DNA of 64,000 bases, from assembly GCA_903904815.1 (NCBI GenBank), contig CAIVDU010000031.1, positions 132,266-196,265 of the forward strand, given 5' to 3'. Under the pieces are notes generated by a model. The model was not told the DNA's origin, did not search any database, and saw only the letters and a program-made list of their open reading frames with translations. How positions within the stretch are numbered: position 1 is the first letter of the stretch; the number at the start of each line of letters is the position of its first letter. Positions 1 to 64,000 of this stretch are shown piece after piece. The position numbers were made by a program, and so were the translations under genes. Source of the stretch: an uncultured Armatimonadetes bacterium (GTDB lineage: Bacteria > Armatimonadota > Fimbriimonadia > Fimbriimonadales > Fimbriimonadaceae).

Positions 1-1
1 G

Positions 2-280
2 CACAGAACAACCCGTTTGGTTGAGTTCCTGATCGCAAAAACTCGCATGTTTGACCGGCTAAGCGGCGAACTCAACGAACGCCAGGAAAGGGCCCTGCTA
101 AGGGTGTTTCGTGAAGGCATCGATGGGTTCGCGGGAGGCTTAAGCGCCGCCAATTACATGAAGATCACGGGTGCCTCGCCGGCTACGACGACTCGTGACC
201 TCGCAGACCTCGTTGCTCTTGGCGCTCTGTCTCGGGTCGGTGAACACCGTCATGCAAGGTATCTGCTGATTCTGAAATAA
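2..280 (+). CDS. Fic family protein, C-terminal fragment (5' end outside window)
   Basis: The frame is open from the window edge to TAA at 278-280. The tail LNERQERALLRVF...MKITGASPATTTRDLADLVALGALSRVG resembles the C-terminal winged-helix segment (LNxRQ...TAxRDLxxLvxxGxL) of Fic/DOC-family proteins. The catalytic Fic motif is not in the window. Confidence 0.6.
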   Translation, partial: HRTTRLVEFLIAKTRMFDRLSGELNERQERALLRVFREGIDGFAGGLSAANYMKITGASPATTTRDLADLVALGALSRVGEHRHARYLLILK

Positions 281-396
281 CGGAACTCCTTTACGCGCAT
301 CTGCAGCCACATGGGGACGTTGAATCGACTATGATAACGTTAACACGGTAGAATCCGGTGATAGTCGGCCTGTCTCAACGACGAGCAAACGGTTCC

Positions 397-2880
397 ATGA
401 AACACTCACACTTTCGGATGTTCCCCGTTTCGTCTCGAATACGGTTGGGGCTGCTCTCGGTGGTTGGATTACTCATGTCGAGCGCCCATTCACAATCGCC
501 GGACAAGATTGGTGTCGCACTCTCTGAGTCGATTGTCAGCACGAGCGAGCTTCCGACTCATGAGAATGGAGTGTGCGTGGCCTTTCGGAAAAGCTTCCAG
601 CTTGCGGCTACTCCGGTTGAAGCGAAGTTTCATGTTTTTGCCGACGCGCGGTACATGCTTTGGATAAACGGCAGATATGTCGACCGGGGACCGGGGAGGT
701 TCGAGGCGAAGGCGCCAGAGTACGACACGCTTGACGTAAAGTCCTTCCTGCGAGCGGGCCGGAACACGATCTCCATTCTGGTGACCGGGCAGATCAGCAA
801 CGGAAAGGTTCAATGGCGTCCTCTCGGGCTCGCGGCGCGACTCATTGCGAGAACCGGCAAGAACGCGACGGTGGTGGCTCAAACTGACGCGTCTTGGAAG
901 TGGAGCCGATCCATTCGGTACCGGACGTTGAGAGTCGACTGGGCAAATATCGATGACGTTGCCGACGCCCGTGTGGAAGATGGGGATTGGACGCAAGCCG
1001 AGTATGACGATGCGAAATGGGCATCCGCTACGCCCCTCCCGCGTTCACTCTCCTGGTTTCACGCTCGTACACGAGTCGACGATCGTGAAATCAATGTACG
1101 TATCGATCCATTCGACCATGCGTCATCGAGTGGGGATCGTCAAAGCTGGTGGGGACCGCTTACTGCGCGGCGAGCACCCTTGCTGCGAGAAACAGAAGTC
1201 AAGCCAGCTTGGCAAGATGGGGTCCAATGGCCGGTGACGCTTTCAGCCGGGCAGGAGGTTGGGCTCAAGTTTCCTCACATCGTGCTGGCCTACGCCGATT
1301 TGGAGCTCGAAGCTGAGGCGGGAAGTGTTGTTGAACTGACCTACTCTCCCTCCACCCGCTATGTTTGCAAGGCGGGGATTCAGCATTTCGTGACATCGGA
1401 CACCCACTCAATCTTCGAAGGGGCGATTCGTGTCAGCGGTGGTCGAGTGACTCTGAAGCATGTTCGATTTGTCGAAAGGCTGTACCCGTTTTCGGTGGCA
1501 GGGAGCTTCAAGTCCAGCGACCCGTTGCTCGACAAGCTTTGGACGACGTGTGTTCGGGGTCTGGAGGTGACGAGTGAGGATGCATACGTCGACTGCACAG
1601 ACCGAGAGCGGGTTGAGTGGATGGACTGTGATCCACCCGCGTTCTACGTCACTCGTGTGGCGATGGTCGGTCCTTCGGTTGGCAATAAACCAGCCTACGG
1701 GGACCCGAGATTACTTGAGGTCATGCTTCGTCGGACGGGCTATTCGTTGCAGGGGGATGGGTGGGTCAAGGCTCACACTTCGTCGGATCGTTTCGACATC
1801 CACGCGAAAATGGAAGACCGCGCCTGTGACTGGGTTGAGGGTGCGCGCCGATACTATGAGTCTTCCGGAAAGCTCCAAGTGGTGCGCGAGATCTGGCCGG
1901 CGATCGTGCGCCAAATGGACTACTTCTTGGCTCGACGGTCATCGAGAGGGCTGGTGAACGCGCGAGAATGGGTTGTTTGGGGTAACCCGGTCGGCTATCA
2001 GACCTGCGAAGGCACGGCACTGAATGCTTTTGTTTGTCGTGCGCTCAACGATGCGGCGTTTCTCGGACGGAAAATTGGCAAGACTGAGGACGCCGGACGG
2101 TTTGGCCAAGAGGCCAAGCAATTGGCCGAAGCGATCAATTCCGTCCTTTGGGATGAATCGTCCGGAACCTACTTCAGTGGCTACTACGATCTTGAGGAGG
2201 CCAAAAAGGCCATCGACTATCGACCGTTGAAACTGCGAGTGACGAATCACCTGATTGAGCCAGACCGTCATGCGGCCTTGTTTGCGCTCGACCAAGGGAT
2301 CGTTCCGAAGAGTCGTCGAGCCCGAGTCTCCAAATATTTGATGGCGCATGCTCCGACCGAGAACGACATCATGCAGTACTACTACTTCTTTAAGCAGCAG
2401 TATGCCGCCGACAGTCCGGAGCAGGATTTGAGTGTGTTGCAGACACTGCGCAAGGAATGGAAGGACATGGCCGAGAGTCCCTTTGAGGCCACTTTCGAAG
2501 GACTGCATTCGTGGGGTTCCCAGGCTCACTGCTACGGAATGTTCCCCGCGTATTTCTTGAGTTCGTATGTGCTCGGCGTCCGACTGGATGGCCCAGTTCA
2601 GAACAATCGACTCATCATTGAGCCGAGGCTTGCCGATCTGTCCAGCGCGTCGGGAACGGTGGTGACGGAGTTTGGACCTGTCGTAGTGAATTGGAGGAGG
2701 ACTGAGTCGACCGGAGCGTTCCACGTTGTGGTTCCTGAAGGGGCGAAGACGGTATTGCGAATGCCCTTTGTCCCAGGAAGTCGCCCGGTACTAGATCGCA
2801 AGCCACTGGTTCAGTCGCATCGAGTCGGTCGATGGATCGAGGTGGCTATTAGCCCTGGATCTCATTCCGGGTCCTGGTGA
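397..2880 (+). CDS. Secreted glycoside hydrolase, GH78-like (alpha-L-rhamnosidase family)
   Basis: The long ORF spans 358-2880, and the likely start is the Met at 397, followed by a signal peptide (MKHSHFRMFPVSSRIRLGLLSVVGLLMSSAHS). FHVFADARYMLWINGRYVDRGPGR and YVDCTDRERVEWMDCDP resemble the N-domain and (alpha/alpha)6 catalytic-domain signatures of bacterial alpha-L-rhamnosidases. Confidence 0.7.
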   Translation: MKHSHFRMFPVSSRIRLGLLSVVGLLMSSAHSQSPDKIGVALSESIVSTSELPTHENGVCVAFRKSFQLAATPVEAKFHVFADARYMLWINGRYVDRGPGRFEAKAPEYDTLDVKSFLRAGRNTISILVTGQISNGKVQWRPLGLAARLIARTGKNATVVAQTDASWKWSRSIRYRTLRVDWANIDDVADARVEDGDWTQAEYDDAKWASATPLPRSLSWFHARTRVDDREINVRIDPFDHASSSGDRQSWWGPLTARRAPLLRETEVKPAWQDGVQWPVTLSAGQEVGLKFPHIVLAYADLELEAEAGSVVELTYSPSTRYVCKAGIQHFVTSDTHSIFEGAIRVSGGRVTLKHVRFVERLYPFSVAGSFKSSDPLLDKLWTTCVRGLEVTSEDAYVDCTDRERVEWMDCDPPAFYVTRVAMVGPSVGNKPAYGDPRLLEVMLRRTGYSLQGDGWVKAHTSSDRFDIHAKMEDRACDWVEGARRYYESSGKLQVVREIWPAIVRQMDYFLARRSSRGLVNAREWVVWGNPVGYQTCEGTALNAFVCRALNDAAFLGRKIGKTEDAGRFGQEAKQLAEAINSVLWDESSGTYFSGYYDLEEAKKAIDYRPLKLRVTNHLIEPDRHAALFALDQGIVPKSRRARVSKYLMAHAPTENDIMQYYYFFKQQYAADSPEQDLSVLQTLRKEWKDMAESPFEATFEGLHSWGSQAHCYGMFPAYFLSSYVLGVRLDGPVQNNRLIIEPRLADLSSASGTVVTEFGPVVVNWRRTESTGAFHVVVPEGAKTVLRMPFVPGSRPVLDRKPLVQSHRVGRWIEVAISPGSHSGSW

Positions 2881-2940
2881 AGCTTCAGCAGAAGAAGAAA
2901 TCCGAACTGATTCCCATCTGGATCAAATCGGCCTTAGTCT

Positions 2941-3786
2941 TTAGATCCGCTCTGCAGCGTCTACGGCGTTGCTGAGCAAGGTGGCGACGGTCATCGGTCC
3001 GACGCCGCCGGGAACCGGGGTGATCCAACTCGCGACTTCCTTGGCCGTCTCAAATTCCACGTCTCCGACATCGCCCTTGCGCCCTTCGACCTTGTTGTAG
3101 CCGGCGTCGATGACTACCGCTCCGGGCTTGATCCAGTCACCCTTCACCAGTTCGGCTTTGCCTACGGCGGCGACCAGCACGTCGGCTTCACGGCAGAGAT
3201 CAGCCAGGTTTTGGGTTCTCGAGTGGGCAATGGTGACGGTGCAGTGCTTTTGAAGGAGCATCAGGGCCATCGGCTTGCCGACAATGACGGAGCGGCCAAT
3301 GACGACAGCGCGCTTTCCGACGAGCGGGATTTCGTATCGCTCTAAGAGCTTGATTGCTCCAGCGGGGGTGGCACAGCGGAATCCTTCGAGGTCTGCGACG
3401 AGTCGTCCTAGCGACTGGGGCGTGATTCCATCCACGTCTTTGTCTGCCCCGAGCGCCATGAGAGCGGCGTTTTCGTCCAAATGCTTCGGCAACGGATGCT
3501 GCAGGAGGATTCCGTGAACCAACGGATTGGCATTCAGCTCGCCGATCTTGTCAATCAGCTCTGCTTGGGTGGTCTGGTCGTTGATCTCCCACGACTCGCC
3601 CTCCATCCCGGCGGTCTCTGCCCACTTTCGCTTCATCCGCACGTACGAGAGGGAAGCGGGGTCGGTCGCCGCGACGAGAACGTCCAGTCGAGGGACGATG
3701 CCTCGCGCTCGCAAAACGTCGACCCGCTCTTTGAGCTGGGCACGGATCTCTTTCGAAAGGGTCAGACCGTCAAGGATGTTTGCCAT
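2941..3786 (-). CDS. folD: Bifunctional methylenetetrahydrofolate dehydrogenase/cyclohydrolase FolD
   Basis: The 281-aa product looks like FolD over its full length: LSYVRMKRK, GILLQHPLP, VVIGRSVIVGKPMALMLL and the C-terminal TPVPGGVGPMTVATLL. Confidence 0.95.
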   Translation of the reverse strand: MANILDGLTLSKEIRAQLKERVDVLRARGIVPRLDVLVAATDPASLSYVRMKRKWAETAGMEGESWEINDQTTQAELIDKIGELNANPLVHGILLQHPLPKHLDENAALMALGADKDVDGITPQSLGRLVADLEGFRCATPAGAIKLLERYEIPLVGKRAVVIGRSVIVGKPMALMLLQKHCTVTIAHSRTQNLADLCREADVLVAAVGKAELVKGDWIKPGAVVIDAGYNKVEGRKGDVGDVEFETAKEVASWITPVPGGVGPMTVATLLSNAVDAAERI

Positions 3787-3795
3787 GAGAGATGT

Positions 3796-4359
3796 TTAGG
3801 ATTCTCGAATTGTCCACGAGCCGAATCGTTTGGCTGTCTTTGCCTCGTCGGAGTCTTCTTCCACGACCACTTCTTCCACTTCGACGGGAGACTCAACGAA
3901 CCGTTCTTCGGCTTCTTCGGAAGGAGCGGTTGTCGGGTCCCAATTAGCTTTAGAAGTGGTGAGGATGAACTTGCCTAAAACGCCGTTGACGAATCGACCG
4001 CTTTCGGCGGTTGAATAGCGCTTGGCAATCTCGATCGCTTCGTTGATGGTAACGGCGGGGGGAATCGCGGGCTCCTGGAGCAGTTCGTAGGCGGCTATGC
4101 GAAGGACGTTCCGATCGATGGCGGCAATGCGATCGAAGTCGTAATCTCGGATCAGCTTTGCCAGACCGTTGTCGATCTCGCCTTGGTGCTCTAACACGCC
4201 TAGGACGACTTTCTTAGCGAACTGCAACTGATCGGGCGCCAGTTCAAACTCATCGGCAGTGGTTTCGAGCGCATCGATTGGGTCGCTCTGAGCGATTTCG
4301 ACTTCGTAAAGACACCGAAGAGCCATCTCTCTTGCCTTGCGTCGGGATCGAATAGCCAT
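3796..4359 (-). CDS. nusB: Transcription antitermination factor NusB with acidic C-terminal extension
   Basis: RRKAREMALRCLYEVEI, AAIDRNVLRIAAYELL and INEAIEIAKRY...FVNGVLG are canonical NusB. About 50 extra acidic residues follow at the C-terminus. The start lies 5 nt downstream of accC and the stop 9 nt upstream of folD. Confidence 0.9.
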   Translation of the reverse strand: MAIRSRRKAREMALRCLYEVEIAQSDPIDALETTADEFELAPDQLQFAKKVVLGVLEHQGEIDNGLAKLIRDYDFDRIAAIDRNVLRIAAYELLQEPAIPPAVTINEAIEIAKRYSTAESGRFVNGVLGKFILTTSKANWDPTTAPSEEAEERFVESPVEVEEVVVEEDSDEAKTAKRFGSWTIRES

Positions 4360-4364
4360 CCTGG

Positions 4365-5720
4365 TTACACTGCCTCCCCGGAGAGGAATCGGGGAACGAA
4401 GCTAGTGTCGAACTGACCGGTGCGATATCCTTCCGAGGCGATCAAACGTCGAAGGAACGGAATGTTCGTGGCGATTCCTTCGACCTCAAATTCGTGGAGG
4501 GCCGACTCCAACTTACGAACGGCTTCTGCGCGGTCTCGACCGCGAACGATGAGTTTTGCCAAAAGTGGATCGTAGAAGGGGCTGACGGAGAACCCGGCGT
4601 AGCAGTGGGTCTCCATCCGAACACCTCTGCCTCCCGGAGCTCGCCAACCCGTGATGCAGCCGGTCGAGGGGGCAAAGTCCTTGTCCGGGTCCTGGGCAGT
4701 GATTCTGGCTTCGATCGCGTGTCCGCTCAACGTCACATCTTCCTGGGTGATCGGGAGACGCTCGCCGCTGGCGATTTTGAGCATAAGATGAACCAGGTCG
4801 ATTCCGGTGATCTCTTCGGTGACCGGGTGCTCTACCTGGAGTCGGGTGTTCATCTCAAGGAAGTAGAACTTGTTCTCGGAGTCGACGAGAAACTCGACGG
4901 TTCCTGCGTTCTGGTAACCGACGCTTTGGGCGACCCTAACGGCGGATTCGCCCATGGCGCGCCGAACGTCGTCGGGTAGATCAGCATAAGGCGCTTCCTC
5001 GACTAACTTTTGGTGGCGCAGGTTCTGGATCGAGCACTCTCGCTCTCCAAGATAAACCATGTTGCCGAACGAGTCTCCGATGACCTGAATCTCGACATGC
5101 CGGGGAGCGACGACAAACTTTTCGATGAGCATCTCGCCCGAGCCGAAGCTGGCCTGAGCTTCGGCCTGGGCGGTCTTCCAAAGGCCGCTGAGTTCATCGG
5201 GTGAGTCCACCCGGCGGATGCCTCGGCCGCCTCCACCCGCCACCGCTTTCAGAAGAACCGGGTAACCGATCTCTTCAGCGACTTTCAGGGCTTCCGTATC
5301 ATTAGGCACGGCGCCTTCGCTCCCGGGAACGACCGGGCAGTTGGCCAAAACCGCGGCTTTCTTGGCGCTGGCCTTGTCGCCCATGGATTCAATGGCGGCA
5401 GTGGGTGGCCCGACGAACTTGATGCCGAGCGACTCTAGAGCGACGGCAAAATTCGCTCGCTCGCTGAAGTAACCATAACCGGGATGCACCGCTTCGGCGC
5501 CGGAGATTTGGCAGGCCATTAGGACGTTCGCGAGGTTGAGATACGAATCGGTGTTTGAACCCGCGCCCACGCAGACCGCTTCATCGGCGATCTTTACGTG
5601 CAGGCTCTCACGATCGGCCTCGGAGAAGATAGCGACGCTCTTAATGCCGAGTTCACGGCAGCCGCGAATGACGCGGCAGGCGATCTCTCCACGATTTGCT
5701 ATGAGAACCTTTTTAATCAT
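4365..5720 (-). CDS. accC: Acetyl-CoA carboxylase biotin carboxylase subunit
   Basis: The 451-aa product carries MIKKVLIANRGEIACRVIR, the ATP-grasp loop AVAGGGGRGIR and EMNTRLQVEHPVTE. Confidence 0.95.
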   Translation of the reverse strand: MIKKVLIANRGEIACRVIRGCRELGIKSVAIFSEADRESLHVKIADEAVCVGAGSNTDSYLNLANVLMACQISGAEAVHPGYGYFSERANFAVALESLGIKFVGPPTAAIESMGDKASAKKAAVLANCPVVPGSEGAVPNDTEALKVAEEIGYPVLLKAVAGGGGRGIRRVDSPDELSGLWKTAQAEAQASFGSGEMLIEKFVVAPRHVEIQVIGDSFGNMVYLGERECSIQNLRHQKLVEEAPYADLPDDVRRAMGESAVRVAQSVGYQNAGTVEFLVDSENKFYFLEMNTRLQVEHPVTEEITGIDLVHLMLKIASGERLPITQEDVTLSGHAIEARITAQDPDKDFAPSTGCITGWRAPGGRGVRMETHCYAGFSVSPFYDPLLAKLIVRGRDRAEAVRKLESALHEFEVEGIATNIPFLRRLIASEGYRTGQFDTSFVPRFLSGEAV

Positions 5721-6103
5721 CAGTACTTGTCGTGTCCGGGGTGCACACAGTGGACCTGCCCGGTCGAAGGGTCGTAAGCGTAGGGCTCATGCCCGATGGG
5801 GCATCGGTAGAAATCGGCCCCAATGTGGGTCTCGTCAAGCGACTGAGGGTACTTTCCGTCACCGTCAGTCGTTTCCGCGATCTGTAGCGCGGATCGAACC
5901 TGTGAAAGGTTGCTTCGGCACACGTCGTCTTTGGCTGCCCACTCTGCCGCGCCCATGACGGTCGTTCCTTTCCCATCCTTTCGGGACGAGGTCGCCTTGG
6001 AACTGAACATCCCGCTGCCTTTAAAAAGGGCAACCGCAAGAAGAGCCATGATGACTAGAGTCACCATCGTGGCCACCAGTGTCGAACCTTGTTGTCGCTT
6101 CAT
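5720..6103 (-). CDS. Small pilin-like protein (non-canonical prepilin-type N-terminus, Cys/His-rich C-terminus)
   Basis: The N-terminus MKRQQG-STLVATMVTLVIMALLAVALF has a short basic leader, a Gly and an approximately 20-residue hydrophobic helix. The head region CRSNLSQVRSALQIAE..DGKYPQSL looks pilin-like. The tail is CPIGHEPYAYDPSTGQVHCVHPGH. Stop and start codons overlap both neighbours (ATGA at 6100-6103, TGATG at 5718-5722). Confidence 0.6.
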   Translation of the reverse strand: MKRQQGSTLVATMVTLVIMALLAVALFKGSGMFSSKATSSRKDGKGTTVMGAAEWAAKDDVCRSNLSQVRSALQIAETTDGDGKYPQSLDETHIGADFYRCPIGHEPYAYDPSTGQVHCVHPGHDKY

Positions 6104-6489
6104 CCTAGCCTCACTTTTGCCAAGGGCTGGCCAAACTCGACCGGCTGGTTCGCGGCCACAAGCACCTCGACAACCTCGCCCGTGACCTTGGACTCCACTT
6201 CATTCGCAATCCCAAGCGCCGCGACGATCGCGACCACTTCTCCCTTCTTGACGTTGCGGCCGACCGCCAATGGTTCTTTAGCGTCGCGGTAGAAACCGAC
6301 CAGCGACGATTTAATCTCGCCAAACTGCGGCTCGTTCGAAACTTCGGTCGTCGCAGACGCTGGGCGTGCCGCCGCTTGCAGCGGATCCAGGCGCGCGGAG
6401 AACGATCCTTCCTCGCCTGTCAACTCAACTTCGGCGAATCCTCTGGCTCGTGCAACGGTCAGCGCATGGCGCACAAGATCGACGTCCAT
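6100..6489 (-). CDS. accB: Biotin carboxyl carrier protein-like protein lacking the biotinyl-lysine
   Basis: The product has a BCCP-like N-terminus and a C-terminal biotinyl/lipoyl-type domain (SSLVGFYRDA...VGRNVKKGEVVAIVAALGIANEVESKVTGEVVEVLVAANQPVEFGQPL). ALGI occupies the position of the invariant AMKM motif, and the codon at 6211-6213 is GGG. The gene is directly coupled upstream of accC. Confidence 0.8.
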   Translation of the reverse strand: MDVDLVRHALTVARARGFAEVELTGEEGSFSARLDPLQAAARPASATTEVSNEPQFGEIKSSLVGFYRDAKEPLAVGRNVKKGEVVAIVAALGIANEVESKVTGEVVEVLVAANQPVEFGQPLAKVRLG

Positions 6490-6640
6490 AAGCTAACAGT
6501 GTACCGGGATCTGATGCTCTCGCCCAATCGCGAATGATGCCAGGGAACTCCCTGCGATCGCCCCATGACCTCCGTTTGATTTTCCCGCTAGAATCAGAGT
6601 CTAGGGGTGATCTCGCCTCCGTGAGTGCGTAGAGGCATCT

Positions 6641-7333
6641 GTGAAGTCGATCCCAGTCAAGAATTCTTCGATCAAGATCTATCTTTTCCTGGTGGCCTTC
6701 TCCCTGGTGGGATCGTTAATCTCACACTACAACCACACGAACCCGACTGGGATCGCTCACCCGACTGCTCTACTCACCCTGGCGATTGGTTGCTTGGCTG
6801 CCTTCCAACCGACTTGGAGGGTGCAGGGAGCGAAGACGTTATGGGCTCTCGGGGTGGTTTGGTTCATTGGGGCGCTAGCCGAGTTGGTGGGGTTGTCCAC
6901 CGGATTCCCTTTCGGACGATACCGATACACCGATCAATGGTGGCCAGTGGTCCATCTTCCCGGGGTCGGAGCTTTTCCGCTTCAACTGCCATTCGCTTGG
7001 GTGCTCGTACTTGGAAGCTCCTATCTCCTGGTTGCGCCTCGGCTGCAAGGTTGGGCAATCGTGGTTGCTGCCGCATTGGCCATGCTGGTAGACCAAGTCA
7101 TGGAACCCACCATGACTCGGTCACTGGGCTACTGGAAGTGGATCGACACCGGACCGCTGGCCGGTAGATCGCCCATCTGGAATGCGGTGGGCTGGTTTTT
7201 GGTGTCGATGGTCGCCGCCTACTCGCTTCGTTTGATGCTGGGCAAGAACCTTACGCAAACATATACGCCAGGCATTGTTCTGCTAGCACACGTTGGACTG
7301 GTGCTGGGATTGGGCTGGATCTCAGTGGCATGA
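6641..7333 (+). CDS. Polytopic membrane protein, carotenoid-biosynthesis-protein (DUF422/CruF-like) family candidate
   Basis: The 230-aa product starts at GTG and has about 7 hydrophobic segments. [14 protein letters not shown] resembles the conserved G-x-PFG-x-Y-x-Y motif of that family. The family assignment is tentative. Confidence 0.45.
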
Positions 7334-7358
7334 GACTCCAATCACGTATCCTCGAGAC

Positions 7359-7922
7359 ATGAAGGTTGTGAAGTTTTGGAAGCCCTATGGAGTCCTTCCT
7401 CAATTCACTGATCCCGAGGGTCGGCCGACTCTGGCGGACTTCATCCCGCTGTCGAATATCTATCCGGCGGGAAGACTGGACTTCGATAGCGAGGGCCTGA
7501 TGATTCTTACCGACGACGGAATATTGAATGCTCGGCTGACTCAACCACGGTTTCGCCATCCGAAGACCTACCTCGTGCAGGTGGAAAAGATTCCCGACTC
7601 ACGGGCTCTCCAATCTCTTCGTACGGGAGTGGAACTGAACGATGGGATGACTCTTCCCACGAAGGTCAAACTTCTCGACACGGAACCTATCCTCCCCCCT
7701 AGGTCGAAACCAGTGAGAGAACGAAAAGCCATTCCCACCGCATGGCTTTCGATGACTCTCACCGAGGGCCGAAACCGGCAAGTGCGTCGAATGACCGCTG
7801 CGGTGGGTCATCCTACGCTTCGCCTGGTGCGTTGGGCTTCGGGGCCTGTGACTCTAGACGGACTCGAAGAAGGTCGATGGGCAGAACTAACGGCTAGCGA
7901 AGTAAAGCAACTGTTTTCGTGA
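7359..7922 (+). CDS. rluE: 23S rRNA pseudouridine synthase RluE (RsuA family, no S4 domain)
   Basis: The product is nearly collinear with E. coli RluE: [11 protein letters not shown], the catalytic-Asp motif [24 protein letters not shown], and [23 protein letters not shown]. The Met at 7359 was chosen over the ORF-track start at 7293, which overlaps the preceding gene. Confidence 0.85.
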
Positions 7923-8066
7923 ATTGCAAAAGATCGCAGACCTGGGCGCCTTCGGACCCTATTCAACGAGCAGTGACTACCCGATAAATCTCCCAGGGTC
8001 GCAAACGTTTTTGAGGACGTCTTGGCGAAGGTCGCTGACGCATCGAACGATCCTGCTTGGAGGAAT

Positions 8067-10013
8067 ATGAAGTCTTGGTTTGCAAATCTGAAGTTGTCAG
8101 CGAAATTGTCGCTTGGCTTCGGCATCACATCTTTTTTGACACTCGCGGTGACCATTCTTGCGGTTGGGGGAATCGGGTCTCTCCACGGTGACATTCGATC
8201 GGTGGGCGACAAGGCCCTTTCCGGGGAAGTCAGCCTGGCTCAATTCGGACTTGCCAGCACTCAATTTCGCGTGCTTCAATATCGAACTGCAGGCATCACG
8301 GGCACGAAAGCTGAGGAGATGGCAAACCTTGCCGATAACACCGGCACGAAAGCAGATCAAGCCCTCACGGAATTCTCCTCTAAGGTGACTGATCCTGAGG
8401 AGCGGAAACTCACGGAAGACGTGATTGACGGCTGGCGCAAGTACGAAGAGGTCTGGAAAGAAATTCGACCGAAGATCCTCGTCGTCAGCGCTGCGGATGG
8501 TTACAACCTCATGGAGAGCCGCACGGACAGTTTCAATAGCGAGTTTATGCCCGCGCTCAACAAGTTGAGTGAGTGGAACCTCAAGTTCGGAGCCAAGACA
8601 TCCAAGCAGGCCGACTCTGACGCGGGGTCGCTGACTAGCTCGGTGACAACCATGGGTCTTGCCGCAGTCGGGCTCAGTATCTTCCTCGCAATCGGACTCG
8701 TTCGAAAAATCGTTGCTCCCATCTCAGCCGTCTCGGCTGGCCTCAAGTCAATTCGTGAGCATTGCCTCCGAGACCTTACGAACGGCCTAAACTCCCTGCG
8801 AGCAGGCGACCTCACTCAGGAGGTCGTTGCGGTGACCAAGCCGATCGAGAATAACTCCCACGACGAGATTGGACTGATGACCTCGACCTATAACGATCTC
8901 GTGCTGCTATCGCAGGAGTCGATTGAGTCTTACAATCAGGCCCGAACCTCCTGGGTGGGCATCGTGAACAACTTAGGGACCAGCGCGGTAGCGGTGGCCG
9001 ACACGAGTCGCATGCTCGAAGACGCCTTCGAACAGAGCCGCGCCGCGTCCGTCGAGATTGCGACCGGCAGTGAGCAGTTAGCCCGAGGGGCGACGCAGGC
9101 CGCTAGCGTCATGGATGAGCTTCTCATTCGGGTAGCTACCGTGAAGTCGAGCAGCCAGAACCAAGAGTTCGAGGTCTCCGGCGCAGTTGGTGAGCTTCAG
9201 GAAGCCGAAGAGGGAATCAATGGCGTGGCCGGCGCCGCCCAGGAAATGACGGCTGCCGCTCAAGAGGGCAACCTCGCGGTGAGTCAGACCATTGCGTCCA
9301 TGGACCGCGTTCGAGATCGGGTTGGCGTCTCTGCGCTGAAGGTCAAGGAGCTCGACGAGAAGGGCAAACAGATTGGCCACATCGTTCAGAGCATCGAGAG
9401 CATTGCCGGACAGACCAATCTTTTGGCGCTCAACGCGGCCATCGAGGCGGCTCGAGCAGGCGAGCACGGCCGAGGCTTTGCGGTGGTTGCCGACGAAGTC
9501 CGCAAGCTTGCCGAGCAGGCCAGCAACGCGACTCAGGAAATCTCGACCCTCATTTCCGGCGTAACGGCAACCGTGTCTCAAACTGTGGAAGCGATTGAGA
9601 GCGCGTCGGCAGAGGTCATCGAGGGCGCGGCTCGAAGCGAAGTGGCGGGTCGATCCCTTAACCATATTCTCAAAGCAGCGGAACAGGTTGCCACGCAGGC
9701 CGAACAGGTGGCAGCGAAAACGCAGCAGGCTACGGGAAGGATTACCAATATCTCGCTCGCGGCGCGGTCTAATTCCGAGTCGACCGAGGAGATCGCCGAA
9801 GGATCCAATACGGTCGCGAACGCCATCTCAAACGTGGCGGCAGTGAGCCAAGAGTCGGCCGCGGGCGCTCAAGAGCTGAGCGCGACGATCCATCAGATTG
9901 GGGAGGCGGCGCGAGAGCTTACGACGATGAGTAAGGATCTGCACGGAGTTATCGCCAAGTTTAACACCGGACAAGTCAAGGCAAAAACCAAAGCTCTCCG
10001 AATCGCAGCTTAA
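8067..10013 (+). CDS. Methyl-accepting chemotaxis protein
   Basis: The N-terminus [31 protein letters not shown] forms TM1, followed by an approximately 170-aa helical sensor region, TM2 and a HAMP domain. The signalling hairpin [36 protein letters not shown] is conserved. GGAGG lies at 8059-8063. The ORF track offers an alternative TTG start at 8022. Confidence 0.9.
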
Positions 10014-10107
10014 GCAGACAACTCGGTGGAGCGGCATTCGCTCTGTATAGCCACCTAGCGGATCGGCGGATTCTCCCGCAGCTTCACTAGAACTGAACCT
10101 AAAGAGA

Positions 10108-10132
10108 ATGACGCCGCGTCTTGCGGCGTCAT
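10108..10132 (+). terminator. Hairpin downstream of the chemoreceptor gene (candidate terminator)
   Basis: A perfect 10-bp stem (atgacgccgc / gcggcgtcat) closes a 5-nt loop. The downstream T-tract is weak (aatcctgtt). Confidence 0.45.
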
Positions 10133-10142
10133 AATCCTGTTG

Positions 10143-11537
10143 ATGCCTCCCGGTTCAGACAAAGTAAAGATCGTCACTCTCGGCTGCGCCAAGAACGAAG
10201 TCGATAGCGAAGAGATCGCCGGCGTCCTCCAAGAGGCGGGTTATGATGTTGATGGCGCGGCTCGGAAGACCGCGGTGACCATTATCAACACCTGCGGATT
10301 TCTTGAAGCCTCGAAAGAGGAGAGCATCAAGGCGATCAAAGAGGCGGTGCGGGAAAAGCATGCTGGCCGCACCGGAAAAGTGATCGTGGCTGGGTGCTTG
10401 GCCCAGAGACTCGGACCCGAACTGATGCGACTGGCGCCAGGCGCCGATTCCTATGTTGGCGTGGGTCAGATGGGTCGGTTCGGGGACATCGTCAAGGAGG
10501 TCCAGGCCAGCCGTGAACAGACTTTAGACGTATCTCCTCCCCATCACCGATGGGCCGATGTCCCCACCCGTGCCCGTACGGGCAGGCCATGGAGCGCCTA
10601 TCTCAAAATCTCCGAGGGTTGCGACCACCGTTGCACCTTCTGCACCATCCCGAGCTTTCGGGGAGCTCACCAGAGCAAGCCGATTGAGCGGGTCGTCGCC
10701 GAGGCCAGACACTTGGCCAACACGGGCGCCCGTGAGATCAATCTCATTGCTCAAGACGTGACTCAGTACGGCTTTGACCTTTACAAGGAGTTCACGCTTC
10801 CTAAGCTCCTGCGAGAGTTGAACGCGATCGAGGGCATCGAGTGGATTCGGCTCCTTTATTTCTATCCGAACCGTCTCACGGATGAGGTCATTGAAGCGAT
10901 GGCGACCTTACCGAAGGTGTTGGAGTACATCGACATTCCGCTACAACACGTTCACCCGGAGACCTTACGCCGGATGAAGAGACCCTGGGACGGCGAGCGT
11001 TACATGCGGCTATTCGACAAGGTGCGGGCGGCCATGCCAAACGCGGCAATTCGAACCACGTTCATCGTCGGATTCCCCGGGGAAACCGACGAAGAGTTCG
11101 AGTCGTTGATCGATTTCACCAAGGAAGCTCGACTTGATCGAGTCGGCGCTTTCGTGTTCTCGAGAGAGCCAGGCACGCCCTCGCACGACATGGACGACCA
11201 GGTGTCGCTCAAGGTCAAACGCGAACGATACGATCGCCTCATGCGCACGCAACAGAAGATCTCACTCGAGGTCAACCAGGGGTGGATCGGGAAAGACCTC
11301 GACGTCTTGATCGAAGACGAACGAGACGGATGGCTGATCGGTCGCTCTCACCGGGATGCTCCGGAGATTGATGGGCTCGTGTTCGTTCAGGGCGACGCGC
11401 CGATGGGACGCATCGTGAAGGCAAGCATCGTGGATGCGGAGGCCTACGACCTCCACGCCCGGGTGGGCGCCGTCCCTGCCGTCAAGAGCCGCTCTCTGAC
11501 CCAGTTGAGACAGGCCGCTCCCGCGAGACCGCTCTAG
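10143..11537 (+). CDS. rimO: Ribosomal protein S12 methylthiotransferase RimO (radical SAM MTTase)
   Basis: The product has the N-terminal MTTase domain VKIVTLGCAKNEVDSE, the radical-SAM cluster motif CDHRCTFCTIPSFRG, FIVGFPGETDEEF and a C-terminal TRAM-like domain. Confidence 0.85.
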   Translation: MPPGSDKVKIVTLGCAKNEVDSEEIAGVLQEAGYDVDGAARKTAVTIINTCGFLEASKEESIKAIKEAVREKHAGRTGKVIVAGCLAQRLGPELMRLAPGADSYVGVGQMGRFGDIVKEVQASREQTLDVSPPHHRWADVPTRARTGRPWSAYLKISEGCDHRCTFCTIPSFRGAHQSKPIERVVAEARHLANTGAREINLIAQDVTQYGFDLYKEFTLPKLLRELNAIEGIEWIRLLYFYPNRLTDEVIEAMATLPKVLEYIDIPLQHVHPETLRRMKRPWDGERYMRLFDKVRAAMPNAAIRTTFIVGFPGETDEEFESLIDFTKEARLDRVGAFVFSREPGTPSHDMDDQVSLKVKRERYDRLMRTQQKISLEVNQGWIGKDLDVLIEDERDGWLIGRSHRDAPEIDGLVFVQGDAPMGRIVKASIVDAEAYDLHARVGAVPAVKSRSLTQLRQAAPARPL

Positions 11538-11706
11538 GAGTTTCCGTTGCGATCACGCGAAGCCAAGATGGAGATCTCGGTCGGTGAAGTGATCTTCTAG
11601 GCAAGTCGGGCATTTGCCCCTTTTCCGATCCAAAGCTTCAAGTTGTTGACGGTAAAAGGAAAGGCTTCCGCTATCCTAAAGCCGTTCGCGTACGTCTAAT
11701 TCTTCC

Positions 11707-12321
11707 ATGTACTCCGTGATCGCCTTTGATGGACAGGTTTACGGCCCGGTCGACATCCGGACGCTGATCGCGTGGTGTCAACAGGGAAGGATCGTCGCGA
11801 GTACGCATTTGGTGGAAACTCAGACGGGCCGAAGCTTTACAGCTGCGGACATGCCGGAACTTCGCGCAGTGTTGGCTCAAGCTCAACCGGTTGGCCCGCA
11901 GGCATACGTGAATCCGCAAGGTGGCCCGGGAGCGCCTTATCAAGCGCCGTACCAGCCACAAGGACCAGACCCCGGCCAGGGTCCGATCCAGGCTCCGTAT
12001 CAACCACAAGGACAGGCGCCGAACCAGGGACCGTTTGGGATGTCTTCATATCCAAGACAGGTTCCGTACGGGGCTTATGGCTCCTACGGGGCTCCCAAGA
12101 GTAAATCGCTCGCGCTTTTGCTTTGCTTCCTAGTCGGGGGTCTCGGAGCCCATCGATTCTATTTGGGACACACTGCCTCCGCCATCGCAATGCTCATTGT
12201 CGGGTTGCTTTCATGCGGAAATGTGTACTTCCTGGGGATCGCGCTGATCTGGGGAACCATCGATTTCATCCGACTTGCGTCTGGCACGATGGCTGACTCA
12301 CAGGGCGTCCTTCCACGCTAA
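11707..12321 (+). CDS. GYF_2 (DUF4339)-like domain / Pro-Gln-rich linker / TM2 domain membrane protein
   Basis: The N-terminus (YGPVDIRTLIAWCQQGRIVASTHL) is GYF_2-like. The C-terminus (KSKSLALLLCFLVGGLGAHRFYLGHTASAIAMLIVGLL...WGTIDFI) is a typical TM2 two-helix domain. Confidence 0.75.
   Translation: MYSVIAFDGQVYGPVDIRTLIAWCQQGRIVASTHLVETQTGRSFTAADMPELRAVLAQAQPVGPQAYVNPQGGPGAPYQAPYQPQGPDPGQGPIQAPYQPQGQAPNQGPFGMSSYPRQVPYGAYGSYGAPKSKSLALLLCFLVGGLGAHRFYLGHTASAIAMLIVGLLSCGNVYFLGIALIWGTIDFIRLASGTMADSQGVLPR
11941..12036 (+). repeat. In-frame tandem duplication (2 x 48 nt) encoding QAPYQPQGxxPxQGPx
   Basis: Residues 79-94 (QAPYQPQGPDPGQGPI) and 95-110 (QAPYQPQGQAPNQGPF) of the GYF/TM2 protein are adjacent near-repeats. 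Confidence 0.7.
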
Positions 12322-12659
12322 GCGGGCTTTTTGCGCTCTAGGAATACGCGATAAGGTCCGATCCCAAGGGCAACAAACATCATGGCCCCGAACCCACGCA
12401 TCACGTTCCCAGCTGAAAACGCCGTCTCTTCACCCGGCGAGGCCTCGAATTCGAGTTCGCTAGAGTAAAGCGAGTTGGAAACCTTGACGACGTGCTTCCC
12501 ACTGGCGATATCGAAGTCGACGGTGTTCCCGAATGAAAGGTCAGTGAGGTAATTGCCGTCGAGGAGGACTTTCAATCCTCGCATCTTTATGTCCTGGTCG
12601 GACACCCGCTCGACGATCAGTTTGGCCGGTCTTGCACTTCCGATAACTGAAGCCATCAC
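12318..12659 (-). CDS. Hypothetical protein with C-terminal hydrophobic segment
   Basis: The 113-aa ORF has a beta-rich body (LKVLLDGNYLTDLSFGNTVDFDIASGKHVVKV) followed by GFGAMMFVALGIGPYRVFL. No family was recognised. Its 3' end overlaps the convergent TM2 gene by 4 nt. Confidence 0.45.
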   Translation of the reverse strand: MMASVIGSARPAKLIVERVSDQDIKMRGLKVLLDGNYLTDLSFGNTVDFDIASGKHVVKVSNSLYSSELEFEASPGEETAFSAGNVMRGFGAMMFVALGIGPYRVFLERKKPA

Positions 12660-12695
12660 GTCTAGATTGTGGCGCGACTCAGATCGCGAACAGGA

Positions 12696-12947
12696 CTAGT
12701 GCTGAAATTCTTCCAAGAAACCGTCGTTTGCGGACAAGGGCGGCTCGACTGACAAACGATTTTGGTAATCGCGTACGAGTCGGACGTCGGAATCCGTGCT
12801 TAGCCGTTCGAGGGGAGTTCCCACTAACCCTTCAGCAAGTTGCAGCAATGTTCTTGCGTGAAGTAAAATAAAGTCTAGATTTGGTTCTTCCGTCGACAAG
12901 TGAGCGAATAAGACGTTGACTTCAGTCTCAATTCGTGAGAGTACCAT
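12696..12947 (-). CDS. Hypothetical small protein
   Basis: The 83-aa ORF is predicted helical and has visibly lower GC than its surroundings. No family was recognised. Confidence 0.35.
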   Translation of the reverse strand: MVLSRIETEVNVLFAHLSTEEPNLDFILLHARTLLQLAEGLVGTPLERLSTDSDVRLVRDYQNRLSVEPPLSANDGFLEEFQH

Positions 12948-13149
12948 GCTAACTCGTATTATCGATGGATTGAGGTCACATGGGAATACCCCTGCTTACA
13001 TACCCGCAAAAAACATGACACGGAGACCCCATTTTTGCCACCTTAGTCGAAAGCAATTGGGAATACTAAGCGACTAGGATGAGCAGCGGTTCAGCACGGT
13101 TTTTACGAGTGGCCAGTAAGATGCTCCAATGCCAACGGAAAGTTCGACG

Positions 13150-13881
13150 ATGAACCGGGTGCTCGTGGAAGCCATTGCCTGTTCCGCAGACGACGCACGG
13201 CTCGCGGCGAGAGTCGGAGTGGATCGCCTGGAGGTTTGCTCGGCGATGTCTCTGGGAGGACTCACGCCATCCGTAGGCGCGTTCAAGGTCATCAGGGCAA
13301 TGACTGACTTGCCGCTCATGGCGATGATTCGGCCCCGAGCGAGCGGGTTCTGCTATTCCCACCTCGAGTTCGAATCCATGTTGATCGACGCGGATTCTCT
13401 GTTCGATGCGGGCGCCGATGGCATTGTATTTGGGATTCTCGATGAACAGGGAGAAATTGATGTTCCGAGATGCCGAGAGCTGATCGCTCTTGTTGACTCA
13501 CGTCAAATCGTGTTTCATCGCGCGTTCGATGCGACGAATGATCCCCTCGAATCGCTGGAGGTGCTGATCGAACTTGGTGTCACAAGGTTGCTTACGAGTG
13601 GGCAAGCGCCAACTGCTCTTCAAGGCGCGGAGACGATTCGCAAGCTGATCGATAGGGCTGGCGGTCGAATAGAGATTCTTGCTGGAGGTGGAGTGAGACC
13701 TGACACCGCCGGCGAGATTGTGTCCTTGACCGGAGCCAGCCAGCTCCATCTCGGCCCGTTCGTCTCTCGTTCGGATCGCTCAATTGAGGCCTCGGAAGCC
13801 GCCTCAAGAGCATTTGGTGACACCTTCCCGGTCGCGGATGCGGACACGTTAGGCCGAGTCGTTCAGTTATTTCGTGGCTAG
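13150..13881 (+). CDS. cutC: Copper homeostasis protein CutC family
   Basis: [43 protein letters not shown] parallels the CutC N-terminus (LEvC...A...GAdRiELC.al..GGlTPS.G). The product has TIM-barrel length. The ORF track offers an alternative start at 13129. Confidence 0.8.
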
Positions 13882-13922
13882 TTGAGCGACAGCTAGGTGG
13901 ACGGACTGCGTATAACATAGCT

Positions 13923-14408
13923 GTGAGCGATCAAATCAAGCAATTGGCAACATTTGGAGCAGGCTGCTTCTGGGGCGTCGAGGAAGAGTTCCGTCGAATG
14001 CCTGGCGTGCTCGGGACCGCCGTCGGCTATGAAGGTGGGCACACCTTGAACCCGACCTACAAAGAAGTTTGCACCGATGGCACCGGTCACGCGGAGGTCG
14101 TCCAGATCGAGTTCGATCCGGCCATCGTTAGCTATCGACAATTGGTCGAGGCGTTTTTCGGACTTCACGATCCAACCACTCTGAATCGTCAAGGACCTGA
14201 TTTCGGAACCCAATATCGGTCGGCGGTCTTTACCCACTCTGACGAGCAGGTTCAAATCGCAAGCGCGGTGAAGGCGGAGCTTACGGAGGCTAAGAAGTTT
14301 TCACGGCCTATCGTGACTGAGATTACGCCGGCTCAAACGTTCTACAGGGCGGAAGAGTATCACCAGCAGTATCTGGCCAAGCGAGGCCTGAGCTCGTGCA
14401 AGATCTAA
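13923..14408 (+). CDS. msrA: Peptide-methionine (S)-S-oxide reductase MsrA
   Basis: [15 protein letters not shown] contains the catalytic GCFWG motif. [32 protein letters not shown] and the C-terminal YHQQYL are also present. Confidence 0.95.
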
Positions 14409-14412
14409 CTCG

Positions 14413-15723
14413 TTAAACGAGCTCGCCGAGAGTCAGACCGGGAGCGGGCGAGTCTCCTGAATGAGGAGTTTCGCCCCCCTCATTAGATGGTTGCGAAAGT
14501 GCACCGTCCATTGCGACTGGAGTTTGAACTCGTCGGCTTGACTTCGGAAGGAAGGGCTTTTCAAACACAAGGGAGAAGAGCCAGGCGCCGAGAATCACGG
14601 CGGGTAAAGCGATCACGAATTGATAGACGACCGCCCCAGGACCGCGCAGTGAGATTGGCTTCAGCCAGAACATCACTTGCTCGATCGGATGGTGCATGAG
14701 GTACAGGCTGTAGCTAAACGCTCCGACAAAAGTGATGGGGCGGAGGCTGAAACCGCGGGCGATCCAATGAGTCGGTCTCGCGGTGAAGGCGTACATGGCA
14801 CAGGAGGCGGCGATACCGAACAATCCATCCTGGAGTGGAAGATCGGTCCCCTGAGCGCACGACCTCGCCCCGAAGAAGATCAGGATAGCCGCTACAGCCA
14901 ACGCGAAATTGGGAACCAATCCAACCCTCAGGTGGGGGCGGTAGGCTAAGTGGGCGCCAATCATTCCCGCAACGAACAGCGGGAGGTACCACGGATAGAG
15001 CTTAGGCGCGCTGCTAACCGTGTTCAGCACGAGCAACGCGATGGCCACGCATAAGCCAAAGGTGACCGTTCGGCCCACCCGGTTCAGCCCCTTAACGAGC
15101 AAGGGGAAGATGACATAGAGTTGGACCTCGATAGCGATGCTCCACAGGACCCCGTTAATCTTGTACATCCAACCGACCGACCAGTTGTGGACCAAGAACA
15201 AGTGGGTCAGCAAGGTGGTCCAGTTGACCGGGAGATAGATAGCGAATGGGGCTCCGTACCGCTTGAGCAGCTGAGGAGTGATCACCAGGGCGACTGCCAC
15301 CGATGCGGCAAGACACGCGTAATAAGTGGGCAAGATCCTTCGGATCCGCCGTCGGTAGAACCGGCCGAGGTCCTTCATCGTGCCGTCTCCTGCACTGAAG
15401 AGCGATAGCTGGAGGCTAAAGCCCGAGATAACAATGAAGATAGCGACGGCAAGATGCCCGTAAGCAAAGCAGGCGACGAACCGTTTCATCGCTTCCGGCG
15501 AGCCATCCTGCACACCCACCATACGCGCGGGGTCCACCATCGTGCACAAGTGGCCGAGGGCCACATAGAGGGCGGCTACACCCCGCATGCCTTCGATGAA
15601 CCTGAGCTTGCCATTGGGATCGGTGAGTTCAGGCTCCGGGTCCGATAGTTGGCCTGGAGTTGGCACGGCCTGGCGAGAACGAGACAACGTTCGCCACAAC
15701 TCCTTAGAACTCATCCATTTCAC
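14413..15723 (-). CDS. Acyltransferase family 3 integral membrane protein
   Basis: The 436-aa product has about 10 hydrophobic helices. RFIEGMRGVAALYVALGH at the N-terminus is typical of acyltransferase_3 O-acyltransferases. Confidence 0.8.
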   Translation of the reverse strand: MKWMSSKELWRTLSRSRQAVPTPGQLSDPEPELTDPNGKLRFIEGMRGVAALYVALGHLCTMVDPARMVGVQDGSPEAMKRFVACFAYGHLAVAIFIVISGFSLQLSLFSAGDGTMKDLGRFYRRRIRRILPTYYACLAASVAVALVITPQLLKRYGAPFAIYLPVNWTTLLTHLFLVHNWSVGWMYKINGVLWSIAIEVQLYVIFPLLVKGLNRVGRTVTFGLCVAIALLVLNTVSSAPKLYPWYLPLFVAGMIGAHLAYRPHLRVGLVPNFALAVAAILIFFGARSCAQGTDLPLQDGLFGIAASCAMYAFTARPTHWIARGFSLRPITFVGAFSYSLYLMHHPIEQVMFWLKPISLRGPGAVVYQFVIALPAVILGAWLFSLVFEKPFLPKSSRRVQTPVAMDGALSQPSNEGGETPHSGDSPAPGLTLGELV

Positions 15724-15742
15724 CTTTACCCAGGTCGCCCGC

Positions 15743-16546
15743 CTAGCGGTGGTTGAAGCCTTGCTCTTCCAACCACCCTTTCAATACTTGACGTCCGGTG
15801 AGCTGATTCGGTCCGACTCGTCTTGCGCTTCGCATCGACCAGGACACGTCGCCCCGCATCTTCATCTCGAGATAGAACTCGCGCATTCGCTCGTCGTATT
15901 CGGCGACGTTAGGCTCTGTATTGTACGTCTCTCGGAACCAAACGGCGTCTTGACTCAGTCTTGGCTTGATTTCTGCCGTCAATGGCTCCTTTGGCCATCC
16001 CAAGCAAAGGCCGAAAACGCCAAACACTCCCATCGGCAGGCCAAGCGTCTGCTTGATTTCTGCAGGGTTGTTTCGAAGCCCGCCGATGTAGCAGATGCCA
16101 ATCCCGAGAGATTCGGCCGCACACACCATCCGCTCGGCAGCGAGTGCCGCGTCAATCACCGCCATTGTGTAGAACTCGGTGTAATCCAGCCCTTCGGCTG
16201 GTTGCCCCGATTTTTCAGCGGCATAGCGAATGCGGTGGTGGTCAGCCAGGAAGGCAAAGAACCAGGCCGCGTCGCGAATCTGTTGTTGATCGCCGCACAA
16301 GTCGGCCATCGTGTTCCGCTTCGACCTGTCTTGTACGCTCACGAGGGACCAGAGTTGGAGATTGCTGCTGGTCGCAGCGCTCTGGGCGGCGGCGACTAGC
16401 CCCGCGATGGTGGCTTCTGGAATCTCTCTTGCGTCGTACTCTCGCACGGATCGATGGGTCAGAAGAGCGCCTAATTCTGGCGTTCCCTCGGGTGGGGCGG
16501 TACCGAATCGAAGTCTCCATGCGAGATCGCGGTTCTCTTCAAACAT
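15743..16546 (-). CDS. NADPH-dependent nitroreductase (NfsA/FRP-like)
   Basis: LLTHRSVREYDAREIPE, the overall nitroreductase-fold length (267 aa) and the C-terminal NfsA-like extension support the call. Confidence 0.8.
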   Translation of the reverse strand: MFEENRDLAWRLRFGTAPPEGTPELGALLTHRSVREYDAREIPEATIAGLVAAAQSAATSSNLQLWSLVSVQDRSKRNTMADLCGDQQQIRDAAWFFAFLADHHRIRYAAEKSGQPAEGLDYTEFYTMAVIDAALAAERMVCAAESLGIGICYIGGLRNNPAEIKQTLGLPMGVFGVFGLCLGWPKEPLTAEIKPRLSQDAVWFRETYNTEPNVAEYDERMREFYLEMKMRGDVSWSMRSARRVGPNQLTGRQVLKGWLEEQGFNHR

Positions 16547-16698
16547 TCACTCAAGATACGCGAAACCGTCTTGCCATTTTCGAATGAGCCCACTACACTT
16601 TGCAGAGTTGCTGATTTCCCGGAACCATAACGTAAGCGGCTCGATTTTTAGCGATCAATGCGTGTAAGCTTCTCTCGCAGCTACAGGAATATTCTTGC

Positions 16699-17925
16699 AT
16701 GATTGGACCATTGGTGAGCGTTGCGATCTTAGTTTTAGGTGGCTTCTCTAGGCATCAAGGACCAGCAGATCCCGGGATCATTTACCCAGACTCGAGCGTT
16801 CCCGTCTTCGATAACGGTCGAACTGCGCACACGAACTACGTATTCTGGGTTGGGACGCCCCAGCAACACCATGACTCGCCCGACCTAATCAGCCCAGAAC
16901 CATTCGGTCCTCAACGAACTGTCACCCCAAGCGGTTACTATCCCGCGGATATCCGCGCCGCCTACCATCTTCCCAGTTTAGCGGGGGCTAAGGCGATTGC
17001 CATCGTGGATGCGTACCACACGCCAACCGCGCTGAATGACTTCAATGTCTTTTCCAAGCAGTTCGGTCTCCCGGTCGAGACTTCGACCACTGCAACCGCG
17101 ACCAAGAACAACGTATTCCAGGTTGTCAATCCGACGAACGCTAAGTTGACGACCAACACGTCTTGGGGACAAGAGGCAACCCTTGACATTGAATGGGCTC
17201 ATGCAATCGCGCCGAACGCCAAGATCTACTTGGTCGAAGCCGCAACGAATAGCACGGATGACCTTTATGCAGCCGTAAAGCTTGCCGCCGGCCTGCCCGG
17301 CGTGGCCGAGGTCTCCATGAGCTGGGGTTCGCCCGAATTCCCCACTGAGTACGCGTATGACAGCACGTTTGTTCAGAAGGGAGTGGTTTTCATCGCTTCG
17401 TCTGGGGATACCGGCGCGCCCGAGTATCCCGCTGCGGGTGTCAACGTAGTCGGTGTCGGTGGAACGAGTCTGACGATGTCCAAGGGCGCCTTTGTCTCGG
17501 AAACCCCATGGGGCAGTTCGGGCGGAGGTCCGAGCGCGTATACGAAGCTTCCGGCATTCCAAAGCGCGTTCTCCTCGATCTTCAAATACCGAGGGGGACC
17601 GGACATCTCGTGCGTTGCCGACCCCAAAACGGCAGTGGCAGTTTACTTTTCGGGCAGTTCGAGTGGTCCCGGCTGGACGACCCTTGGGGGAACGAGCGTG
17701 TCTTGTCAAATCTTTGCGGGCATGGTGAACGCTGCCGCCAGTTGGCAGACGTCATCGGCAGCCGAACTCACGAAGATATACGCTGGACTTGGCGGGGCCG
17801 ACTTCCGCTCGATCAAAATTACCGCGAGCAATCTTTTGTGGAGAGATCCGGGCCATCCGACGGTCACGAAGGGCTGGAACTACATCACTGGAGTGGGAAC
17901 TCCGTTGGGCCTTCACGGGCTCTAA
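16699..17925 (+). CDS. S53 (sedolisin/kumamolisin-like) serine peptidase, compact form, paralog 1
   Basis: EATLDIEWAHAIAP provides the Glu/Asp of the catalytic triad, ASSGDTGA the oxyanion Asp, and VGVGGTSL plus LGGTSVSCQIFAG the Ser motif. Only about 95 residues precede the catalytic domain. Confidence 0.8.
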   Translation: MIGPLVSVAILVLGGFSRHQGPADPGIIYPDSSVPVFDNGRTAHTNYVFWVGTPQQHHDSPDLISPEPFGPQRTVTPSGYYPADIRAAYHLPSLAGAKAIAIVDAYHTPTALNDFNVFSKQFGLPVETSTTATATKNNVFQVVNPTNAKLTTNTSWGQEATLDIEWAHAIAPNAKIYLVEAATNSTDDLYAAVKLAAGLPGVAEVSMSWGSPEFPTEYAYDSTFVQKGVVFIASSGDTGAPEYPAAGVNVVGVGGTSLTMSKGAFVSETPWGSSGGGPSAYTKLPAFQSAFSSIFKYRGGPDISCVADPKTAVAVYFSGSSSGPGWTTLGGTSVSCQIFAGMVNAAASWQTSSAAELTKIYAGLGGADFRSIKITASNLLWRDPGHPTVTKGWNYITGVGTPLGLHGL

Positions 17926-18093
17926 CGTTATCTCCCAGCAGTAGTTCTCGTGGCTGGCAGGGTAACGAGCTAGTTAGCGCTTTATCTACTAACTTATGGA
18001 TGGTTATCCTGTTAATTCCACAGGATGGCACCTGTCATTCTGGCGGTAATTGATGTCAGATGAGCTCAAGCCAGGTAAGAAATCGCGGCAAAT

Positions 18094-18133
18094 CCTGAGG
18101 TTGTAGTGGCAAGACCAAAACAATATCCTCAGG
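18094..18133 (+). promoter_or_regulatory. Possible RBS-occluding hairpin in the leader of S53 paralog 2
   Basis: cctgagg (18094-18100) is the reverse complement of cctcagg (18127-18133). The latter overlaps the AGGAGG at 18131-18136, which lies 10 nt upstream of the ATG at 18147. Confidence 0.2.
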
Positions 18134-18146
18134 AGGAAGCTAACCA

Positions 18147-19361
18147 ATGCTGCCATTTATCGCCTTGTCGCTTCAGGCTGCTTACGCCTCACACTTCGGA
18201 CCGTCCGACTTGAAAAACCCGAATCTGCTCTTTCCGGAAAGCTCGGTGGCTCGATGGTATGACGCAGGACTCGCCGCTCACTCGCACGTCATTATCTGGA
18301 ATGGCGCCGAACAGCGCCCAGATTATCGCCGGTTTGCGATGACCGAAGATTCCAATGTGTTTAGCGGTCCTGCTGCCCGAGCGACAACTCCGGCCGGATT
18401 TGGGCCTTCCGATGTCCGCGCCGCCTACAATATCCCTTCTCTCTCGGGAACGAAGGCGATCGCGATCGTTGATGCTTATCACTATGCCACCGCGCTGAAC
18501 GACTTCAACGTCTTCGCCAAGATGTATGGCCTTCCCCTTGAGACGTCGACCAACGCGACACTCGCTACCAACACTCACTTCCAGGTCGTGTACCAGGGAA
18601 CGACGGCTCCCTCCGTCAATTCGGGTTGGAACATGGAAGCGGCTCTGGACATCGAGTGGGTCCATGCCATCGCGCCCAACGCAAAGATCTACCTTGTGGA
18701 AGCGAACAGTTCGAGTCTGAACGACATGTATGCAGCCACCAAGAAAGCGGCGACGCTTGCGAACGTCAAAGAAGTGTCCATGAGTTGGGGCGCTGGCGAG
18801 TACAGCGGGGAAACGTCCGCTGATTCTACGTTCTCGGCGACGGGTGTGGTCTTCTTCGCTTCCAGCGGCGACACGACTGCCGTTCAGGAATATCCTTCGG
18901 AGTCTCCAAACGTAGTCGCCGTCGGCGGAACTTCGCTTGTGATGTCCAACGGAGCGGTGACCAAGGAGACGCCATGGTCCGGAGCGGGCGGAGGCATTAG
19001 CAAGTACGAGGCGATCCCCAGCTACCAGAAGTCGATTGCTAGTTATGTCGGAACGAAGCGTGGCGCCGCCGATGTCTGTGCCATCGCCGATCCCAACACC
19101 GGTGTGGCGGTTTACGACTCGACGACGGTGAGCGGCCGATCCGGCTGGATGGTGGTGGGCGGTACGAGCCTTGCCTGCCCAGTAACGGCGGCGATCACCA
19201 ATGTCTCTGGTAGCTTCCTTGGCTCCTCGCCCCTGGAACTCGCCAAGATCTACGGTGGTCTCGGTGGCGCCAACTTCAGAAAGATCTCTGGCCCAACCCC
19301 CAAAGCGACCTGGTACTACGCCGTGGGAGTAGGAAGTCCCCTCGGAACAAAGGGTCTCTAA
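18147..19361 (+). CDS. S53 (sedolisin-like) serine peptidase, compact form, paralog 2
   Basis: EAALDIEWVHAIAP, ASSGDTTA, AVGGTSL and VGGTSLACPVTAA are present. The product is collinear with paralogs 1 and 3. An in-frame TAA at 18141-18143 fixes the start. Confidence 0.8.
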   Translation: MLPFIALSLQAAYASHFGPSDLKNPNLLFPESSVARWYDAGLAAHSHVIIWNGAEQRPDYRRFAMTEDSNVFSGPAARATTPAGFGPSDVRAAYNIPSLSGTKAIAIVDAYHYATALNDFNVFAKMYGLPLETSTNATLATNTHFQVVYQGTTAPSVNSGWNMEAALDIEWVHAIAPNAKIYLVEANSSSLNDMYAATKKAATLANVKEVSMSWGAGEYSGETSADSTFSATGVVFFASSGDTTAVQEYPSESPNVVAVGGTSLVMSNGAVTKETPWSGAGGGISKYEAIPSYQKSIASYVGTKRGAADVCAIADPNTGVAVYDSTTVSGRSGWMVVGGTSLACPVTAAITNVSGSFLGSSPLELAKIYGGLGGANFRKISGPTPKATWYYAVGVGSPLGTKGL

Positions 19362-19380
19362 GCAGACGGATCCTCTTTGA

Positions 19381-19423
19381 GCGGACCCCTGAAGGAAATT
19401 CCTTCAGGGGTCCGCTGCTATTT
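19381..19423 (+). terminator. Rho-independent terminator after S53 paralog 2
   Basis: A perfect 15-bp stem (gcggacccctgaagg / ccttcaggggtccgc) closes a 5-nt loop and is followed by tgctattt. Confidence 0.8.
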
Positions 19424-19457
19424 GCGCCGTATTCGAGCAAATCGTTTATAAAATACT

Positions 19458-19480
19458 TTGTCTATCGTTTAAGTAGACAA
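19458..19480 (+). promoter_or_regulatory. Inverted repeat in the AT-rich region upstream of S53 paralog 3 (candidate operator)
   Basis: ttgtcta (19458-19464) and tagacaa (19474-19480) are reverse complements separated by 9 nt, within the most AT-rich part of this intergenic region. Confidence 0.25.
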
Positions 19481-19536
19481 GATTTTCACAAAGAACCTTG
19501 GTAATTCGACCATTTCTCGATTAGAGTAAATATGCC

Positions 19537-19554
19537 GGGCGACGATAGTCGCCC
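19537..19554 (+). promoter_or_regulatory. Short leader hairpin immediately 5' of the RBS of S53 paralog 3
   Basis: gggcgac-gata-gtcgccc forms a 7-bp stem that ends 2 nt before the AGGAGG at 19557-19562. The GTG start is at 19572. Confidence 0.25.
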
Positions 19555-19571
19555 AAAGGAGGATTCCTCAA

Positions 19572-20783
19572 GTGCTTTCGCTCATTGGACTGTCTCTTCA
19601 AGCCGCCTATGCGGTTCTTCATGGCCCCGCGGCCCTTTCTGACCACCGTGTGTTCGTTCCGGATTCATCAATTCCGAAGTGGTACGAGGCTGGCCTCGCC
19701 GCCCATACCCATCATCTGATCTCGATCGGACCGCAGGAAAACCCTCAGCCGATCTATCCGACCGAGTTTGCGCTCAACGGCCCTTTGGCGGCAGCAACGC
19801 CAAGCGGGTACTCACCTTCGCAGATCCGATCGGCCTATGCCGTGGTTGGCGCAGGTTCAAAGGCGATCGCGATCGTCGATGCCTACAACTATCCAACCGC
19901 GCTAAACGACTTCAATGTGTTCTCGGCCCAGTACGGGCTGCCCCAGGAGACTTCGACAAGCGTGACCGCCAGCACCAACAAGGTCTTCCAGGTTGTCTAT
20001 CAGGGAACAAAAAAGCCTTCGAACAACGCAAGTTGGAACGAAGAAGAGGCGCTGGACATTGAGTGGGCTCACGCACTCGCGCCAAGCGCCAAGATTTACC
20101 TTGTCGAGGCAAATAGTGCCAGTTACGCAAATCTTTTCGCGGCGATCCAGAAGGCCGCCACTCTGACTGGTGTCTCGGAAGTCTCCAATAGTTGGGGAGG
20201 GTCTGAGTTCTCGGGGGAGACCTCGTATGACAGCTACTTCACCACAAGCGGCATCGTGTTCTTCGCATCCGCAGGTGATACGGGCGGAGCTCAGGAGTAT
20301 CCGTCCGAGTCTCCAAATGTCGTGGCGGCGGGAGGCACCACGCTGAATCTCAGTGGCACTACGGTGACTAGCGAGACGGCTTGGAGCGGGTCTGGCGGTG
20401 GCCCGAGTAGCTACGAGGCGAGACCTTCCTATCAGAGCGGCATCTCCTCGATCGTGGGTAGCGTCCGAGGCGCCCCGGATCTTGCCGCTGATGCGGATCC
20501 GAATACCGGTGTGGCCGTCTATGACAGCACCAGCTATGCCGGTTACGTCGGCTGGCTTGTCTTTGGCGGCACCAGCGTGGCGAGCCCAGTTCTGGCTGGA
20601 ATCACGAACGCGGCCGGCACATTCAGGGCTTCTTCAAACGCGGAGTTGACCGCCATCTACTCCAAGTTAGGAACCTCAAGTTTCCGAGATATCACCTCTG
20701 GAAGCGCTGGCTCGTTCACCGCCAAAGTCGGATGGGACTTCATCACCGGTGTGGGTGCTCCGGTCGGAGCGAGCGGTCTTTAA
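19572..20783 (+). CDS. S53 (sedolisin-like) serine peptidase, compact form, paralog 3
   Basis: EEALDIEWAHALAP, ASAGDTGG and FGGTSVASPVLAG are present. The gene starts at GTG, and there is no other in-frame start after the TAA at 19527-19529. Confidence 0.8.
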   Translation: MLSLIGLSLQAAYAVLHGPAALSDHRVFVPDSSIPKWYEAGLAAHTHHLISIGPQENPQPIYPTEFALNGPLAAATPSGYSPSQIRSAYAVVGAGSKAIAIVDAYNYPTALNDFNVFSAQYGLPQETSTSVTASTNKVFQVVYQGTKKPSNNASWNEEEALDIEWAHALAPSAKIYLVEANSASYANLFAAIQKAATLTGVSEVSNSWGGSEFSGETSYDSYFTTSGIVFFASAGDTGGAQEYPSESPNVVAAGGTTLNLSGTTVTSETAWSGSGGGPSSYEARPSYQSGISSIVGSVRGAPDLAADADPNTGVAVYDSTSYAGYVGWLVFGGTSVASPVLAGITNAAGTFRASSNAELTAIYSKLGTSSFRDITSGSAGSFTAKVGWDFITGVGAPVGASGL

Positions 20784-20825
20784 CCGTCGGTTCCACTGCC
20801 TGACATTTGGATCGTAAAGGAGAAG

Positions 20826-20868
20826 AAAAGGGCTGCTCTTGAATAGAGGGCGGTCCCTTTTCGATTTT
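20826..20868 (+). terminator. Possible terminator after S53 paralog 3
   Basis: An outer stem aaaaggg / ccctttt encloses an imperfect inner stem and is followed by a T-rich tail (ttttcgatttt). Confidence 0.35.
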
Positions 20869-20974
20869 GATCGATCAGTTTTGCGGGGTTTCACGCATCG
20901 TCAACGAAGAATCCCTGCAATTGAAGGTCAAAGGACTCACCTAGTGCCTCTCGGGGCGGTAACGTTCCTGCGCA

Positions 20975-22285
20975 ATGAATAGGTTGCCCTTCTCTTTAAT
21001 GCGCAGTGGAGCGCTGGCACTCGTGGGCGCCCTGGCAGCATTGAGCGCGGCTCAAGCGACTTCCACGTCCACGCCCTTGACGCTGGCCGAGGCTCTGGCG
21101 ATGGCCAAGCAGAAGAATGGAACCGTCAAATCGGCTGAATACCTCGTGAAGGCGGCGGACCAGAGGGTCATTGAATCGCTCTCCGCGTTTCTGCCGACGG
21201 TCACCCCGACCTACACCTATAACAGTTCGAGACAGCAGCTTCCCGCGGTCAACGGCACGCAGTTTCTTCAAACCGAGGGTGGGGCTACCGCGATCAATTC
21301 AAGCCTGACCCTGATCGACGCCGGTCAACGGGGCTTTAACCTCAGTTCCAGTCGCCGTTCACTTAGTTCGCAGCGGTTCTCGGCACGGCAAACGCTCCGA
21401 ACAACCCTCTTTTCCGTCACCCAGCAGTTTTACGAGACCCTCCGGGCACAGGAGCTTCTCAACGTTTCCCAGTCTGAGGTCGACCGAACGGCTCAAATCC
21501 TGGCTCAAACCAAGGCTCGCATCCAAGTGCGGGATGCGGCAGCGATTGAAGAGTTGCAGGCAAATGCGGACTACCAGAACGCGCGCGTCGCCCTCTTGGT
21601 CTCTCGAAACAGTGTCTCAACGAATACGGCAACTCTCAAAGGTCTCATCGGATTCGATTCAGACCAAGCTTTGCCCTCCCTTCAAAAGACCGATGCGCCG
21701 ACCGCAACCCTCGCTCAATCGTCCGACACGCTCATTCGTCGTGGACTTGCAGATCGACCGGACCTGCTGGCGCTCCGCCAAAGTGTCGCGGCGGCACGAT
21801 ATTCGTACCTCTCAGCCGACCGAAACGCCAACCTGGGATTCTCGGCGTCGTTGACCTACGATCAGCAGGTCACCCCGACCTGGCTCCAGGACCGAGCCCT
21901 GCTATTCACCCTCAGTTACCCACTGTTCGACGGCGGGTTTACAAGAGCGGCCGCGCGAGAACTTCACGCGAACTATTTCTCTCAGAAGGAGACGCTCGTC
22001 CAGTCTGAACGATCCGCGCAAGCAGAGATCGAATCGGCGTTCGCCGAGAGTTCGCAGAACCGGGACCGTCTCGACGCGGCTAGCACCGCCCTTGACGCCG
22101 CCCAAAAGAACTACACGGCCGCACTAGAGTCTCAGAAACTTGGTTCATATGACCTGATCCAGGTTTTGACGGCTAACGTGAGCCTCGTAACTGCCCAATC
22201 CAACTACATCCAGGCGATCTACGATTTTGCGATCTCCGATGTAAAGCTCAAACTGGTGACCGGCCAGCCCATTCCCGGTGAGTGA
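20975..22285 (+). CDS. TolC-family outer membrane efflux protein
   Basis: The product has a signal peptide (MNRLPFSLMRSGALALVGALAALSAAQA), a start typical of OEP proteins (LTLAEALAMAKQKN) and two internally repeated helical/beta halves. It is 436 aa long. Confidence 0.85.
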   Translation: MNRLPFSLMRSGALALVGALAALSAAQATSTSTPLTLAEALAMAKQKNGTVKSAEYLVKAADQRVIESLSAFLPTVTPTYTYNSSRQQLPAVNGTQFLQTEGGATAINSSLTLIDAGQRGFNLSSSRRSLSSQRFSARQTLRTTLFSVTQQFYETLRAQELLNVSQSEVDRTAQILAQTKARIQVRDAAAIEELQANADYQNARVALLVSRNSVSTNTATLKGLIGFDSDQALPSLQKTDAPTATLAQSSDTLIRRGLADRPDLLALRQSVAAARYSYLSADRNANLGFSASLTYDQQVTPTWLQDRALLFTLSYPLFDGGFTRAAARELHANYFSQKETLVQSERSAQAEIESAFAESSQNRDRLDAASTALDAAQKNYTAALESQKLGSYDLIQVLTANVSLVTAQSNYIQAIYDFAISDVKLKLVTGQPIPGE

Positions 22286-22319
22286 CACCCGAGTCGAAAC
22301 CACGTAGGAAACACAGAAG

Positions 22320-23075
22320 ATGCCCAAACCGATTATCGAAGTCCGAAAGATCAGCAAGCGCTATGTCATGGGCGACCAAGTGGTGAACGCTCTCCGAGAC
22401 GTAGACTTGGTTATCGAGCCCGGCGAATTCGTGGCGATTATGGGTCCATCGGGATCGGGAAAGTCGACCTTCATGAATCTCATCGGTTGCCTGGATCGGC
22501 CCACGTCCGGGGAGTACTTCCTGAACGAGGAGGAAGTCGCTGGTCTGGATGACAATAAGCTCGCGGAGATTCGCAATCGCTATCTCGGATTCGTCTTTCA
22601 GAACTTCAATCTACTTCCCCGAACTTCTGCGCAGAAAAACGTCGAGCTGCCCCTCATGTATGCGGGCGCAAAAGGGCGGGGAGAGCGAGCGAAGAAAGCC
22701 CTGGTGATGGTCGGCCTAGGCAACCGAATGGACCACACTCCGGCGATGCTTTCGGGTGGTCAGCAACAGCGTGTCGCCATAGCTCGCGCCATCGTGAACG
22801 ATCCCATGGTGATCCTGGGTGACGAGCCGACTGGCAACCTTGACTCTCGCACCAGCGAAGAGATCCTCGCTGTATTCCAGGAACTGAACAGGAACGGGAA
22901 GACGGTGATCATCGTCACTCACGAAGAAGATGTTGCTCAGCACTGCAAGCGCATTATTCGATTCCGAGATGGCCAAATCCGTGTCGATGAAAGGGTCGAG
23001 AGTCCGACCGATGCCCGGACTGTCCTCGACAGCATGAACCTCAGCGAAGAAGCAAAGCTCCAGCCGACGGCTTAG
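22320..23075 (+). CDS. ABC transporter ATP-binding protein (MacB/LolD/FtsE-type ATPase domain only)
   Basis: The product has Walker A (GPSGSGKST), a Q-loop, the signature [14 protein letters not shown], Walker B ([11 protein letters not shown]) and an H-loop (IIVTHEE). No transmembrane domain is present. Confidence 0.9.
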
Positions 23076-23441
23076 AGAAAGAGTGTTCTAGAGACGACCT
23101 TCAAAACTTCGGTCAAGTCCAAGGTGCTTGACGCGGGGAACCATTTTAGGTGTCGCTTTGCGACGGAGGTCTATTCAACCTGACATCTCCCTCGCGCGCT
23201 CTGCTGAAGGTGAGGGGACCGTTTGGCGATGATCAAGGGTTTTGCGATTAGCTCTGGAAGAGTGCGGTTAAGAAGTGTCGCGCATCAGTCTGAAAAGAGC
23301 CGTATCGGCCGAGATGGATTTAACCGTAAATTCAAAATATCGCTTGCTAGCCTTATTTTCTTTCAAACTGTTTCTCGGGTGGTGGTTTCCGTCCCTGATC
23401 TTCAAGCCACGATAACTTCTGAAGTGCTAATCTAGTTCAAG

Positions 23442-24755
23442 ATGGCTTACTTCCCCGAAGTCGCAGAAAAGGTCCGTTACGAAGGAAAGGGCAGCAAGAA
23501 CCCCCTTGCGTTCAAGCAGTACAACCCCGACAAGGTTGTCGGCGAAAAGACGATGCGAGAGCATCTCAAGTTTGCCGTCTGCTACTGGCACACATTTAAG
23601 GCTACCGGCAGCGATCCGTTTGGCCTGCCCACCATGGTCCGACCTTGGGACTCCGCTACCGATCCTGTTCAGCGAGCCAAGGACACGATGGATGCCGCCT
23701 TCGAATTCATCTCGAAGCTGGACGTGGACTACTGGGCTTTTCACGATCGGGACATCGCACCGGAGGGCGAGAACTTCTCGGAGAGCTGTAAGTTCCTACA
23801 CGAACTCGTGGAATACGCTGAGCAGAAGCAGAAACAGACTGGTATTAAGCTTCTTTGGGGAACCGCGAACTTGTTTAGCCATCCCCGCTATCAAGCGGGA
23901 GCCGCCACGAATCCCAATCCCGATGTGTTCGCTTATGCGGCGGCTCAGGTCAAGCATGCTCTTGACGCAACTCATAAGCTAGGCGGAGCCGGATACACGT
24001 TCTGGGGAGGCCGCGAGGGCTACGACACGCTCTGGAACACCGATATGAAGCAGGAGCGGGAGCAGTTTGCCCATCTCCTCCATATGGCCGTCGAATACGC
24101 CCACGAGATCGGGTTCAAGGGGCAGTTCTACATCGAGCCCAAGCCCAAGGAGCCGACGACCCACCAGTACGATAGCGACGTGGCGGCCTGCCTGAACTTC
24201 CTGCGGGAGTTCCACCTCATGGACCACCTCAAGCTCAACCTTGAGACGAATCACGCGACGCTCGCAGGTCATACGATGCAGCACGAGCTTCGGGCTGCTC
24301 GCCACGCCAATGCGCTCGGAAGCGTGGATGCGAATACTGGCGACGAGCTGATCGGATGGGATACCGACCAGTTCCCGACCAACATCTACACCACGACGGC
24401 GATTGTGCTGGAGATCCTCCAAATGGGAGGTTTCACCACCGGCGGCCTCAACTTCGATGCCAAGGTGCGACGGCAGTCCCACACGACGGAGGACCTGTTC
24501 TATGCCCACATCGGCGGCATGGATGCCTTCGCTCGCGGCCTCGAAATCGCTCACGCGATCCTTGAAGACGGCCGAATCCAAGCCATCGTTGACGCGCGCT
24601 ACGCGGGATGGCAAGGCAAGTTCGGACAGAAGATCCTACACGAAACCAAGAACCTCGCCGACTGCGAGGATCACGTTCTTCGACACGGCGAACCGACCCT
24701 CACCTCAGGGCGTCAGGAACTGCTCGAGAACATCATCAACGAGTACATCCTCTAG
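23442..24755 (+). CDS. xylA: Xylose isomerase
   Basis: The 437-aa product carries FKQYNPD, WAFHDRD, FWGGREGY, IEPKPKEPTTHQYD and LNLETNHATLAGH, which are class II XylA signatures. Confidence 0.95.
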   Translation: MAYFPEVAEKVRYEGKGSKNPLAFKQYNPDKVVGEKTMREHLKFAVCYWHTFKATGSDPFGLPTMVRPWDSATDPVQRAKDTMDAAFEFISKLDVDYWAFHDRDIAPEGENFSESCKFLHELVEYAEQKQKQTGIKLLWGTANLFSHPRYQAGAATNPNPDVFAYAAAQVKHALDATHKLGGAGYTFWGGREGYDTLWNTDMKQEREQFAHLLHMAVEYAHEIGFKGQFYIEPKPKEPTTHQYDSDVAACLNFLREFHLMDHLKLNLETNHATLAGHTMQHELRAARHANALGSVDANTGDELIGWDTDQFPTNIYTTTAIVLEILQMGGFTTGGLNFDAKVRRQSHTTEDLFYAHIGGMDAFARGLEIAHAILEDGRIQAIVDARYAGWQGKFGQKILHETKNLADCEDHVLRHGEPTLTSGRQELLENIINEYIL

Positions 24756-24792
24756 GCTAAAGCGGCCCCTGGCCGGAAGTTACCGAGAAATG

Positions 24793-24830
24793 GAGTGGTG
24801 GGCCGAATTGGCCTATCACTCCTTTTTTTC
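24793..24830 (+). terminator. Rho-independent terminator of xylA
   Basis: A 13-bp stem (ggagtggtgggcc / ggcctatcactcc, including two G-U pairs) closes a 5-nt loop and is followed by seven T residues. Confidence 0.8.
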
Positions 24831-24956
24831 GGGGTCCATGGGCTGCGCCTTTGGGACGTCCGTTAGGCTAAAGTTGTCTACCTCGCAATGGCTGTTCGTC
24901 TTCGCTTTTAGATCTGGCAGATCGCGGTTGGACGTGTGAACGGCAAGGGCGGTGGG

Positions 24957-26249
24957 TCAACTCACACGAGGCAAGCGCACCGAGACCGTTGTGCCTGCAC
25001 TGACATCGAGAAAAGCGACTCTCCCCTCCCTGGACTCGACGATTCGCTTGACGACGGCAAGGCCGATCCCTGCTCCTCCGTGGGCTTGGTTGCGAGCTTC
25101 GTCGGATCGATAGAAGCGTTCAAATACGCGGGTGCTGGCTTCTTTGCTCAGGCCGGGGCCAAAATCGTGAACCGTAAGCTCGACCTCTTCGCTGAGTACA
25201 TTGACTCGGACTTCAAGAGGCTGTCCCTCCCCAGTGTGCCTCGCCCCATTGTCTAGGAGGTTGCGGACAATGATCTCGACTTCTCCGGCGCCGATTCTTG
25301 CCCGACCGGGTAGGGTGACGACGCTGAGTCTCGATGTCGGCCAATTGCTGGCTTCTGCCCACTCTGAAGCAACTCTCTGAACGCATTCACCCAAGTCAAT
25401 CACGGTGGCTTCCGGACCGACTTGACGCGCCGTTGCCAGGAGTGTCTCGACGATGGACGTGAGCCGCTCGATCTGGATGAGCATTGCTTCCTGGGATGCC
25501 ACATGCTGTTCAGGGGAGCGTGGCCGTAGGAGGTTCGTCTCGATACGGGTTTGCAGGAGAGCCAGTGGGTTTCGAAGTTCGTGAGCCGCATCAGACGCGA
25601 ACTGTTCTTGAAGTGAGGCGGCATGACGGACCCGACCGATCAACTGGTTCAGAGAGGCAGCAAGCGACGCAAATTCTGCCCGATCGGTGGTGGTGAGAAC
25701 TTGGCTTTCACCCGATTCAGACAATCGCTGAGCCGACGCCACGAGCTCCGTGACGGGTCGCAACACTAACCCTCCGCCATACCAGGACACGACCGCCGTG
25801 AGCATGGTCAGCGGAAGCCACAGAGCGCCCAACACCAAAGCCAACTGCTTAAGCCCCGCCTCCGTCTCGAGCCAAGAGCTTTGGCCAATAACGGTCTTTG
25901 CGGGATCGGACTTGCCAAATAGCAAGGCGTCTCCCAGCTTCTTTCGCCCAACGATTGGATCTGGAGGACGGGATAGAGTGGAGGCGAGAAGGCGTCCGGA
26001 GGAAGAATAAACGGTCAGATCGATGCCGGGAAAGTCGTCTTTCTCTTCACGCAAGGAAGCAGGCCCAGACCACTCGTGAGCTACTCTTGTAACGCTCGCC
26101 TCTAACTCGCTAAAACGACGATTCAGGGACTGCTCCCTCACAAGATAGACCACAAGAGCAAACACGCATACCATCGCGGCGGAGACGGTCGCGGTTAGAA
26201 GGATGGTGAGCCTGGCTCTATGATTCCAGTTCAGCCAGCGCGAGAACAT
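24957..26249 (-). CDS. Sensor histidine kinase (two TM segments, HAMP, HisKA, HATPase)
   Basis: The H-box is FASDAAHELRNPLALL, the N-box is RNLLDNGARH, and the G-boxes are HDFGPGL and GGAGIGLAVVKRIV. The start overlaps the upstream response-regulator gene by 32 nt. Confidence 0.9.
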   Translation of the reverse strand: MFSRWLNWNHRARLTILLTATVSAAMVCVFALVVYLVREQSLNRRFSELEASVTRVAHEWSGPASLREEKDDFPGIDLTVYSSSGRLLASTLSRPPDPIVGRKKLGDALLFGKSDPAKTVIGQSSWLETEAGLKQLALVLGALWLPLTMLTAVVSWYGGGLVLRPVTELVASAQRLSESGESQVLTTTDRAEFASLAASLNQLIGRVRHAASLQEQFASDAAHELRNPLALLQTRIETNLLRPRSPEQHVASQEAMLIQIERLTSIVETLLATARQVGPEATVIDLGECVQRVASEWAEASNWPTSRLSVVTLPGRARIGAGEVEIIVRNLLDNGARHTGEGQPLEVRVNVLSEEVELTVHDFGPGLSKEASTRVFERFYRSDEARNQAHGGAGIGLAVVKRIVESREGRVAFLDVSAGTTVSVRLPRVS

Positions 26250-26895
26250 ATCCCCTCCCTCTCACCGTGTGAATGACTCGCGAGGTGCCTTGAACCTCCG
26301 TCTTCTTACGCAGGTAGTTGACGTACACCTCGACGATATTCTCGCCGCGGTATCCCTCGTCATGCCAGACCGCTTCCAGAATCACCGACTTTGAGAGCAC
26401 CGTCTCCGGGCGTCGCATGAATAGTTCGAGGAGCGAGAATTCGGTCGCCGACAGGAACAGTTCCTTTGCCGCTCGGTGGGCTGTGCGGTTCGTGCAATCG
26501 AGGGTGAGGTCGTTCCACGTCAGCACTTGGGTCACGTCGCGTCCTCTACGAAGGGCGGCTCGTACGCGCGCGATGAGAACCTCCAGCTTGAATGGCTTCA
26601 CCAGATAGTCGTCGCCGCCCACTTCAAGCCCTCGAACGAGATCTTTGGTCGTGTCGCGTGCCGTGAGGTAGATGATCGGCATTCGCAAGCCTTGTTCGCG
26701 AACCGCCTTGACCATGGCGAAGCCGTTCATCATCGGCATCATGACGTCGACTAACAGGAGATCGAACTCGGGGGCTCGCTTTAGTCCGGCTACGCCGTTT
26801 GGCGCCACCTCGCACGTATAGCCAATCTCAGTGAGGGCCTGAAACAGCAGTTCCGCCATTTCCGGCCCGTCTTCGACGATGAGGATGCGACTCAA
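26218..26895 (-). CDS. OmpR-family response regulator
   Basis: The receiver domain is canonical (ILIVEDGPE, LLLVDVMMPMMNG, YLTARD, YLVKPF). It is followed by a winged-helix output domain (LTLDCTNRTAHRAAKELFLSATEFSLLELF...VRGRGYVL). Confidence 0.95.
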   Translation of the reverse strand: MSRILIVEDGPEMAELLFQALTEIGYTCEVAPNGVAGLKRAPEFDLLLVDVMMPMMNGFAMVKAVREQGLRMPIIYLTARDTTKDLVRGLEVGGDDYLVKPFKLEVLIARVRAALRRGRDVTQVLTWNDLTLDCTNRTAHRAAKELFLSATEFSLLELFMRRPETVLSKSVILEAVWHDEGYRGENIVEVYVNYLRKKTEVQGTSRVIHTVRGRGYVLALAELES

Positions 26896-26953
26896 AAGGC
26901 CTTCACCATAAACTAATGTCAGTTATTGCATGTTGGCCCTGATTCAATTTTGA

Positions 26954-27343
26954 CTACGACTTGGCCAGCTTTTCTAGCTCGTGCTTAAACTCTTTGGCTT
27001 CGCCGGCTGGATCGACCGACTCGGTGTCTCCGACCTTGCCAGTGATTGGATCAAGTTCAACTTCCATAAGCTTGTGGTTCTTGACGACGAGCACACCATA
27101 TACCCAGTGCCCCTCATCGAACTCAAACGTTGCCATAACGGCCTTGCCGCCCGCCTTCGTGCCGGCAATCTTCATCGCCTGAACTGGGGTGAGTTCGGCT
27201 ACCGGGACGGTCATCGAATGGTGCTTTCCTTCGTTCGAATCTTCCCTTTCCTGCCCGAGCGCTGTGCCCGAGATAAGGACGATGCCAAAGAGAATGGCCG
27301 AAGCGGTGCCGAGGCTCAGAAGAGCCTTTGAGGATAGTTTCAT
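26954..27343 (-). CDS. Secreted PepSY-domain protein
   Basis: The signal peptide is MKLSSKALLSLGTASAILFGIVLISGTALG. The PepSY-like core is LTPVQAMKIAGTKAGGKAVMATFEFDEGHWVYGVLVVKNHKLMEVELDPITGKV. An RBS (GAAGGAA) precedes the ATG at 27343, and the ORF track extends to 27424. Confidence 0.75.
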   Translation of the reverse strand: MKLSSKALLSLGTASAILFGIVLISGTALGQEREDSNEGKHHSMTVPVAELTPVQAMKIAGTKAGGKAVMATFEFDEGHWVYGVLVVKNHKLMEVELDPITGKVGDTESVDPAGEAKEFKHELEKLAKS

Positions 27344-27429
27344 GGTTCCTTCTTGACCACAGATCGGTGGTCTACACCCTTCATTGAACACTTTACGAGA
27401 ACCACTTCTACTGAGAAGGTTCACAGCAG

Positions 27430-28083
27430 GTGGTTACCAGCAAATTCAGAGAAGGTCCTCAAATGGTGTCCAGACTAGCCACAATAGAGGCAGATCTGGA
27501 TTTTCTTGTTCATCCTGAAGACCCTTTGCGCTTTGAGCTATCGCTGAACGCGCGTGAGATCTCGCTCCTTTTGCTCATGAGTTCACTAAAATTGTCCCCC
27601 TCCGAGGCTCGCGAAGCCTTCGACCAACTCGTATCCGGGTTGGCGCGCCAGCACACCCGGACGAAGTTCCGTAACTACTTCGCCAAAGGTGAGATCGTGC
27701 TGGATGCAAAGATCTTCGCCCGGGGCACCGTTCTTCCCGAGCGAAACAAGCCGGTCGCGAATATGCTTCAAGAGCAGCCAGACTCGATCCGCGCGACGTT
27801 GTTTACCGGGGCCGATGCAGCATTCAGCGCGGTCTCGCGAACCGAGCCTTCTTCGATCACGCTGCAGGAACTCCTATGTGAAGAACAGATCGAGCAGGCT
27901 CTCATCATTCGAGGCCGACGAGCCGAACTGTTCGCTTACTACGATCCCACCGCCGACATGCTTTATCTTCATCGAGTGGCAGTCGTAGATGCGGAAGAGA
28001 AGCCGAAGCCAGCGACCGCCCCAAAGAAGGTGTCGCGTAAATACCGCGCCAGTCCAAAGCGCCCCTCGACCAATCGACGATAG
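27430..28083 (+). CDS. Hypothetical protein with basic Lys/Pro-rich tail
   Basis: The ORF is 217 aa from GTG at 27430, or 206 aa from ATG at 27463. No family was recognised. The C-terminus is EEKPKPATAPKKVSRKYRASPKRPSTNRR. Confidence 0.5.
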   Translation: MVTSKFREGPQMVSRLATIEADLDFLVHPEDPLRFELSLNAREISLLLLMSSLKLSPSEAREAFDQLVSGLARQHTRTKFRNYFAKGEIVLDAKIFARGTVLPERNKPVANMLQEQPDSIRATLFTGADAAFSAVSRTEPSSITLQELLCEEQIEQALIIRGRRAELFAYYDPTADMLYLHRVAVVDAEEKPKPATAPKKVSRKYRASPKRPSTNRR

Positions 28084-28113
28084 GGCGAACCACCCGCGAG
28101 TAAACTCCCCCAC

Positions 28114-29151
28114 GTGAATCCCGCCGTTCCGCGATCAAACAACTCGGCGGCGACTCTCCTCGTGATCGCCGTGCTGTTGTTGGTGGCGTTCCTGTGTCAT
28201 CTCGGGATCGGCAGTTCAGCCTGGATCTCCCCCATAACGGTAGCCCGCGAACTCTTTCGTGGCCCGGCAGAAGTAGAGACTCCGGGCAATGTTCACTTCA
28301 TCGTATGGTCCCTCCGATTGCCACGTGGACTAACCTGTGTTTTCGTAGGAGGGACCCTTGGTCTCGTCGGGTCGGCTTTCCAGGCGCAACTTCGCAACCC
28401 GCTTTCTGATCCTTACGTAATTGGAGTGCCGTCGGGCGCGGCGGTTGGGGGAGCGCTCGCTCTCTTGATGGGTTGGGGGGCTGAGACGGGGTTTGGCAAG
28501 CCCATTTGCGGATTCATCGGCGGCATGATCGCGCTGCTGATGGTGTTGAGCCTTGCTCGTCGGAAAGGAGCGATTGCCAAAGAGTCGCTCATCCTATCTG
28601 GCGTGGTCGTCGGCTCATTTCTGTCTTCGGTGCTTATGATGGTCCTGCTGGCGGCTGGGCAGGATACAAACCAGATCCTCAGATGGCTTTTGGGTGACGT
28701 CCAAAACGTCCCTTGGCCCAATGTCTGGCTCGTGGGAATCTCGTTAGCACTCGGCTCGTTGGTGATGTTCACTCAGGCTCGGAGGCTGAATGCATTGGCC
28801 TTTGGCGAAGCGACGGCTCGCCATTTAGGCGTCGACGTCAATCGACTCGTCGCTATCGTGCTCGGGACGGGCACGGCAATGACGGCGGTGACGGTAGGTG
28901 TGGTCGGCGTCATCGGATTTCTTGGCCTTGTATCTCCCCACATCGCTCGTAGGGTGGTCGGCGTCGATTGGCGCTGGTCACTCCCTGGTTCAATGCTGGT
29001 CGGGGGGCTGTTGCTCATCTGCGCTGATATCATCTCCCAGCGAGGACTGTCGACCCTTTTCCACCAGCCGGGGCTAGAGCCCCCCGTCGGTATCGTGACG
29101 GCTTTCGTCGGTGCGCCGGTGCTCCTGTACCTCCTGAAGCACAAGGGCTGA
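28114..29151 (+). CDS. FecCD/BtuC-family ABC permease (iron-siderophore/cobalamin type)
   Basis: The 345-aa product has about 9-10 TM helices. GVIGFLGLVSPHIARRVVG matches the conserved FecCD motif (G.IgFvGLv.PHi.R), and the C-terminus GAPVLLYLL is typical. Confidence 0.85.
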   Translation: MNPAVPRSNNSAATLLVIAVLLLVAFLCHLGIGSSAWISPITVARELFRGPAEVETPGNVHFIVWSLRLPRGLTCVFVGGTLGLVGSAFQAQLRNPLSDPYVIGVPSGAAVGGALALLMGWGAETGFGKPICGFIGGMIALLMVLSLARRKGAIAKESLILSGVVVGSFLSSVLMMVLLAAGQDTNQILRWLLGDVQNVPWPNVWLVGISLALGSLVMFTQARRLNALAFGEATARHLGVDVNRLVAIVLGTGTAMTAVTVGVVGVIGFLGLVSPHIARRVVGVDWRWSLPGSMLVGGLLLICADIISQRGLSTLFHQPGLEPPVGIVTAFVGAPVLLYLLKHKG

Positions 29152-29193
29152 ATTGCGTTCAGCGAATAAACTATAGGTGGTACCTAGACCGCC

Positions 29194-29529
29194 ATGGAAT
29201 ACTTTCGAGCCTTTTGGAACCGCGATTCGGGTGATTCTTTCGAGACGATCTTCCACGAAATCGATGACGACCGGCGAGAGTGGCGGCGGGTGAGAATGGC
29301 TGGAGATGGTGGCGTCTATTTCGCCGACTATGCGGGAGGAACCGGAAACGAAGTCTTGTCTCTGATCGAATTTCCGTCGCTCGCCCAGATTCGGCGTATT
29401 CCCGGCGTCCACGCCGAACCCATTTCTGAGGAAGCGTTTGAGGAAGTGTGGCAGCTAGCGGCACTGACCGGTGAAAAGCTTGACCCCATCTTTGAGTCTT
29501 TGCCCGAAAGCACTCGAGGAAAGAGTTGA
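29194..29529 (+). CDS. Hypothetical small acidic cytoplasmic protein
   Basis: The 111-aa ORF has no signal peptide and no recognised family (FWNRDSGDSFETIFHEIDDDRREWRRV...ISEEAFEEVW). Confidence 0.5.
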   Translation: MEYFRAFWNRDSGDSFETIFHEIDDDRREWRRVRMAGDGGVYFADYAGGTGNEVLSLIEFPSLAQIRRIPGVHAEPISEEAFEEVWQLAALTGEKLDPIFESLPESTRGKS

Positions 29530-29533
29530 GGGG

Positions 29534-30217
29534 TCAACGCCAAGGGCTGCGTCGGGGCGGGGTCCGGCGGCGCTGCTTGACTTTCGCGTTCGTGATCTCC
29601 AAGAACATCTTGCCGCGGGCTTGAACACCCTTCACGAAGCCCATTTTTGACTCCTTGAAGGTATTGCTTACCCCTCGGAGGATGACCCGAAGGATTCTTG
29701 CCTTGCGACGTTTTGCGGCGTCGTTAATCGCGACCTCGACCCCCATTCGCACGTCGGCGATGAAGGGAATTCCCTCGAAGAGTTCCCGCTTCATCGCTCG
29801 CTGGCCACTCAGGTAAGGAGTGATCCACTGGGCGCCATCGCTGAGGACACGGCCGCCCCGGAAGATCCCGACGCTCATGTCGCACTCGTTCTGAAGCGTT
29901 GGCCGAATGATGTCGTCGATGTGCTGCGACTGGAGACCTTCCAAGTCGGCATCGATAAACACGATGATCGGGGCCGCGGTTGCCTTGACGCCTGCCGCCA
30001 TCGCCCCGCCCTTGCCCATGTTTTGAGCGAGGCGAACAACCCTTACTCCCAGGTTCTCGGCAACCTCGGCGGTGCGATCCTTGCTACCATCGCTGACCAC
30101 GATAATTTCTTGAGCCAGCTTCGAGCCCTTGGCGGCTTGAATCACTCGGCCTATCCGGCCCTCCTCATTGAGGGCAGGGATGATGATGGCCACTTTTGGT
30201 GCGCGAGTCTCACCCAT
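29534..30217 (-). CDS. Glycosyltransferase family 2
   Basis: VAIIIPALNEEGRIGRVI, IIVVSDGSKDRTAEVA and FIDADL form a GT-A fold with a DxD motif. The 227-aa product has no C-terminal TM segment. The start lies 2 nt downstream of the preceding gene's stop. Confidence 0.85.
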   Translation of the reverse strand: MGETRAPKVAIIIPALNEEGRIGRVIQAAKGSKLAQEIIVVSDGSKDRTAEVAENLGVRVVRLAQNMGKGGAMAAGVKATAAPIIVFIDADLEGLQSQHIDDIIRPTLQNECDMSVGIFRGGRVLSDGAQWITPYLSGQRAMKRELFEGIPFIADVRMGVEVAINDAAKRRKARILRVILRGVSNTFKESKMGFVKGVQARGKMFLEITNAKVKQRRRTPPRRSPWR

Positions 30218-30219
30218 GG

Positions 30220-31293
30220 TTAGACAAGACCGCGCCCTTCAAGTCGTGCACGAATCCGGCATTCGACCTTAAATCCCATTGCATTCCATTTTGAACCGAG
30301 CCTGCCCAGCGCGCCCTCGCCTGGAGATATCGTGCGAAAATTCTTGTGCTCCCGTTGTGGTTTCCAGCGGCGTTTGTACCCTTCGTCGCCGCGAAGGAAA
30401 TCGAACTTTTGCATTCCCTCGTCGATCGATCGACGAATCGTGCTTGCCACCAAAAGCGTTCCCGGCGACACCGCCCCCTGATCGGGATCGAAGCCTGCCT
30501 GATAATAGTAAGTCGTAGAACCAAGATTCATGGCATAAATCGCGCCAATCGGGCAATCTTGAAGTCTTAAAATGCTGAGCCAGAGCCATCCCTGCTTCTG
30601 AGCCAACTCGGCCCACTCTCGATGAAACCGCATCGAACTCGCCATGAAGGCGCCTGGGAGGTGACGCTTTTTCCATCTCGCCTTGTGCAGTTCGAACAGG
30701 TAGTCGAATCCCGTTTGAGTTTCGCCGGGCAAAACCGGTTCGATGCACGCCTTCCCATCTTTGAACAGCGTTTTGTCCAGCCGCTTTACGTCGTATCGGA
30801 GGCTCTTTCCAAGAGTAGCCAAATAGGCGTCATAGGTGTTCGGGAGGTCGAGGACCAGACAGGTGGCCTGTTCTACACGAACACCTCCGAGGCTTGGACC
30901 GACGCACGCCCAGTCGTCCCGTATCTGATGCAGATCGATGAGATCGACGTCCTTCAGTTCGCGCAGGTGCTCGGTAACCGCCCGGTTGACCGCAGCCTCG
31001 TAACCAGTCCTCGTCAAGGGGTGTAGGTAGTCCGAGGGGCCCATTCCCATCGGCCGCAGGGTGCGCCAAGCGCCACGGCTACGGACTGTGGGATACAGTC
31101 CGACGAGATCGTCTCCTTCATAGATCGCAATGGCTCGGGGCTCTTTTAGCGTCCCGAAGTGGCGCCACCAGGTGGACATCCACTCGTATGTCTGAAATGG
31201 GGTTGCCGTGGCAGAACAGCCGACAAGCTCTTTCCAGTCAGTCTCTAGCTCGGAGAAGAGACTCTCTCCTCGAAGCACCCTCGTCCTGAGCAC
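30220..31293 (-). CDS. GNAT-superfamily acyltransferase, FemAB/CelD (BioF2-like) type
   Basis: The 357-aa product has a C-terminal half (IGAIYAMNLGSTTYYYQAGFDPDQGAVSPGTLLVASTIRRSIDEGMQKFDFLRGDEGYKRRW) typical of the Acetyltransf_6/CelD-like family. Confidence 0.65.
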   Translation of the reverse strand: MLRTRVLRGESLFSELETDWKELVGCSATATPFQTYEWMSTWWRHFGTLKEPRAIAIYEGDDLVGLYPTVRSRGAWRTLRPMGMGPSDYLHPLTRTGYEAAVNRAVTEHLRELKDVDLIDLHQIRDDWACVGPSLGGVRVEQATCLVLDLPNTYDAYLATLGKSLRYDVKRLDKTLFKDGKACIEPVLPGETQTGFDYLFELHKARWKKRHLPGAFMASSMRFHREWAELAQKQGWLWLSILRLQDCPIGAIYAMNLGSTTYYYQAGFDPDQGAVSPGTLLVASTIRRSIDEGMQKFDFLRGDEGYKRRWKPQREHKNFRTISPGEGALGRLGSKWNAMGFKVECRIRARLEGRGLV

Positions 31294-31363
31294 CTAAAGA
31301 GTATAGACGGGTTCGAACGAGGGGGTAGGTCTCAGTTTGTTAGGCTTAGGCTCAACCGCCTTT

Positions 31364-32503
31364 CTAAACTGCGGCTTTAGCGAAATCTAGAACGCTTTCC
31401 GCGACATATTCCGCCTGAGCGACCGTCAAGTGCGGATGGATCGGCAGGTTGACGATTTCTCGGCAGGCACGCTCAGTTTCTATCAACGACCCATGGCCGT
31501 TGCCAAACCGCTCGTACGGGCTGTGGAAGTGCAAGGGTACGGGGTAGTAGATCATCGAATCCACGCCCTTCTCCTTGAGATGAGCCATTAGGTCCGCTCG
31601 TCGATCGGAGCGAATCGCGAACTGGTGCCAGGTGTTGTTATTTCCAGGTTGGGTTACAGGAACCTGGATTCCTGAGCCATTGAGCGCGTTCAAATAGACG
31701 TCAGCGATCCTACCTCGGCGGTCGTTCCAGTCGGCGAGGTGCGCCAACTTGACTCGAAGAAAAGCGGCCTGGACCTCATCCATTCTGGACGTGTATCCGA
31801 GGTGATCGTAGTAGTAGCGCTCTCGACCCATGCCGTGGATTCGCATCGACAGGCATTTCTCGGCGACATTGTCGTCGTTCGTGAGGATCAGTCCCGCGTC
31901 GCCAGCCGCTCCGAGGTTCTTGGTGACGTAAAAGCTTAAGGATGCCGCCGAGCCAAAATTGCCAGTTGGGACTCCGTTATGAGTGCAACCAACTGCTTGC
32001 GCGGAGTCTTCCAGGACGATCAGTCCATGTTTTCGGGCAATCTCGGTGATCCGCTCGACATTCGCCATCTGGCCAAAAAGGTGGATGGGCAGAATCGCTT
32101 TCGTGCGTGGGGTGATCGCAGCTTCAATCTGTTCGGCGTCGATGTTGTAGGTAACCGGGTCGATATCGACGAACACTGGGCGGGCGCCCGTCTGGACGAT
32201 GGTTTCTGTGCTAGCCACAAAGGTGAAGGCCGTCGTAATAACCTCGTCCCCTGGTCCTATCCCGGTGGCGTCCATCATGATTCGGAGCGCGTCCGTGCCA
32301 GAGTGGACCGAGATGCCGTGCTTCACTTTGTGGAGGTCGGCGAGTTCGCGCTCAATGAGGCCGCACTGTTTTCCGCCCGAAATCGTGTAGACGCCGCTCG
32401 AAATCACGTTGTGAACGGCTGCGTCGATCGGAGTCTGCAACTCGTCGTACTGGGCTTTAATGTCGTAGAAAGGGACTCTCATCTCATGTACCGCGTTTAA
32501 CAT
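31364..32503 (-). CDS. DegT/DnrJ/EryC1/StrS-family PLP-dependent sugar aminotransferase
   Basis: FYDIKAQYDELQTPIDAAV, HSGTDALRIM, the region SFYVTKNLGAAGDAGLI containing the PLP-lysine, and the C-terminal LPIHPHLT support the call. Confidence 0.9.
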   Translation of the reverse strand: MLNAVHEMRVPFYDIKAQYDELQTPIDAAVHNVISSGVYTISGGKQCGLIERELADLHKVKHGISVHSGTDALRIMMDATGIGPGDEVITTAFTFVASTETIVQTGARPVFVDIDPVTYNIDAEQIEAAITPRTKAILPIHLFGQMANVERITEIARKHGLIVLEDSAQAVGCTHNGVPTGNFGSAASLSFYVTKNLGAAGDAGLILTNDDNVAEKCLSMRIHGMGRERYYYDHLGYTSRMDEVQAAFLRVKLAHLADWNDRRGRIADVYLNALNGSGIQVPVTQPGNNNTWHQFAIRSDRRADLMAHLKEKGVDSMIYYPVPLHFHSPYERFGNGHGSLIETERACREIVNLPIHPHLTVAQAEYVAESVLDFAKAAV

Positions 32504-32567
32504 TTATTGTGGCGTATCGGGTTTCTTGGATGCCCCGACCTGAGTCTAAACGGTAACTTGGAACGCA

Positions 32568-33191
32568 ATGCGTCTTCCATTTCCCGTCGTCCTTGCCAGC
32601 GGCTCACCTAGGCGGTACGAGCTCCTCTCGAAAATCGTCTCAGATTTCGAGGTCGAGGTCTCCGATGTCGACGAGGAGTCGCTCACGGTGGAGGATCCGT
32701 GGGAGACCGCCCAGGGTCTGGCGGAAGCAAAGGCGCTGGCAGTCGCGGATGCACGGGCACTCCGTCAGGCGCCTGCCGCGATTGTCATTGGAGGCGACAC
32801 GGTGGTGGCCCTGCCTGGGCCGGTTATGTCGATTCAACTCGCAAAACCGATGGATGAGGACGATGCTATTCGGATGCTCAAATTCCTATCTGGACGTCGC
32901 CATGCGGTGATCACCGGGCTCGCAGTCGTCTCGCCCTATGGCGTAATCACCTCAGTCGACACCTCGTGGGTGACTTTCAGGGAACTCAGCGAACTCGAAA
33001 TCAGGGCCTACGTGGCGAGCGGGGAGCCGATGGACAAAGCGGGAAGTTACGCGATTCAAGGCGGCGCCCAGCGATTCTTGGAGAAACTTGAGGGGGATAT
33101 TGAGACGGTCGTTGGTCTCTCGACGAGCATGCTCCAGACGATGCTCAATCAGGTTATCGAGACTCTCCCTCCCAATCACCTTAACGAATAA
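32568..33191 (+). CDS. maf: Maf-family nucleoside triphosphate pyrophosphatase
   Basis: VVLASGSPRRYELL, VIGGDTVV and KAGSYAIQG are Maf signatures. Confidence 0.9.
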   Translation: MRLPFPVVLASGSPRRYELLSKIVSDFEVEVSDVDEESLTVEDPWETAQGLAEAKALAVADARALRQAPAAIVIGGDTVVALPGPVMSIQLAKPMDEDDAIRMLKFLSGRRHAVITGLAVVSPYGVITSVDTSWVTFRELSELEIRAYVASGEPMDKAGSYAIQGGAQRFLEKLEGDIETVVGLSTSMLQTMLNQVIETLPPNHLNE

Positions 33192-33223
33192 GGCCCCCGT
33201 CCAGATCACTGGACGAGGGCCTT
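33190..33223. terminator. Shared hairpin between convergent maf and the Met-rich gene (candidate bidirectional terminator)
   Basis: A 12-bp stem (ggcccccgtcca / tggacgagggcc, one mismatch) closes a 6-nt loop and is flanked by aa and tt. Confidence 0.55.
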
Positions 33224-33242
33224 AAAGCACAAAAGAAGAGCC

Positions 33243-33554
33243 TTAGCCCTTCTTCTTCATGTCGTCCATCTTCTTCATGCCGTCGTGCTTCATCATCATG
33301 CCGTCATGCTTCATCATCGCGCCCTTCTTCTCCATCATGGCGCCCTTCTTCATCATCATCGCGCCCTTTTTCATCATCATGTGCTTCTTCATCATCATGT
33401 GCTTGTGGGACATCGCGTGCTTCGACATCATGCCGTCGTGCTTCATCATCATTGAGCCCTTCTTGTCCATGCCGTCCATCTTCTTGTCCTGGGCGATGGC
33501 AAGGCTTGAGAGGGCGCAAACGCCGACTACGATTAGGGATAGAATTTTTTTCAT
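33243..33554 (-). CDS. Secreted Met/Lys/His-rich low-complexity protein (MxKDx-repeat-like)
   Basis: The signal peptide is MKKILSLIVVGVCALSSLAIA. It is followed by 82 residues containing, by hand count, 27 Met, 22 Lys and 7 His in repeats such as MMKHDG and MMMKKGA. Confidence 0.7.
   Translation of the reverse strand: MKKILSLIVVGVCALSSLAIAQDKKMDGMDKKGSMMMKHDGMMSKHAMSHKHMMMKKHMMMKKGAMMMKKGAMMEKKGAMMKHDGMMMKHDGMKKMDDMKKKG
33246..33491 (-). repeat. Degenerate in-frame tandem repeats encoding the Met-rich mature region
   Basis: Nucleotide units such as catcatcat, cttcttcat and gcgcccttcttc recur throughout the region. Repeats at the protein level are KHDGMMM (twice) and MMMKKGA-type units (three times). 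Confidence 0.6.
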
Positions 33555-33883
33555 GACTTACTTTTCCTTTGATTGAAAGGCGAGCAATAGCTCTACTCTT
33601 TTGTTAATGCGGAGAATACCTCACAAGTCCTAATGTCTCGAATTTCGGTTTCTCCGCCCACTCTCTTGGAAATGCGCCTAGAAAGCGATTAGTTCCTAGA
33701 AAATCTTGAATGGGTCCATGAGACTGCGGTGCCGCTAACTGAATCTCTGCGTTTTACGCATCAGTTTCTGCAGCGGGCCATTTGAGCCGAGATTTGTGGA
33801 TTGGAAAGTCTCCTTGCCCCACCAAATCTACGCCCGCGTTACTCTTCTGAACCCTTCGGCCACTTCAATCGTATGGATAGCAA

Positions 33884-34960
33884 ATGCTGTTAGCGGTCGC
33901 GGTCCTTACGCAATCATTCCAGGCGCCCATCCCTGGCGTGATCCGGAAGTATCCTCCGGCCGAGTCCATCCGAATGGGGCCGACAGAGAAGTGGCAACTC
34001 ACTCGCGTACATGCGCCGACTCCGCATAGCGGGGACACCGTGTACCCCATCACGGTAACGGTTCGAGGCAAACCGGTCAAGTTCCGTCCAATCTCCGGCT
34101 ACATCGATATCGATGGGGCAGAACCGTACCCTGATGGCTCCGTCGTGCTTCACAGAGCAAATGCAAGGGATCAAATCGTCTGGACCTTTCGAGACTCGAT
34201 CTGGTACGCGAGTAGAGAGAAGCCCGTCTCAGGTTCCATCGATGTATATCGTGATCGGTTGAACTATGCGGGCTCGGTGGTTGCCGATGCCAATGGAGTC
34301 ACTCAGCCAAAGCAACCCCCTGAGGCCTACGTGACGAGGAACGGAGTCTCTCAAGACCTCGGGCCCGGCGAGGTGAAATACTGGGGGCGGGACGATGTTT
34401 TTGTGTTGCAAGTCCAGTTCGATAGCGCACTCAGGCCTGCCGGATTTGAGACGCGAGTGGGAGAGCTTTCGCGCATTTGCTGGAAGCGTGGCCAACAGGC
34501 CTTTCCTGGCTATCGGTTCCTTGGGCGCGCTCAAAACGGCTCGGTCTGGTTGGCTGGCGATCAGGACTCGGGCGGGTTTAGGGATCGCCCTGACTTAACC
34601 TCGCTCATTGAGTGGCGCGACGGAAAGATCCAACATCGATGGAATCTGCCGCGCCGGTGGTTCCCCGTGGGGCTGTCGCCGGCAGGGTGGGTCTTGGCAC
34701 GGCACTCGCCCGGAACGGCCCTAACCCTTGATTCCACTGCGCCCACCGGACAATCTCTGAGCGTAGACGAAGAACGGAATTGGACCGTCGGGATCTTCCG
34801 AGAAGGTGTTTTATCCGGCATCACGTTTAAACGGCCCGATGGAACTCAGCGACTCCTTTGGAGGAGCGGGTTCGAACAGTTTGGTCCGAACGCTTTTCGC
34901 TTTACCGCGTTTTATGGGGACGACCTCCGACAATTCCGGGCAACCCCCGTAAGAAAGTAA
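33884..34960 (+). CDS. Hypothetical protein (358 aa)
   Basis: This long ORF has genome-typical composition. An in-frame TAG at 33878-33880 fixes the start. The N-terminus MLLAVAVLTQSFQA is short and hydrophobic. No family was recognised. Confidence 0.55.
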   Translation: MLLAVAVLTQSFQAPIPGVIRKYPPAESIRMGPTEKWQLTRVHAPTPHSGDTVYPITVTVRGKPVKFRPISGYIDIDGAEPYPDGSVVLHRANARDQIVWTFRDSIWYASREKPVSGSIDVYRDRLNYAGSVVADANGVTQPKQPPEAYVTRNGVSQDLGPGEVKYWGRDDVFVLQVQFDSALRPAGFETRVGELSRICWKRGQQAFPGYRFLGRAQNGSVWLAGDQDSGGFRDRPDLTSLIEWRDGKIQHRWNLPRRWFPVGLSPAGWVLARHSPGTALTLDSTAPTGQSLSVDEERNWTVGIFREGVLSGITFKRPDGTQRLLWRSGFEQFGPNAFRFTAFYGDDLRQFRATPVRK

Positions 34961-34976
34961 GCAACTCTGTCGATGC

Positions 34977-35765
34977 TTAGACGTTCTCTCGGTGGGGTAC
35001 CGACCGGGCCGCAGCTTCCGACGCCTTGGCGGCGAGGTCGGGCCGATGAGCGTCGGTGAACATTTGGACCACGGTCAACCATGCGTTTCCAACATGGTGC
35101 GATCGGGCCAAGAGGAACGACCTCCCAGCCTCAGAATGAGGATCGACTACGGTCTGCTCTGCCTGAGGGATGGCATCTTGGAGGAGTTGGGCTAGCTCGA
35201 CGTCGTGACCCTTGCCGCGACCGGCCGGTACGACTTCTAGGAGCGTTCCGATCAGGATCGGCGCCTTAGCCGTAGGTGGCACGTTGAAGGTCGACCGCAC
35301 AAGTTTGATTGCGGTTGGGACGTCATCAAGCTTGCAGTCGACCAGCGCGAGTCGCAAAGAATCGTTGACCTTACGGTCGTCGTCCTTGGCGTTTTTAACG
35401 GCAATCTCGTAGAACACCTTTGCTTGTTTCCACCGGCGGGCCGTACGAAAAACATCGCCGTATTCCCATGCCTTAGAAACCGGCACCTTCTCGACCTTGA
35501 GGCCGTTGAGCAGCCGGTCAGCGTAGTCGGCCAGGTAATTCTGGGCCTGATCGTCGGTAATCTCGCCTTTATACACCCTTTCGTAGAGAGAGTCGGATGC
35601 GCCCTTGAGGTCGCTTTTCAGCACTTCTGGCTGAGCATTGCCGACATCGTTGGGATCGTTCGGATCGGGAATCGAGCCGTTACCACAACCGGCAGCGACT
35701 AGACACGCTGATGCGAGCATCAGCAGCCCCAATGGGAATGCGCGATGTCGACGCAGGTTCCTCAT
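34977..35765 (-). CDS. Lipoprotein, helical (TPR-like?), unknown function
   Basis: The signal peptide carries a lipobox (LMLASACLVAAG-C). The start overlaps the pyrC stop (ATGA at 35762-35765). Confidence 0.65.
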   Translation of the reverse strand: MRNLRRHRAFPLGLLMLASACLVAAGCGNGSIPDPNDPNDVGNAQPEVLKSDLKGASDSLYERVYKGEITDDQAQNYLADYADRLLNGLKVEKVPVSKAWEYGDVFRTARRWKQAKVFYEIAVKNAKDDDRKVNDSLRLALVDCKLDDVPTAIKLVRSTFNVPPTAKAPILIGTLLEVVPAGRGKGHDVELAQLLQDAIPQAEQTVVDPHSEAGRSFLLARSHHVGNAWLTVVQMFTDAHRPDLAAKASEAAARSVPHRENV

Positions 35766-37078
35766 GCGATGGAATACCGCTCGTCGCTGAAGAGCGCGTC
35801 TCGGTAGATTTCGCTGCCACAGAAAGTCAACATGACTTTGCCTTTAAGCGTCATGCCATGAACTGGCGTGTTCTTGCTCTTGCTGAAAGTCTTGTGCTTG
35901 TCGAAGACCCACTCAAGATTCGGATCGATGACCGCGACCTGGGCGACCGGGGTGTCTCCCGGACGCAGGGTTCCCGCATCGAGACGTAGAACCTCTGCCG
36001 GCTTCGTGCTCAGCTTGCGAATTGTCTCAAGTGGTGAAAGAATTCCCTTGTGAGTCAGGTTCGTGAGGGTCAGGGCTACGGCTGACTCGAGCTGAGCCGT
36101 ACCAAAGGGGGCTTCTTCAAACGGAACGTCCACTTCGTGAGAAGCGTGTGGCGAGTGGTCGCTCGCAATGCAGTCGATCGTGCCGTCGTTCAGCGCCTGT
36201 ACGATCAGATCGATGTCGACCTGCGTCCGCAGGGGTGGGAGGATCTTGAATCGAGTATCGAACTCGCCGACATTCTCGTCGGTAAAGCTGAAGTGAAGCG
36301 GGCATATCTCGCAAGTCACCGGAGCGCCTAAGAATTTGGCCTGACGGATCATTTCGACCGCGCCCCACGTGCTGACGCGCATGATGTGCAGTTGGCAGCC
36401 AGTGTGGAGAGCCAAGATGCAGTTGCGCATCACGGCGATCTCTTCCGCGGATCGGGGGATGCCCTTAAGACCGAGCATGGCGCTCATGGCGCCTTCGTTC
36501 ATGCTCCCGCCTTCGGTCAAGCTGGTGTCCTCACAGTGAGCCATGATCGGAAGGTCGAGCTGGACACAGAACTCCATGGCCTGGGTCATCACCATGGCGT
36601 TCTGGATCGGGAACTCTTCATCGCTCGCGGCGACGATTCCTGCCTTCTTGAGGGCGGCCAAATCGGAAAGCTCATGCCCCTTCATTCCCTTCGTCAGCGC
36701 GCCAACGGGAGCCACGAACACGCCGCCCGCCTCGGGGGAAGCGGCTCGGTCGAGAATGAAGTCGACCAGCGCGGGGTTATCGAGAGGGGGCCGAGTGTTC
36801 GGCATGCAACAGATCGTCGTGTATCCACCTGCAGCCGCAGCCTGGGTACCGGAAACGATCGTCTCCTTGTGCTCAGAACCCGGCTCCCGAAGGTGAACGT
36901 GCATGTCCACGAGCCCCGGGGTGATCCACAAACCGGTGCAGTCGTACGTCTCGTCCGCATCTGGTTCGCCGATATCCCCGTAGTCGACGATCTGATCGTC
37001 TTCCATCAGCAGTGACCCGATGATGTCCAAGTCCTGTGAGGGATCGAGAATCCGGCCGTTTTTGAGGAGTGTTCGCAT
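35762..37078 (-). CDS. pyrC: Dihydroorotase (class I)
   Basis: PGLVDMHVHLREPG, CMPNT and SDHSPH are metal-ligand motifs of the amidohydrolase superfamily. The 438-aa product is encoded immediately downstream of pyrB. Confidence 0.9.
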   Translation of the reverse strand: MRTLLKNGRILDPSQDLDIIGSLLMEDDQIVDYGDIGEPDADETYDCTGLWITPGLVDMHVHLREPGSEHKETIVSGTQAAAAGGYTTICCMPNTRPPLDNPALVDFILDRAASPEAGGVFVAPVGALTKGMKGHELSDLAALKKAGIVAASDEEFPIQNAMVMTQAMEFCVQLDLPIMAHCEDTSLTEGGSMNEGAMSAMLGLKGIPRSAEEIAVMRNCILALHTGCQLHIMRVSTWGAVEMIRQAKFLGAPVTCEICPLHFSFTDENVGEFDTRFKILPPLRTQVDIDLIVQALNDGTIDCIASDHSPHASHEVDVPFEEAPFGTAQLESAVALTLTNLTHKGILSPLETIRKLSTKPAEVLRLDAGTLRPGDTPVAQVAVIDPNLEWVFDKHKTFSKSKNTPVHGMTLKGKVMLTFCGSEIYRDALFSDERYSIA

Positions 37079-37099
37079 TGTAAAAGGTTTGGTTGGAGG

Positions 37100-38044
37100 T
37101 CAGGCTTTCTTGGAAAGGGGCTTGGCTTTCGCGGTTGCGTCTTCACCAAAGGTCCAGGCAAAGGCGGCCATTCGAACGAAGATTCCGTTCTCAATCTGGG
37201 AGGTGATCGCGGATCGCTCACCATCGGCGGCGACGTCGTCCACCTCGACTCCTCGATTGAGCGGTCCGGGGTGCATCACGAGAACGCTGGGAGAGGCGAA
37301 TCGCATCGTTTCACGGTTCACCTGGTACATGGCCGCATATTCCCCGATCGAAGAAAGAAGGCCTTCCGCCATTCTCTCCTTCTGGAGTCGGAGGGTGATG
37401 ATGACGTCGGCGCCTTCGATGCCGGTCGCCAAGTCGTAAAACACTTTCCCGGGGAGCATCATCGCGTGAGGCGGAATCAGGGTTCGTGGTCCGACGAATC
37501 GGACTTCCGCACCCAGCTTGCTAAGTAGCCACGCATTGGACCTGGCCACCCGGGAATGCTCAACGTCTCCGACGATCGCGACTCGAAGGCCTTCAATGGA
37601 TCCTTTGCGTTCCAGAATCGTCAGCGCGTCACCAAGGGCCTGAGTCGGGTGCTCATGCTGTCCGTCTCCAGCATTGACAACCGGACCACCAAAGTGGCGG
37701 GCGGCTAATGAGGGCGCTCCAGAGAGTCGGTGACGAATGACCAGCGCGTTCAGCCGCTCGTATCGAAGGGTCAGGATCGTGTCCTTAAGAGTCTCGCCTT
37801 TGGACATCGACGAAGAGCCGGCCGTGAAATTAGCTGTTTTCAGTCCGAGGTAGTGGGCGGCCTGTTCAAAGCTCACTCGCGTTCGCGTGGAGTTTTCGAA
37901 GAACAGCATCCCAACGACCTTCTTGGAGAGAACGGGGAGCGGCCGATCCTCAAGAACCCGTAGCTTAAAGTCGGCCGAAAGCGCAATCAGGTCTTCGATG
38001 TCGTCTCGCTCGAGGTGCCGAATCCCAATAAGGTTTCTTTCCAT
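37100..38044 (-). CDS. pyrB: Aspartate carbamoyltransferase catalytic subunit
   Basis: FFENSTRTRVSFE, HEHPTQALGD and VMHPGPLNRGVE support the call. Confidence 0.95.
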   Translation of the reverse strand: MERNLIGIRHLERDDIEDLIALSADFKLRVLEDRPLPVLSKKVVGMLFFENSTRTRVSFEQAAHYLGLKTANFTAGSSSMSKGETLKDTILTLRYERLNALVIRHRLSGAPSLAARHFGGPVVNAGDGQHEHPTQALGDALTILERKGSIEGLRVAIVGDVEHSRVARSNAWLLSKLGAEVRFVGPRTLIPPHAMMLPGKVFYDLATGIEGADVIITLRLQKERMAEGLLSSIGEYAAMYQVNRETMRFASPSVLVMHPGPLNRGVEVDDVAADGERSAITSQIENGIFVRMAAFAWTFGEDATAKAKPLSKKA

Positions 38045-38631
38045 CAGGCTGCACTCCCTGCGTTCGTCGCTTTTTCTAACACTACTGCATCCTCTCCGTC
38101 GTACTCGTTGACTTTGACCACGATGTGGTCACCTTTCTCAGTCTGCAGCTTTTTGCCACAGTAATCCGGTTCGATTGGCAATTCTCGGTGGCCACGATCG
38201 ATCAGGACCGCAAGTCTTACCGCCTTAGGTCGACCAAAGCTCATCAGTGCGTCAAGCGCGGCCCGGGTGGTCCTTCCCGTGTAAACGACTTCGTCTACAA
38301 GAATGACCGTCTTATTCGCCACGCTGAACGGAATCTCCGTTCCGTCTTCCGACTTCCCACTCGACGGCTTATCGTCGCGGAACGACCGAATATCGATTTT
38401 GCCGCACGGAACCGTGGTTCCCTCGATCTGAGTCATGAGAAACGCCAGTCGCTTGGCGATCGGCCAGCCACGACGAAGTACACCGACGACCACAAGATCC
38501 TCAGCCCCTTGGTTTGCCTCTAGGATTTCATGCGCCATTCTGCCGAGCGTTCGGCGCATATCTCCCGCATCTAGTAGCACTGACCCCATTTGCCTCTCGA
38601 TTATGCCCGACGCGTGAACCAAGGCACTCAT
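38044..38631 (-). CDS. pyrR: Bifunctional pyrimidine operon regulator / uracil phosphoribosyltransferase PyrR
   Basis: The PRPP-binding motif VILVDEVVYTGRTTRAAL is present, together with LVVVGVLRRGWPIAKRLA and AVLIDRGHRELPI. The stop overlaps the pyrB start. Confidence 0.9.
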   Translation of the reverse strand: MSALVHASGIIERQMGSVLLDAGDMRRTLGRMAHEILEANQGAEDLVVVGVLRRGWPIAKRLAFLMTQIEGTTVPCGKIDIRSFRDDKPSSGKSEDGTEIPFSVANKTVILVDEVVYTGRTTRAALDALMSFGRPKAVRLAVLIDRGHRELPIEPDYCGKKLQTEKGDHIVVKVNEYDGEDAVVLEKATNAGSAA

Positions 38632-38712
38632 CTAAAGGACTCAAACCGATCCGCTATTTAACTCCTGTAGGTTTCAGGTGCGATCTGCCGATCATTTTTA
38701 CCGGGTGTAAGC

Positions 38713-38724
38713 CCTGTGCACAGG
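38713..38724. promoter_or_regulatory. Perfect 12-bp palindrome in the pyrR / exeA-like divergent region
   Basis: cctgtgcacagg is its own reverse complement. It overlaps the AGGAG at 38722-38726, which precedes the ATG at 38733. Confidence 0.2.
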
Positions 38725-38732
38725 AGTATCGG

Positions 38733-39572
38733 ATGTACGAAGCCTATTGGGGCCTCAATGAACCACCATTTAGTTTGACGCCCGATCCGCGTTACCTCTA
38801 TTTGAGCAGACAGCACCAGGAAGCGCTGTCCATGCTCCAGTATGCGATCGAGCGCAACAAGGGCGTCGCCGTCCTTTCCGGGGAAATCGGACTTGGCAAG
38901 ACAACCGTCTGCCGGAGGTTCTTAGAGACCTTGGACCCGGTCTTCAACCGCATCGTCCATATTGTCGATCCGAATCTCACACCGGTGCAAATACTGCGCG
39001 AGATCCTCGATCAGGTGGGTGAAACCACCGATTCGAGCGACCGACAACAGCTTTCTTCTCAGCTGCACCGAGTCGCGAAGGAATACTACACGCGTGGTTC
39101 CAGGATTGTCGTTTTAGTGGATGAGGCCCACCTCATTCGATCAGAACAGACATTCGAAGAACTGCGCCTCCTTCTAAACTGTCAGGTCAACGACGCATTT
39201 CCGATCTCCCTGATCCTAGTCGGTCAATCAGAACTTCGGGAAATCCTTGCAAAGGTCCCGGCGTTGGATCAACGAATTGCGATTCGTCAAGTTCTTAAGC
39301 CACTCGATGTCCGCGACGTCGAGGCGCTCCTTTCCCACCGACTTCGAACCGCCGGTTACATCGGCGAAGTGAGCCCTTTTAGTCCGGACGCGATCTACCT
39401 TATCCACCGGTACTCGGGAGGGATTCCTAGGCTTGCAACCCAACTTGCTGACTCCGTGCTCTTGGCCGCGTTCTGGGCAAAGCAGAAGGTAGCGGACTCA
39501 TTCCTGATGCATTCCGTGATTTGTGATCAATCGGGAGCAGGTGTGCTGCTCAAAGAGAAGATCGTGGCATGA
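38733..39572 (+). CDS. ExeA/MshM-like AAA ATPase (secretion/pilus assembly accessory)
   Basis: YWGLNEPPFSLTPDPRYLYLSRQHQEALSMLQYAI...GVAVLSGEIGLGKTT and VLVDEAHLI form the typical GspA/ExeA/MshM N-terminus with Walker A and B motifs. The start at 38733 has an AGGAG RBS. The ORF-track start at 38514 would overlap pyrR. Confidence 0.8.
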   Translation: MYEAYWGLNEPPFSLTPDPRYLYLSRQHQEALSMLQYAIERNKGVAVLSGEIGLGKTTVCRRFLETLDPVFNRIVHIVDPNLTPVQILREILDQVGETTDSSDRQQLSSQLHRVAKEYYTRGSRIVVLVDEAHLIRSEQTFEELRLLLNCQVNDAFPISLILVGQSELREILAKVPALDQRIAIRQVLKPLDVRDVEALLSHRLRTAGYIGEVSPFSPDAIYLIHRYSGGIPRLATQLADSVLLAAFWAKQKVADSFLMHSVICDQSGAGVLLKEKIVA

Positions 39573-40654
39573 AGCTATTTCCAAAGAAGAGTTACGTGGG
39601 AGTCGATCTTGGTTCGTTCCGAATAAAGGTCGTTCAAGTTGAAGCCGAAGCGGGCGGTGGCAGAGTCATTCGGGCCGCCGGCTGTCCTACGCCACCGAAT
39701 ACGATTCGAGATGGACTTGTTCTGGACGTTGCCGCAGTCGCATCGGCACTCAAAGATGTCCTCAAGGAAGGTCGAATCACCGCGACCAATGCGACAGTCG
39801 CCGCCGCCGGAGGCACCGTTTTTGTCCGTCCGGTTGCGTTTCCGAAGGTCCCCGAAGCGGCTATCCGAAAGTCGATTCGCCTTGAGGCTACGCGATACAT
39901 TCCAGGGACGGCGGTCGATAGCTATATCGAATGTGAAATTCTGGGCGACCTCGAAGACAACCGAATGAACGTGCTGATCGTTGCGGCCTCTAAGGAAGTC
40001 GTCGAAAGCCGCATGGCGGTATGTGAGGCGGCTGGCTTGACCGTGGAGGTCGTGGATCTCGAAGCCTTTGCGATGTATCGATCGCTGATCGAAGTCGACC
40101 CAACCGTATCCGTCCAGGAAGAGACGATCGCGTTGGTCGACATCGGAGCGAGCATGACCAGCGTCAGCGTGATCCACCAAGGCGTTTTCGTGGTGAACCG
40201 GACCGTTCCCCACGGTGGACGACTACTGACCGACGCATTGAAGGCGTATTTCAAGCTTGAGGACGCGGACGCGGAGGCGGGCAAGTCCCAACTTGATGCC
40301 CGAGACCTCCTCAGCGACCATGTCGTCAAGGAGAATCCTCCTTTGCGCGTGGTGCAGCCTCACTTAGACGATCTTGTGCGCGAAGTTCGAAGGTCGCTCA
40401 ACTACTTTCAATCTCAGCAACTTGAGGGGACGCCTGGCGCGCGGAAGGTCAATCGAATCGTCCTTGCCGGGGGTGGGGCCAAGTTGTTGGGATTGGCCGA
40501 GTACATGGAGAAGAAACTGGGACTCCCCATCGCCTGTGCGGGCATCTACGCCGCCAAACAGTTTTCAGCATTGGGTGAGACTGCCGATTCGGGCTTAGAC
40601 ATGGCGGTAGCCGCCGGACTCGCCATTCACGGGTCTATCCGGAGGGCTGCCTAA
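39569..40654 (+). CDS. pilM: Type IV pilus assembly protein PilM (actin-like ATPase fold)
   Basis: VGVDLGSFRIKVVQV, VDIGASMTSVSV and IVLAGGGAKLLGLAEYM support the call. The start overlaps the upstream gene's stop (ATGA). Confidence 0.9.
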   Translation: MKLFPKKSYVGVDLGSFRIKVVQVEAEAGGGRVIRAAGCPTPPNTIRDGLVLDVAAVASALKDVLKEGRITATNATVAAAGGTVFVRPVAFPKVPEAAIRKSIRLEATRYIPGTAVDSYIECEILGDLEDNRMNVLIVAASKEVVESRMAVCEAAGLTVEVVDLEAFAMYRSLIEVDPTVSVQEETIALVDIGASMTSVSVIHQGVFVVNRTVPHGGRLLTDALKAYFKLEDADAEAGKSQLDARDLLSDHVVKENPPLRVVQPHLDDLVREVRRSLNYFQSQQLEGTPGARKVNRIVLAGGGAKLLGLAEYMEKKLGLPIACAGIYAAKQFSALGETADSGLDMAVAAGLAIHGSIRRAA

Positions 40655-40657
40655 ACC

Positions 40658-41251
40658 ATGCCTCTTATCAACCTTGTTCACGACCGTCAGGTCGCTATCC
40701 GAAAGAATGAACAGAAGGCACGGGGCTTGTTCTTTGCTTCGGTCGGCATTCTGGTTGTCTCGGTAATGGTGTTCGGCTCGCTCTCGCTTCAGGCCGACTC
40801 TTTTGGACGCGACCAGGCTCAACTGAGTCTCCGTCTGAGCAAATTGAAGCCTCTGGTGGCCGAAACGGAGTCGAACGAAAAGGAGACGGCAAACCTCCTC
40901 CCTCGCGTTGACACGCTCGAAAACGCCCAGAAGACTTCAGATCGATGGGCGCACATCCTCACCCATCTCACCAAGAACATGCCGGACGGGCTTTGGCTTA
41001 CTGCCGTTCGGGGGAGCTCGGACGATGCCAAGAAACCGATTGGACTTACCTTAGCTGGCAAGGGGGCCGATCAAAAGACGATCGCCGATCTCATTCTTCG
41101 AACGGAATCGTTACCGGATCTTCAGAACGTGAACCTCAAGTATTCGGAGCTCCGGCAGGACGCCGAGGCCAATTCGATCGAATTCGAAGTCGTAGCCGAC
41201 ATCACGGGAACCGAACCACCGGTCGTCAAACCGGTCGGGAGTGGAACATGA
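40658..41251 (+). CDS. pilN: Type IV pilus assembly protein PilN
   Basis: The product starts MPLINLV, followed by a basic stretch, a single TM segment, a coiled coil and an alpha/beta domain. It lies between pilM and pilO. Confidence 0.8.
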   Translation: MPLINLVHDRQVAIRKNEQKARGLFFASVGILVVSVMVFGSLSLQADSFGRDQAQLSLRLSKLKPLVAETESNEKETANLLPRVDTLENAQKTSDRWAHILTHLTKNMPDGLWLTAVRGSSDDAKKPIGLTLAGKGADQKTIADLILRTESLPDLQNVNLKYSELRQDAEANSIEFEVVADITGTEPPVVKPVGSGT

Positions 41252-41874
41252 AGCGAGCGCCTAATTCGACCATCTTCGCGATCATGATCGCTTGTTCCCT
41301 CGTTTTTGGGATCGGGATCAACATTCTTGCTTATAGCAAGGATTCTACGAACCGAGCCTCGTTGGCCGCCGTACAGGCGGAGGTCGACGCGGTATCCAAG
41401 GTGCCTGCACGACTTCAGGACTCACAGCAAAAGCTTCGCGACGCTAAGGCGGCGCTGAAGCACCTGGAACAGGGAGTCGCGGCGTCTACGTACGTTCCAA
41501 CCCTCATGCGTCAGCTGGAGGATCTCGGCAACTCGTGCGGAGTCGAGGTCACGGCCGTGCGACCGGTACCAGTCGTTCCATCTGCGCCAACCGCGAAGGA
41601 TAAGCCGGAGGCGCCAAAGCCCTACGATACGCTTGATATCGAAGTGCGCGGACTCGGTCGCTACGCGGATGCACTTCGATTTGTGAATTCGCTGGACACA
41701 TTTCCCAAGGTGGTTGAGGCTCGGACGGTTTCACTGGAGCCGGCTCCACATGCGGTCGACAAGGCCCAGGCGGGAAGCCCACGACTATCGATGTCGATCC
41801 TGATGAGAGCCTATCTTTTCAAGGGTGACAATCGCACGGCGATGGCAGACCACAAGGTGAAAAATGCAGGATGA
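41248..41874 (+). CDS. pilO: Type IV pilus assembly protein PilO-like
   Basis: The ATG at 41248 overlaps the pilN stop (ATGA). The product has a TM segment (IFAIMIACSLVFGIGINILAY), a coiled coil and a ferredoxin-like C-terminal domain. The ORF-track 5' extension from 40945 is rejected. Confidence 0.7.
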   Translation: MKRAPNSTIFAIMIACSLVFGIGINILAYSKDSTNRASLAAVQAEVDAVSKVPARLQDSQQKLRDAKAALKHLEQGVAASTYVPTLMRQLEDLGNSCGVEVTAVRPVPVVPSAPTAKDKPEAPKPYDTLDIEVRGLGRYADALRFVNSLDTFPKVVEARTVSLEPAPHAVDKAQAGSPRLSMSILMRAYLFKGDNRTAMADHKVKNAG

Positions 41875-42487
41875 ACGTAAAAAGCTCATGATTCTGGGCG
41901 TTCTGTTTGGCCTGATGCTCGCTGTCGGAGCCTTCCAGTTACGGCCAGTAGCCGCACCGGAACCCACGACACACTCGACGACTGCGGCAAAACTGTTGGC
42001 GAGCCAGGAAAAAGATGCTCCCGCAGTTGACGTGGCTGCGCTCGCCAAACTTCCAGTGCGCGATCCGTTCGAGATTCCCTCGCATGCAAGTCCGGCTCCT
42101 GAACGCATGGACAAGGTGGGGCCACTCCCAAGCACGTCCTCATTGCCCGATTCCAGGAGTCCGTCGGGGCCTTTCCAGCCCATGCCGGTATCCGGAACTC
42201 AACTGGTGAAAGATAGTCCACCAGCCGCCACCGTGGCTCCTGCCACTACCGCCGTGTCTCCGCCAGCGTCCGAACCGACGTTCGATTGGCGACTGACGGG
42301 CGTGATGATCGGAGCCCGCCCTGTAGCCATATTCACGGATCTCGCGGGCAACCAGAGACTCATTCAAGTCGGTTCGCTGATCGATCCTCGATCGCAGCTT
42401 GTCTCAGTGGACAAGCGTTCCGCGACCGTCGTTTTTCGGGGCAGGATGCTCCAACTTTCCGTGGGAGGAGACCCAAATGCAAAATAG
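41864..42487 (+). CDS. PilP/GspC-like pilus assembly protein (bitopic, Pro-rich linker)
   Basis: The N-terminal TM segment is LMILGVLFGLMLAVGAF. A Pro/Ser-rich linker follows, then a C-terminal beta domain (WRLTGVMIGARPVAIFTDLAGNQRLIQVGSLIDPRSQLVSVDKRSATVVFRG) like the PilP/GspC HR domain. Confidence 0.6.
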   Translation: MQDERKKLMILGVLFGLMLAVGAFQLRPVAAPEPTTHSTTAAKLLASQEKDAPAVDVAALAKLPVRDPFEIPSHASPAPERMDKVGPLPSTSSLPDSRSPSGPFQPMPVSGTQLVKDSPPAATVAPATTAVSPPASEPTFDWRLTGVMIGARPVAIFTDLAGNQRLIQVGSLIDPRSQLVSVDKRSATVVFRGRMLQLSVGGDPNAK

Positions 42488-44516
42488 ACTCACCATAGCT
42501 TCTCTTGGAGCTGCCCTCTGCCTCTTGACCTACGCCTCGGGAACTTATGGATCGGCCCGCGCTTCTTCGGCTAAGAAGGCCGGTGCTAAAGCGGCGAGTG
42601 TCTCTCCCACCAGAAAGTCGGCGATAGTCAGTTCCAAATCGGTTTCGAAGCACTTGCTCCCAAGTCTTCCGGCCGCCCATCGTTTCTCATCCACGAGCAC
42701 GTCCACAACCCCAAAGACTTTAACTCCTCCCGCTCGTGCCGTGGTCATCACGTCGCCTGGCGCCCCCGTGTTGGCGGTTTCGTCGGCGACTTCAGCCCAG
42801 CCCGAAAAGGTCAACCACGTTTCGTTGGAGTTTGTGAACACAGATATCGTTCAGATTCTCCGGGCGCTTGCGCTTCAGAGCAGTGTAAATATTGTTGCGG
42901 CCCCGGAAGTTAAAGGCAACCTTACCGTGTCCCTGAACGATGTGGACGTGGAAGAAGCGCTCAAGATGATCACGGGCATGACCGGGCTGGCCTACACCCG
43001 TGTTGGAGCGACTGTTTTGGTAGCTCCGAGAGACCGAATGGATGCGATCCGACGCGAAGTGACGGGTGAAGCGCCCGCGGCCGCTGCCGTTGCCGTATCC
43101 GAAGCTTACGTGGTCCGCGGAGGCAAGGCGGAAGATCTCGTTTCCGCGATCGCCGGCAAGGGCCAGAATTCGGTGGGTCAGGTTCTTCTCTTGGCGACCC
43201 CTGCCGATAGCACTAGTCGCCAAACGATCGTCATGCGTGGGCCAGAAGCTCAGCTTACGGTCGTTCGCAAGACTCTGGAGCAGCTTGACAATGCGGAGGA
43301 CACCTTCGCGGGATACGAGATTTACGAGGTGAAGCACCTCGATCCGAGAGCTCTTCGAGAGGAGTTGATCGCCTCGATTCCCGGCCTCAGAGCGAGCGTG
43401 CTTCCTGGACAGGTCAGCAGCCCGGGCGTCTACAAGGCCTCCCAAATCACCAAGGACTCGATGGCTCGAGTCAGTGAGAACCTTGGTCAGCCGCTAGGCG
43501 GCGACAGTTCGAAAGGCGACGCTTCGGGTGGGAGTTCGAGTTCAAGTTCTAGTTCGGGCGGCTCTTCTTCGTCGGCAAACGACGTCAAGTCGACCGACGA
43601 CAATCGGTCGGACCGACAAACCATGGGTCTGACCCAGCCATTCCAAGCCTTTGAGAAGGTCTCGGTGCCAATGAAATTGGTGCTTCGAGGAACAAGGGCT
43701 CAAATCAATTCGGCGTTGTCCTATCTATCGAAAATCGATGTTGCCCCCAAGCAGGTCGCCTTGGAACTTCGGGTCATGGAACTCACCAAGGATCAGGCAC
43801 TTCGGGTTGGCCTCGACTGGAGCGTGCTCAGTGGCGCGGGGACAGTAAAGTCGATTCGGGTCAACCAGGGATTGGGTGACACCGCCGATACCACGGGCGT
43901 CATTACCGGCGCTTTGAGTGGTCACACATCGGTCACTGCGACCCTAGACGCTCTCGCCACCGATACAAATCTCATCGCTCGGCCGAACTTGTTAGCCGTC
44001 GATGGAAGGTCTGCTGAACTGTTCGTTGGGGACGTGATTCGGTATATCGAGACGATCCAAACGAGCCAGAACGGAACCACAGTCCAGACCGGAGAGGAGC
44101 ATGTCGGCGTTCGACTGGCGGTTCTACCTAGAGTGGGAGCCGATGGCGCGATCGTCATGGAATTGCGTCCGATCGTGAGCTACTTGACGGGATTCACTGC
44201 CGTGCCCGGTGGAGGTCAGTTGCCTCAAACCAGTGAGCGTATCGAGCAGACGACCGCCATCATGCAGGACGGCGACACGATTGCCTTGGGCGGTTTGATC
44301 CAGACCCAAGACAGAAACAAAGTTGGCGGAATCCCCTTCTTGAAGGATCTACCCATCGTCGGCCAGCTCTTCCGAAGAACGGACAAGGATCGAAGCCGAA
44401 CGGAAATCGTGTTCTTCTTGACAGCAAAGGTGGTCGATTCCCACAATAGCCCCACTGCCGCCGATCCAAGAATTGAGAGAAGTGTTCCCGCCGCCCCTGC
44501 GCGACGAAAAGATTGA
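42477..44516 (+). CDS. pilQ: Type IV pilus secretin PilQ
   Basis: The signal peptide is MQNRLTIASLGAALCLLTYASG. Secretin N-domains are present (VSLEFVNTDIVQILRALA...), followed by a Ser-rich linker. The C-terminal secretin domain ends in GGIPFLKDLPIVGQLFR...TEIVFFLT. The RBS GGGAGGAG lies at 42463-42470. Confidence 0.9.
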   Translation: MQNRLTIASLGAALCLLTYASGTYGSARASSAKKAGAKAASVSPTRKSAIVSSKSVSKHLLPSLPAAHRFSSTSTSTTPKTLTPPARAVVITSPGAPVLAVSSATSAQPEKVNHVSLEFVNTDIVQILRALALQSSVNIVAAPEVKGNLTVSLNDVDVEEALKMITGMTGLAYTRVGATVLVAPRDRMDAIRREVTGEAPAAAAVAVSEAYVVRGGKAEDLVSAIAGKGQNSVGQVLLLATPADSTSRQTIVMRGPEAQLTVVRKTLEQLDNAEDTFAGYEIYEVKHLDPRALREELIASIPGLRASVLPGQVSSPGVYKASQITKDSMARVSENLGQPLGGDSSKGDASGGSSSSSSSSGGSSSSANDVKSTDDNRSDRQTMGLTQPFQAFEKVSVPMKLVLRGTRAQINSALSYLSKIDVAPKQVALELRVMELTKDQALRVGLDWSVLSGAGTVKSIRVNQGLGDTADTTGVITGALSGHTSVTATLDALATDTNLIARPNLLAVDGRSAELFVGDVIRYIETIQTSQNGTTVQTGEEHVGVRLAVLPRVGADGAIVMELRPIVSYLTGFTAVPGGGQLPQTSERIEQTTAIMQDGDTIALGGLIQTQDRNKVGGIPFLKDLPIVGQLFRRTDKDRSRTEIVFFLTAKVVDSHNSPTAADPRIERSVPAAPARRKD

Positions 44517-44558
44517 TGTTCGCAAGCTAGTGCAATAAGTTAGGTCTTTGGTTAGACG

Positions 44559-45104
44559 ATGATAAGTAGCCCCCCCACCCCGCGGTTAGCCACAATCGAC
44601 GACATCGGCAGGATGCGCGATCTCATGAGGCGAGCCATTCTGCGCCTCAGCGAAGGCATTTACAACGAAGTACAGGCCAAGGCCGCTGCCGAGTATCTGT
44701 GTGTGCCCGACCCTGCACTGATTGAAGATGAGACGTCGTACGTGATCGAGTCAGATGGCCAACTTGTGGCAGTGGGGGCTTGGAGTACTCGCCAGAAGCT
44801 CTACTCGGGAAGCGAAGACCAAGAGTTCCTTACCGAGCGGGTCATTCCCGGACTGGACGCCGCTCGACTGCGGGCGTTCTTTGTTGAGCCAAGCCATTCG
44901 AATCAGGGATTGGGTCGACTACTCTACAAGACTTGCGAAGAGGCGGCGATCATGATGGGATTCACCGACCTTGAACTCGTGGCGACGCTTCCCGGAATAC
45001 CCTTTTACGAAAAACTTGGCTTTACCGGCATGGGCGTGGTGGACATTGAACTGCTCGATGGAACGATGCTTCCATGTCAGCCGATGCAAAAGTCCCTGTT
45101 CTAG
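44559..45104 (+). CDS. GNAT family N-acetyltransferase
   Basis: FFVEPSHSNQGLGRLLY is an acetyl-CoA binding motif (Q/R-x-x-G-x-G/A). The 181-aa length fits the family. Confidence 0.8.
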   Translation: MISSPPTPRLATIDDIGRMRDLMRRAILRLSEGIYNEVQAKAAAEYLCVPDPALIEDETSYVIESDGQLVAVGAWSTRQKLYSGSEDQEFLTERVIPGLDAARLRAFFVEPSHSNQGLGRLLYKTCEEAAIMMGFTDLELVATLPGIPFYEKLGFTGMGVVDIELLDGTMLPCQPMQKSLF

Positions 45105-45115
45105 GTCGCGGGAGA

Positions 45116-45955
45116 CTACTTCGCTGAAGCCGTCGGGTCTTCATTCGCGAGAAGGCGGTGAGCACGCGTTGTTTCTGCAGACCGATGCTGTCCAAGGGCT
45201 CGTAACAGTCGTTTTTGGCCCGCTTCGTCGCGGATTTTGCTCGCAACCTGCTGAAGATTTAGTTCGGCCGCGAGACCTCGATGGTGGATAAGAGAAAGGA
45301 AGCTGCTTCCGCTCCAGACGGCCTTCTCCAATTCTCCCTCTCGGGTAAGGAAAGCCACCAAATGCTGGTCTCCGTCAACCACGACCTGCAATTCCTGCCA
45401 GGGCGCCTCCACCATAGATTCACGGGCAACTGATTCCACTCCAGGAAGTTCGTCTTCACTGTCGGAGCGAATCACAATGTCCACGCCTCGGGCCGCCGCC
45501 TCCAAGACCTCCGCTCTTACTTCCTTCAGAACGGGTGCCGGAACTGACGCCAGAACGATCTCTTTGGAATCGACGATCATCTGGCGCAAACGTTGAGTCA
45601 GCCCCTCTAGGGATCGGATTTGGTACACCCGATCATCGGCCTTCGGCTGACCAAGTTCTTTGAGCGCTCGCGAAGCGAGGTCACGGTGCGTTTGAAATTC
45701 CCGGCTGATTCGCCCCAAGAGTTCGTCTACAGGGACGGCACGACACTGCCTGCTCACGCCGTCCTCTACTACGACGGCGCCTTTTCTTTCAAGAGTTTGA
45801 ATCGCCTTGTAAGTGTTGGCCGCCGGCTTGCCGATGGCTTGAGCGATTCGGTATCCGGTTGCAGGAGACTCGCCTACTAAAAACGCATAGATTTCTGCTT
45901 CAAGATTGGTGAAACCCAGTTGCGCGAGGGAGTGGACCGGATCGGTGGAAGACAT
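45116..45955 (-). CDS. TrmB-family transcriptional regulator
   Basis: The N-terminal wHTH is LGFTNLEAEIYAFLVGESPATGYRIAQAIGKPAANTYKAIQTLERKGAV. A TrmB-type C-terminal domain follows. Confidence 0.75.
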   Translation of the reverse strand: MSSTDPVHSLAQLGFTNLEAEIYAFLVGESPATGYRIAQAIGKPAANTYKAIQTLERKGAVVVEDGVSRQCRAVPVDELLGRISREFQTHRDLASRALKELGQPKADDRVYQIRSLEGLTQRLRQMIVDSKEIVLASVPAPVLKEVRAEVLEAAARGVDIVIRSDSEDELPGVESVARESMVEAPWQELQVVVDGDQHLVAFLTREGELEKAVWSGSSFLSLIHHRGLAAELNLQQVASKIRDEAGQKRLLRALGQHRSAETTRAHRLLANEDPTASAK

Positions 45956-45979
45956 GACGGACTTATTGTAACGTGATCC

Positions 45980-46330
45980 TTACTTTCGGTAAGTCTCTCG
46001 CGCCATCTCTCGCAATTCCAGCGTAACCCCGACCTCATTTGCTTCCAAGCTTCCGGCAAATTGCAGCTTAAGGGTCTCAAACATCGCGTCTGCCATTTGG
46101 ACTCTCAGTTCTTCCGACCTTCCGGCAAGGATCATCACGGTGCAGTGAGCAATTCCGTCGGCATGACCTTCTCCAACCTTCCAAACGCTTCGTAGAGAGT
46201 GGTAGGCCTTCACCGACGAGGATGAGACCGACTCCAGGCTACTTAGCCGCGTCACGAGGGCCTCGAGGATGTCCGGAACGTCGGCGTTCTCCGGCAGGTC
46301 CGAAGTCGTCTCAAGATGGATGTGTGGCAT
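45980..46330 (-). CDS. 5-carboxymethyl-2-hydroxymuconate isomerase (CHMI)-family tautomerase
   Basis: The N-terminus MPHIHLETTSDLPE is typical of the family (an MPH start with the Pro-1 catalytic position of tautomerase-like proteins). The 116-aa length fits. Confidence 0.6.
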   Translation of the reverse strand: MPHIHLETTSDLPENADVPDILEALVTRLSSLESVSSSSVKAYHSLRSVWKVGEGHADGIAHCTVMILAGRSEELRVQMADAMFETLKLQFAGSLEANEVGVTLELREMARETYRK

Positions 46331-46428
46331 GGTTCTATTTTTGGTGACTTAACGAAAGAAAGGAAGACACCGAAAAGTAATTCGTGTTATTCGCGTCATT
46401 ATGCTCCTAGGTAGGATCGATCGGACGC

Positions 46429-46965
46429 ATGACGGACAACTCTTTCGCGGTGTTTTGGGTCACCGGGCCACCGGCTTCCGGCAAGTCCACGCTTTGCGCG
46501 GCCCTCTCCCAGAAGTTAGACAGAGCGGTGCATATCCCAGTGGACGATGTTCGAACATGGGTGGTAAGCGGACTCGCCGAGTCCGTTCCTTGGACGGACG
46601 AGACTGAACGGCAGTTCCAACTCGCGGAGTCGGCCGTCTGCGAGACCGCTCGGTGCTACTTCGAAGGCGGATTTCACGTGCTGATTGATCATTGTCGGAA
46701 TCTTCCGAGAGTCGAGCACCTCATTCAAGAGCGTCTGGCGAACATGCCGGTGATTCGCATATGCCTGATGCCCGACCTGCAAACGAACCTCCACCGGAGC
46801 CACACGCGAACGAACAAGAGTTTCGATCCCCACATGCTCGACGAAACCATCGTCTGGACGAACACTCACTACCGTGAAGACACGCGCCCTGGCTGGCTGG
46901 TCATCGACAATTCCAGGCTCAGTGTTGACGAAACGGTGAGCATCATCTTGGAAACGTTAAATTAG
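46429..46965 (+). CDS. P-loop kinase-like protein (AAA_33 / chloramphenicol-phosphotransferase-like)
   Basis: The N-terminal Walker A motif is FWVTGPPASGKSTL. The 178-aa size matches small nucleotide/antibiotic kinase-like proteins. Confidence 0.55.
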   Translation: MTDNSFAVFWVTGPPASGKSTLCAALSQKLDRAVHIPVDDVRTWVVSGLAESVPWTDETERQFQLAESAVCETARCYFEGGFHVLIDHCRNLPRVEHLIQERLANMPVIRICLMPDLQTNLHRSHTRTNKSFDPHMLDETIVWTNTHYREDTRPGWLVIDNSRLSVDETVSIILETLN

Positions 46966-47030
46966 ACTCGGGAACCTGAAATGTCTGGAGGTGCTGATGA
47001 GCGGACGGGCTCACGACGTAGATCGCAGTC

Positions 47031-47483
47031 GTGCGAGTCTATGTACTGCAAGAGGAAACGGTCATCCCGCGGCCGGTCGAAGAAGTGTTTGAATTCTTTA
47101 GCCGTGCCGAGAATCTGGAGCGGCTGACTCCCTCGACTTTGAGCTTTCGGATCTTGACCCCACTTCCCATCGAGATGCGCCAAGGCGCCTTGATCGACTA
47201 CCAACTTCGACTGGGTGGATTTCCGTTCCGGTGGAAGACGGAAATCACGATTTGGGAACCGCCGCATCGGTTCGCCGACAATCAATTGAAGGGGCCCTAC
47301 CGGCTATGGCTTCATGAGCATCGCTTCAGCGCCCATCCCGAAGGCACTTTGATGAGCGACACCGTGAGATATGCGGTGCCCGGATGGATCTTTGCCCCTC
47401 TCGTCCACGCGCTTTTCGTCGGACCGAGAGTGCGAGCCATTTTTGCGTTCCGCAAGGAAACGATGAAGGCCATCTATGGCTGA
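47031..47483 (+). CDS. SRPBCC-superfamily (cyclase/dehydrase-like) protein
   Basis: The 150-aa product carries VIPRPVEEVFEFFSRAENLERLTP...WKTEITIWEPPHRFADNQLKGPYRLWLHEHRF, which resembles SRPBCC ligand-binding proteins. Confidence 0.55.
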   Translation: MRVYVLQEETVIPRPVEEVFEFFSRAENLERLTPSTLSFRILTPLPIEMRQGALIDYQLRLGGFPFRWKTEITIWEPPHRFADNQLKGPYRLWLHEHRFSAHPEGTLMSDTVRYAVPGWIFAPLVHALFVGPRVRAIFAFRKETMKAIYG

Positions 47484-47580
47484 GAGGAGGTTTGCCGTTT
47501 GAAATTGGCGGTGGAAGCTAATTAAAGGGACGCATGCTTCATCACTGGTTGTGAGCGCTCCGCTCGTGATTGCTGACACG

Positions 47581-47611
47581 AAAAAGCCCTCTGGCGATGA
47601 ATCGCCAGAGG
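47581..47611 (-). terminator. Rho-independent terminator of the downstream cytochrome c gene
   Basis: A perfect 10-bp stem (cctctggcga / tcgccagagg) closes a 4-nt loop. On the minus strand it is followed by a U-run (aaaaa at 47581-47585 on the plus strand). Confidence 0.75.
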
Positions 47612-47632
47612 ACTCCGTCAGAGTTCAGAGAA

Positions 47633-48022
47633 CTACTTCTTTGCTCCAGCCTTGATCCAAGCCTCGATAGTCTTGACGTCTTTTGCGTCAAGCTGTGGAC
47701 CGCGTGGAGGCATTTGGCGATATCCAGTTGCGCCGCTAATGGCGAGATACAGAGGGCTCTTCTTGAGATCCTTGGCGACGACGATTGGGCCATTCTCGCC
47801 ACCCTTCGTGACGGTCTCATAGCTCGTCAGTTCGATTCCGCCGCGAGGTCGACCCGCGCCGTGGCATCGGACGCAGCTGACCGTGAGGATCTTCTGAACG
47901 TCTTCGTACTTGACCTTAGCCTTCGTCGCTCCAGCGCCTGCATGAGGCCCCTTCGCAACTGCGACCTGGAATCCAACGCCGAGAATGGCGACTCCCGCCA
48001 ACGCAATCCATAAATTTTTCAT
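47633..48022 (-). CDS. Secreted monohaem c-type cytochrome, standalone PSCyt1-like domain, copy B
   Basis: The signal peptide is MKNLWIALAGVAILGVGFQVAVA and the haem motif is CVRCH. It is followed by GGIELTSYETVTKGGENGPIVVAKDLKKSPLYLAISG...MPPRGPQLDAKDVKTIEAWIKAGAKK. Confidence 0.75.
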   Translation of the reverse strand: MKNLWIALAGVAILGVGFQVAVAKGPHAGAGATKAKVKYEDVQKILTVSCVRCHGAGRPRGGIELTSYETVTKGGENGPIVVAKDLKKSPLYLAISGATGYRQMPPRGPQLDAKDVKTIEAWIKAGAKK

Positions 48023-48134
48023 AGTTCTCAATGTAGCTCCCTGCCTCAGGCGCAGCAACGCATGCTAGCAAGTCGACGTACCAGACGTGCAAGGGTTCAC
48101 TAGGATATCAAAAAATCCTGAAACCTTAAAGCTT

Positions 48135-48527
48135 TTATTTCTTTGCGCCTGACTTGATCCACGCTTCGATCGCCTTAATTTCCTTGTCGGCGAGTTTGGG
48201 GCCGCGCGGCGGCATAGGTCCGTAACCTTGAGTGGCGGTGATGGCAAGGTACAGAGGGCTCTTTGTCGGGTCACCTTTGACGATCACCGGACCATCGCTT
48301 CCGCCCTTGATCACCGATTCGTATTTGGCCAAATTAATCCCATTTGCCGCTCGAGCATCGCCGTGGCATTTGATGCAGGTCTTGTCAAACGACTTTTGGA
48401 TGTCGACGTATTTGGGAACCGTATCAGGAGTGGGGTTGGAAGGCGTTTGTTGGGCAAAGGCGGACGCAATCGGCAATCCAACCGCAACGATGGCTGAAAG
48501 AGTGAGGAGGAGGGACGTGTTCTTCAT
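48135..48527 (-). CDS. Secreted monohaem c-type cytochrome, standalone PSCyt1-like domain, copy A
   Basis: The signal peptide is MKNTSLLLTLSAIVAVGLPIASAFA and the haem motif is CIKCH. It is followed by NGINLAKYESVIKGGSDGPVIVKGDPTKSPLYLAIT...MPPRGPKLADKEIKAIEAWIKSGAKK. The RBS GGGAG precedes the ATG at 48527. Confidence 0.75.
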   Translation of the reverse strand: MKNTSLLLTLSAIVAVGLPIASAFAQQTPSNPTPDTVPKYVDIQKSFDKTCIKCHGDARAANGINLAKYESVIKGGSDGPVIVKGDPTKSPLYLAITATQGYGPMPPRGPKLADKEIKAIEAWIKSGAKK

Positions 48528-48810
48528 GGCTGACTCCCTGAGATACGTCTGTCGCACTCTGTCTGCTCCCGGTCTCAGAAAAATAGTCTCAGTTGTGAAG
48601 ATCTGGTTGTGAACTAGAAAGCGGGTTGGCGGTCCGGAGGGGGTTGGATTCTTGGTTTGTCCAACCAACTAACCTACTTTAGGCTCGTTGGCCTCGTTCC
48701 GCGAGCTTGTGATTCTGCTGACCTCACCCGTAAGCACCCGTCATGTTGAGCCTGTCCCCGGATCTCGCAGAAAGGAAATGAGAGGAGCGAATGGGGACGA
48801 TAGGCCCTCT

Positions 48811-49413
48811 TCATCCAGCCCAGCCGCGGAACTTGCCCCCGGTTTGCTCACGATCGTCTCTCAGGACGGTCCTTACGACCGCCCTGGGGTGAGTTAGTGG
48901 GACTCGGACGTTGAAGCAGGCGGCTGGCGTCGAGAGGCTCGAAGCCGCTACTTCCAGGACTTCCAGCCGGGTCAGCCACACGTCAAGGCGGCTCTCTCCT
49001 TGGCGAACGAGAGCTCGAAGCATATCGAACGCCTCTCTCCGATAAAGGGCACAAAGGGGCTGGGGAACGCCTTGGACGGTTGGGACGATTGCCGCCCTAT
49101 TTCCGATACGGTTCTGGAGGTCGGTCACGATATCGGACCGAAACGCGACCAGGTTGCACGAAGCCACAAAAACGAACTCTTCGCGCGGGAAGAACTCGGC
49201 TAAGGCGGCCATTGGACCCCGCCCACTCTCTTGGTCGGCCAGGAAATCGAATGACGGCAGGGGGGTGTCACCCATGATCGTGACCCTTGAGGAAACGGTG
49301 GTTAGCGAACTGGCGATTCGCTGGGCGAGGGCAAGGCCTTTGATTCCAAGCGCTTCACCGACGCCACCACGTCGAGACTGTCCCCCAGCCAGCACGACCG
49401 ATTCCAGGCTCAT
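48811..49413 (-). CDS. MobA-like protein with degenerate active-site motifs
   Basis: The product is collinear with the mobA at 51244-51783 (EFVFVASCNLVAF and QPLCALYR). However, LAGGQSRRGGVGEALG replaces LAGGxxRRMGxDK, and SCN replaces SCD. Confidence 0.6.
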   Translation of the reverse strand: MSLESVVLAGGQSRRGGVGEALGIKGLALAQRIASSLTTVSSRVTIMGDTPLPSFDFLADQESGRGPMAALAEFFPREEFVFVASCNLVAFRSDIVTDLQNRIGNRAAIVPTVQGVPQPLCALYRREAFDMLRALVRQGESRLDVWLTRLEVLEVAASSLSTPAACFNVRVPLTHPRAVVRTVLRDDREQTGGKFRGWAG

Positions 49414-49457
49414 GGCCTCACCTTCGGGTTTGATGGGAAACAGCGATCGATCATGAA

Positions 49458-50159
49458 TTAGCTCGCAATCTGGAATCCGTAGCCGAGACCCCTTCGAGTC
49501 TCAAGAAGTGACGATGCGTGGGGAGGAAGCTTCGATCGCAGCCGACAGATATGGATGTCCACCGTACGGTCACCGCCAGCGAATTCGATTCCCCAAACCA
49601 GTGACAGCAAGCGGTCACGGTCGAAGAACTTGCCCCGGTGAGTGCAAAGAAATCGGAGAAGCTCGAACTCGCGCCGGGTGAGCACCATCTCTCCTCCGTT
49701 GATGTCGAACGCCTTGCCGCCCGAGAGATCCAGGGTGAGGTCGGCAAATGTCAGCAGTTCGTTGTCTCGCGCTTGTCGAATGCGGAACAGTTGAAGGGCG
49801 GCACGTACGACCAGTTCTCCAGGATCGTAGGGAGGCAGTAGGAAGTCCTCCACAAAGGCTGGCAATTCAGGAAGACTCAGGTGATAGGGAATCAGCAACG
49901 CCAAGCAGGGAAGCCGGGTCTCGGCGCCCCAAATATCACGAAGTACCCATTGGACGTGACGTAACGGGAGGAAGTCGCTCGCCGTCGTAAGGTCGGCAAC
50001 GATGAGGTCGGCTGGCCGGCCCTGGAAGGCTAGGCGAATGGAATCCGCGAGATCGTAGCTGTCGTCCTCAAATGAGGTTGCGACCACGGTGTGACCCGCT
50101 CCACGAAGGGCTTCAGATAGACCTCGCTGGGAAGACTCAAGGACAAGAACTCTGGGCAT
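49458..50159 (-). CDS. Atypical OmpR-family response regulator (degenerate receiver domain)
   Basis: The C-terminal winged helix is clear (LTRREFELLRFLCTHRGKFFDRDRLLSLVWG...DRTVDIHICRLRSKL...RGLGYGF). The receiver lacks the acidic pair (VLVLESS) and the conserved Lys (LLPPY in place of KPF). Confidence 0.7.
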   Translation of the reverse strand: MPRVLVLESSQRGLSEALRGAGHTVVATSFEDDSYDLADSIRLAFQGRPADLIVADLTTASDFLPLRHVQWVLRDIWGAETRLPCLALLIPYHLSLPELPAFVEDFLLPPYDPGELVVRAALQLFRIRQARDNELLTFADLTLDLSGGKAFDINGGEMVLTRREFELLRFLCTHRGKFFDRDRLLSLVWGIEFAGGDRTVDIHICRLRSKLPPHASSLLETRRGLGYGFQIAS

Positions 50160-50374
50160 TGACGGGCGCTCGAAGACCGAAACAAAAGCGCCGCGTCGGT
50201 GCGGGGTTCAGGTCGGCGACAATGCCGGTCTGAACGAGAAATCAAATTTTATGATCCTCATCGGGATCTATCTCAAAGGGTGAGTTCCGAAGAACTGCTC
50301 CCATTGTCCTTCACTTCGCGACAAAAGTTAACAGATCTTTGCTAATTTGCCCGCTCTGTGCGCGAGAACCTGCT

Positions 50375-50386
50375 TCTATCGATAGA
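50375..50386. promoter_or_regulatory. Perfect 12-bp palindrome upstream of the membrane-protein gene
   Basis: tctatcgataga is self-complementary and lies about 45-55 nt upstream of the start at 50430, in the divergent region shared with the atypical regulator gene. Confidence 0.2.
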
Positions 50387-50429
50387 TCGACCTTGATGTT
50401 TCTCTCCGTTTCGGGGAATCGGGGCCAGT

Positions 50430-51251
50430 ATGGTTTTGGGGTTGACACGATCGTGCAAGATTCTGAGCATGGCTGCGGCACCGTTTTGGGGCGACCTCAT
50501 TCTTAGCCGAAAGCTTATCGCCGAGATTTCACTGTGCGGAATGGCGCTCGATATTCTGGGAGGCTGTTATCTCGCGTACGATCTGCTCGGTGGTCAAAGT
50601 GGACCCCTCCGAACCTTTGCCAGAGCCGTAGGTTACATTGCCTTATTCCTGGTCGGATACGAGGTGGTCTTGGGGCTCCAGTACGCGCTGGTGGCCTCGA
50701 CGGGAATGGGGGCGCTTCTTGCCGTGGAGTATCGAACGGCAGGCTCGCTTAACGGGCGCATTACCGCGCCGCGAAATCGCACCCTGCTGTTTGGGTTTCT
50801 GCGAGGAATCGTTTTGGGTTTCGCGGGCTTGACCCTGGCCGGCTGGCCGTTTGCCGTCTGTTTTGGCCTGCTTTCCGGGCTCGCATTGAGCACCGTTTAC
50901 TACTTGGGATTTACCCCCATTCGAGATTACGAAGCTCAGGCCAAGCCTCGGATATCCAAGCAGAGAATGGTCGCGTCTCTGATGCGTGCGATCGCGGTCG
51001 GAATTGCAGGCATCCTGTCCGGGCTCATCTGCTCGGTAGGGGCAAATCCTATCGGATTTGGGCTCAGATTGGGACTTGCGGCGGGAGCGGTTAGCGGCAT
51101 CGTCGGACTCTTCAGCCCAGCGATCGAGTGGTGGATCGAGCACCTGCCGGAGCGGCGAATGGGCGCCATCGGCCTTGCCCTGATCGTGTTTGGAATGGTG
51201 CTGCAGAGCGTCCAATATTGGGTGGTGGTGTTCGAGGTTGCGGTCAAATAG
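50430..51251 (+). CDS. Polytopic membrane protein, unknown function
   Basis: The 273-aa product has about 7-8 hydrophobic Gly/Ala-rich helices. No family was recognised. Its 3' end overlaps convergent mobA by 8 nt. Confidence 0.55.
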   Translation: MVLGLTRSCKILSMAAAPFWGDLILSRKLIAEISLCGMALDILGGCYLAYDLLGGQSGPLRTFARAVGYIALFLVGYEVVLGLQYALVASTGMGALLAVEYRTAGSLNGRITAPRNRTLLFGFLRGIVLGFAGLTLAGWPFAVCFGLLSGLALSTVYYLGFTPIRDYEAQAKPRISKQRMVASLMRAIAVGIAGILSGLICSVGANPIGFGLRLGLAAGAVSGIVGLFSPAIEWWIEHLPERRMGAIGLALIVFGMVLQSVQYWVVVFEVAVK

Positions 51252-51783
51252 ATTCCAAATCGGACCGAGTGTTGACGTTCGCGCATGCTGCCCCGTGAGG
51301 TAACTGTCGCGAGTCGATGCGCAACGTATCGATGGCGTCAACCCAAGCCATCATTCGTGATTGCCCAGCCCTCTCAATATCGGCGAGATGATCGAATGCC
51401 GACGCGCGGTAGAGCGCGCAGAGTGGCTGCTCGCGTTCGTCGAGGACGGGGATTGCCGCTTGATGCGGCCCGATGACACTTCTCAGCTCATCTACGAGTT
51501 CTGCCTCGAACCGAACGAGGTCGCAAGACGCAAGAAAGACGAATTCGGCAGAGATCCGGAACCGCGAGAGCGCCTTCAGCGGACCGGCATACTCCTGCGC
51601 GTCCTCCAAGAAATCGTATCCGGGCAGCGGGACTCTCCCGAGCACGGTCAATCTCTCAACTCGGGTCGATAGCCTGTTCGCAATTCGGAGTCCAAGGGGC
51701 TCGCCATCGACAATAAGCGACGCCTTGTCGGTCCCCATTCGTCGACTCGCACCTCCGGTTAGGAGCACTGCTTCGATGATCAT
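51244..51783 (-). CDS. mobA: Molybdenum cofactor guanylyltransferase MobA
   Basis: AVLLTGGASRRMGTDKASL is the canonical nucleotide-binding motif. AGPLKAL, LASCDLVRF and QPLCALYR are also present. Confidence 0.8.
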   Translation of the reverse strand: MIIEAVLLTGGASRRMGTDKASLIVDGEPLGLRIANRLSTRVERLTVLGRVPLPGYDFLEDAQEYAGPLKALSRFRISAEFVFLASCDLVRFEAELVDELRSVIGPHQAAIPVLDEREQPLCALYRASAFDHLADIERAGQSRMMAWVDAIDTLRIDSRQLPHGAACANVNTRSDLESI

Positions 51784-51818
51784 CGTGCGGCTCCGATTAT
51801 GTCGAATACACTGGTGTC

Positions 51819-52139
51819 ATGAGTAAGCCTCCGAAGAGATTCAATCGGTTCATGAAGACCTATCCGGCGGTGGCCGATGCCTATCATGCCATGTCCACAG
51901 CGGTTGCCGAAGCCGGCCCGCTCGACGCCAAGACGCGCGAACTGATCAAGATCGGCATTGCCATCGGATCGGCCCAAGAAGGGGCGACCCATAGTCATGT
52001 TCGAAAGGCGCTGGATGCGGGAGCTACCCCGGAAGAACTGAAGCACGCAGCGCTTCAGGGTCTCACCACGATCGGCTTCCCTAACATGATGCGAGGTCTT
52101 GCTTGGGTCGAAGACGTCTTGGAAGAAGAGTCTAAGTAG
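51819..52139 (+). CDS. Carboxymuconolactone decarboxylase (AhpD-like) family protein
   Basis: KTRELIKIGIAIGSAQEGATHSHVRKALDAGATPEELKHA is a typical CMD-domain helix pair. The product is 106 aa. Confidence 0.75.
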   Translation: MSKPPKRFNRFMKTYPAVADAYHAMSTAVAEAGPLDAKTRELIKIGIAIGSAQEGATHSHVRKALDAGATPEELKHAALQGLTTIGFPNMMRGLAWVEDVLEEESK

Positions 52140-52145
52140 AGCCCC

Positions 52146-53405
52146 TCACAGGGGGTAAACCTTTACAGTTACCCCTCGCTCTAACCGCTCGGCATCGGGT
52201 GGTAGTTCCATAAGGCAATCTGCGGTCGCCATTCCAGTGAGGAAGTTCGAACCCTGTTTTGGCCGGGCATCGGCCCAGAGACCGTCCACTTCTGATCGGA
52301 GGTTGGCTTGAACGAATTCGGTCCTTCCCGGCCGCTTTTTCTGTCCATTGGCTAGCTTCGCGAGAACGGTGTGGTTTGTGGGGGCGCCTGCTCCGGCTAA
52401 CTTTCGAATGGCCGGTCGAACAAAGAGGTGGAACGCGATCATCGCGGCGGCTGGATTCCCGGGCAGGCCAAACACTAAACGTTCTCCCTGCATCCCAAAG
52501 TACACGCCCTTTCCGGGCTTCATGGACAAACCGAAGAAGACCTCGCGGACACCCTGCTCGGAAAATGCTTGCCGAACATAGTCGGCGTCGCCGAGGGCGA
52601 CGCCGCCCGATGCCACCACGATATCTGAATTCTCGATCGCCAAGCCGACGAGCCGACCGATTTCAAGGGGATCGTCTCGCACAACATCCCGCGTCGTATC
52701 TGCCCCTGCCGATAGAGCCGCCGCTCCGAAAGCCCATGAATTTGAGTCGAGAATCTGTCCGGGCAAGGGGACTTGTCCGACCGAAATGAGTTCACTGCCG
52801 GTCGCGATCACCGCTACTCTGGGTCGGCGGTGGACAGTGAGTCGCGACAGACCATTTGATGCCGCCAATCCGATGATTCCCGAATTCACTTCAATTCCTG
52901 CCGAAATCAGGGTCTGACCGGCGAAATACTCCTCACCGCGGCGGCGGACATTTTGTCCTAATGTTGCTCGTTGGGCGATTGAAACGGTGTTCGCTTCCCA
53001 CTCGCACTCCTCCTGCATGACAACGGCGTCGAACCCGGGCGGAAGAGGCGCTCCGGTCAGAACTCTCACCGTCGTTCGTTCATTTAAGAAGACATCCGAC
53101 GGCAGGTCCCCGGCCAGGACGCGGTGTCCCAATAGGAAGTCGCCGGGCGAGTCCTCGCACCGGATGGCAAAACCGTCCACCGCCGAGTGATCGAACGCCG
53201 GGTAGTCGAATTGGGAGATGATGGGCACAGCGAGATACCGACCGAGCGACTCGAGCAGAGTCTGCTCGTAAGATTTCGCCGGTTGGGAGTTCTCAAGAAC
53301 CAATCTCAGGGCCTCATCGGGCTGCATCATAGCTTGTGCCAAGCCAGAAACGACCTGTTCCCTGAGTATGGCGACAACCGAGGCAGTAGCTCTCAAGTTC
53401 TGCAC
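52146..53405 (-). CDS. moeA: Molybdopterin molybdenumtransferase MoeA
   Basis: The 419-aa product has an N-terminal MoeA domain (FDHSAVDGFAI), a MoCF_biosynth domain (VAVIATGSEL, VVASGGVALGDADYV), PGNPAAAMIAFHLFVRP and a C-terminal beta domain. Confidence 0.9.
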   Translation of the reverse strand: MQNLRATASVVAILREQVVSGLAQAMMQPDEALRLVLENSQPAKSYEQTLLESLGRYLAVPIISQFDYPAFDHSAVDGFAIRCEDSPGDFLLGHRVLAGDLPSDVFLNERTTVRVLTGAPLPPGFDAVVMQEECEWEANTVSIAQRATLGQNVRRRGEEYFAGQTLISAGIEVNSGIIGLAASNGLSRLTVHRRPRVAVIATGSELISVGQVPLPGQILDSNSWAFGAAALSAGADTTRDVVRDDPLEIGRLVGLAIENSDIVVASGGVALGDADYVRQAFSEQGVREVFFGLSMKPGKGVYFGMQGERLVFGLPGNPAAAMIAFHLFVRPAIRKLAGAGAPTNHTVLAKLANGQKKRPGRTEFVQANLRSEVDGLWADARPKQGSNFLTGMATADCLMELPPDAERLERGVTVKVYPL

Positions 53406-53435
53406 CCGGGTGAGGTGGAGCGCGACCTCAGACGT

Positions 53436-53870
53436 TCAAACTCCGTCTGGGTATTCGATGAAGCCTGCGTCTACGACGATGCTGCCCGTCAGGGCGCGGG
53501 AAGCGGCAAAACCGATCTCTAGGCGAGTTCCTGCTGGATGGCTTTCCGTGACGACGAGGGGAATATGAAAATCGCCCTTCGGCCCGACTGGGAAATAGCG
53601 AATTGGCTTGCTGTTGGCGGTCACCGTCAAATAGATAAGGTCGTCGGACAGGTTGCCACCCCTAAAGTACACGAGTTCAGCTCGTCTACCGGCTGGGACT
53701 TCGTATACCAACGAATCATTGAGGGTGTGGGTTGAGAAGAAGCCTCTTCCCGCGAATGGAAAAACGCCTTGAAGGAAGAGCGGCTTAGCGGCGCCGGTCC
53801 GGATCAGGTGCTGGAGACGAGGCTCGGATACGTTGGAAAGGGCATTAGGGTCAATGACATCAGGAGGCAT
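53436..53870 (-). CDS. Hypothetical protein encoded immediately upstream of moeA
   Basis: The 144-aa ORF ends 30 nt before the moeA start on the same strand. It is predicted beta-rich, and no family was recognised. Confidence 0.5.
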   Translation of the reverse strand: MPPDVIDPNALSNVSEPRLQHLIRTGAAKPLFLQGVFPFAGRGFFSTHTLNDSLVYEVPAGRRAELVYFRGGNLSDDLIYLTVTANSKPIRYFPVGPKGDFHIPLVVTESHPAGTRLEIGFAASRALTGSIVVDAGFIEYPDGV

Positions 53871-54081
53871 AGAAAAGATCTCGTGCGAAGGAATCGGTTG
53901 GGGCCGCTATGCCGGGAAATTGTCTTCGTCGACCCTCAATCGACCCTTCATCGGACTCGTCGAGGATTGGGTGGGGCTGTCGCATCCACCGTCAGGATGG
54001 GCCGAAGTGTAGAGGGACTATGTTTCTGAATTGTTTCGTGTTGCAAACATTGCCAATAACCCCATCTAGTAGGCTTATTGG

Positions 54082-54978
54082 GTGTCTATTCTGATCGTGG
54101 GCAGTGCGAACGTCGACCATGTTTTTCGTTCTCCTCGCCTGCCGAACCCCGGTGAAACGATCCTCGGGCAGTCATTCGCGATCCATCCAGGGGGAAAGGG
54201 CGCCAATCAAGCCGTCGCCGCTGGCAAACTCGGAGGGAGCGTCTCATTTGTGGGTTGCGTAGGCTTGGACGCCGATGGCGCGCTCCTCACCCAGAGTTTG
54301 TCGGAAGCAGGCGTCGACCTTCAGTACTTGCGAAAGCTAGATACGCCGACGGGTGCGGCGGGGATCCTTGTCGGTGACGAAGGAACAAACGTGATCGTGG
54401 TCGCTCCCGGGGCGAATGCCTTCGTTACCGCGGCTCAGGTCGCAGCGGCTCTCGATTCCGTAAAGCCGAAGTACGTCCTCGCACAGCTCGAGATTCCGAT
54501 CGAGGCGATCGAGGAGGTCAGTCACGCCGACCGGTTCATCTTGAATCCGGCGCCCGCTCAGCCTCTTTCCGCCGAAATATTGGCCCGCTGTTTTGCGCTC
54601 ACTCCCAATGAAACCGAGTTGGAGATCCTCACCGGCATTGTTCCCGATGACGACGCGACGTGTCAGGCGGCGGCGTGGAAGCTCTTGGATAAGGGGGTCG
54701 AAAACGTGATTGTGACGCTCGGCGCGCGCGGCAGCTACTGGGTTAGCCAATCCGGTAACCGACTGTGCCCGCCTCCCCACGTCAATGCTCTGGACACGAC
54801 CGCTGCCGGCGATGTGTTCAACGGCGCCTTGGTCACGTTCCTTGCCGAAGGTCGAGACATCGCCAATGCAATCGACCTGGCGAACCACGCCGCCGCCTTG
54901 AGCACCACGCGTCCGGGTGCTCAAGAGTCGGCGCCTTCGAGATCGGAGCTGCAGGCCTTTGCGCCTTGGTTGGTGTAG
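54082..54978 (+). CDS. rbsK: Ribokinase
   Basis: The product starts ILIVGSANVDHV and carries GGKGANQAVAAGKLG, PNETELEILTG and DTTAAGDVFNGALV, which are PfkB-family signatures. The start codon is GTG. Confidence 0.85.
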   Translation: MSILIVGSANVDHVFRSPRLPNPGETILGQSFAIHPGGKGANQAVAAGKLGGSVSFVGCVGLDADGALLTQSLSEAGVDLQYLRKLDTPTGAAGILVGDEGTNVIVVAPGANAFVTAAQVAAALDSVKPKYVLAQLEIPIEAIEEVSHADRFILNPAPAQPLSAEILARCFALTPNETELEILTGIVPDDDATCQAAAWKLLDKGVENVIVTLGARGSYWVSQSGNRLCPPPHVNALDTTAAGDVFNGALVTFLAEGRDIANAIDLANHAAALSTTRPGAQESAPSRSELQAFAPWLV

Positions 54979-55093
54979 GAAAATAGACTCGGGCTTCCGG
55001 CTCCTGCTCCTGCCAGAATTTTTAAGTGTTCGAGGGTCTTAAACCTAAGCGAACCACAGGCAGTCTTCTGCGGCTCGCCAGGTTGAGAGGCAC

Positions 55094-56071
55094 TCAGCCG
55101 AACGCTTCGACCAAGCGGTCTTCCAATTCGTCGGCTTTCGCGTCGATCTTCTGACGCGTCGCGTCTTCCTCGTACCAGGCGACGATCTCCTCGGCGCCTC
55201 GGCTGAAGGGGATGTTGGCGCTAAAACCGGGGACGGCTGCCTTGACCTTAGAGTTATCGAAGATCATCGAGTTGGCTTTGTCACCGAGCAGTCCGGGGCC
55301 CCAGCCTGGATCCCACTTCGCCAGGGTGTCGGACGACACGTGGACGAGCTTTGGCGCTTCGACGCCGGCCGCTCGCCCAACGATCTGGTAGATCTGGTTC
55401 CAGTTCAAGAGCTCATCCGATGTAATGTGGAACACGTCGCCGACTGCGTGCGAATTGCCGAGGAGGGGGACGAACGCCTTCGCGAAGTCTTTGTGGTGGG
55501 TGAGCACCCAGAGCGACGTTCCGTCTCCGTGAACGATGACCGGCTTGCCCTTTCGCATGCGGTCGACGACGGTCCAGCCGTGATCGAAAGGCAGCAGGGT
55601 GCGATCGTAGGTGTGCGAGGGCCGGATGATCGTGTATGGGAACTTACTCTCTCGATACGCCTTGACAAGGAGCTCTTCGCAGGCGATTTTGTTTCGCGAA
55701 TACTCCCAATACGGGTTGTCCAACAGTGTCGACTCAGTTACCGGCAGCGCAGAAGGCGGAGTCTGGTACGCGCTGGCCGAGGAGATAAACACAAACTGTC
55801 CGGTCCTGCCAGAAAACACGTCGATGTCCTGTTGAATGTGCTGCGGCGTGAAGGCGATCCAGTCGACAACCGCATCGAACTTCATGTCCCCGATGGCGGC
55901 TTCCACCGACGCTCGATCGCGGATGTCGCCATTCAAAACCTTTGCGCCCGCTGGCACTCCTCGGTGAGACTTGCCTCGGTTGAGCAAGAACAGTTCGATT
56001 CCGGACTCCACTGCGAGCGGCGAACAGGCAGAACTGATGATGCCTGTGCCTCCGATGAACAGAACGCGCAT
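55094..56071 (-). CDS. NAD-dependent epimerase/dehydratase (extended SDR)
   Basis: The N-terminal Rossmann motif is VLFIGGTGIISS. A YxxxK-type region is present, and the product is 325 aa. Confidence 0.8.
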   Translation of the reverse strand: MRVLFIGGTGIISSACSPLAVESGIELFLLNRGKSHRGVPAGAKVLNGDIRDRASVEAAIGDMKFDAVVDWIAFTPQHIQQDIDVFSGRTGQFVFISSASAYQTPPSALPVTESTLLDNPYWEYSRNKIACEELLVKAYRESKFPYTIIRPSHTYDRTLLPFDHGWTVVDRMRKGKPVIVHGDGTSLWVLTHHKDFAKAFVPLLGNSHAVGDVFHITSDELLNWNQIYQIVGRAAGVEAPKLVHVSSDTLAKWDPGWGPGLLGDKANSMIFDNSKVKAAVPGFSANIPFSRGAEEIVAWYEEDATRQKIDAKADELEDRLVEAFG

Positions 56072-56270
56072 GGCCGTTTTTACCTGACTAACACCTTGCT
56101 AGATGAGTGCCTAGAATTCGACTTAAAATAGTGTTCGTTGGAAGCGGCGATTGGCAGGAAATTGTGAACAATCGATTGATTCAGAGACCGTCCTCCGTTT
56201 CTCGGTTAAGTTGCTCCCGAAGCGATGGTAACGCGTTCTAGTAGGGCTTCAGATCAGTTATTATCGGCGC

Positions 56271-58334
56271 ATGCTCGTCGGTCCCAGCGCCTCGGATGCA
56301 GTGAGTGCATCCGAGGCAGTGCTTCAGCGAACCATCGGGTCAAAGGCTTCGGCGTTTGTCCTCCAAATCGATCCCAAACTCTCCGGCGAGACTGACCACT
56401 TCGTGGTTGAAGCCCATGGTGGCAAAGCCTATGTCTCGGGCAACTCAGCGATAGCGCTTTGCCGAGGGGCGTATGACTATCTGAAGGGAGCATGCCATTG
56501 CATGGTTTCTTGGTCGGGTGACAATGTCCGCCTCCTTGATCGCCTTCCCGACTACGCCCGCCGCGAGGTCGTCAGCCCCGCCAAGTATCGGCACTATTTC
56601 AATGTCTGCACTTTTGGCTACTCCACCGTGTGGTGGGACTGGTCTCGGTGGCAAAAAGAGATTGACTGGATGGCGCTCCATGGCATCAATATGCCTCTGG
56701 CCTTAAACGGGGAGGAGAAGATCTGGCAAAAGGTTTTTAGAGGTTATGGGATCCCGGATAGTTCGATCCAGAGCTTTTTCTCTGGCCCCGCGTTCCTTCC
56801 TTGGCAACGGATGGGAAATTTGAACGGGCATATGTCGCCGCTCCCCCAAAGCTGGATTGACGGCCAAGCTGCCCTCCAGAAGAAGATTCTGCAATCGGAG
56901 CGAGCCCTCGGCATGACCCCCATCGTGCCCGCTTTCTCGGGCTTCGTTCCGGGCGATTTTGGCCAGTACCATCCAGAGGTCAAGCTTGAGAGCACGAACG
57001 GATGGGTGGGCTTTGCGCCGACCCATTTTGTGTATGTTCGAAGCAAAATGTTTGTCGACATCGGATCGAAATTCCTCACCGAATATCGAAAAGAGTTTGG
57101 CTCTGACCATCTTTACTTGGCCGACACATTTAATGAACAGCTTCCGCTATTTCCTCCCAGCACTAAGCTCGAAGACCTCAAGAAGTGCGGCGAAGCGGTC
57201 TACAAGTCCATCCATGCCGCAGATCCGAAAGGCGTTTGGGTCATGCAAGGGTGGCTGTTCTACAATGCTCGGAACTACTGGAAGGAGCCCGAAGTCGAGT
57301 CTCTGCTGGGTTCAGTGCCAGACGGAAAGATGATCGTGCTGGATCTGGCCGACAACATGTACGAAGCATGGCGAGAACACCCGGCCGTCCGAAGAACCGG
57401 GTGGATCTACAACACGCTGCCGGGATTTGGAGGAGACACCGCGATACAAGGCACCCTCGATATCGATGCCCAGCGAGTCGCGAAAGCTCAAAACGACCCC
57501 TCTAAGGGCCGCCTGCTTGGCGAAGGGCTTACGATGGAGGGAATCGACCAGAACCCGGTCGAATATGAACTGATGACCGACGCGATGTGGCAGCCCGATG
57601 CGATCGACGCGAGTCACTGGATCGATGACTACGCTAAGGCCCGCTACGGTCGATGGGACGATTCGATTCGGGATGCTTGGCATATCTTTTTGGTTGAACT
57701 CTATACAGATCCGAAGTCGAGTTACGAAGCGACCTGGCGTTTCCGACCTAAGAACCAGGACCCGGTCATGCCGGGATTCAATCCAGAGCATTTGGTGCAG
57801 GCGATTCAACTACTGCTCAAAGATGGAGATCACCTCAAGACCAATTCCCTCTACAGCCGGGACCTCGTTGATTTCACGAAGACATGGCTGGGAGCCCTTG
57901 CCGACCGCGAATTGACAGCCGAGCGGAAATCGGGGACCGACAATCATGCCGTGTTTCAGGGGATGCTCCACGATATCGATCGCCTAGTTGCTTGCCGACC
58001 GGAATATCGCCTCTCGTCCTGGATCAGTGATGCGAGGGAGTGGGGCGTCACCTCCTCAGAAAAGGACGCAATGGAAGCCAACGCTCGCATGCAGATCACC
58101 GTTTGGGGTGGTAAGGACCTGTTCGATTACGCCAACAAGGAGTGGGCGGGGCTCATCGATGACTTCATTGCGAATCGATGGCGTCAGGCGTTCGCCGGCA
58201 AAATGGCAGAACTTCCCGATTGGGAACTTGCTTGGGATCACTCCACGGCTCCTCCTCAAGAGTCGCCAAGCGGCGACGCGGTTTCGATTACACGCGAATT
58301 GATCGCTAAATACACTTCACTGCCGGCTCACTAG
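56271..58334 (+). CDS. Alpha-N-acetylglucosaminidase (GH89, NAGLU family)
   Basis: YRHYFNVCTFGYSTVWWDWSRWQKEIDWMALHGINMPLALNGEEKIWQKVF, PAFLPWQRMGN and PAFSGFVP resemble the TIM-barrel core of NAGLU. No obvious signal peptide is present. Confidence 0.85.
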   Translation: MLVGPSASDAVSASEAVLQRTIGSKASAFVLQIDPKLSGETDHFVVEAHGGKAYVSGNSAIALCRGAYDYLKGACHCMVSWSGDNVRLLDRLPDYARREVVSPAKYRHYFNVCTFGYSTVWWDWSRWQKEIDWMALHGINMPLALNGEEKIWQKVFRGYGIPDSSIQSFFSGPAFLPWQRMGNLNGHMSPLPQSWIDGQAALQKKILQSERALGMTPIVPAFSGFVPGDFGQYHPEVKLESTNGWVGFAPTHFVYVRSKMFVDIGSKFLTEYRKEFGSDHLYLADTFNEQLPLFPPSTKLEDLKKCGEAVYKSIHAADPKGVWVMQGWLFYNARNYWKEPEVESLLGSVPDGKMIVLDLADNMYEAWREHPAVRRTGWIYNTLPGFGGDTAIQGTLDIDAQRVAKAQNDPSKGRLLGEGLTMEGIDQNPVEYELMTDAMWQPDAIDASHWIDDYAKARYGRWDDSIRDAWHIFLVELYTDPKSSYEATWRFRPKNQDPVMPGFNPEHLVQAIQLLLKDGDHLKTNSLYSRDLVDFTKTWLGALADRELTAERKSGTDNHAVFQGMLHDIDRLVACRPEYRLSSWISDAREWGVTSSEKDAMEANARMQITVWGGKDLFDYANKEWAGLIDDFIANRWRQAFAGKMAELPDWELAWDHSTAPPQESPSGDAVSITRELIAKYTSLPAH

Positions 58335-58369
58335 CCGAACGACCCCTGAAAGAGATAGGCTAACCATCC

Positions 58370-60622
58370 GTGATTTCATTAAGTTTTTTCCTTCTCGCTA
58401 AAGCCGCCCAAGCGGGCCTGCCTACCGTCATTCCCAAACCAGTGTCGATGGTTGCCGCGCCGGGAGGATCATTCGAAATTACCAAGGACACCAAGATCGT
58501 CGGAGCTGACGGCCTGCCCGCAGTCAAAATCTTCCAGTCCTTGCTTCAAGAGTCGGCCGGATTCAAACTCCGTGAAACTCGGGACGGGGATCAGGCCAAC
58601 GCCATTACGTTCGTGAGAATCACTGGGGGGGCGATTCGGCAGGAAGGCTACACCCTGCACGCGGACGCCTCGGGGATCAAAATTGGCTACGACAGTCCGG
58701 CTGGGGCCTTGTACGCGGTCGAGACGCTTCGTCAACTGCTGCCTCCGGACATTGAGAACGGCAAGGTCACGAAGGACATCCACTGGACGGTGCCCGGAGT
58801 CGAAATCACCGACTCTCCCCGGTTCGGTTGGCGCGGCCTGATGTTGGACGTCTCTCGACACTTCTTCCCGGTCTCCTTCATCAAGCGATATCTGGATTTC
58901 TTGACCATGGAGAAGATGAACGTCTTCCATTGGCACCTCGTGGACGATGGCGGTTGGCGCATTCAGATTGACAAGTACCCTCGGCTGACCAGCGTCGGGT
59001 CGACTCGCTACGGAATCACGAACGACTGGGATCAAGGAAAGCTTCGATTTGACCCGGAGAGCAAACTGCCCGCTTACGGGGGCTTTTATACAAAGCGCGA
59101 GATCCGAGACATTATCAAATACGCTGCCGACCGAAACATTACGATCGTGCCGGAGATCGAGATGCCTGGCCACTCGATGCCGGTCTTCGCTGCGTATCCG
59201 AATCTCGCTTGCCAGAACCTGACCCCCTCGACGATTCCTGGTCGACCCGCGACCAACGTCTACTGTGCGGGTAACCCGGAAACCTACACGTTCATTCAAA
59301 ACGTGTTGACCGAAGTCATCGACCTTTTCCCATCCAAATGGATCCACATCGGGGGTGACGAAGTCGACAAGGAGTTCTGGCATGGCTGCACCCGATGTCA
59401 GACTCTGATGAAAGAGAAGGGCCTCAAGAATGAGGAGGAGCTTCAGAGCTACTTCATTCGTTCCATCGAACACTTCGTGGCCTCGAAGGGTCGCCGACTC
59501 ATCGGGTGGGACGAAATCTTGGAGGGTGGCCTTGCCCCCGGGGCGACGGTGATGTCTTGGCGCGGTGAGGATGGCGGTATCGCCGCCGCTCAGGCTGGTC
59601 ACGACGTGGTGATGTCTCCGACGACCTACGTGTACTTCGACTTTCCGTACGCTGGCCAGTCGACTGAGCATGTTTACAGCTACGAGCCCATTCCCTCGGC
59701 GCTCAACGCCGAGCAGGCGAAGCACGTCCTCGGTGGACAGGCTAACGAGTGGACCGAGTGGATTCCCACGACGCAGCGGGCCGAGTACATGATCTTCCCG
59801 CGCGTCGCCGCCCTTTCAGAGGACCTGTGGACGCCCAAAGAGAACAAGGACTTCGCCGATTTCACGCGCCGACTCCCCGATCTCTACAACCGACTCGACC
59901 GCCAGAAGATCACCTATCACATCGAGGCGCCTCACGTGAACGACTCTGCGATCATCTTCTCGGACCATACGGTCGTATCGGTCGGCGCCGCCCCGAACAT
60001 GCCGGGGATGCTCAGATACACGGTGGATGGCTCGATCCCATCCGGATCTTCACCTGTCTACACCAGTCCCATCGATGTCACGACCGACACCGATGTGCAC
60101 TTTGCTTACGTGACCGCCTCAGGGCAGCCGGGTGATGTGTCCACGGTGTCCTGTCGGAAGGCGGCGCCCATCGACGTCAAGACGATCACTCCGGGCTGGA
60201 GGGTGGGTTACTACGAGGGCACGTTTGAACTCGTGCCGAAGTTCTCCGATCTGAAGGCGACCGGAGTCAGCGTTGTCGATCACATCGGACTGGAATCTCG
60301 AGTCCGCGATGAGAACTACGCCCTCCATTTTGAAGGGGTATTTCATGCCGAGACAGACGGCGTTTACAACTTCACGATCTCAAGTGACGACGGTTCATGG
60401 CTGAAATTAGGTGGCGCGACCGTGATAGATCACGATGGACCTCATTCTGACGTCGCTAAGTCTGGACGGGTCCGGCTCAGCAGGGGCTGGCACTCGATTG
60501 AGGTGGGCTATTACCAAGGCGGCGGGGCAGCCGCGCTAAGGCTGTCGGTGAAGACGCCTGGAAGCAAGGAGTCGATTCCGGTCGACCGACTTGTCATCCA
60601 GCCTGCTGTGCAGAGCCATTAG
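58370..60622 (+). CDS. Beta-N-acetylhexosaminidase (GH20) with C-terminal PA14 domain
   Basis: The GH20 core carries RGLMLDVSRHFF, NVFHWHLVDDGGWR, PEIEMPGH and IHIGGDEV. The C-terminal region YYEGTFELVP...YALHFEGVFHAETDGVYNFTISSDDGSWLKLGG...GWHSIEVGYYQGGG is PA14-like. The GTG start is fixed by an in-frame TAA at 58361-58363. Confidence 0.9.
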   Translation: MISLSFFLLAKAAQAGLPTVIPKPVSMVAAPGGSFEITKDTKIVGADGLPAVKIFQSLLQESAGFKLRETRDGDQANAITFVRITGGAIRQEGYTLHADASGIKIGYDSPAGALYAVETLRQLLPPDIENGKVTKDIHWTVPGVEITDSPRFGWRGLMLDVSRHFFPVSFIKRYLDFLTMEKMNVFHWHLVDDGGWRIQIDKYPRLTSVGSTRYGITNDWDQGKLRFDPESKLPAYGGFYTKREIRDIIKYAADRNITIVPEIEMPGHSMPVFAAYPNLACQNLTPSTIPGRPATNVYCAGNPETYTFIQNVLTEVIDLFPSKWIHIGGDEVDKEFWHGCTRCQTLMKEKGLKNEEELQSYFIRSIEHFVASKGRRLIGWDEILEGGLAPGATVMSWRGEDGGIAAAQAGHDVVMSPTTYVYFDFPYAGQSTEHVYSYEPIPSALNAEQAKHVLGGQANEWTEWIPTTQRAEYMIFPRVAALSEDLWTPKENKDFADFTRRLPDLYNRLDRQKITYHIEAPHVNDSAIIFSDHTVVSVGAAPNMPGMLRYTVDGSIPSGSSPVYTSPIDVTTDTDVHFAYVTASGQPGDVSTVSCRKAAPIDVKTITPGWRVGYYEGTFELVPKFSDLKATGVSVVDHIGLESRVRDENYALHFEGVFHAETDGVYNFTISSDDGSWLKLGGATVIDHDGPHSDVAKSGRVRLSRGWHSIEVGYYQGGGAAALRLSVKTPGSKESIPVDRLVIQPAVQSH

Positions 60623-60635
60623 TTAGAGGGAGTTG

Positions 60636-60669
60636 GCAGTTTGCAGTCCGGAAAGGGATTGCAAACTGC
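60636..60669 (+). terminator. Hairpin between convergent GH20 and phoU genes (candidate terminator)
   Basis: A perfect 10-bp stem (gcagtttgca / tgcaaactgc) closes a 14-nt loop. The T-tract is weak (tcgttgt). Confidence 0.4.
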
Positions 60670-60737
60670 TCGTTGTATACGGGTTTGGCTGAGCATCCTG
60701 TCCCCTGGCGATCTTGACCGCCAACCCCTCCGCGAGC

Positions 60738-61424
60738 TTAGTCGTGCCCAGGGAAGCGCTGGTGGAAGCGTTGGAGTCGCTTGGCGATGTCCACGGCACG
60801 ATCGGAGACGTGCTCGAGAGCTCTAAAGAGGTCATTTGATCGCACCAACTGGCGGAGGTTGTCCGGGTTGGTTTTCATCATCTCCATGACCGCGTCTCGT
60901 GAGTCCTTATAGGCGAGGTCGACCATGTCGTCGGCAGCGACCAAGGCTCGGGCCTGCTGATCGTCGTACTCACAGCAAAGCCGGATGGCGGTGGCGAGGT
61001 TCTCTCGCGCCTGCTTGTCGATTTCGCTGAGAGCTCGGCGAAGGGCGGTGGGGAACTCTCCCCCTAATTTGCTTACTCGACGAGCAAGTTTTGTCGCGTC
61101 GTCACCGACTTTCTCGATCTCACCGACGATCCCAAGCATCGAGGTCAGGAAAAGGAGATCGTGAGCGACAGGAGACTCGCGCAGGATGGTCGTGACAATG
61201 TGTTCGGTCGCGGCGAGTTCCTGCTGGTCCAGGTCGTCGTCCATGCTGACCACTTGATTCGCCAGCACGACGTCTCGTTCGATGGCCGACCGGACGGCAA
61301 GACGCACCATTTCCCCGGCGTGATTACCCATGGTGACCACGTCTCGTTCAATCTGGCTAAGTTCTTGCTCGTAACGGATAGGCATAGTTGGTATTCCTAC
61401 ACTCATCGGCAAGACTGCGTTCAT
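60738..61424 (-). CDS. phoU: PhoU-family phosphate signalling protein
   Basis: Two PhoU repeats are present (ELSQIERDVVTMGNHAGEMV...D..LDQQE, and EIEKVGDDATKLA...ALEHVSDRAVDIAKR). The start is ambiguous among ATGs at 61424, 61406 and 61385. Confidence 0.85.
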   Translation of the reverse strand: MNAVLPMSVGIPTMPIRYEQELSQIERDVVTMGNHAGEMVRLAVRSAIERDVVLANQVVSMDDDLDQQELAATEHIVTTILRESPVAHDLLFLTSMLGIVGEIEKVGDDATKLARRVSKLGGEFPTALRRALSEIDKQARENLATAIRLCCEYDDQQARALVAADDMVDLAYKDSRDAVMEMMKTNPDNLRQLVRSNDLFRALEHVSDRAVDIAKRLQRFHQRFPGHD

Positions 61425-61557
61425 TTGTCAGGGTACGCAACTTCAAACCGCAATTCCAACCTAAGGTTCGAGGCCAGTTGGTGCGGCGTTCCTCTTGCCG
61501 AGGAGCGGGCTGTAAGGCCATATTACCGCCTTAAGCCCACCTGATTGTTAAGAGGTC

Positions 61558-62376
61558 CTAGCCCTTGACCGCGCCAGCGAGCATCGTGTCGTGGATTCGG
61601 TTGCGGAAGACCCAGTAAACGGCGAGGACGGGAACCATCACGATCACGAGACCGGCAAACAGCGCACCCCAGTCTGACTCGTACTGTTGGGTCATGGTGA
61701 GGTTAGCAAGTCCCAGGGGTAGCGTCTGGTTCTCTTTACTCGGAATCAAGACAAGGGCCAAGCTGTACTCGTTCCAAAGCCCAATTGCATTAAAAACAGC
61801 GACCACCAGCAGCCCCGGGCGGGCCAAGGGGAGCATCACTTTCCAGAAGGTTCCGGCATGGGTACAGCCGTCCATCATGGCTGCTTCGGCCAGTTCGCCA
61901 GGAAGCGTTTCGAAGAACCCATACATCACGAAAATCGTGAATGAAAGGGAGTAGGCGACGTAAACGATGATCAGTCCAGGCTTGGTGTCGAGCAGGTTGA
62001 TCGACTTCAGCAGGAAAAACAACGGCACGATGACCAGGAAGTTCGGGAACATCATTCCGCCAAGAAATGTGCCGAAGAGCAACTTCGACCCCTTGAACGG
62101 ATAGCGGGCGAGGACATACGATGCCATCGCTCCGGCTGGAAGCAAGATGGCAAGCGTGGCGACCGTCACAAACAGGCTATTGAGGAATGAACGGCTGAAA
62201 CCGGCTTCGTTCCAGGCATTCGCGTAGTTGACCCAGTGGGGAGACGTCGGTAGCGTCCAGGGGGAGCTCACGATGGCGTCACCGGTCTTAAGCGACGAAA
62301 CCAACACCCAGAGTAACGGAAGGATGATGCAGAGGCTGAATAGGAGGAGCAACGATCCGATGAAGAACTTTCGCAT
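61558..62376 (-). CDS. Carbohydrate ABC transporter permease (MalG/AraQ-like)
   Basis: Six TM segments are predicted. The EAA loop is ELAEAAMMDGCTHAGTFWKVMLPLARPGL. The start at 62376 lies 6 nt after the GH35 stop. The ORF-track 5' extension to 62580 overlaps GH35 and is rejected. Confidence 0.85.
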   Translation of the reverse strand: MRKFFIGSLLLLFSLCIILPLLWVLVSSLKTGDAIVSSPWTLPTSPHWVNYANAWNEAGFSRSFLNSLFVTVATLAILLPAGAMASYVLARYPFKGSKLLFGTFLGGMMFPNFLVIVPLFFLLKSINLLDTKPGLIIVYVAYSLSFTIFVMYGFFETLPGELAEAAMMDGCTHAGTFWKVMLPLARPGLLVVAVFNAIGLWNEYSLALVLIPSKENQTLPLGLANLTMTQQYESDWGALFAGLVIVMVPVLAVYWVFRNRIHDTMLAGAVKG

Positions 62377-62381
62377 TGGGA

Positions 62382-64000
62382 TTAGTGCCCTCCGTTTCCG
62401 AAGATCGGATCCTTCACACCCGAAAGACTGAGCGTGCCGGTAGGTTGAGTGTCCAGAACGATGACCTCGTTTCGACCCTTGTGAAGCCATGGCGCGGGCA
62501 GGAAGAGAGAGCGCTGAGGACCGATGCCCCAGAATCGGCCAAGGTTGTGCCCGTTGACCCAGACGTTTCCGTGTCCCCACCCCCGAAGGTCAAGGTTGGT
62601 GTCGGCGACCTCACGAAGATTGAACGTCCCTCGGTAAAGCGTCGGGGTGTGGGCAGCCGATCCGAGAAGGTAGCGGTAGCTGCCTGGGTGATCGAACGGC
62701 AGGCGGAACATCTCCCAGCCGATCAACTCGCGTCCCGCCAGGGTCGCTCCGGCGATCCCTTTATGCTCATTGACGAGGGCGTGGGAATAGTTGATTCGTC
62801 CCTGGTTCTCGACCAGGATATCCAGTGTCGCACCCTCCGGCACATCAACCGTGAGTCGATTCTGGCCGAGACGACGCTCGATCACTCCGGCAGCGATTCC
62901 ATTGACGTATACCTGGGCTCGATCCTGCAACCCTTGGAGTTTGAGTTCGGCCGAGTAGGCCGCCGCCGGACGAGTTCGATACAGGACGAAGCCGTAACCC
63001 TGTCCCAGGGCCTCCATCGTCAGCGGCTTGTCAGCCTTGATTGGCTTCGGCAATTGGTCGAAGACCGATGCGGTGTCAGTCAGTTCAAACTTGTCCACGA
63101 CTGTGCTTGGCGGATCAATTGGTATCGGGGGCAGTTCGGTACCTGCCGGAAGATGGGCGGCTATGGCCTCACGGAACGCCCGGTACTTGGGGGTGATTCG
63201 ACCCTGCTCGGAAACCGGGGAATCGTAGTCGTAGCTGGTGGTGTCAGGTTCGAAGTCCTTGCCGCCGGAGTTCGCGCCGTTCATCCATCCGAAGCTGGTG
63301 CCGCCGTCGAACATATAGAGGCTGAAGGAGATGTTCCGATCCAGCATCCAGGTGAGATCGGCCGTCTGCTGGGGTACCGACGTGGTGTGGTGCTCTTCGC
63401 CCCAGTGGTCGAACCAACCGCACCAAAATTCACCGTTCATGCGGGGCGAGTTCGGACGAAACTTGGCGAGATTCGCAAATTGTCCTTCTGCACCCCCACC
63501 GAAGTTGATGGCGGCGGGAAGCTCGGGGAGCGTGCCACCGCCGAGCATCGAGTTAGAGGCTCCGTCCGCCGTGTAAAGTTGGCCGTCGAAGCCCGCTTCA
63601 CGGAGCGTGTCTCGAATGCGGCCCATGTAGGCGTGATCTTTTCCGAATGAGCCGTACTCGTTCTCAACCTGCACCATGAGAATCGGACCGCCATGCCCTA
63701 CCTGAAGAGGAGCTAAGCGCTTGCCGAGTTCCTTCAGGTAGCGCTCCGCCTTTTCCATGAAGGGAGGCGTGAATGAGCGGACTTCCATTCCGGGAATGTG
63801 GGCCAGCCACCAAGGGTAGCCGCCCCATTCCCATTCTGCGCAAACGTATGGGCCGGGACGCAGGATGACGTACAGGCCTTCCTCACCCGCCTCTTTCACG
63901 AACTCGGCGACGTCTGAATTGCCGGAGAAGTCAAACTGGCCAGGCTTCGGCTCGTGGACGTTCCAGAACACGTAAGTCGTGATCGCATTGAGGCCAAGTG
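62382..64000 (-). CDS. Beta-galactosidase, GH35 (N-terminus outside window)
   Basis: FWNVHEPKPGQFDFSG, LRPGPYVCAEWEWGGYPWWL and GPILMVQVENEYG (acid/base Glu motif) are present. The frame stays open to the window edge. Confidence 0.85.
   Translation of the reverse strand, partial: LGLNAITTYVFWNVHEPKPGQFDFSGNSDVAEFVKEAGEEGLYVILRPGPYVCAEWEWGGYPWWLAHIPGMEVRSFTPPFMEKAERYLKELGKRLAPLQVGHGGPILMVQVENEYGSFGKDHAYMGRIRDTLREAGFDGQLYTADGASNSMLGGGTLPELPAAINFGGGAEGQFANLAKFRPNSPRMNGEFWCGWFDHWGEEHHTTSVPQQTADLTWMLDRNISFSLYMFDGGTSFGWMNGANSGGKDFEPDTTSYDYDSPVSEQGRITPKYRAFREAIAAHLPAGTELPPIPIDPPSTVVDKFELTDTASVFDQLPKPIKADKPLTMEALGQGYGFVLYRTRPAAAYSAELKLQGLQDRAQVYVNGIAAGVIERRLGQNRLTVDVPEGATLDILVENQGRINYSHALVNEHKGIAGATLAGRELIGWEMFRLPFDHPGSYRYLLGSAAHTPTLYRGTFNLREVADTNLDLRGWGHGNVWVNGHNLGRFWGIGPQRSLFLPAPWLHKGRNEVIVLDTQPTGTLSLSGVKDPIFGNGGH

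Follow-up and report, generated by a model that had tools for sequence, protein, structure and literature searches.

The window, a stretch of 64 kb, carries on its minus strand a gene (bccpL, 6100..6489, 129 aa) that holds the position of accB in an acc operon and encodes a BCCP (biotin carboxyl carrier protein) homologue with glycine in place of the biotinyl-lysine. Judged from the sequences compared, this Lys-less state is fixed in a large family found across the order Fimbriimonadales (Armatimonadota). The same loss is found in the accB-slot gene of the acc operon in a second, unrelated bacterial lineage, represented by Cetobacterium. We propose with moderate confidence that bccpL encodes a bacterial BADC-like protein, i.e. 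a non-catalytic partner or regulator of biotin carboxylase (BC), and that the true carrier is encoded elsewhere.

A BCCP homologue with glycine at the biotinyl-lysine column

The product of bccpL was found to match BCCP over its whole length, as had been claimed from the letters alone. It shares 32% identity with E. coli AccB (BLASTP, whole length, E = 1e-16); phmmer comparisons with the PDB chains 4HR7, 1BDO and 1A6X agree with this alignment, and Pfam Biotin_lipoyl matches the product with E = 1.2e-9. Its score against NCBIfam TIGR00531 (BCCP) is 62.8 bits, under the curated cut-off of 115.2 bits. In the AF2 model (pLDDT 85), residues 1-33 (6391..6489, minus strand) form an N-terminal domain made of a helix (3-16) and a beta-hairpin (strands 20-25 and 28-33); in the alignment, this part pairs with residues 1-33 of E. 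coli AccB. A linker of low pLDDT (34-54) leads to a biotinyl-type beta-barrel (residues 55-129, 6103..6327, minus strand; pLDDT 93-96). The top Foldseek matches of the model are the BCCP domains 1BDO, 4HR7 and 9A87, and also 5GUA; TM-scores against solved BCCP domains, normalised to the target, are 0.80-0.88. As modelled, the protein is thus a full-length BCCP homologue with a biotinyl-type barrel fold.

At the biotinyl-lysine column (K122 of E. coli AccB), the minus-strand codon at 6211..6213 is GGG. It encodes Gly93 in the context gcg ctt ggg att (A91 L92 G93 I94), and the motif A-L-G-I stands where AccB has A-M-K-M. Both the BLASTP and the phmmer alignments place G93 opposite K122 and are ungapped for 20 residues on each side, which bears out the Lys to Gly replacement noticed in the sequence-only reading. 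The thumb of BCCP contacts biotin. In bccpL it is deleted: 4-5 residues are missing opposite TPSP of E. coli AccB (FYR----DAKEP versus FYRTPSPDAKAF). Since both the acceptor Lys and the thumb are lost, the product should be unable to carry carboxybiotin between active sites. It is predicted neither to be biotinylated by BirA in vivo nor to shuttle carboxybiotin.

Relatives of bccpL share this replacement. The motif ALG[IL] is found in 115/115 homologues among the matches listed (90%-identity clusters), and Lys is also missing from the best 147 representatives at 50% identity. Among 260 distinct relatives, the biotinyl-Lys column holds Gly in 258, Ser in one and Asn in one. Where the earlier reading had left room for a Lys to appear, namely in a profile alignment at this column and in a comparison of orthologs for K versus G, none was found. 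The maximum Lys frequency in any column of the family is 0.48 (260 sequences); with no conserved Lys in any column, there is no candidate for an alternative biotin attachment site. A shifted Lys acting as biotin acceptor was ruled out in this way for both the Fimbriimonadales and the Cetobacterium family.

The bccpL family is confined to Armatimonadota-type loci. Fimbriimonas ginsengisoli, a cultured type strain with an isolate genome, has the same Lys-less gene, annotated as AccB. The gene is under purifying selection (dN 0.33-0.39; synonymous sites saturated, pS > 0.7). Residues conserved in at least 90% of the 260 sequences in the N-terminal domain are R7, A9, L10, A13, G17, F30 and A32; V64, G65, G77, L92, G93 and G104 are invariant in the barrel. 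The mean frequency of the top residue in the same 260 sequences is 0.59 in the N-terminal domain, 0.60 in the barrel and 0.41 in the linker. The N-terminal domain therefore appears about as conserved as the barrel, which would fit a kept protein-protein interface.

These data leave almost no room for a sequencing or assembly error, or for a decaying accB pseudogene. Nothing except the odd residue itself favours such an origin; against it, independent assemblies (L001 and L002) encode the same protein, nearly all relatives have Gly at the column, the bccpL frame is intact in all loci, dN is far under the synonymous divergence and the gene is present in the F. ginsengisoli isolate genome. A read error at 6211-6213 and a pseudogene are both refuted by this conservation. 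The view of the Lys-less gene as an isolated case is likewise overturned, by its fixation across the order and by the second, independent loss in Cetobacterium.

Gene order and neighbouring products

The sequence-only reading had placed bccpL in the accB slot of a cluster of the accB-accC-nusB-folD type, upstream of accC. The cluster type was recovered, but bccpL and accC are not directly adjacent: a conserved pilin-like ORF (pilinL, 5720..6103, minus strand, 127 aa), overlooked in that reading, intervenes. It was recognised by Pfam N_methyl and by orthologues in the same position. The genes that follow are also on the minus strand: accC (4365..5720; biotin carboxylase, 451 aa), nusB (3796..4359; Pfam NusB, 2.3e-34), which lies 3' of accC in most related loci, and folD (2941..3786; Pfam THF_DHG_CYH and THF_DHG_CYH_C), which comes after nusB in many of them.

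pilinL overlaps both of its neighbours: its ATG overlaps the bccpL stop codon (ATGA), and its own stop overlaps the accC start. Both the window and F. ginsengisoli show the ATGA overlap. The order bccpL-pilinL-accC-nusB is found in 25/29 genome loci and in F. ginsengisoli; it is also found in the metagenome loci that include upstream DNA and an AccC at least 67% identical, except L044 and L046. bccpL, pilinL and, in most genomes, AccC appear, from this arrangement, to be made from one translationally coupled unit. Promoter and terminator sites predicted in 2700-6900 were no more numerous than expected by chance. The divergent upstream gene, considered as a possible biotin transporter, encodes a Caroten_synth family protein and was rejected.

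pilinL accompanies bccpL in every Fimbriimonadales locus examined that covers the downstream DNA. In one subclade (L017, L023, L026), the bccpL-pilinL pair lies upstream of uppS, and accC is missing within 10 kb. The accC orthologues of L044 and L046 have upstream genes unrelated to bccpL-pilinL, and these two loci are probably the accC side of the split seen in L017, L023 and L026. A canonical accB beside the accC of the split subclade was looked for and rejected because the upstream genes of L044 and L046 are unrelated. bccpL is thus tied more closely to pilinL than to accC, which may mean that its function is not centred on AccC.

The pilinL product scores 24.3 bits against Pfam N_methyl (cut-off 21.2) and its F. 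ginsengisoli orthologue 20.4 bits. It has a prepilin-type N-terminal motif, a transmembrane helix (residues 8-28, AF2) and then a long helix. The Glu+5 that follows the cleavage Gly is missing (G-STLVA in the window; A or G in orthologues). In the C-terminal part, C62, C101, C119, H121, H124 and other residues are invariant in 9 sequences. The AF2 model (pLDDT 72) was built from a two-sequence alignment; its best Foldseek matches are the pilins 4IXJ, 4NOA and 6T8S, all weak (E > 4). Purifying selection on pilinL is comparable to that on bccpL.

The accC product scores 641 bits against NCBIfam PRK08591 (cut-off 597). Its phmmer alignment with S. aureus BC (2VPQ, E = 8.8e-154) shows that GGGGRG, EMNTRLQVEHPVTE and GHAIEARI are kept. 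Identity to Fimbriimonadales orthologues is 70-95%, and dN of accC is ~0.11. AccC is apparently catalytically intact, as far as these motifs indicate; being also highly conserved, it would require that a biotinylated substrate exists.

Candidate carriers and the role of bccpL

A Lys-bearing carrier was searched for with an HMM built from the bccpL family, E. coli AccB and P0117, run with filters off, and with a six-frame motif scan. In the 64-kb window (HMM and motif scan, six frames), neither a BCCP nor any other biotinyl domain with the Lys turned up, and no Lys-bearing biotinyl domain lies within 6-10 kb of ~55 related loci; the scan of the window and of related loci picked up the Lys-less genes alone. 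The canonical BCCPs that the same HMM recovered from 80 metagenome loci all belong to unrelated organisms, whose AccC is at most 54% identical. In the word-indexed homologue search, no canonical BCCP closely related to the bccpL family was present among the matches listed; the only canonical BCCP among them was P0117, from an unrelated organism with the order efp-accB-accC and an AccC 49% identical. The BADC-like reading assumes, as its premise, that a catalytic Lys-bearing carrier is encoded elsewhere in the genome.

It is through the N-terminal helix-hairpin that canonical BCCP associates with biotin carboxylase and oligomerises. bccpL appears to keep both structured parts of AccB, the N-terminal helix-hairpin and the barrel; its product would most likely occupy the BCCP binding sites on AccC and thereby organise the BC sub-complex or restrain it, like plant BADC. 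The real carrier would be the product of a second accB, or a biotinyl domain fused to another carboxylase subunit. Cetobacterium has independently lost both Lys and thumb in its accB-slot protein, which suggests that such proteins are a recurrent, selectable solution. The genome paper on F. ginsengisoli (PMC4072686) infers that the organism makes fatty acids and is auxotrophic for biotin; its supplements contain no biotin or carboxylase entries.

A possible but doubtful alternative is that bccpL encodes the sole BCCP-type protein, an obligatory structural subunit of the stand-alone AccC in an unusual arrangement of the carrier: a carboxyltransferase or another carboxylase subunit would bear the biotinyl domain as a fusion, or malonyl-CoA would come from a different, fused acyl-CoA carboxylase. 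The lack of a stand-alone canonical accB near any of the ~55 related loci and of a close canonical paralogue among the matches listed would fit this arrangement, as would the strong conservation of AccC. Fused BC-BCCP architectures exist, e.g. in Chloroflexus, which has a fused BC-BCCP plus a separate second BC (PMC11077971). However, the argument draws on absence from local neighbourhoods (the window and 6-10 kb of the loci), and a stand-alone BCCP is usual in bacteria with a 450-aa AccC. An extended form of this arrangement, which we put forward as a speculation that will probably not hold, would include both lineages: Fimbriimonadales and Cetobacterium would be devoid of a stand-alone catalytic BCCP, the accB-slot protein would be an obligatory biotin-free structural BC subunit, carboxybiotin would be provided by the biotinyl domain of another polypeptide and, in Fimbriimonadales, the subunit would be co-assembled with the membrane-anchored pilin-like protein. 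If true, this would give bacterial acetyl-CoA carboxylase an architecture that has not been described before.

The invariance of the bccpL-pilinL pair, its position by uppS without accC within 10 kb in L017, L023 and L026, the unrelated genes upstream of the AccC orthologues of L044 and L046, the ATGA overlap shared by the window and F. ginsengisoli, and the similar purifying selection on the two genes would also suit a two-gene module in which the Lys-less protein acts mainly together with the pilin-like membrane protein, for an envelope-related or different purpose, and whose adjacency to accC was merely inherited from an accB origin. Such a module is unlikely. Since 79 PulG-like genes are dispersed over the F. 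ginsengisoli genome (PMC4072686), operon insertion of pilinL could be incidental. The PulG-like globular part of pilinL is expected outside the cytoplasm, whereas bccpL has neither signal peptide nor transmembrane segment; direct contact would therefore be limited to a few N-terminal residues. The conserved AccB-type N-terminal domain of bccpL also speaks for kept BC binding.

E. coli AccB reportedly autoregulates accBC transcription, and bccpL is the first gene of its operon and has a highly conserved N-terminal domain. A transcriptional autoregulator acting through this AccB-type domain, with a vestigial barrel, is nevertheless very improbable: the barrel is as conserved as the N-terminal domain and includes the six invariant residues given above, which argues against a vestige. 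bccpL shows no evident DNA-binding feature, and the promoter scan was uninformative.

Comparison with known systems

To our knowledge, Lys-less non-catalytic BCCP homologues have hitherto been discussed as a plant speciality (BADC). No description of a bacterial Lys-less BCCP and no link between Fimbriimonas and acetyl-CoA carboxylase (ACC) was found in the searchable literature; the matches for Cetobacterium were all fish-nutrition papers. Plant BADCs, which are homologous to BCCP but have no biotinyl-Lys, bind BC and modulate ACCase (PMC12706156; PMC11889953). As in BADC1-3 of the plastid heteromeric ACCase, the BCCP fold of bccpL is kept and the biotinylation motif is gone, so that the functional analogy drawn in the sequence-only reading remains the closest one. 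Unlike BADCs, which are extra paralogues beside the catalytic BCCP1/2, bccpL itself fills the accB slot; it is bacterial (Armatimonadota) and its replacement residue is a Gly within a nearly invariant ALG[IL]. Its origin is likely independent of plant BADC, given the restriction of the family to Armatimonadota-type loci and its place in the bacterial accB slot.

bccpL resembles canonical AccB (TIGR00531; E. coli, 1BDO, 4HR7) in domain order, size and predicted fold. It differs from it in having Gly for Lys, Leu and Ile for the flanking Mets of AMKM, no thumb, a TIGR00531 score about half the cut-off and pilinL inserted before accC. As in the Firmicutes accBC region, the gene lies upstream of accC, after which come nusB and folD.

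In Cetobacterium (Fusobacteriota), a genus with cultured members, the BCCP homologue annotated as AccB is encoded directly upstream of accC. Its Lys column holds Gly (VMGLKTPLKS), no Lys is invariant, and the thumb is missing. The AccC proteins of the two systems are 55% identical and the BCCP-like proteins belong to different families; no pilin-like gene is present in Cetobacterium, where the operon continues with Asp23, DUF2273 and nusB. As judged from these comparisons, the loss of Lys and thumb in Cetobacterium is independent of that in Fimbriimonadales. The fixation of the same Lys loss in the accB-slot gene in two unrelated lineages makes two questions open to test in bacteria: whether biotin carboxylase is under BADC-type control there, and how this enzyme is served if the partner from its operon is unable to carry biotin. 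The annotation of AIE86820.1 and of many Cetobacterium entries as BCCP would be functionally wrong and would mislead metabolic reconstruction.

YqhY/RfaA, an Asp23 family member from the accBC operon of B. subtilis, has been linked to ACCase control (PMC5437119; bioRxiv 10.1101/2024.02.19.580884). Like bccpL, it is a small protein co-encoded with accB and accC, and it gives a precedent for non-catalytic regulators in acc operons. The likeness is one of analogy only: fold and family are unrelated, and YqhY is encoded downstream of accC.

A BCCP homologue without the biotinyl-Lys

The gene at 6100-6489 (minus strand; 129 aa), here bccpL, encodes a homologue of BCCP, the biotin carboxyl carrier protein (AccB). 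Its product contains a Biotin_lipoyl domain (Pfam, E = 1.2e-9) and is aligned end to end with E. coli AccB by BLASTP (32% identity, E = 1e-16); phmmer alignments to PDB chains 4HR7, 1BDO and 1A6X are in the same register. In these alignments the biotinyl-Lys122 of E. coli faces G93, with no gap within 20 residues on each side, and the Met residues flanking Lys122 are replaced by L92 and I94. Codons 91-94 read gcg ctt ggg att (A-L-G-I), GGG being located at 6213-6211; the sequence-only reading, which had placed a Gly at the biotinyl-Lys column, was therefore correct. The 'thumb' (TPSP...), which packs against biotin in ACC-type BCCPs, is deleted (4-5 residues missing). TIGR00531 (BCCP) is the top NCBIfam model, at 62.8 bits, about half its curated cut-off (115.2 bits). 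The product fails the three tests that define AccB membership (Lys, thumb, model cut-off), so that its annotation as a carrier is unwarranted. The alignments predict that biotin acceptance by this protein is impossible.

The AlphaFold2 model computed with the family alignment (mean pLDDT 85) includes a helix (3-16), a hairpin (20-33), a disordered linker (34-54) and a barrel (55-128; pLDDT 93-96). Its top PDB matches (Foldseek) come from biotinyl domains of BCCPs (1BDO, 4HR7, Arabidopsis BCCP1 9A87, Pyrococcus 5GUA), with TM-scores of 0.80-0.87 over the domain. The whole AccB architecture is retained in this predicted structure.

The motif ALG[IL] is found in all of at least 115 close relatives (homologue search, 90% clustering), assigned, where named, to Fimbriimonas, Fimbriimonadaceae or Fimbriimonadales. 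When 1.84 billion 50%-identity representatives were searched exhaustively with HMMER, 114 matches had E <= 1e-30; the best matches inspected were all Lys-less (147/147). Whether orthologues carry Lys or Gly at the biotinylation column had been raised from the sequence: among 260 distinct members, this column holds Gly in 258, Ser in one and Asn in one. No conserved Lys is found anywhere in these members, the maximum in any alignment column being 48%, and an alternative attachment site is therefore absent from the family. Conserved positions are R7, A9, L10, A13, G17, F30 and A32 in the N-terminal domain, and V64, G65, G77, G83, A91, L92, G93, G104, E108, V117, G120 and Q121 in the barrel. Comparison with seven relatives gives a low dN (0.33-0.39) against saturated synonymous sites (pS 0.70-0.83), which indicates purifying selection. 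Fimbriimonas ginsengisoli Gsoil 348, a type strain in culture, also has the gene (CP007139.1; AIE86820.1 / WP_025229245.1; motif AALGIAND), which is labelled 'acetyl-CoA carboxylase biotin carboxyl carrier protein' in GenBank and 'biotin/lipoyl-containing protein' in RefSeq. As judged from these comparisons, the missing Lys reflects no error; its loss is fixed across a large family.

Other Lys-less BCCP-like proteins were found. Low-GC loci of the metagenome scan (L062-L066) carry dnaE, a 137-aa BCCP-like gene, accC, Asp23, an unnamed ORF, DUF2273 and nusB; the BCCP-like gene is directly upstream of accC (for example L063:5568-5981 and L117:10001-10414). The 70 homologue clusters of its product (motif VMGLKTPLKS) all belong to Cetobacterium (Fusobacteriota) where named, and most named entries are annotated AccB. 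The Lys column holds an invariant Gly, Arg replaces the Lys located two residues after it in some members, no Lys is invariant across the 70 clusters, and the thumb is deleted too. Armatimonadota and Fusobacteriota have thus lost Lys and thumb in the accB slot independently, making at least two such losses. A third protein (L031:9992-10390; 31% identical; motif ALGLETEIES, sequence IEALGLETEIES) is encoded near mnmA and alaS in an unrelated low-GC genome, on a contig labelled 'Gammaproteobacteria'; accC and pilin-like genes are both absent from its surroundings.

Gene order around accC

In minus-strand order, bccpL (6489-6100) is followed by pilinL, a pilin-like ORF (6103-5720; 127 aa), accC (5720-4365), nusB (4359-3796) and folD (3786-2941). 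The accB-accC-nusB-folD arrangement proposed from sequence holds for accC, nusB and folD, in this order; pilinL, between bccpL and accC, had been overlooked. The ATG of pilinL overlaps the stop codon of bccpL (ATGA), and the start of accC lies across the stop codon of pilinL, likewise in F. ginsengisoli; bccpL overlaps pilinL, which overlaps accC in most genomes. These overlaps are consistent with coupled translation of the three genes.

The pilinL product matches the motif of prepilin N-termini (Pfam N_methyl, 24.3 bits; cut-off 21.2). It also has a TM helix, a long helix like that of PulG, and a C-terminal part in which Cys/His residues are conserved; C62, C101, C119, H121 and H124 are invariant, and the Glu+5 of assembling pilins is lacking. 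The F. ginsengisoli copy (OP10G_3453) carries the annotation 'hypothetical'. AccC looks fully functional: it passes PRK08591 and matches S. aureus biotin carboxylase (BC) 2VPQ (E = 8.8e-154), and its glycine-rich loop, EMNTRLQVEHPVTE and Arg338-equivalent region are all preserved. Identity of AccC among relatives is 70-95%.

The order bccpL-pilinL-accC-nusB, often followed by folD, is found in 25/29 loci of the genome scan. The bccpL-pilinL-accC triad is also present in F. ginsengisoli, in two further long contigs and in the metagenome loci with AccC at least 67% identical and upstream DNA present, except L044 and L046. In L017, L023 and L026 (one Fimbriimonadales subclade; about 10000-11440), bccpL-pilinL is upstream of uppS (undecaprenyl diphosphate synthase) and accC is absent within 10 kb. 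In L044 and L046 (AccC 84% and 81% identical), nusB comes after accC and the upstream genes are unrelated. This distribution suggests an operon split in the subclade of L017, L023 and L026, of which L044 and L046 are probably the other half. Since the bccpL-pilinL pair is kept where accC has moved away, bccpL is linked more tightly to pilinL than to accC.

The divergently transcribed neighbour of bccpL (6641-7333, plus strand) was considered as a biotin transporter and rejected: it encodes a Caroten_synth (PF04240) membrane protein. The next gene (7293-7922) encodes a pseudouridine synthase.

Carrier and function

Neither the 64-kb window nor the 6-10 kb around related loci yielded a second biotinyl domain (domain HMM with filters off and motif scan). 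Among the homologue-search matches listed, the only canonical BCCP (P0117; AMKL) belongs to an organism that is unrelated, with efp-accB-accC order and an AccC of 49% identity. A Lys-bearing carrier is very probably encoded elsewhere, as a second stand-alone accB or as part of another subunit with a fused biotinyl domain, because AccC is strongly constrained and its physiological substrate is protein-bound biotin. Fatty-acid synthesis with biotin auxotrophy, both inferred in F. ginsengisoli (PMC4072686), argues likewise. Chloroflexus, with a fused BC-BCCP alongside a second, stand-alone BC, is a precedent (PMC11077971).

The best explanation, somewhat favoured, is that bccpL encodes a non-catalytic partner of AccC. 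The protein would bind AccC via its AccB-type N-terminal domain and barrel and would organise or restrain the BC sub-complex non-catalytically; a separate holo-carrier would perform the chemistry. Plant BADC proteins (BCCP homologues without biotinylation motif) are thought to act on the BC sub-complex in this way (PMC12706156, PMC11889953), and B. subtilis YqhY/RfaA (Asp23 family) is a precedent for small non-catalytic regulators within acc operons (PMC5437119; 10.1101/2024.02.19.580884). In function bccpL would be closest to BADC, which is defined by its coexistence with a catalytic BCCP and by BC binding; the descent of bccpL is almost certainly independent. The sequence-only reading had offered a regulatory or decoy subunit beside a second accB, or an atypical carrier arrangement; its observation is confirmed and extended, its interpretation supported in part.

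An atypical ACC without stand-alone BCCP, in which bccpL would provide an obligatory structural subunit, is unlikely; a module centred on the pilinL protein is more doubtful, and an AccB-type transcriptional autoregulator is improbable. An error or pseudogene is next to inconceivable, given the Gly in 258/260 members, the purifying selection and the same gene in cultured F. ginsengisoli.

In full-text literature searches, BADC was found in plant and algal papers only, and nothing was found on Lys-less BCCPs of bacteria, Fimbriimonas or Cetobacterium. An operon-encoded accB unable to carry biotin, in a whole order and in a genus of a second phylum, would surprise biotin-enzyme specialists, and cultured strains make it directly testable.

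Other features of the window

An imperfect tandem array (33246-33404; periods 18, 21 and 42 nt; 70-86% matches) sits within a 105-aa ORF (33259-33576) whose translation is low-complexity and Phe/Ile/Met-rich; this ORF is unlikely to be a normal protein-coding gene. Three paralogous ORFs stand in tandem (16699-20783, plus strand; 408, 404 and 403 aa), and their N-terminal regions resemble one another (...PDSSVP... / ...PESSVARWYDAGLAAH... / ...PDSSIPKWYEAGLAAH...). After them come an outer-membrane-type-like ORF and an ABC ATPase-like one, as judged by eye from N-terminal sequence only.
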